Assembly (NCBI GenBank): GCA_913020725.1
Contig: CAJWCD010000096.1
Coordinates: 1-14,040 of the forward strand
Length of the DNA stretch: 14,040 bases
DNA from: an uncultured Pseudomonadota bacterium
GTDB lineage: Bacteria; SAR324; NAC60-12
Direction of reading: 5' to 3'
Position numbers and translations under genes: made by a program. Each line of letters starts with the position of its first letter. Position 1 is the stretch's first letter. Below are positions 1-14,040 of this stretch, in pieces. A model generated the notes under the pieces. It was not told the DNA's origin. It worked only from the letters and a program-made list of their open reading frames with translations, and did not search any database.

Positions 1-2
1 CA

Positions 3-248
3 GCTTGCCTCTCTTCACCAGACGGTGAGTTGCACTTACGAGTTGAATCCGCGCTATCTTTTGGAGTGGAAGCTACCAGAATCTATGGTGAGTTGCCTAC
101 TCGTCTGGAACGCTCCGGAAAGCCTATTGGTCCGCTGGATCAGATGATTGCGGCCCATGCACTCAGTGAAAACACAGTGCTGGTGACCAACAACATCCGG
201 GAGTTCCAGCGTGTGGAGGGGGTGATGTTGGAGAACTGGGCAACCTGA
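3..248 (+). CDS. vapC: VapC-family PIN-domain toxin, C-terminal part only (5' end outside the window or degenerate)
   Basis: Frame is open from position 3 to TGA at 246-248. The C-terminus ..YGELPTRLERSGKPIGPLDQMIAAHALSENTVLVTNNIREFQRVEGVMLENW matches the VapC pattern IGxxDxxIAAHA..LVTNNxREFxRVxGLxLENW. The N-terminal DTN motif is not in the window. Confidence 0.8.
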   Translation, partial: ACLSSPDGELHLRVESALSFGVEATRIYGELPTRLERSGKPIGPLDQMIAAHALSENTVLVTNNIREFQRVEGVMLENWAT

Positions 249-251
249 GCG

Positions 252-725
252 TCAGAGCGGAAAGATCAGGCAGGTGGTGGTGCCGTGGGCGAGGAGCTTG
301 CCGGAGGCGTCCAGCAGCTTGCCTTCGGCAGTTCCGGTGCGGCGACCAACGTGGATCACGGAGCCTTCCGCCCGTACCGGTCCGGTTTCCGTGGTGATTG
401 GTCGCACGAGGTTCACTTTCAGTTCGAGGGTCGTGTAAGCCATGCCCGCTGCGCACATCGACTGCACTGCGCAGGACATCGCTGAATCGAGCAGCGTGCA
501 GGTGTAGCCCCCGTGAACCGTGCCGATGGGGTTGTAATGCTCCGGACCTGGAATCCCCTCGAACATGACCTTCCCCGCCTCAACTTCGATTGCAGCAAAA
601 CGGAGCGTTTGCGCCATCAGCGCTTGCGGGAGTCGTCCATCTATAATCCGTTGCAAGAACTCCAGCCCGGAAAGTGATTTCAGGAGATCGAGTGGAGCCG
701 TGTGGGAAGGTGTGGTGGAGTCCAT
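252..725 (-). CDS. PaaI-family (hotdog-fold) thioesterase
   Basis: Motifs HYNPIGTVHGG..TLLDSAMSCAV and YTTLELKVNLVRP..G.VIHVGRRTGTAEG are typical of PaaI. Start placed at ATG 725 (MDSTT); the ORF track's TTG at 740 is an alternative. Confidence 0.9.
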   Translation of the reverse strand: MDSTTPSHTAPLDLLKSLSGLEFLQRIIDGRLPQALMAQTLRFAAIEVEAGKVMFEGIPGPEHYNPIGTVHGGYTCTLLDSAMSCAVQSMCAAGMAYTTLELKVNLVRPITTETGPVRAEGSVIHVGRRTGTAEGKLLDASGKLLAHGTTTCLIFPL

Positions 726-749
726 GAGGTTTTCTGGCAAGTTAAGGTT

Positions 750-1499
750 TCAACTCCGGAGTGTTCGTTGTAAAAACCCCTCCGTTTCCTGAAGCACCGT
801 TTCTGCATCCTCATCAAGCAGCAGAACATGTTCAGAGTTTTCCAACCAACGGATTTTGCAGAAGGCAGAACCGACTCCCTGCTGAATCATTTCGCCACAG
901 TTTGCCCGGATGATAGGATCGTGGCGTCCCTGAAAAATGAGGAGCGGATGGTGCAGGCGTGGGAGCCGCTTCCGGACTTCAGTCTGGAGCCGGATGAGTT
1001 GCACCCCGGCTTTGAGGGGATTGACGGGATAGCCCTGCCACGGCATCTCGTCCTTGTCGCTGGCACGCTTGGGAACATGCGGGATAAACGGCGCGGCGAG
1101 GATGAAGCGCAGATGATCCCAGTCCGAAAAAGCCAAACGCAGCGCAGGAGCGTAGCAAATCACCGCCGCCAGTTCCGGATGCTCGCTGGCGAGGTGCAGG
1201 GCCAGCACCGCTCCAGCAGATTCGCCTGCAACCGCAAGGCACCGACACGATTGGGCCAGCGTTGCATAAGCCTGTTCGACCGTCTGAATCCACTGTTGGC
1301 GGGTGGTGAGATTGAGGTCGTCAGGCGTGGCGCCGTGTCCGGGCAACAATGGAGCCACCACGCGATAACCTCGGTCCCGGAGGTGTGCTGCCAGTGGTCG
1401 TACCTCGGCGGTGGTCGCGGTCAAGCCGTGGAGCAGAAGAACACCAAATTCTCCGTCCCCCCAATCGAGGGAACCCCCCTCAAGCTGGGGGTTGATCAA
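750..1499 (-). CDS. Alpha/beta-hydrolase, carboxylesterase/monoacylglycerol-lipase-like (~249 aa)
   Basis: GVLLLHGLT oxyanion region, APLLPGHG, nucleophile elbow GESAG (GxSxG), Asp in GRHDPII, His in NSEHV. Start moved to in-frame TTG at 1499 (LINPQL..), 17 bp after the msrP stop; the ORF-track start at 1610 overlaps msrP. Confidence 0.85.
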   Translation of the reverse strand: MINPQLEGGSLDWGDGEFGVLLLHGLTATTAEVRPLAAHLRDRGYRVVAPLLPGHGATPDDLNLTTRQQWIQTVEQAYATLAQSCRCLAVAGESAGAVLALHLASEHPELAAVICYAPALRLAFSDWDHLRFILAAPFIPHVPKRASDKDEMPWQGYPVNPLKAGVQLIRLQTEVRKRLPRLHHPLLIFQGRHDPIIRANCGEMIQQGVGSAFCKIRWLENSEHVLLLDEDAETVLQETEGFLQRTLRS

Positions 1500-1516
1500 C
1501 GGCCATTCCAGGGTTT

Positions 1517-2464
1517 TCAAAACAAACGCTGGCCCACGGGCATCCTTTTGTAGAGTCCGGCGACCTCTTCCGCGTAACCGTTGAAGGGCTGCGTGGGTTC
1601 CTTCTCCCAAAAGCGTCCGCCCAAAACACGGTGCTTGGCCTGTGACCAGCGCGGGTGATCCACGAGCGGATCAACATTGCTGTAAAACGGATACTCACGA
1701 GGAGCCTGCGCCTCCCATGTGGTGCTTGGCTGCTCCCGAGTCAATTCGATACGCACAAGGCTTTTTCCGGATTTGAGTCCGTATTTCCACGGCACCACAA
1801 TCCGCATGGGACCACCGTTCTGTTTTTGCAAGGGGTGTCCGTAAGCCCCCACGGTCAGCAGGGTGAGGTCGTGCAGGGCTTCGTCAATCCGCAGCCCTTC
1901 CTCGTAAGGCCCGAAGCGTCGCCAATTTGGCATGTCCTTGCCGTGGTAGGTGACGAAGCGCACAAACTTCGCAGCACTGGTCGGCTCCACCAACTTGAGC
2001 AAACGATGCAACGGCCAGCCGTTCCAGACAAAGCGTCCAAACCACGCCTCCACGCAGCGGAAGTTGTAAAGCCGTTCCTCCGGTTTTCCAAGCCGCTTCA
2101 TCAGATCGCTCAGGTCGAGCGTCAGCGGCTTGGTGACCTCGCCGTCAATCTGGATCATCCACGGGTCCGCCGGGGTCCACGAGCGCACCTTGTGCTGCAC
2201 TTCCTCCTTGTCGAAGGAGAACTCGTAGTAGTTGTTGTGGCCCGTGAAGAGTTCGTAGGGCGTGGCGTCCGGATAGGTTTCCGGAGAAACCTTGGGCAAA
2301 TCCTCCAAGGCTTTGGAGCCGCCCGTCAGCCAGTTCAGTGGGCCGGCTTGTGTTGAGGTGGCCAAAAGGGTACTTAGCCCGGCGAAGCCCAAGGCTCGCA
2401 CCACCTCGCGGCGCTTCCAGAACAACGCTTCCGGAGTCGCGTCAGAGTCTTTCCAACGTTTCAT
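1517..2464 (-). CDS. msrP: Periplasmic protein-methionine-sulfoxide reductase, molybdopterin catalytic subunit (MsrP/YedY)
   Basis: Tat-type leader (ATPEALFWKRREVVRALG..TQA), NNYYEF, Mo-ligand motif FRCVEAW, QNGGPMRIVVPWKYG, EYPFYSNVDP.VDHPRWSQA, T.PFNGY. Shine-Dalgarno AAGGA upstream of the ATG. Confidence 0.93.
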   Translation of the reverse strand: MKRWKDSDATPEALFWKRREVVRALGFAGLSTLLATSTQAGPLNWLTGGSKALEDLPKVSPETYPDATPYELFTGHNNYYEFSFDKEEVQHKVRSWTPADPWMIQIDGEVTKPLTLDLSDLMKRLGKPEERLYNFRCVEAWFGRFVWNGWPLHRLLKLVEPTSAAKFVRFVTYHGKDMPNWRRFGPYEEGLRIDEALHDLTLLTVGAYGHPLQKQNGGPMRIVVPWKYGLKSGKSLVRIELTREQPSTTWEAQAPREYPFYSNVDPLVDHPRWSQAKHRVLGGRFWEKEPTQPFNGYAEEVAGLYKRMPVGQRLF

Positions 2465-2542
2465 AAGCTTCCTTTCATGATTGGGATTTAAGATGAAGTC
2501 GGGCCATTCCCAGAAACCTTACAAAACAAGAACCCATCAAGT

Positions 2543-3748
2543 TCACGCTTTGATGATATTGTGTTCCGGACCAAAGGAGAAGCCCGTAATGTTCTCGGCT
2601 CCGTCTGCGGTGACAACAAGGATGTCATGCTCACGGTAGCCGCCTGCGCCGGGCAGACCTTCTGGTAGCATGAGCATCGGTTCCATCGAAACCACCATGT
2701 TTGGTTCCAGCACCGTTTCGATGTCCTCGCGCAGTTCCAGCCCGGCTTCGCGTCCGTAGTAGTGCGAGAGCGAACCGAAGGAATGTCCATAGCCAAAGGT
2801 GCGGTATTGCAGCAGGCCATGCTCCTTGAAGATCTCGTTGAGTTCCAAGGCAATGTCACAGCAACGCGCTCCGGGACGGATCAACTCCAACCCTCGGCGA
2901 TGCACCTGACAGTTCACCTCCCAGAGCCGCAGATGTTCGTCGGATGCATGGTCGAGGAAGAGGGTACGTTCTAAGGCGGTGTAGTAGCCCGCGATCATCG
3001 GGAAGCAGTTGAGACTGAGGATGTCGCCCTTCTGCACTGAGCGCGTGGTGAGTGGGTTGTGCGCCCCGTCGGTGTTGAGCCCGGACTGGAACCATGTCCA
3101 CGTGTCCATCAGGTCGCTGTCGGGGTAACGCTTGGCGATTTCCTGAACCATCGTATGAGTGGAGTGTCGGGCGATCACAAATTCGGGCACACCTGCGCCC
3201 AGTGCTGCGACACACGCCGCCCCGCCGATGTCTGCGACTTGCGCACCATTCCGGATCAGTTCGATCTCTTCGGGAGTCTTGAGTAAACGTTGCTTCATGC
3301 TTGGCAAGCCAATGTCCACGATTTCCTTGTCCGGAAGCGCGGCTTGCAGCTTTTGGTGCATTGCTAGGTTCATGTGGTCAAATTCTACACCAATGCAACC
3401 TTTCACAGCAACGAGTTCCTGCACTCCGACAAAGAAGTTATCGCGGGTCCAGTCCGTGAAGGTCAGCGCCTCGCCGTAGCCGCGACGCCACGGTTGCCCG
3501 CCGTCAATGTTAGCAACAATCGAGGTCACATCGTCCTGCGTCACCACCAGCCCATACGGACGGCCAAAGGCACAATAGACAAAGTGGTTGTAGTAGTTGA
3601 TGTTGTGGAAGGACGTGAAGAGGACAGCGTCCATGCAGGATGCGACCATCAACTTGCGCAGCTTGGCAAGTCGGCCTGCCATCTCGGCCTTGGAGAAGAT
3701 GGCGGGGGTTTTCTCGCCGTTGTGAATGGTGAGGGTTTTGGACACCAT
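2543..3748 (-). CDS. Creatinase (creatine amidinohydrolase, metal-independent M24 fold; creatine to sarcosine + urea)
   Basis: Resembles Pseudomonas putida creatinase as recalled: KTL.I.NGEK, FTSFHNINYY, CAFGRPY, ANIDGGQPWRR, DTWTWFQSGLNTDGAHNP (catalytic His), GYYTALERTLFL, YRTFGYGHSFG.LSHYYGREAGLELRED, SMEPM, GAGGYREHDIL. Shine-Dalgarno AAGGAG upstream. Confidence 0.95.
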   Translation of the reverse strand: MVSKTLTIHNGEKTPAIFSKAEMAGRLAKLRKLMVASCMDAVLFTSFHNINYYNHFVYCAFGRPYGLVVTQDDVTSIVANIDGGQPWRRGYGEALTFTDWTRDNFFVGVQELVAVKGCIGVEFDHMNLAMHQKLQAALPDKEIVDIGLPSMKQRLLKTPEEIELIRNGAQVADIGGAACVAALGAGVPEFVIARHSTHTMVQEIAKRYPDSDLMDTWTWFQSGLNTDGAHNPLTTRSVQKGDILSLNCFPMIAGYYTALERTLFLDHASDEHLRLWEVNCQVHRRGLELIRPGARCCDIALELNEIFKEHGLLQYRTFGYGHSFGSLSHYYGREAGLELREDIETVLEPNMVVSMEPMLMLPEGLPGAGGYREHDILVVTADGAENITGFSFGPEHNIIKA

Positions 3749-3846
3749 AGGAACACTCCTTTGTTTAGGGTTTGTGTTTTAACTTGGCTTTGCCCTGCTG
3801 GATTCGTAGCATGGCAACTTTTGATTCAACCTCCTTTCAGGATCGC

Positions 3847-4176
3847 ATGGAAATCCTCAATACTCTGCTGATTGGCATGGGCAGCGGCCTCGTGCTTGGC
3901 GTGCTGGGCATGATTCTCTTCACGGCGGACAAGGCGGATGAATATCCATTTCTAGGACTCCTTCCTGCCGGACTGGTGGTGATGGACTTGGGGGTCGGTA
4001 CGCAGGTTGTGGCCGCAGGCTTGCTGCTGATGAGTGGGTTGTTCGGGTACTACCTGATGATCTTCATCTGGCGAGGCCGTCCCAAGTTGTTCGCACTTGC
4101 TCAGGGCCACGAAGAGTCTGCTCCGGCAACCCGCGCTGAAACCATCACAGGCAAGACGCTCGCCGACTTCCTCTGA
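3847..4176 (+). CDS. Small hypothetical membrane protein (~109 aa, about 3 hydrophobic segments)
   Basis: Hydrophobic stretches ILNTLLIGMGSGLVLGVLGMILF, PFLGLLPAGLVVMDLGV and VVAAGLLLMSGLFGYYLMIFIW, then a polar tail. Fills the gap divergent from creatinase and is followed by a hairpin. Start could also be ATG 3811. Confidence 0.65.
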   Translation: MEILNTLLIGMGSGLVLGVLGMILFTADKADEYPFLGLLPAGLVVMDLGVGTQVVAAGLLLMSGLFGYYLMIFIWRGRPKLFALAQGHEESAPATRAETITGKTLADFL

Positions 4177-4208
4177 GGGAATCACCTTGTTGTCAAGGAC
4201 GATCCCTC
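4175..4208 (+). terminator. Stem-loop after the membrane-protein gene (possible terminator or processing hairpin)
   Basis: GAGGGA..CCTTG-TTGT-CAAGG..TCCCTC imperfect inverted repeat overlapping the stop codon; the downstream tract (CTCTTC) is only weakly U-rich. Confidence 0.4.
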
Positions 4209-4271
4209 CTCTTCACACTTGAGCAGATCCTGCCCGTTTAGTCACGAGCATTGAACGGAATTCTTGAAATA

Positions 4272-4294
4272 CACATTTCGGGTTCCACATTTCG
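4272..4294. repeat. 9-bp direct repeat CACATTTCG x2 (4272-4280, 4286-4294)
   Basis: Read directly: a-CACATTTCG-ggttc-CACATTTCG-ctag, 50 bp upstream of the M24 peptidase start. Confidence 0.7.
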
Positions 4295-4344
4295 CTAGAA
4301 AGCGTCAACGTCCGTTGTCTTAAAACTCCGAACACCTCTGCTCT

Positions 4345-5520
4345 ATGGCTAATGTTCCTAAACGTGGTTTTCCTGTTTGCGAATTCGACGCTCGTCTGAA
4401 ACGAACGCAACAGCTCATGGCGACCAAAAGTTTAGCTGGTATTTTGCTGATGAGCGAAGCGGAAGTGCGCTATCTCAGTGGTTTTCATACGCAGTTTTGG
4501 CAAAGCCCAACCCGTCCGTGGTTTCTTTTTGTGCCGGCTGACAAAAAACCGATTGCCGTCATTCCGGAGATTGGCGCCGCGCTTATGAGTCAAACTTGGA
4601 TTGAGGATATTCGTACTTGGAACGCACCTTCGCCAAAAGATGACGGCATCAGCCTGTTGCTTGATCTGCTTGCGCCATTGTCGAAACAGGGCGCACGCTT
4701 GGGTCTTATGAAAGGACACGAAACCAGCTTGCGCATGCCGCTTGGAGATTACGAACGCTTGATGTCCGGATCATCGGGACTGGAGTTGGTTGATGCGACA
4801 GACATCCTGCGAAGTTTGCGCATGGTGAAATCTGCTGACGAGATTGAAAAAATCGCCCATATTTGTGCCATCGCCTCGCAGACTTTTGATCGTGCGAATG
4901 ATATTTTTTACAAGGGTCAACCGCTTGCAGAAGCCTTCCGTGTTTTTCGCATGGAATGCCTAGCACAAGGCGCTGATGATGTTCCTTATTTGGCTGGAGG
5001 TGCAGATCAAGGCGGCTATCGCGATATTATCTCACCTCCTTCGCAGCGACCGTTACAGTCCGGAGATGTTTTGATGTTGGACACCGGTGCCACTTTTGAC
5101 GGTTATTTTTGTGATTTTGATCGTAATTTTGCGATTGATGAGGTCAATGATCTGTCACACCGTGCCTATGATATTTTGTGGCGCGCAACAGAAGCAGGGC
5201 TTGCCGCCGCACGTCCGGGCATTACCTGCCGTGAATTATTTCAGGCCATGCAAAATGTTATTTCAGAAATAGACGATCAAGGCGGTGAGGTTGGCCGATA
5301 TGGTCATGGTCTGGGGATGCAACTGACAGAATGGCCTTCGCACGCAGCCTTTGACGAGACCGTATTAGCAGAAAACATGGTCATTACGCTGGAGCCTTCA
5401 CTGAACTATGGGAATGGGCAAATCATGGTGCATGAAGAAAACCTCGTTGTGCAAAATGGTGCTCCACGACTCTTATCCGTGCGTGCTGCTCCAGAACTTC
5501 CAGTGATCGGTGGAAGCTGA
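4345..5520 (+). CDS. M24-family (Xaa-Pro peptidase/ectoine-hydrolase-like) metallo-hydrolase with creatinase-type N-terminal domain
   Basis: N-terminal EFDARLKRTQQLM..EVRYLSGF, linker LRMVKSADEI, and all five pita-bread metal ligands: D and D in LDTGATFDGYFCDFDR, H in GHGLG, E in TLEP, E in HEENL. No clear Shine-Dalgarno. Confidence 0.9.
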   Translation: MANVPKRGFPVCEFDARLKRTQQLMATKSLAGILLMSEAEVRYLSGFHTQFWQSPTRPWFLFVPADKKPIAVIPEIGAALMSQTWIEDIRTWNAPSPKDDGISLLLDLLAPLSKQGARLGLMKGHETSLRMPLGDYERLMSGSSGLELVDATDILRSLRMVKSADEIEKIAHICAIASQTFDRANDIFYKGQPLAEAFRVFRMECLAQGADDVPYLAGGADQGGYRDIISPPSQRPLQSGDVLMLDTGATFDGYFCDFDRNFAIDEVNDLSHRAYDILWRATEAGLAAARPGITCRELFQAMQNVISEIDDQGGEVGRYGHGLGMQLTEWPSHAAFDETVLAENMVITLEPSLNYGNGQIMVHEENLVVQNGAPRLLSVRAAPELPVIGGS

Positions 5521-5551
5521 AATCAAATTGAGTTGTTAAGGCATATCAGCA

Positions 5552-6385
5552 ATGTCAAAAATTTTAACAGACCAACAGATTCAGCAATATCATGATGATG
5601 GGTTTATTGCACCGCTACGGGTAATGCCAGAAGATGAAGCCTTCTCGATAAAAACTCAGCTTGAAGAAGCAGAAAGAGCGTTTTCTGATGAGTTTAATGC
5701 AGAAAATCGCAATAATTTACATCTCATTTTTTCGTTTCTGGATGAATTGGCTCACAACACGGTGATCGTGGATGCCGTAGAAGATTTGATTGGCCCAGAC
5801 ATCGCTTTGTGGGGTTCCGTTATGTTTACCAAAGAATCCTCATCCGATCATTATGTGAGCTGGCATCAGGATGCAACCTACATGGGAATGAATAGCAACG
5901 ACTTCCTAACGCCTTGGATTGCGTTAACACCAAGCAACATAGAAACGGGATGTATGGCGATGATACCCGGCAGTCACAAGCAAAATATCCACAGGCATGA
6001 AGACACTTTTTCTGAAAATAACATCTTAACACGAGGTCAGGTTGTCAAAGATGTTGATGAGTCAAAGGCGGTCAATTTGATTCTGAAACCTGGAGAAATT
6101 TCTATTCACCATGGCGCTGTCATTCATGGATCAAAGCCAAATAAAAGTAAGCAAAGAAGAATAGGCTTTGCTCTACAGGCCTATATGCCACCCAGTGTAA
6201 AACAGCTTATTGGCAAGAATATCTGGATGCATGTGCGTGGCAAACAAAGACAAGATCTTGATAGAGTAGCTTTGAAGCGTCCACAATACGATATGGATTC
6301 GAGTTCAGTATTGCAACGAAAACTAGTTAACGAAAACTACTCAAATATTCTCTATAAAGGATCTAAAACTAAACGTAAATATTAG
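5552..6385 (+). CDS. PhyH-family Fe(II)/2-oxoglutarate-dependent dioxygenase
   Basis: LTDQQIQQYHDDGF start, FTKE, facial triad WHQD..HGS, WIALT..ETGCMAMIPGSH, LKPGE, 2OG-binding Arg in RRIG. Confidence 0.92.
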   Translation: MSKILTDQQIQQYHDDGFIAPLRVMPEDEAFSIKTQLEEAERAFSDEFNAENRNNLHLIFSFLDELAHNTVIVDAVEDLIGPDIALWGSVMFTKESSSDHYVSWHQDATYMGMNSNDFLTPWIALTPSNIETGCMAMIPGSHKQNIHRHEDTFSENNILTRGQVVKDVDESKAVNLILKPGEISIHHGAVIHGSKPNKSKQRRIGFALQAYMPPSVKQLIGKNIWMHVRGKQRQDLDRVALKRPQYDMDSSSVLQRKLVNENYSNILYKGSKTKRKY

Positions 6386-6414
6386 ATTTTCTTGTTTCTG
6401 TTGAATCATAAAGA

Positions 6415-6441
6415 TTGGCAGAAAAAGATGAGAACTACAAT
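6415..6441 (+). promoter_or_regulatory. Possible sigma70-type promoter for the amidinotransferase
   Basis: TTGGCA (6415-6420), 15-nt spacer, TACAAT (6436-6441). The spacer is short and the region is AT-rich, so a chance match is possible. Confidence 0.3.
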
Positions 6442-6503
6442 AAATACGACGCCTGAAATAACCAGAATTTTTTCTTCAAACCAAACTAATGGAGAGTTGT
6501 AAA

Positions 6504-7643
6504 ATGCCGGAGCAAGCTGCCACTGTTGTCTATTCGTGGGACGATTTTTCCCCACTCAAGCACGTCATCGTTGGTCGTGCCGACCACACCTGCATCCCGC
6601 CCAGCGAACCCGCCACCGAAGCCAAGGTTCCGGAGGACAGCGACATGCGCGGCATGTGGGGACCGCGCCCGTTGGAAACCATCGAGAAAGCGAACGGACA
6701 GCTTGAGCACTTGGTGAGCATTCTCGAAAAGCGCGGGATTCGCGTGGACCGTCCCAACCCCATTCAGTGGAATCAAGCGACACTCACTCCGGATTTCACC
6801 ACGGGTTCGATGTTTGGATGCATGCCGCCGCGTGATGTTTTGCTCACGGTTGGCCACGAAATCCTCAGCACTCCGATGTCCTTCCGCTGCCGCTATTGGG
6901 AGTACCTCGCGTATCACTCGCTGATGCAGCGCTATTTTGACGAGGATCCCAATTTCCGTTGGGAGCAGGCTCCGCGTCCCCGGCTCACCGATGCCTCCTA
7001 CCAGCAGGGGTACTTTGATGAGATCACCATTGAGGAGCGTCTGCGCCGTACCGCAGAACTGGATTTTGTCACGACCGAGCACGAACCACTCTTCGATGCA
7101 GCGGACATTTTACGCATCGGCAAAGACCTGTTTTGTCAGCATGGACTCACCACCAATCGGCGCGGCATGGAATGGCTCCAGCGCCACTATCCGGATCATC
7201 GCGTCCATGCCGTCAATTTCCCGGGTGATCCCTACCCCATCCACATCGACGCGACCTTTGTCCCGCTCCGCCCTGGACTGATCATCAACAACCCGAAGCG
7301 TCGGCTTCCGGAAGAGCAGCGCAAGATTTTCGCTGCGAACGGCTGGGAGATCGTTGATGCTGCACCTCCCGCCCACACTGAGCCGCCGCCGTTGTGCTAC
7401 TCCAGCGTCTGGCTTTCCATGAACTGCCTCGTGCTCGACCCCAAGACGGTGTGTGTTGAGGCAAGCGAGGTCCATCAAATGGAGCAAATGGATCAATTGG
7501 GCATGGAGGTGATTCCGGTTCCGTTCCGGGATGCGTATCCCTTCGGGGGTGGACTGCACTGCGCCACGGGTGACGTGTACCGCGAGGGAGGCTGCGAGGA
7601 CTACTTTCCTAAACAGATTCCGGGCACTCAGATTCGTTCGTAG
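6504..7643 (+). CDS. Amidinotransferase similar to L-arginine:glycine amidinotransferase (AGAT)
   Basis: SWDDFSPLKHVIVGRA, TPDF, MPPRD, FVTTEHEPLFDAAD (catalytic Asp), HIDATF (His), SSVWLSMN.LVLD, GGGLHCAT.DV.R.G (nucleophilic Cys); collinear with vertebrate AGAT as recalled. Start at ATG 6504 because GGAGAG (6491-6496) lies 7 nt upstream. Confidence 0.93.
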   Translation: MPEQAATVVYSWDDFSPLKHVIVGRADHTCIPPSEPATEAKVPEDSDMRGMWGPRPLETIEKANGQLEHLVSILEKRGIRVDRPNPIQWNQATLTPDFTTGSMFGCMPPRDVLLTVGHEILSTPMSFRCRYWEYLAYHSLMQRYFDEDPNFRWEQAPRPRLTDASYQQGYFDEITIEERLRRTAELDFVTTEHEPLFDAADILRIGKDLFCQHGLTTNRRGMEWLQRHYPDHRVHAVNFPGDPYPIHIDATFVPLRPGLIINNPKRRLPEEQRKIFAANGWEIVDAAPPAHTEPPPLCYSSVWLSMNCLVLDPKTVCVEASEVHQMEQMDQLGMEVIPVPFRDAYPFGGGLHCATGDVYREGGCEDYFPKQIPGTQIRS

Positions 7644-7664
7644 GAACACGCCTCGCCAGAGCGC

Positions 7665-8549
7665 TTAGGACGGGGTGATGCCCCGCAGTCGTTCGGTGCG
7701 GCGGCGCAGCAGTTCCACGGTCGTCAGCAAGAGGATGGAGATGATCACAAGGATGGTCGCCGCCGAGAGGATCGTCGGGCTGATTTCTTGGCGAATCCCG
7801 GACCACATCTGGCGGGGCAAGGTGATTTGATCCGGCCCCCCCACGAAGAGGACAATCACCACCTCATCAAAGGAGGTGATGAACGCAAAAAGCCCTCCGG
7901 AAATAACTCCTGGCAAAATCAGCGGCATTTGGATTTTGAAGAAATTGCGGATAGGAGCGCCACCTAAACTGGCAGCAGCTTTGGTGAGGTTGTGATCAAA
8001 ACCGACCAAAGTGGCGGTGACGGTGATGACCACAAAAGGCAGACCCAGAATGGTGTGCGCAAATATCAAACCTGTGAAGGTCGCAACGAGGTTAAGTTTT
8101 GCAAAAAAGAAGAAAATCCCTGATGCAGTAATGATCAACGGGACAATCAACGGCGAAATCATGATGGCCATGATCACTCTGCGATAGGGCATGATGGGGC
8201 GACTGAGCCCGAGCGCACCCAAGATGCCTAGCGTGGTTGCTAGAAATGTGGCAATCACGCCGATGAACAGGCTGTTCTTTGCACCAACGACCCAATTGTC
8301 ACTGCAAACAGTCGTGATCCCCGGATCAGAACAATCCCCGATCAGCAGCCGATACCAGCGCAACGAAAACGCTTCCGGATCGAAGGCGAGCATCCCCGCA
8401 GTGAACTCCAAAAACGGTGACGCCGAAAACGAAATCGGAATCACGACCAGTAGCGGCATCACCAAGAAGAACAGCACCAAGGCACAAATCGCCAAATAGG
8501 TGTAGTGCCAAAGCCGTTGGGCTGGAGTTGCGTAAATCGGGAGTCCCAT
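7665..8549 (-). CDS. ABC transporter permease, PotC-like
   Basis: FSLRWY, SPLIVPLII, AHTILGLPFVV, EAA-loop variant LTKAAASLGG, FITSFDEVVI.LF, TLPRQMWSGIR; multiple transmembrane segments; starts 3 bp after the upstream permease stop. Confidence 0.93.
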   Translation of the reverse strand: MGLPIYATPAQRLWHYTYLAICALVLFFLVMPLLVVIPISFSASPFLEFTAGMLAFDPEAFSLRWYRLLIGDCSDPGITTVCSDNWVVGAKNSLFIGVIATFLATTLGILGALGLSRPIMPYRRVIMAIMISPLIVPLIITASGIFFFFAKLNLVATFTGLIFAHTILGLPFVVITVTATLVGFDHNLTKAAASLGGAPIRNFFKIQMPLILPGVISGGLFAFITSFDEVVIVLFVGGPDQITLPRQMWSGIRQEISPTILSAATILVIISILLLTTVELLRRRTERLRGITPS

Positions 8550-8552
8550 CCG

Positions 8553-10178
8553 TCAACCGAGTTTCATGTTGTCAACACCGACAAGTTTGTCATAAATCCA
8601 GTAGAGGATCATGATCGCGCCAAGCAGAACCGTGCCCATCGCAGCCGCCAGACCCCAGTTGAGGGATTTCTGCATGTGATACGCCACCATGTTTCCAATC
8701 AGCTTGCCATCCTTTCCGCCCACTAACTCCGGGGTGATGTAGTAACCAATCGCAACAATGAACACCAAAATCACTCCGGCCCCCACCCCCGGAAGGGTCT
8801 GCGGCATGTACACCCGCAGGAAAGCCAGTGAGGGCGTGGCCCCAAGATTCTGCGCGGCCCTCATGAAACTTGGCGGGATTCCCTTCATCACGCTATAAAT
8901 CGGCAGGATCATGAACGGCAGCAGAATCTGAATCATCACGATCACCGTGCCCGTGAAGTTGTACATCATGGGCAGGCGGTTCTCATCGGCAAGGATTCCG
9001 GCAGTGACCAGTACGCTGTTGACCACCCCCTCTTGTTGGAGCATCACCATCCACGCCACAATACGGACGAGCAGCGAAGTCCAGAAGGGCATCAAAACAC
9101 AGATCATCAAGAGGTTGGAATACTTGAGCGGCAGGGTCGCTAACAGGTGTGCGGTCGGATACGCCAAAAGCAGGCAACCTACTGTGACAATGAAACTCAG
9201 AAGCAAGGTTCGCCACCAGAGCATCACATAAACCTGCCGTTCCTCCGGTTGCATGATGATGCTCTTGCTCTCATCAAATTTCCGGTCGAAGGCATTCAGG
9301 TAATACACGCTCGTGAAGGGGTCTTTCATGACGATGAGGGATTGCCAGACCGCCACGTCCCCCCAGCGGTTGTCAATCTTGATCAGGGCTTCCTTGTACG
9401 GAGGGTTTTTTATTTTTTTGAAATTGCGTCTGGATTTCTTGACCAGACTTTTCCAGCCTGGTTTTTCGTAGTTCATCCGGGTGCTGGATTTTCCTGCCAG
9501 AAATTTCTGAGCAGAACTGAGGTCTTTGTAGAGGGCACTGTAAAATTTTTCTCCCGGAACACTCTGTTGATCCCAAGCTTTCAACACCTTGAACATTCTG
9601 CTGCAAGCGGCATTCGCCAGTGGTGTGAGAGAAGAACAGATATCAAACTGCGCACGTTTTTGAACATTGCGCATGTCCCGCTTTGTTCCTTGAAATTCCA
9701 AAGCATCTTGGACAAGCTTACTGAGTGGTAGCCAGGTTTCGACTTCACCCCAGCGTGGATTGATTTGCAGGATGTGTTCTTTGTAAGGCCCTCTTTTGGG
9801 AATCTCTACATGCCATCCGGGATCCTCCAGATCAACTTGGCTTCCGGTGTTGTTGGCAATCAAGAATTTGTTGATTGTTCCCAAATCAAAGTACACGGCC
9901 TCAAACAGTTCCTCGTCAGGCAGGGTTTGCCGATCCCACTTCTCGATGAGCCGGAAGGTCAGCGGCAATTGGTGGTTGATGAGTTGATCATCCACACTAC
10001 GCGTGAGCAAGTTGCTGATGGGAAGCACGAACATCAGCAACAAAAACAGCAGGGGCGGCAACACGAGCATCGTTGCGCGCAACTTGTTGCGGCGCATCGA
10101 GCGCTGGAGGCTGACCTTCAGCGGGGTGCCGTCTGCGGTCAGCAGGGGCGGAGTCGCCGTGATGGAGGCGCTGGGCAT
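8553..10178 (-). CDS. ABC transporter permease, PotB-like, with a large duplicated extracytoplasmic insertion (541 aa)
   Basis: C-terminal half has LLLAYP.A, LMPFWTSLLVR..AW, LLPFMILPIYSVM, EAA loop RAAQNLGA, GYYITPELVGG, NWGLAAA. Residues ~60-315 are a soluble insertion after the first transmembrane helix. Confidence 0.93.
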   Translation of the reverse strand: MPSASITATPPLLTADGTPLKVSLQRSMRRNKLRATMLVLPPLLFLLLMFVLPISNLLTRSVDDQLINHQLPLTFRLIEKWDRQTLPDEELFEAVYFDLGTINKFLIANNTGSQVDLEDPGWHVEIPKRGPYKEHILQINPRWGEVETWLPLSKLVQDALEFQGTKRDMRNVQKRAQFDICSSLTPLANAACSRMFKVLKAWDQQSVPGEKFYSALYKDLSSAQKFLAGKSSTRMNYEKPGWKSLVKKSRRNFKKIKNPPYKEALIKIDNRWGDVAVWQSLIVMKDPFTSVYYLNAFDRKFDESKSIIMQPEERQVYVMLWWRTLLLSFIVTVGCLLLAYPTAHLLATLPLKYSNLLMICVLMPFWTSLLVRIVAWMVMLQQEGVVNSVLVTAGILADENRLPMMYNFTGTVIVMIQILLPFMILPIYSVMKGIPPSFMRAAQNLGATPSLAFLRVYMPQTLPGVGAGVILVFIVAIGYYITPELVGGKDGKLIGNMVAYHMQKSLNWGLAAAMGTVLLGAIMILYWIYDKLVGVDNMKLG

Positions 10179-10212
10179 GGAAGTCTCAATCGTCCGGAAA
10201 GCAAGCCGTCCT

Positions 10213-10249
10213 AAAGAAACGGGGAACCGCCGTTGCCGACGACTCCCCG
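10213..10249 (-). terminator. Rho-independent terminator/attenuating hairpin between binding-protein and permease genes
   Basis: Minus strand reads CGGGGAGTCGTCG-GCAA-CGGCGGTTCCCCG-TTTCTTT: 13-bp stem fully paired only on this strand (three G-U pairs), GNRA tetraloop, U-rich tail. Confidence 0.85.
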
Positions 10250-10276
10250 CTCTTCATGCAGAACAACTGAAAGGGG

Positions 10277-11383
10277 TTACTTGCCCATCCACGCCGTGAA
10301 GCGCTCCGAGATGGAGTCGCCGTTGTCCGCCCACCATTCAGGATTAGCGTATAATCCACCTTTCATGTGCTCATCCGTGTTAGGCATGTGCGGCATGATG
10401 TTCTTACCGTTGTGGAAGAAGGGCTCATTAGCCGCGAGGATTGCCATGCCGGATTTTCTCATCGGACCATAGTTGATCCACTTGGCCTGACCTGCTTGCT
10501 GAGCAGGTGCTGAGGCGTGAACCAGAAAGCGCAGGGCTTCGTCATAGTTCGGGGTACCTTTGGTCATTACCAGCCATTCCTCTTCAAGCACCTGACCATC
10601 CCAGATTGGAACAAACGGAGCGTCTTCTGAAAGAATAGCAGCACCAACACGACCGTTATAGGCCAGCGCCATCGACGTCTCTCCGCTCATGACGAACTCC
10701 AGTGGCTTTGCTCCGGCCGACCAGAAGACGACGTGGTCCTTAATTGTATCCAACTTGGCGAACGCACGGTCAATGCCAGCCGGGGTGTCCATGACCTTGT
10801 ACACGTCGCTGGCGGCAACGCCATCGGCCATCAGCGCCATTTCGATGAGTGCGTTGGCCCATGTATGAATTCCACGTTTGCCCTTAAACTTGTTGACGTT
10901 GAAGAAGTCGCCAATCGTCGAGGGCTGCGCCCCGGAGAAGGTACCCTTCTTGTAGAATGCCATGTAGGACCACCAGATCTGCGGAACAACGCAGTCATTG
11001 GGTGCTTGGACAAACATGTCCTGATCCATCGGGGTACCGTCCGGAGCCTTAGCAAAAACGTCCCGAGGCAATTCCTCAAACAGACCTTCGTCACAGCCTG
11101 TACGAGCCTGACTAGGCAAAACGTCCACGATGTCCCACTGGATACTTCCCGATTCTACCTGGGTTCGCACTTCTCCCAAACCACCGTTGTAGTTAACAAA
11201 TTTTACTTTTCCACCAATAAGAGGTGAATCAGAAAAGGTGTCCCCATAGGCCTTCTGCTGGCTCATGGTGTAGGCACCGCCCCAGGAGGCGATGGTGACC
11301 TCTGCAGACGCTTGGCTCGCAAAGCCGACAGCACCCAGCACAGCCGATACCGCCAGTGCCATTACGCGATTCATGACTTTCAT
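10277..11383 (-). CDS. ABC transporter periplasmic substrate-binding protein (polyamine/opine-type superfamily, substrate unknown)
   Basis: Sec signal peptide ending ASQASA|EV, TIASWGGAY, YNGGLGEVRTQVESG..WDIVD, IEMALMADGV, AFAKLDTIK, AYNGR, INYGP. Shine-Dalgarno AGGAG upstream. Confidence 0.93.
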   Translation of the reverse strand: MKVMNRVMALAVSAVLGAVGFASQASAEVTIASWGGAYTMSQQKAYGDTFSDSPLIGGKVKFVNYNGGLGEVRTQVESGSIQWDIVDVLPSQARTGCDEGLFEELPRDVFAKAPDGTPMDQDMFVQAPNDCVVPQIWWSYMAFYKKGTFSGAQPSTIGDFFNVNKFKGKRGIHTWANALIEMALMADGVAASDVYKVMDTPAGIDRAFAKLDTIKDHVVFWSAGAKPLEFVMSGETSMALAYNGRVGAAILSEDAPFVPIWDGQVLEEEWLVMTKGTPNYDEALRFLVHASAPAQQAGQAKWINYGPMRKSGMAILAANEPFFHNGKNIMPHMPNTDEHMKGGLYANPEWWADNGDSISERFTAWMGK

Positions 11384-11476
11384 AAGGTTTCTCCTAATGA
11401 AGTGAAATTATATGAGATCGGGAAGCACCCCGAATCCCAGCTCAGTTAGGGCTTGAGTCCCTGCGAGGCAGTTGCT

Positions 11477-12577
11477 TCAAGCCGTGGCGGGCACATCAAG
11501 TGCCCGTGCATCCTCTGCCAGCCAGCCCACCTGCACCGCATCCCCCGGTTGCAGAGAGGCGTGGCCTGCAGAGTTTGGGACCTTGACGATGAAATCGTCA
11601 TGGCCACAGACATTAACTCGGGCACGGATATGGTCCCCAAGGTAAATCAGTTCCTCCACTTGTCCATTCGCAAGGTTGGGGCAACTTCCCTCTTCTGGAT
11701 TGATCACCACCCGCTCCGGACGTAAGGAAATCATGGCCGGTTTGGAAACCCCCGCGATCTTCACGGAGGTGGCTTCAAAACGCTCGCCCGTTGCCATCAC
11801 GACTAGGCAGCGGCCATTTCCTTCCGAAACAACCTCGCCAACGAGCGTGTTGTTCTCCCCAATGAACTGCGCGACAAAGGCATTCTCCGGAGCTTCATAG
11901 AGTGCTTCCGGAGCCGCTAATTGCTGGATGACTCCGTCGTTGAAGACCGCAATGCGGTTCGACATCGTCAGCGCCTCACTCTGGTCATGGGTGACATAAA
12001 CAACGGTGACGCCCAAGTTTTCGTGGATGTGCTTGATCTCGTACTGCATCTGCTCCCGGAGTTGCTTGTCGAGCGCTCCGAGCGGTTCGTCCATCAAAAC
12101 GAGCTTGGGCTCGAACACCAGTGCCCGCGCCACGGCGACCCGCTGTTGCTGGCCTCCAGAAAGTTGCGCTGGACGGCGACGGGCAAAATCCTGCAACTGC
12201 ACCATCCCCAACGCCTTCTTGACGCGCTCGTCAATCTCGCTCTTGAGCAGCTTGCGCACCTCCAGTGGGAAGGCGAGGTTTTCGTACACCGTCATGTGCG
12301 GGAAGAGCGCATAGTTCTGGAAAACCATGCCGATGTTGCGCTTGTGCGGCGGAACATTGTTGATGGGGGTGCCGTCGAGGATGATCTCACCGTGGGTGGC
12401 GGTCTCAAAGCCCGCGATCATCATCAGACAGGTGGTCTTCCCAGAGCCGGATGGCCCCAGCATCGTGAGGAATTCACCCTCCACGATATCGAGGTTGAGG
12501 TTCTTGACCACGAGGGTCTCACCGTCGTAGCTCTTCTGGACTTTCTGAAAGCGGACGTAGGCTTCGCTGGAGGGCAT
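11477..12577 (-). CDS. ABC transporter ATP-binding subunit, PotA-like with C-terminal TOBE domain
   Basis: Walker A GPSGSGKTT, Q-loop VFQNYALFPHM, signature LSGGQQQR, Walker B VLMDEPLGALD, H-loop VTHDQ, SLRPER and YLG TOBE motifs. Start at ATG 12577; the ORF-track TTG at 12643 coincides with a -35 box. Confidence 0.95.
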   Translation of the reverse strand: MPSSEAYVRFQKVQKSYDGETLVVKNLNLDIVEGEFLTMLGPSGSGKTTCLMMIAGFETATHGEIILDGTPINNVPPHKRNIGMVFQNYALFPHMTVYENLAFPLEVRKLLKSEIDERVKKALGMVQLQDFARRRPAQLSGGQQQRVAVARALVFEPKLVLMDEPLGALDKQLREQMQYEIKHIHENLGVTVVYVTHDQSEALTMSNRIAVFNDGVIQQLAAPEALYEAPENAFVAQFIGENNTLVGEVVSEGNGRCLVVMATGERFEATSVKIAGVSKPAMISLRPERVVINPEEGSCPNLANGQVEELIYLGDHIRARVNVCGHDDFIVKVPNSAGHASLQPGDAVQVGWLAEDARALDVPATA

Positions 12578-12615
12578 GCTCACTCGTGAGAGGTTTTCAA
12601 ATGCCAAACGGTCAC

Positions 12616-12643
12616 ACCTTAACAGGGGGGTACAAAATGTCAA
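12616..12643 (-). promoter_or_regulatory. Sigma70-type promoter of the ABC operon
   Basis: Minus strand: perfect TTGACA (12643-12638), 16-nt spacer ending in TGn, TAAGGT (12621-12616), about 40 nt upstream of the ATPase ATG. Confidence 0.65.
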
Positions 12644-12670
12644 CCGCTAAGGTCATTTTCCTGAACACAA

Positions 12671-13915
12671 TCAACGAGCGGACGCTCCCTGCGCAAACCA
12701 GGTGGCGATGAGCTGGCGTTCGGCTTCCGTGATCTGTGTGAGGTTGCCGAGCGGCATGTAGCCAATGCGGACGGTTTCGGCGAGCTTGACCGTGTGTTGA
12801 GCGACTTGTTCCGGAGTTTCCAGCATCACGCCTTTGGGCGGTTGGGCGAATCCCGGTTGTGTTGGCTGGGCCGCATGGCAGGTGACGCAACGCTGCTTCA
12901 GCACCTGCTGCACCTGCGCGAAACTCACCTGCTCGTTTCCGGAAGCGGTTTCCAAAGACTTGGGTGCCAGTGCCACCATAAGTCCCACCAACAGCACGGT
13001 TCCGGACAGCGGTAGCCACCATCGGCTTTCACCTCGATGCCGCAGCACGAAAAACTGCCGGATCAGCACCCCCGCCAGCATAATCACCAGCAGCACGAGC
13101 CAGCCGTGTTCATGGCTGTAGGTCATCGGGGAGTGGTTGCTGATCATGATGAACAGCACGGGCAGCGTGAAGTAGGTGTTGTGAACCGAGCGCTGCTTGC
13201 CGATGACTCCGGGCGTGGGGTCAACCTCCGCGCCTGCCCGGATTTGCGCGACCATCTTTTTCTGTCCGGGGATGATGTGGAAGAAGACGTTGGCAACCAT
13301 CATCGTGCCCAGCATCGCACCAACGTGAACGAACGCCGCCCGTGCGCTGAAGAGTTGGAACAACGCATAATCCGACGCCACCACGAAGACGAAAACCAGC
13401 ATGGCCAGCAGGTTGTCCTTGCCCACCAGCAGCCGGCAGAGTCCATCGTAAGCGAACCAACCGACGCCAATGAAGGCGACGCTGAGGCTGATGGCTTGAG
13501 CGGAAGTCAATGCCAGCACCCGCGAGTCAATCAGGAAGGCGTTCGCTCCAAACCAATAGATCAGCGCCAGTAGCGCCATTCCGGAAAGCCAAGTGGTGTA
13601 GGCTTCGTACTTTGTCCAATGCAAGTCGTCGCTGAGGGGTTCGCCTTTGGGGCCAGTCAGGAATTTCTGGCTCACATAAAACCCACCGCCATGCACTGCC
13701 CAGAGTTCCCCGAACACCCCGCGCTGCTCATCCTCTGGGTGCTTGGGCGGCTTCAGCGAGAAATCGAGCATCACGAAATAAAACGATGAGCCAATCCACG
13801 CCACTCCGGCGATGACGTGCAGCCAGCGCACCAGCAGGTTGGCCCAGTCGAGCAGGTAGGATTCCATCAGCCTTGCTTGTGAAATAGAGCGCACATCATC
13901 AGAAGAAAATACCAT
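12671..13915 (-). CDS. puuD: Membrane-bound cytochrome c urate hydroxylase (PuuD)
   Basis: LDWANLLVRWLHVIAGVAWIGSSFYF, GELWAVHGGGFY, LHWTKYEAYTTWLSG, GAMLGTMMVANVFFHIIPGQ, KQRSVHNTYFTLPVLFIMISNH; several transmembrane helices; C-terminal heme motif CVTCH (12875-12889) and MPLGNLT. Start is 13915 (AGGAGGAGG immediately upstream) or 13867 (MESYLLD). Confidence 0.92.
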   Translation of the reverse strand: MVFSSDDVRSISQARLMESYLLDWANLLVRWLHVIAGVAWIGSSFYFVMLDFSLKPPKHPEDEQRGVFGELWAVHGGGFYVSQKFLTGPKGEPLSDDLHWTKYEAYTTWLSGMALLALIYWFGANAFLIDSRVLALTSAQAISLSVAFIGVGWFAYDGLCRLLVGKDNLLAMLVFVFVVASDYALFQLFSARAAFVHVGAMLGTMMVANVFFHIIPGQKKMVAQIRAGAEVDPTPGVIGKQRSVHNTYFTLPVLFIMISNHSPMTYSHEHGWLVLLVIMLAGVLIRQFFVLRHRGESRWWLPLSGTVLLVGLMVALAPKSLETASGNEQVSFAQVQQVLKQRCVTCHAAQPTQPGFAQPPKGVMLETPEQVAQHTVKLAETVRIGYMPLGNLTQITEAERQLIATWFAQGASAR

Positions 13916-13986
13916 CCTCCTCCTGCGGGATCAAAGAAATTTAAATGCTCGAAGATTCACGGAAAAACGAAAGGGGCGCAGTGGTA

Positions 13987-14037
13987 TATAATGAAATGAT
14001 ATCCTCTTGAGGTGATGTCTCAACCTTCCAAAGGAGA
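13987..14037 (+). promoter_or_regulatory. -10 box and ribosome-binding site of a divergent gene starting just beyond the window
   Basis: TATAAT at 13987-13992 and AAGGAG at 14032-14037; the window ends 3 nt later. No convincing -35 box. Confidence 0.5.
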
Positions 14038-14040
14038 TTA

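Follow-up and report, generated by a model that had tools for sequence, protein, structure and literature searches.

A patchwork gene neighbourhood in a SAR324 bacterium brings together a creatinase, an AGAT-family amidinotransferase and a PotABCD-type importer

Creatinase has been described as part of the classical creatininase-creatinase-sarcosine oxidase route, and the amidinotransferase AGAT (GATM, EC 2.1.4.1) has been described from vertebrates. Among PotD-like binding proteins, the potD product SAR11_1336 is a broad-specificity osmolyte binder that, according to an excerpt of PMC11485210, binds glycine betaine at 2 nM as well as DMSP and other osmolytes, and not polyamines. Here we analysed a 14,040-nucleotide stretch of DNA (the window) from an uncultured ocean SAR324 bacterium, in which homologues of these proteins lie together in the following arrangement:

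2543..3748, minus strand: creatinase (creatine amidinohydrolase, EC 3.5.3.3 orthologue), 401 aa; Creatinase_N and Peptidase_M24 domains; matches 1CHM
3772..4176, plus strand: small hydrophobic ORF without a family, 134 aa, upstream of the AGAT-side genes
4178..6500, plus strand: lower-GC 2.3-kb insertion relative to the sister genome G001 (blastn), carrying the M24 and PhyH genes
4345..5520, plus strand: M24 metallohydrolase, prolidase-like and not of creatinase type, 391 aa; Creatinase_N and Peptidase_M24 domains
5552..6385, plus strand: PhyH-family Fe(II)/2-oxoglutarate dioxygenase, 277 aa; PF05721, E 3e-28
6489..7643, plus strand: AGAT-family amidinotransferase, 384 aa; matches 1JDW/1JDX
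7665..8549, minus strand: PotC-like ABC permease, 294 aa; BPD_transp_1; PotC model E 3e-40, below cut-off
8553..10178, minus strand: PotB-like ABC permease, 541 aa, with an N-terminal extension of ~280 aa; PotB model
10277..11383, minus strand: periplasmic substrate-binding protein (SBP_bac_8), 368 aa; PF13416, E 8e-38
11477..12643, minus strand: PotA-type ABC ATPase with a TOBE domain, 388 aa; TIGR01187, 390.9 bits against a cut-off of 355.6

A sequence-only reading of the window had proposed that the creatinase, M24 hydrolase, PhyH dioxygenase, AGAT-type enzyme and importer form a salvage system for guanidino compounds. Every gene it named is present with its catalytic residues intact; the start codons of creatinase and AGAT are 2.74 kb apart, the hydrolase and dioxygenase lie between them, and the adjoining importer is indeed complete, with two permeases, a binding protein and an ATPase of PotABCD type, all on the minus strand (7665-12643). 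The same reading was right that no methyltransferase or secondary-metabolite family lies in the window (none among the 14 ORFs scanned), and its caveat about base composition was well placed, GC being 0.50 in the M24 gene and 0.40 in the PhyH gene versus 0.57-0.58 in creatinase and AGAT and 0.568 in the genome. The possibility that the gene order is an assembly artefact was rejected: DNA-run contigs from four studies span both ends of the M24/PhyH block, and natural populations contain the arrangement. Contigs from four RNA libraries hold pieces of every gene, and some join the small ORF to M24 (4116-4541) or M24 to PhyH (5430-5739), although such contigs are no proof of transcription. The product of the small ORF has hydrophobic stretches and no Pfam match; its DNA is kept in the sister genome, where window positions 2526-4177 correspond to 8255-9915 of locus L001 (83%) and an ORF occupies 9576-9914.

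Judged by its sequence, the 2543-3748 gene is a true creatinase: the P. putida enzyme (1CHM) matches it with very high similarity over residues 3-400, near full length (E 2e-186), and 7YTO and 1KP0 match it as well. Of the 9 SAR324 genomes that carry creatinase, 6 have a Pot-type importer no more than 8 kb from it (G000, G001, G005, G006, G013 and G022); the contigs of G016 and G023 are too short to judge, and G019 has none in view. The importer, M24 paralogues, a CN_hydrolase gene and creatinase are all on the same strand in G006 and G013, and in G055, which belongs to the order of the Arenicellales genome G041, creatinase is flanked by a DAO-FAO_M-GCV_T dehydrogenase and the importer. The pairing of creatinase with a Pot-type ABC importer recurs within SAR324 and extends to a single genome from the order of G041.

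What this importer carries bears on a rival reading that we consider unlikely, namely that it is a general osmolyte importer (glycine betaine, DMSP or GABA type), unrelated to creatinase and AGAT and adjacent to them by chance. Its closest solved relative is 8JV1, "SAR11 PotD in complex with GABA" (binding protein E 3e-81, 43% identity; Z 43.1, rmsd 2.4, 338 aligned), which, from the entry title only, we infer to be SAR11_1336, and binding of glycine betaine and DMSP by the latter, as described in the PMC11485210 excerpt, fits the same reading. So does the location of the window importer type (clade A) 1.2 Mb from creatinase in G041, about 45 kb from it in G109, and on a separate contig in G133 and G143; in these genomes its neighbours are a polar amino-acid transporter and an M20 peptidase. 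However, three SAR324 genomes from two genera (G000, G001 and G022) have clade A near creatinase, and a clade-A paralogue is near it in G005, G006, G013 and G055; this paralogue, whose binding protein shares only 38-41% identity with the window's, is the importer type commonest beside creatinase. Moreover, creatine, like glycine betaine, DMSP and GABA, is a small zwitterion. Against creatine as cargo, it is absent among the ligands in the supplements consulted from the SAR11 study (PMC11485210). The PotB model covers only residues 315-532 of the 541-aa permease, whose extension has a single hydrophobic segment (32-63) followed by a hydrophilic stretch; this form aligns at full length in G022, G133 and G143, and in G041 the alignment covers 531 aa.

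Human AGAT (1JDW/1JDX) matches the window amidinotransferase over residues 13-373 (E 2e-86 to 3e-86), with weaker matches to HsvA (3e-66), SxtG (8e-61) and StrB1 (1e-49) and nothing above cut-off in the Pfam scan. Equivalents of D170, D254, H303, D305, R322, S355 and C407, which we take to be the catalytic and binding residues of AGAT, are conserved at 80/80 homologous loci. The N300 position holds Tyr at 74 loci and Trp at 6, and the M302 position holds Ile at all 80; both are presumably lid residues that tune AGAT specificity, and their departure from the animal enzyme would count against assuming AGAT's donor and acceptor here. Immediate neighbours of the gene vary (134 of 147 neighbours scanned, 77 loci): EamA at 12 loci, old-yellow-enzyme at 9, DUF533 at 7, SnoaL at 6, and MFS, DAHP synthase and molybdopterin oxidoreductase at 5 each.

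A creatinase lies within 10 kb of the AGAT homologue at 2/80 loci, leaving 78 without one nearby (28 of the 80 span less than 15 kb, which cuts off some of the flanks), and window-type potC (89%) and potB (81%) adjoin AGAT in L001 only. Across 101 genomes from the order of G041, 24 of 42 AGAT carriers and 30 of 59 non-carriers have creatinase (24/18/30/29; Fisher p 0.55), which amounts to no genome-level association, and where the two genes share a contig at least 14.5 kb separates them. Their histories differ: in this order, identity to the window's AGAT reaches 86% (62-86%, all 42 genomes), and identity to its creatinase only 54-70%. The rarity of close pairs, the lack of genome-level association and the difference in conservation would be expected if creatinase and AGAT were chance neighbours and AGAT ran in the forward, biosynthetic direction, using arginine to make guanidinoacetate, taurocyamine, homoarginine or some other guanidino compound, a product that in many genomes may be exported or exchanged via an adjoining EamA or MFS transporter. 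Such a transporter directly adjoins AGAT at 17/77 loci, and an excerpt of a preprint (10.1101/2024.12.10.627767) lists marine-MAG GATM as taurine-to-taurocyamine, via KEGG.

We nevertheless regard this reading as rather doubtful, if possible. Creatinase lies beside AGAT in three unrelated lineages: divergently in SAR324 genus g1 (G000 and G001), and in tandem, roughly 10-30 bp apart, in gammaproteobacterial L056 (AGAT following creatinase on one strand, gap about 22 bp) and in SAR11-like L153 (1.3 Mb, GC 0.30), where EamA, creatinase, AGAT, Beta_elim_lyase and M24 follow on the same strand. These pairs exceed a rough chance expectation of 0.2-0.4 such neighbours in 80 loci (2 observed), and no biosynthetic partner genes were seen around AGAT. 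Creatinase is also present in 5/5 SAR324 genomes with a close AGAT versus 4/36 without, a contrast overstated because the genomes are kin. The adjacency is sporadic yet has recurred repeatedly, and our literature search found no paper describing it.

The M24 and PhyH genes occupy a site that measures 95 bp in L001 and 2324 bp in the window; no flanking repeats were found around the insertion. Their GC and closest relatives suggest that they were imported from a SAR324 genus of low GC: the M24 gene is 83% identical to one in G013 (C36:15712-16884) that sits within an importer-M20-M24-M24-M24-CN_hydrolase...creatinase cluster, and a G023 fragment shares 78% identity with the PhyH gene. The best PDB matches of the M24 protein are the Xaa-Pro dipeptidases 1WY2 and 1PV9 (E 1e-30), with metal ligands Asp, Asp, His and Glu aligned and the fifth, Glu, shifted by one residue. 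H105, D107, H186 and H192 of the dioxygenase are invariant in 7 relatives. Its best PDB match, the non-heme iron monooxygenase ThoJ (6ZYK/6ZYL), shares the PhyH fold, as do the amino-acid hydroxylases proline hydroxylase H11, GriE and EctD, and also the HxD...H iron ligands, but identity to ThoJ is ~28% in the structural alignment and the window model has low confidence (pLDDT 64); we therefore assign no substrate from this likeness.

That all five parts act serially or in parallel on one imported guanidino family is, in our view, very improbable. The genes do span no more than 10 kb, the M24 orthologue in G013 belongs to an importer-to-creatinase cluster, the SAR11-like operon ends in another M24 paralogue, and RNA-library contigs bridge the small ORF, M24 and PhyH. 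However, G001 has neither M24 nor PhyH at the same site, the pair appears to be imported, PhyH paralogues are numerous (4 matches in G000, up to 7 in G015), and the PhyH gene adjoins AGAT or creatinase in no other locus examined. Thus, of the salvage system first proposed, the creatinase-AGAT and creatinase-importer pairs recur, and the linkage of all five parts largely fails in other genomes, because of the empty G001 site, the rarity of close creatinase-AGAT pairs, the restriction of window-type potC/potB beside AGAT to L001 and the absence of association across the 101 genomes. The five genes were not inherited together as a single pathway; the set is a recent patchwork.

The explanation we favour, with about even confidence, is a patchwork nitrogen-scavenging neighbourhood composed of creatinase and importer, a predicted amidino-transferring AGAT homologue and the lower-GC insertion. 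It is likely that creatine-type compounds are taken up and hydrolysed: the importer would admit creatine-type zwitterions, with creatine as presumed cargo, and creatinase would split them, the sarcosine probably passing to glycine through soxB-like and DMGDH-like genes, which are present elsewhere in the genome. For the AGAT homologue, reverse transfer is a plausible prediction: amidino groups would pass from guanidinoacetate-type donors to ornithine, giving arginine and glycine, in what would be the salvage direction. The M24/PhyH pair may act on some other imported amide. A search of this 93%-complete genome for ureC, full-length urea carboxylase and allophanate hydrolase found none, and ureC occurs in 1 of 9 creatinase carriers versus 13 of 32 other relatives; a route that keeps amidino nitrogen would therefore be useful.

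Compared with the classical creatininase-creatinase-sarcosine oxidase route, creatininase-family and soxB-like genes are also present in this genome but are not clustered with creatinase, whose neighbours are instead an ABC importer and an amidinotransferase, and no urease was found in the genome. The vertebrate enzyme and the window AGAT align at full length (E about 1e-86) with the same seven key residues, but the bacterial homologues have Tyr/Trp and Ile in the lid, and the window enzyme is bacterial and cytoplasmic, has no GAMT partner that we found, and is proposed to run physiologically in reverse. The bacterial amidinotransferases of secondary metabolism HsvA (5WPI), SxtG (6U1R) and StrB1 (1BWD) belong to the same fold family, are more distant than the animal enzyme, and differ in that no biosynthetic cluster surrounds the gene in the window or at the 80 homologous loci. 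SAR11 PotD (8JV1) and the window binding protein share a PotD-like fold and a misleading "spermidine/putrescine" label, but the window permease partner has the 280-aa extension and the window ligands are predictions. In the SAR11-type operon of L153, too, a true creatinase and a close homologue of AGAT are direct neighbours, and a transporter and an M24 paralogue lie close to them; there the pair is in tandem with an EamA (DMT) transporter, whereas here, with no threonine-aldolase-like gene, it is divergent, accompanied by an ABC system and separated by an insertion.

A sequence-only reading had proposed a guanidino-compound salvage system made up of a creatinase, an enzyme resembling L-arginine:glycine amidinotransferase (AGAT, or GATM), a dioxygenase, an M24 hydrolase and an importer. 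All of these genes were found where that reading had placed them on contig C96, which is part of a 3.45-Mb SAR324 genome that is 93% complete, and alignment to solved enzymes confirmed the intact catalytic residues claimed for the creatinase and the AGAT-like protein. These gene identities and retained residues indicate that the observation itself was correct; its interpretation as one system is a separate matter.

Gene content of the window (nucleotide positions, strand, product)
3-248 (+), VapC fragment
252-740 (-), hotdog thioesterase
750-1610 (-), alpha/beta hydrolase
1517-2464 (-), MsrP
2543-3748 (-), creatinase (PF01321 and PF00557; 1CHM)
3772-4176 (+), small hydrophobic ORF of 134 aa, no family
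4345-5520 (+), M24 hydrolase, prolidase-like
5552-6385 (+), PhyH dioxygenase
6489-7643 (+), AGAT-like protein (1JDX/1JDW)
7665-8549 (-), PotC-like permease (BPD_transp_1)
8553-10178 (-), PotB-like permease of 541 aa (BPD_transp_1)
10277-11383 (-), SBP_bac_8 binding protein
11477-12643 (-), PotA ATPase (TIGR01187, above cut-off)
12671-13915 (-), Urate_ox_N membrane protein

A promoter and terminator scan of the window returned 10 and 12 sites, compared with 7.2 and 12.6 in shuffled sequences, and counts this close to the shuffled level do not allow transcription units to be set. Contigs from four RNA libraries, each from a different study, match pieces of the creatinase, small ORF (spanning 3908-4202), M24, PhyH, AGAT and potC genes, some of them without mismatch. 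Such contigs cannot prove transcription; they carry no information on strand, level or operon structure and may stem from DNA carry-over. The small ORF separates creatinase from the AGAT-side genes, and at the DNA level it is conserved in the sister genome (G001). At its locus (L001, 5786-8255), the sister also carries 2.5 kb that is missing from the window; this DNA, with a DUF1326 gene and a PpoB2 copper-chaperone-like gene, lies between MsrP and creatinase. The window MsrP has no adjoining MsrQ partner. At the other end, potA is preceded on its own strand, at a distance of 28 bp, by the PuuD-like membrane urate oxidase gene, which is not beside the importer in the SAR324 relative G022 or the Arenicellales genome G041.

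The window creatinase aligns end to end with the P. putida enzyme 1CHM (E 2e-186) and matches the solved creatinases 7YTO (E 3e-174) and 1KP0 (E 2e-163). It contains both pita-bread domains of EC 3.5.3.3 (Creatinase_N, PF01321, and M24, PF00557) and keeps the TDGAHNP stretch with the catalytic His.

Residues 13-373 of the AGAT-like protein align to human AGAT (1JDX/1JDW, E 2e-86 to 3e-86), a better match than those to HsvA, SxtG and StrB1, and Pfam at its default threshold returned no AGAT hit, only ADI (E 0.0054). Scanning a single genome for each species yielded 80 loci with homologues 80-93% identical. In all 80, the counterparts of human Cys407, His303 and Asp254 (C358, H252 and D203 in the window), the catalytic triad, are kept, and the equivalents of D170, D305, R322 and S355, which bind the guanidino and carboxylate groups, are invariant. 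The animal Arg:Gly enzyme has the lid residues Asn300 and Met302, which tune specificity, whereas the window clade has Tyr (74 loci) or Trp (6 loci) at the first position and Ile (80 loci) at the second; this difference concerns substrate choice, not membership of the AGAT family. Several NCBI records of the clade are named “serine/threonine protein kinase”, which looks like a propagated misannotation; the JGI name is “glycine amidinotransferase”, and none of the 120 AGAT records listed has a precomputed Pfam domain. A candidate GAMT partner, the methyltransferase directly 3' of AGAT at locus L044, was rejected after it matched only generic methyltransferases and no GAMT entry in the PDB.

Metagenome clusters of AGAT homologues reach ~1,000 sequences, and most of the 80 loci belong to marine Gammaproteobacteria (Granulosicoccaceae, Arenicellales and Poriferihabitaceae). 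The window AGAT is 80-88% identical to the gammaproteobacterial homologues among these loci, while the window creatinase is only 54-70% identical to those of Arenicellales, suggesting either very strong constraint on AGAT or its recent transfer between phyla.

The proposed linkage of AGAT and creatinase held only in part. Creatinase was present within the retrieved DNA, which spans <15 kb for 28 of the loci, at just 2 of the 80: the sister locus and L056, a gammaproteobacterial locus. We scanned 134 of the 147 immediate AGAT neighbours over 77 loci, leaving out 13 (9 ORFs of at least 995 aa and 4 of 5 similar ORFs of ~900 aa). The neighbours were varied, among them EamA (12), old yellow enzyme (9), DUF533 (7), SnoaL (6), MFS, DAHP synthase and molybdopterin oxidoreductase (5 each), and, rarely, ornithine cyclodeaminase (2), the arginase family (1) and agmatine deiminase (1). 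Among 101 sampled Arenicellales genomes, 42 carry AGAT, 54 creatinase and 24 both, with no genome-level association (24/18/30/29; Fisher p 0.55), and the closest pair on a shared contig is 14.5 kb apart. The 41 SAR324 relatives include five with a close AGAT, all of which are among the nine with creatinase, and the two genes are adjacent only in the window's genome and its sister. AGAT is widespread and highly conserved, usually without conserved neighbours.

These counts speak for a rival explanation, namely that a forward-acting AGAT lies beside creatinase by chance. Against it, the adjacency recurs independently, and a rough estimate of the chance neighbours expected among the 80 loci is 0.2-0.4. 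At L056, tblastn and ORF listing place creatinase (62%) and then AGAT (83%) on one strand with a gap of ~22 bp. At L153, a SAR11-like locus in a 1.3-Mb genome with a GC of 0.30, EamA, creatinase (58%), AGAT (67%), Beta_elim_lyase and M24 genes share one strand. AGAT has come to lie next to a true creatinase on at least three separate occasions, indicating that the link is real but sporadic, and we regard chance adjacency as leaning towards unlikely. Among 401 sampled genomes of the class to which G145 belongs (G145 carries locus L004 and is labelled Rhodospirillaceae), 8, the L153 genome included, have AGAT at ≥59% identity. A further homologue (58%) in this sample (L156, G354:C1:673000-692999; 1.6-Mb genome, GC 0.30) comes first in a series of genes on one strand (Amdase-like, PALP, ornithine cyclodeaminase, PALP and M20), past which lies an M24 relative; this AGAT context differs from the creatinase type.

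The M24 and PhyH genes, which the sequence-only reading had counted among the parts of the system, lie on an insertion relative to the sister genome. Window positions 2526-4177 and 6501-10179 align to the sister locus (G001:C98) at 81-83%, and the intervening DNA is 95 bp in the sister versus 2324 bp in the window. The inserted genes have GC contents of 0.50 (M24) and 0.40 (PhyH), versus 0.568 for the genome. The nearest relative of the M24 gene is in the SAR324 relative G013 (83% protein and 78% DNA identity) and that of the PhyH gene is a fragment in another, G023 (78%), both in a lower-GC SAR324 genus. No direct or inverted repeats were found flanking the 2.3-kb insertion, and no target duplication was seen in the junction alignment. 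Contigs from DNA runs of four studies bridge both junctions, showing that this arrangement occurs in natural populations. One-strand clusters of a Pot-type importer, M20, up to three M24 paralogues, CN_hydrolase and creatinase occur on G013:C36 (L101/L145) and on G006:C1 (L104) of a second relative, and constitute a larger amidohydrolase island. The best-supported origin of the M24/PhyH pair is recent import from a related island of this kind. A single pathway using all five parts would fit their presence in one window, yet the pair's absence from the sister makes it highly improbable.

Of the five metal ligands (D, D, H, E, E) sought in the prolidase-like M24 protein, four align to 1PV9 and 1WY2, and the fifth, a Glu, is displaced by one position when aligned with HMMER. 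In the PhyH protein the iron ligands HxD...H are kept, unlike in halogenases, which have HxA, and H105, D107, H186 and H192 do not vary among 7 relatives. A fold search of its predicted model found the RiPP hydroxylase ThoJ as the closest solved relative, followed by amino-acid hydroxylases; with a pLDDT of 64, these matches show family only (titles of entries 6ZYK and 8JV1 are as given by the fold search).

The importer was as complete as claimed: an ATPase (TIGR01187), two permeases (2 x BPD_transp_1) and a periplasmic binding protein (SBP_bac_8) form one PotABCD-type strand-run. The PotD/PotF equivalog models do not match the binding protein, whose top hit among solved structures is 8JV1, “SAR11 PotD in complex with GABA” (E 3e-81; fold search Z 43.1, rmsd 2.4, 338 aligned). 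PMC11485210 reports that the SAR11 potD product SAR11_1336 does not bind polyamines; its ligands are osmolytes, among them DMSP and glycine betaine (Kd 2 nM). The portion of that study's supplementary files available to us makes no mention of creatine, guanidinoacetate or sarcosine. For this importer clade, “spermidine/putrescine” is probably a misleading annotation, and, by analogy with these osmolyte-binding relatives, a small zwitterion such as creatine is a reasonable but unproven candidate substrate. The PotB-like permease has an N-terminal hydrophobic segment (32-63) followed by ~250 hydrophilic aa (within residues 1-300), in which two similar halves of ~110 aa, each with W-D-x-Q ... N/D-x-R-W-G-x-V, can be seen by eye; the alignment covers the full 541 aa in G022 and in the Arenicellales genomes G133 and G143, and 531 aa in G041.

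The same relatives raise the alternative that this is a general osmolyte importer. In Arenicellales, importers of the window type (clade A: binding protein ≥60% identical, plus the 541-aa permease) adjoin a polar amino-acid transporter and an M20 peptidase, and lie 1.2 Mb (G041) or ~45 kb (G109) from creatinase, or on separate contigs (G133, G143). An importer of clade B (binding protein 38-41% identical) stands beside creatinase and a DAO-FAO_M-GCV_T dehydrogenase in G055 of the same order. Among SAR324 relatives, a Pot-type importer is directly beside creatinase in G005; importer, M24, CN_hydrolase and creatinase share one strand in G006; G013 has an importer, M20, three M24 genes (the middle one an 83% orthologue of the window M24), CN_hydrolase, two purine genes and creatinase; and in G022 a window-type importer is 4 kb from creatinase. 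The contigs of G016 and G023 are too short to show an importer near creatinase, and in G019 none is in view. We consider the general osmolyte importer unlikely, and favor creatinase and the importer as a likely unit for creatine uptake and hydrolysis that would feed sarcosine to glycine.

Elsewhere in the genome, a soxB-like gene on contig C55 falls short of its cut-off (446 versus 529 bits), and open frames of 830-885 aa, a length that makes them likely to be DMGDH-like, hold several DAO-type matches. There is one creatininase-family gene (contig C72) and one arginase-family fragment. Neither ureC, full-length urea carboxylase nor allophanate hydrolase was found in the 93%-complete genome, which is not proof of absence; the sister has ureC on a 1.7-kb contig. 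Across the 41 SAR324 relatives, ureC was found in 1 of 9 creatinase carriers versus 13 of 32 genomes without creatinase, and the carriers seem mostly to lack urease. A bypass in which arginine and sarcosine would yield creatine for creatinase was set aside; an arginase-family gene exists, and sarcosine as acceptor is unsupported.

Taken together, a patchwork is the reading of the window with the most support, and about as likely as not. Within it, AGAT may act in the salvage direction, which would retain amidino nitrogen otherwise lost as urea through creatinase. A speculative proposal, to which we give little weight, is that the homologues in ~40% of sampled Arenicellales genomes and in SAR11-like and SAR324 bacteria provide a urea-free route in which guanidinoacetate- or creatine-type compounds donate their amidino group to ornithine, with arginine plus glycine or sarcosine as products.

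Creatine and related guanidino compounds are nitrogen-rich metabolites of animals and algae, and to our knowledge their use by ocean bacteria has been little studied. Marine bacteria commonly carry a close relative of the enzyme that acts in animal creatine synthesis. Should the salvage direction prove real, dissolved guanidino compounds would have a new route into arginine and glycine, and the ability of creatinase carriers to do without urease would be explained. Under the broader, speculative proposal, guanidino nitrogen would have an unrecognised and widespread sink in the ocean, complementing creatinase in lineages mostly without urease. Our literature search, with subscription journals outside it, brought up no account of creatinase and AGAT as a unit in bacteria. 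A preprint (10.1101/2024.12.10.627767) treats GATM in marine MAGs as the KEGG taurine-to-taurocyamine step, and the accessible part of a sponge-microbiome paper (PMC6742649) covers creatinase and creatine and never names an amidinotransferase.

The arrangement described here differs from both the classical creatinase cluster and the SAR11-type operon. The classical cluster combines creatininase, creatinase, sarcosine oxidase and urease; none of these partners of creatinase lies in the window. In the SAR11-type operon (L153), creatinase and AGAT are in tandem on one strand behind an EamA (DMT) transporter, and L056 shares this tandem order. The window, by contrast, has divergent creatinase and AGAT genes, 2.7 kb apart, together with an ABC importer.
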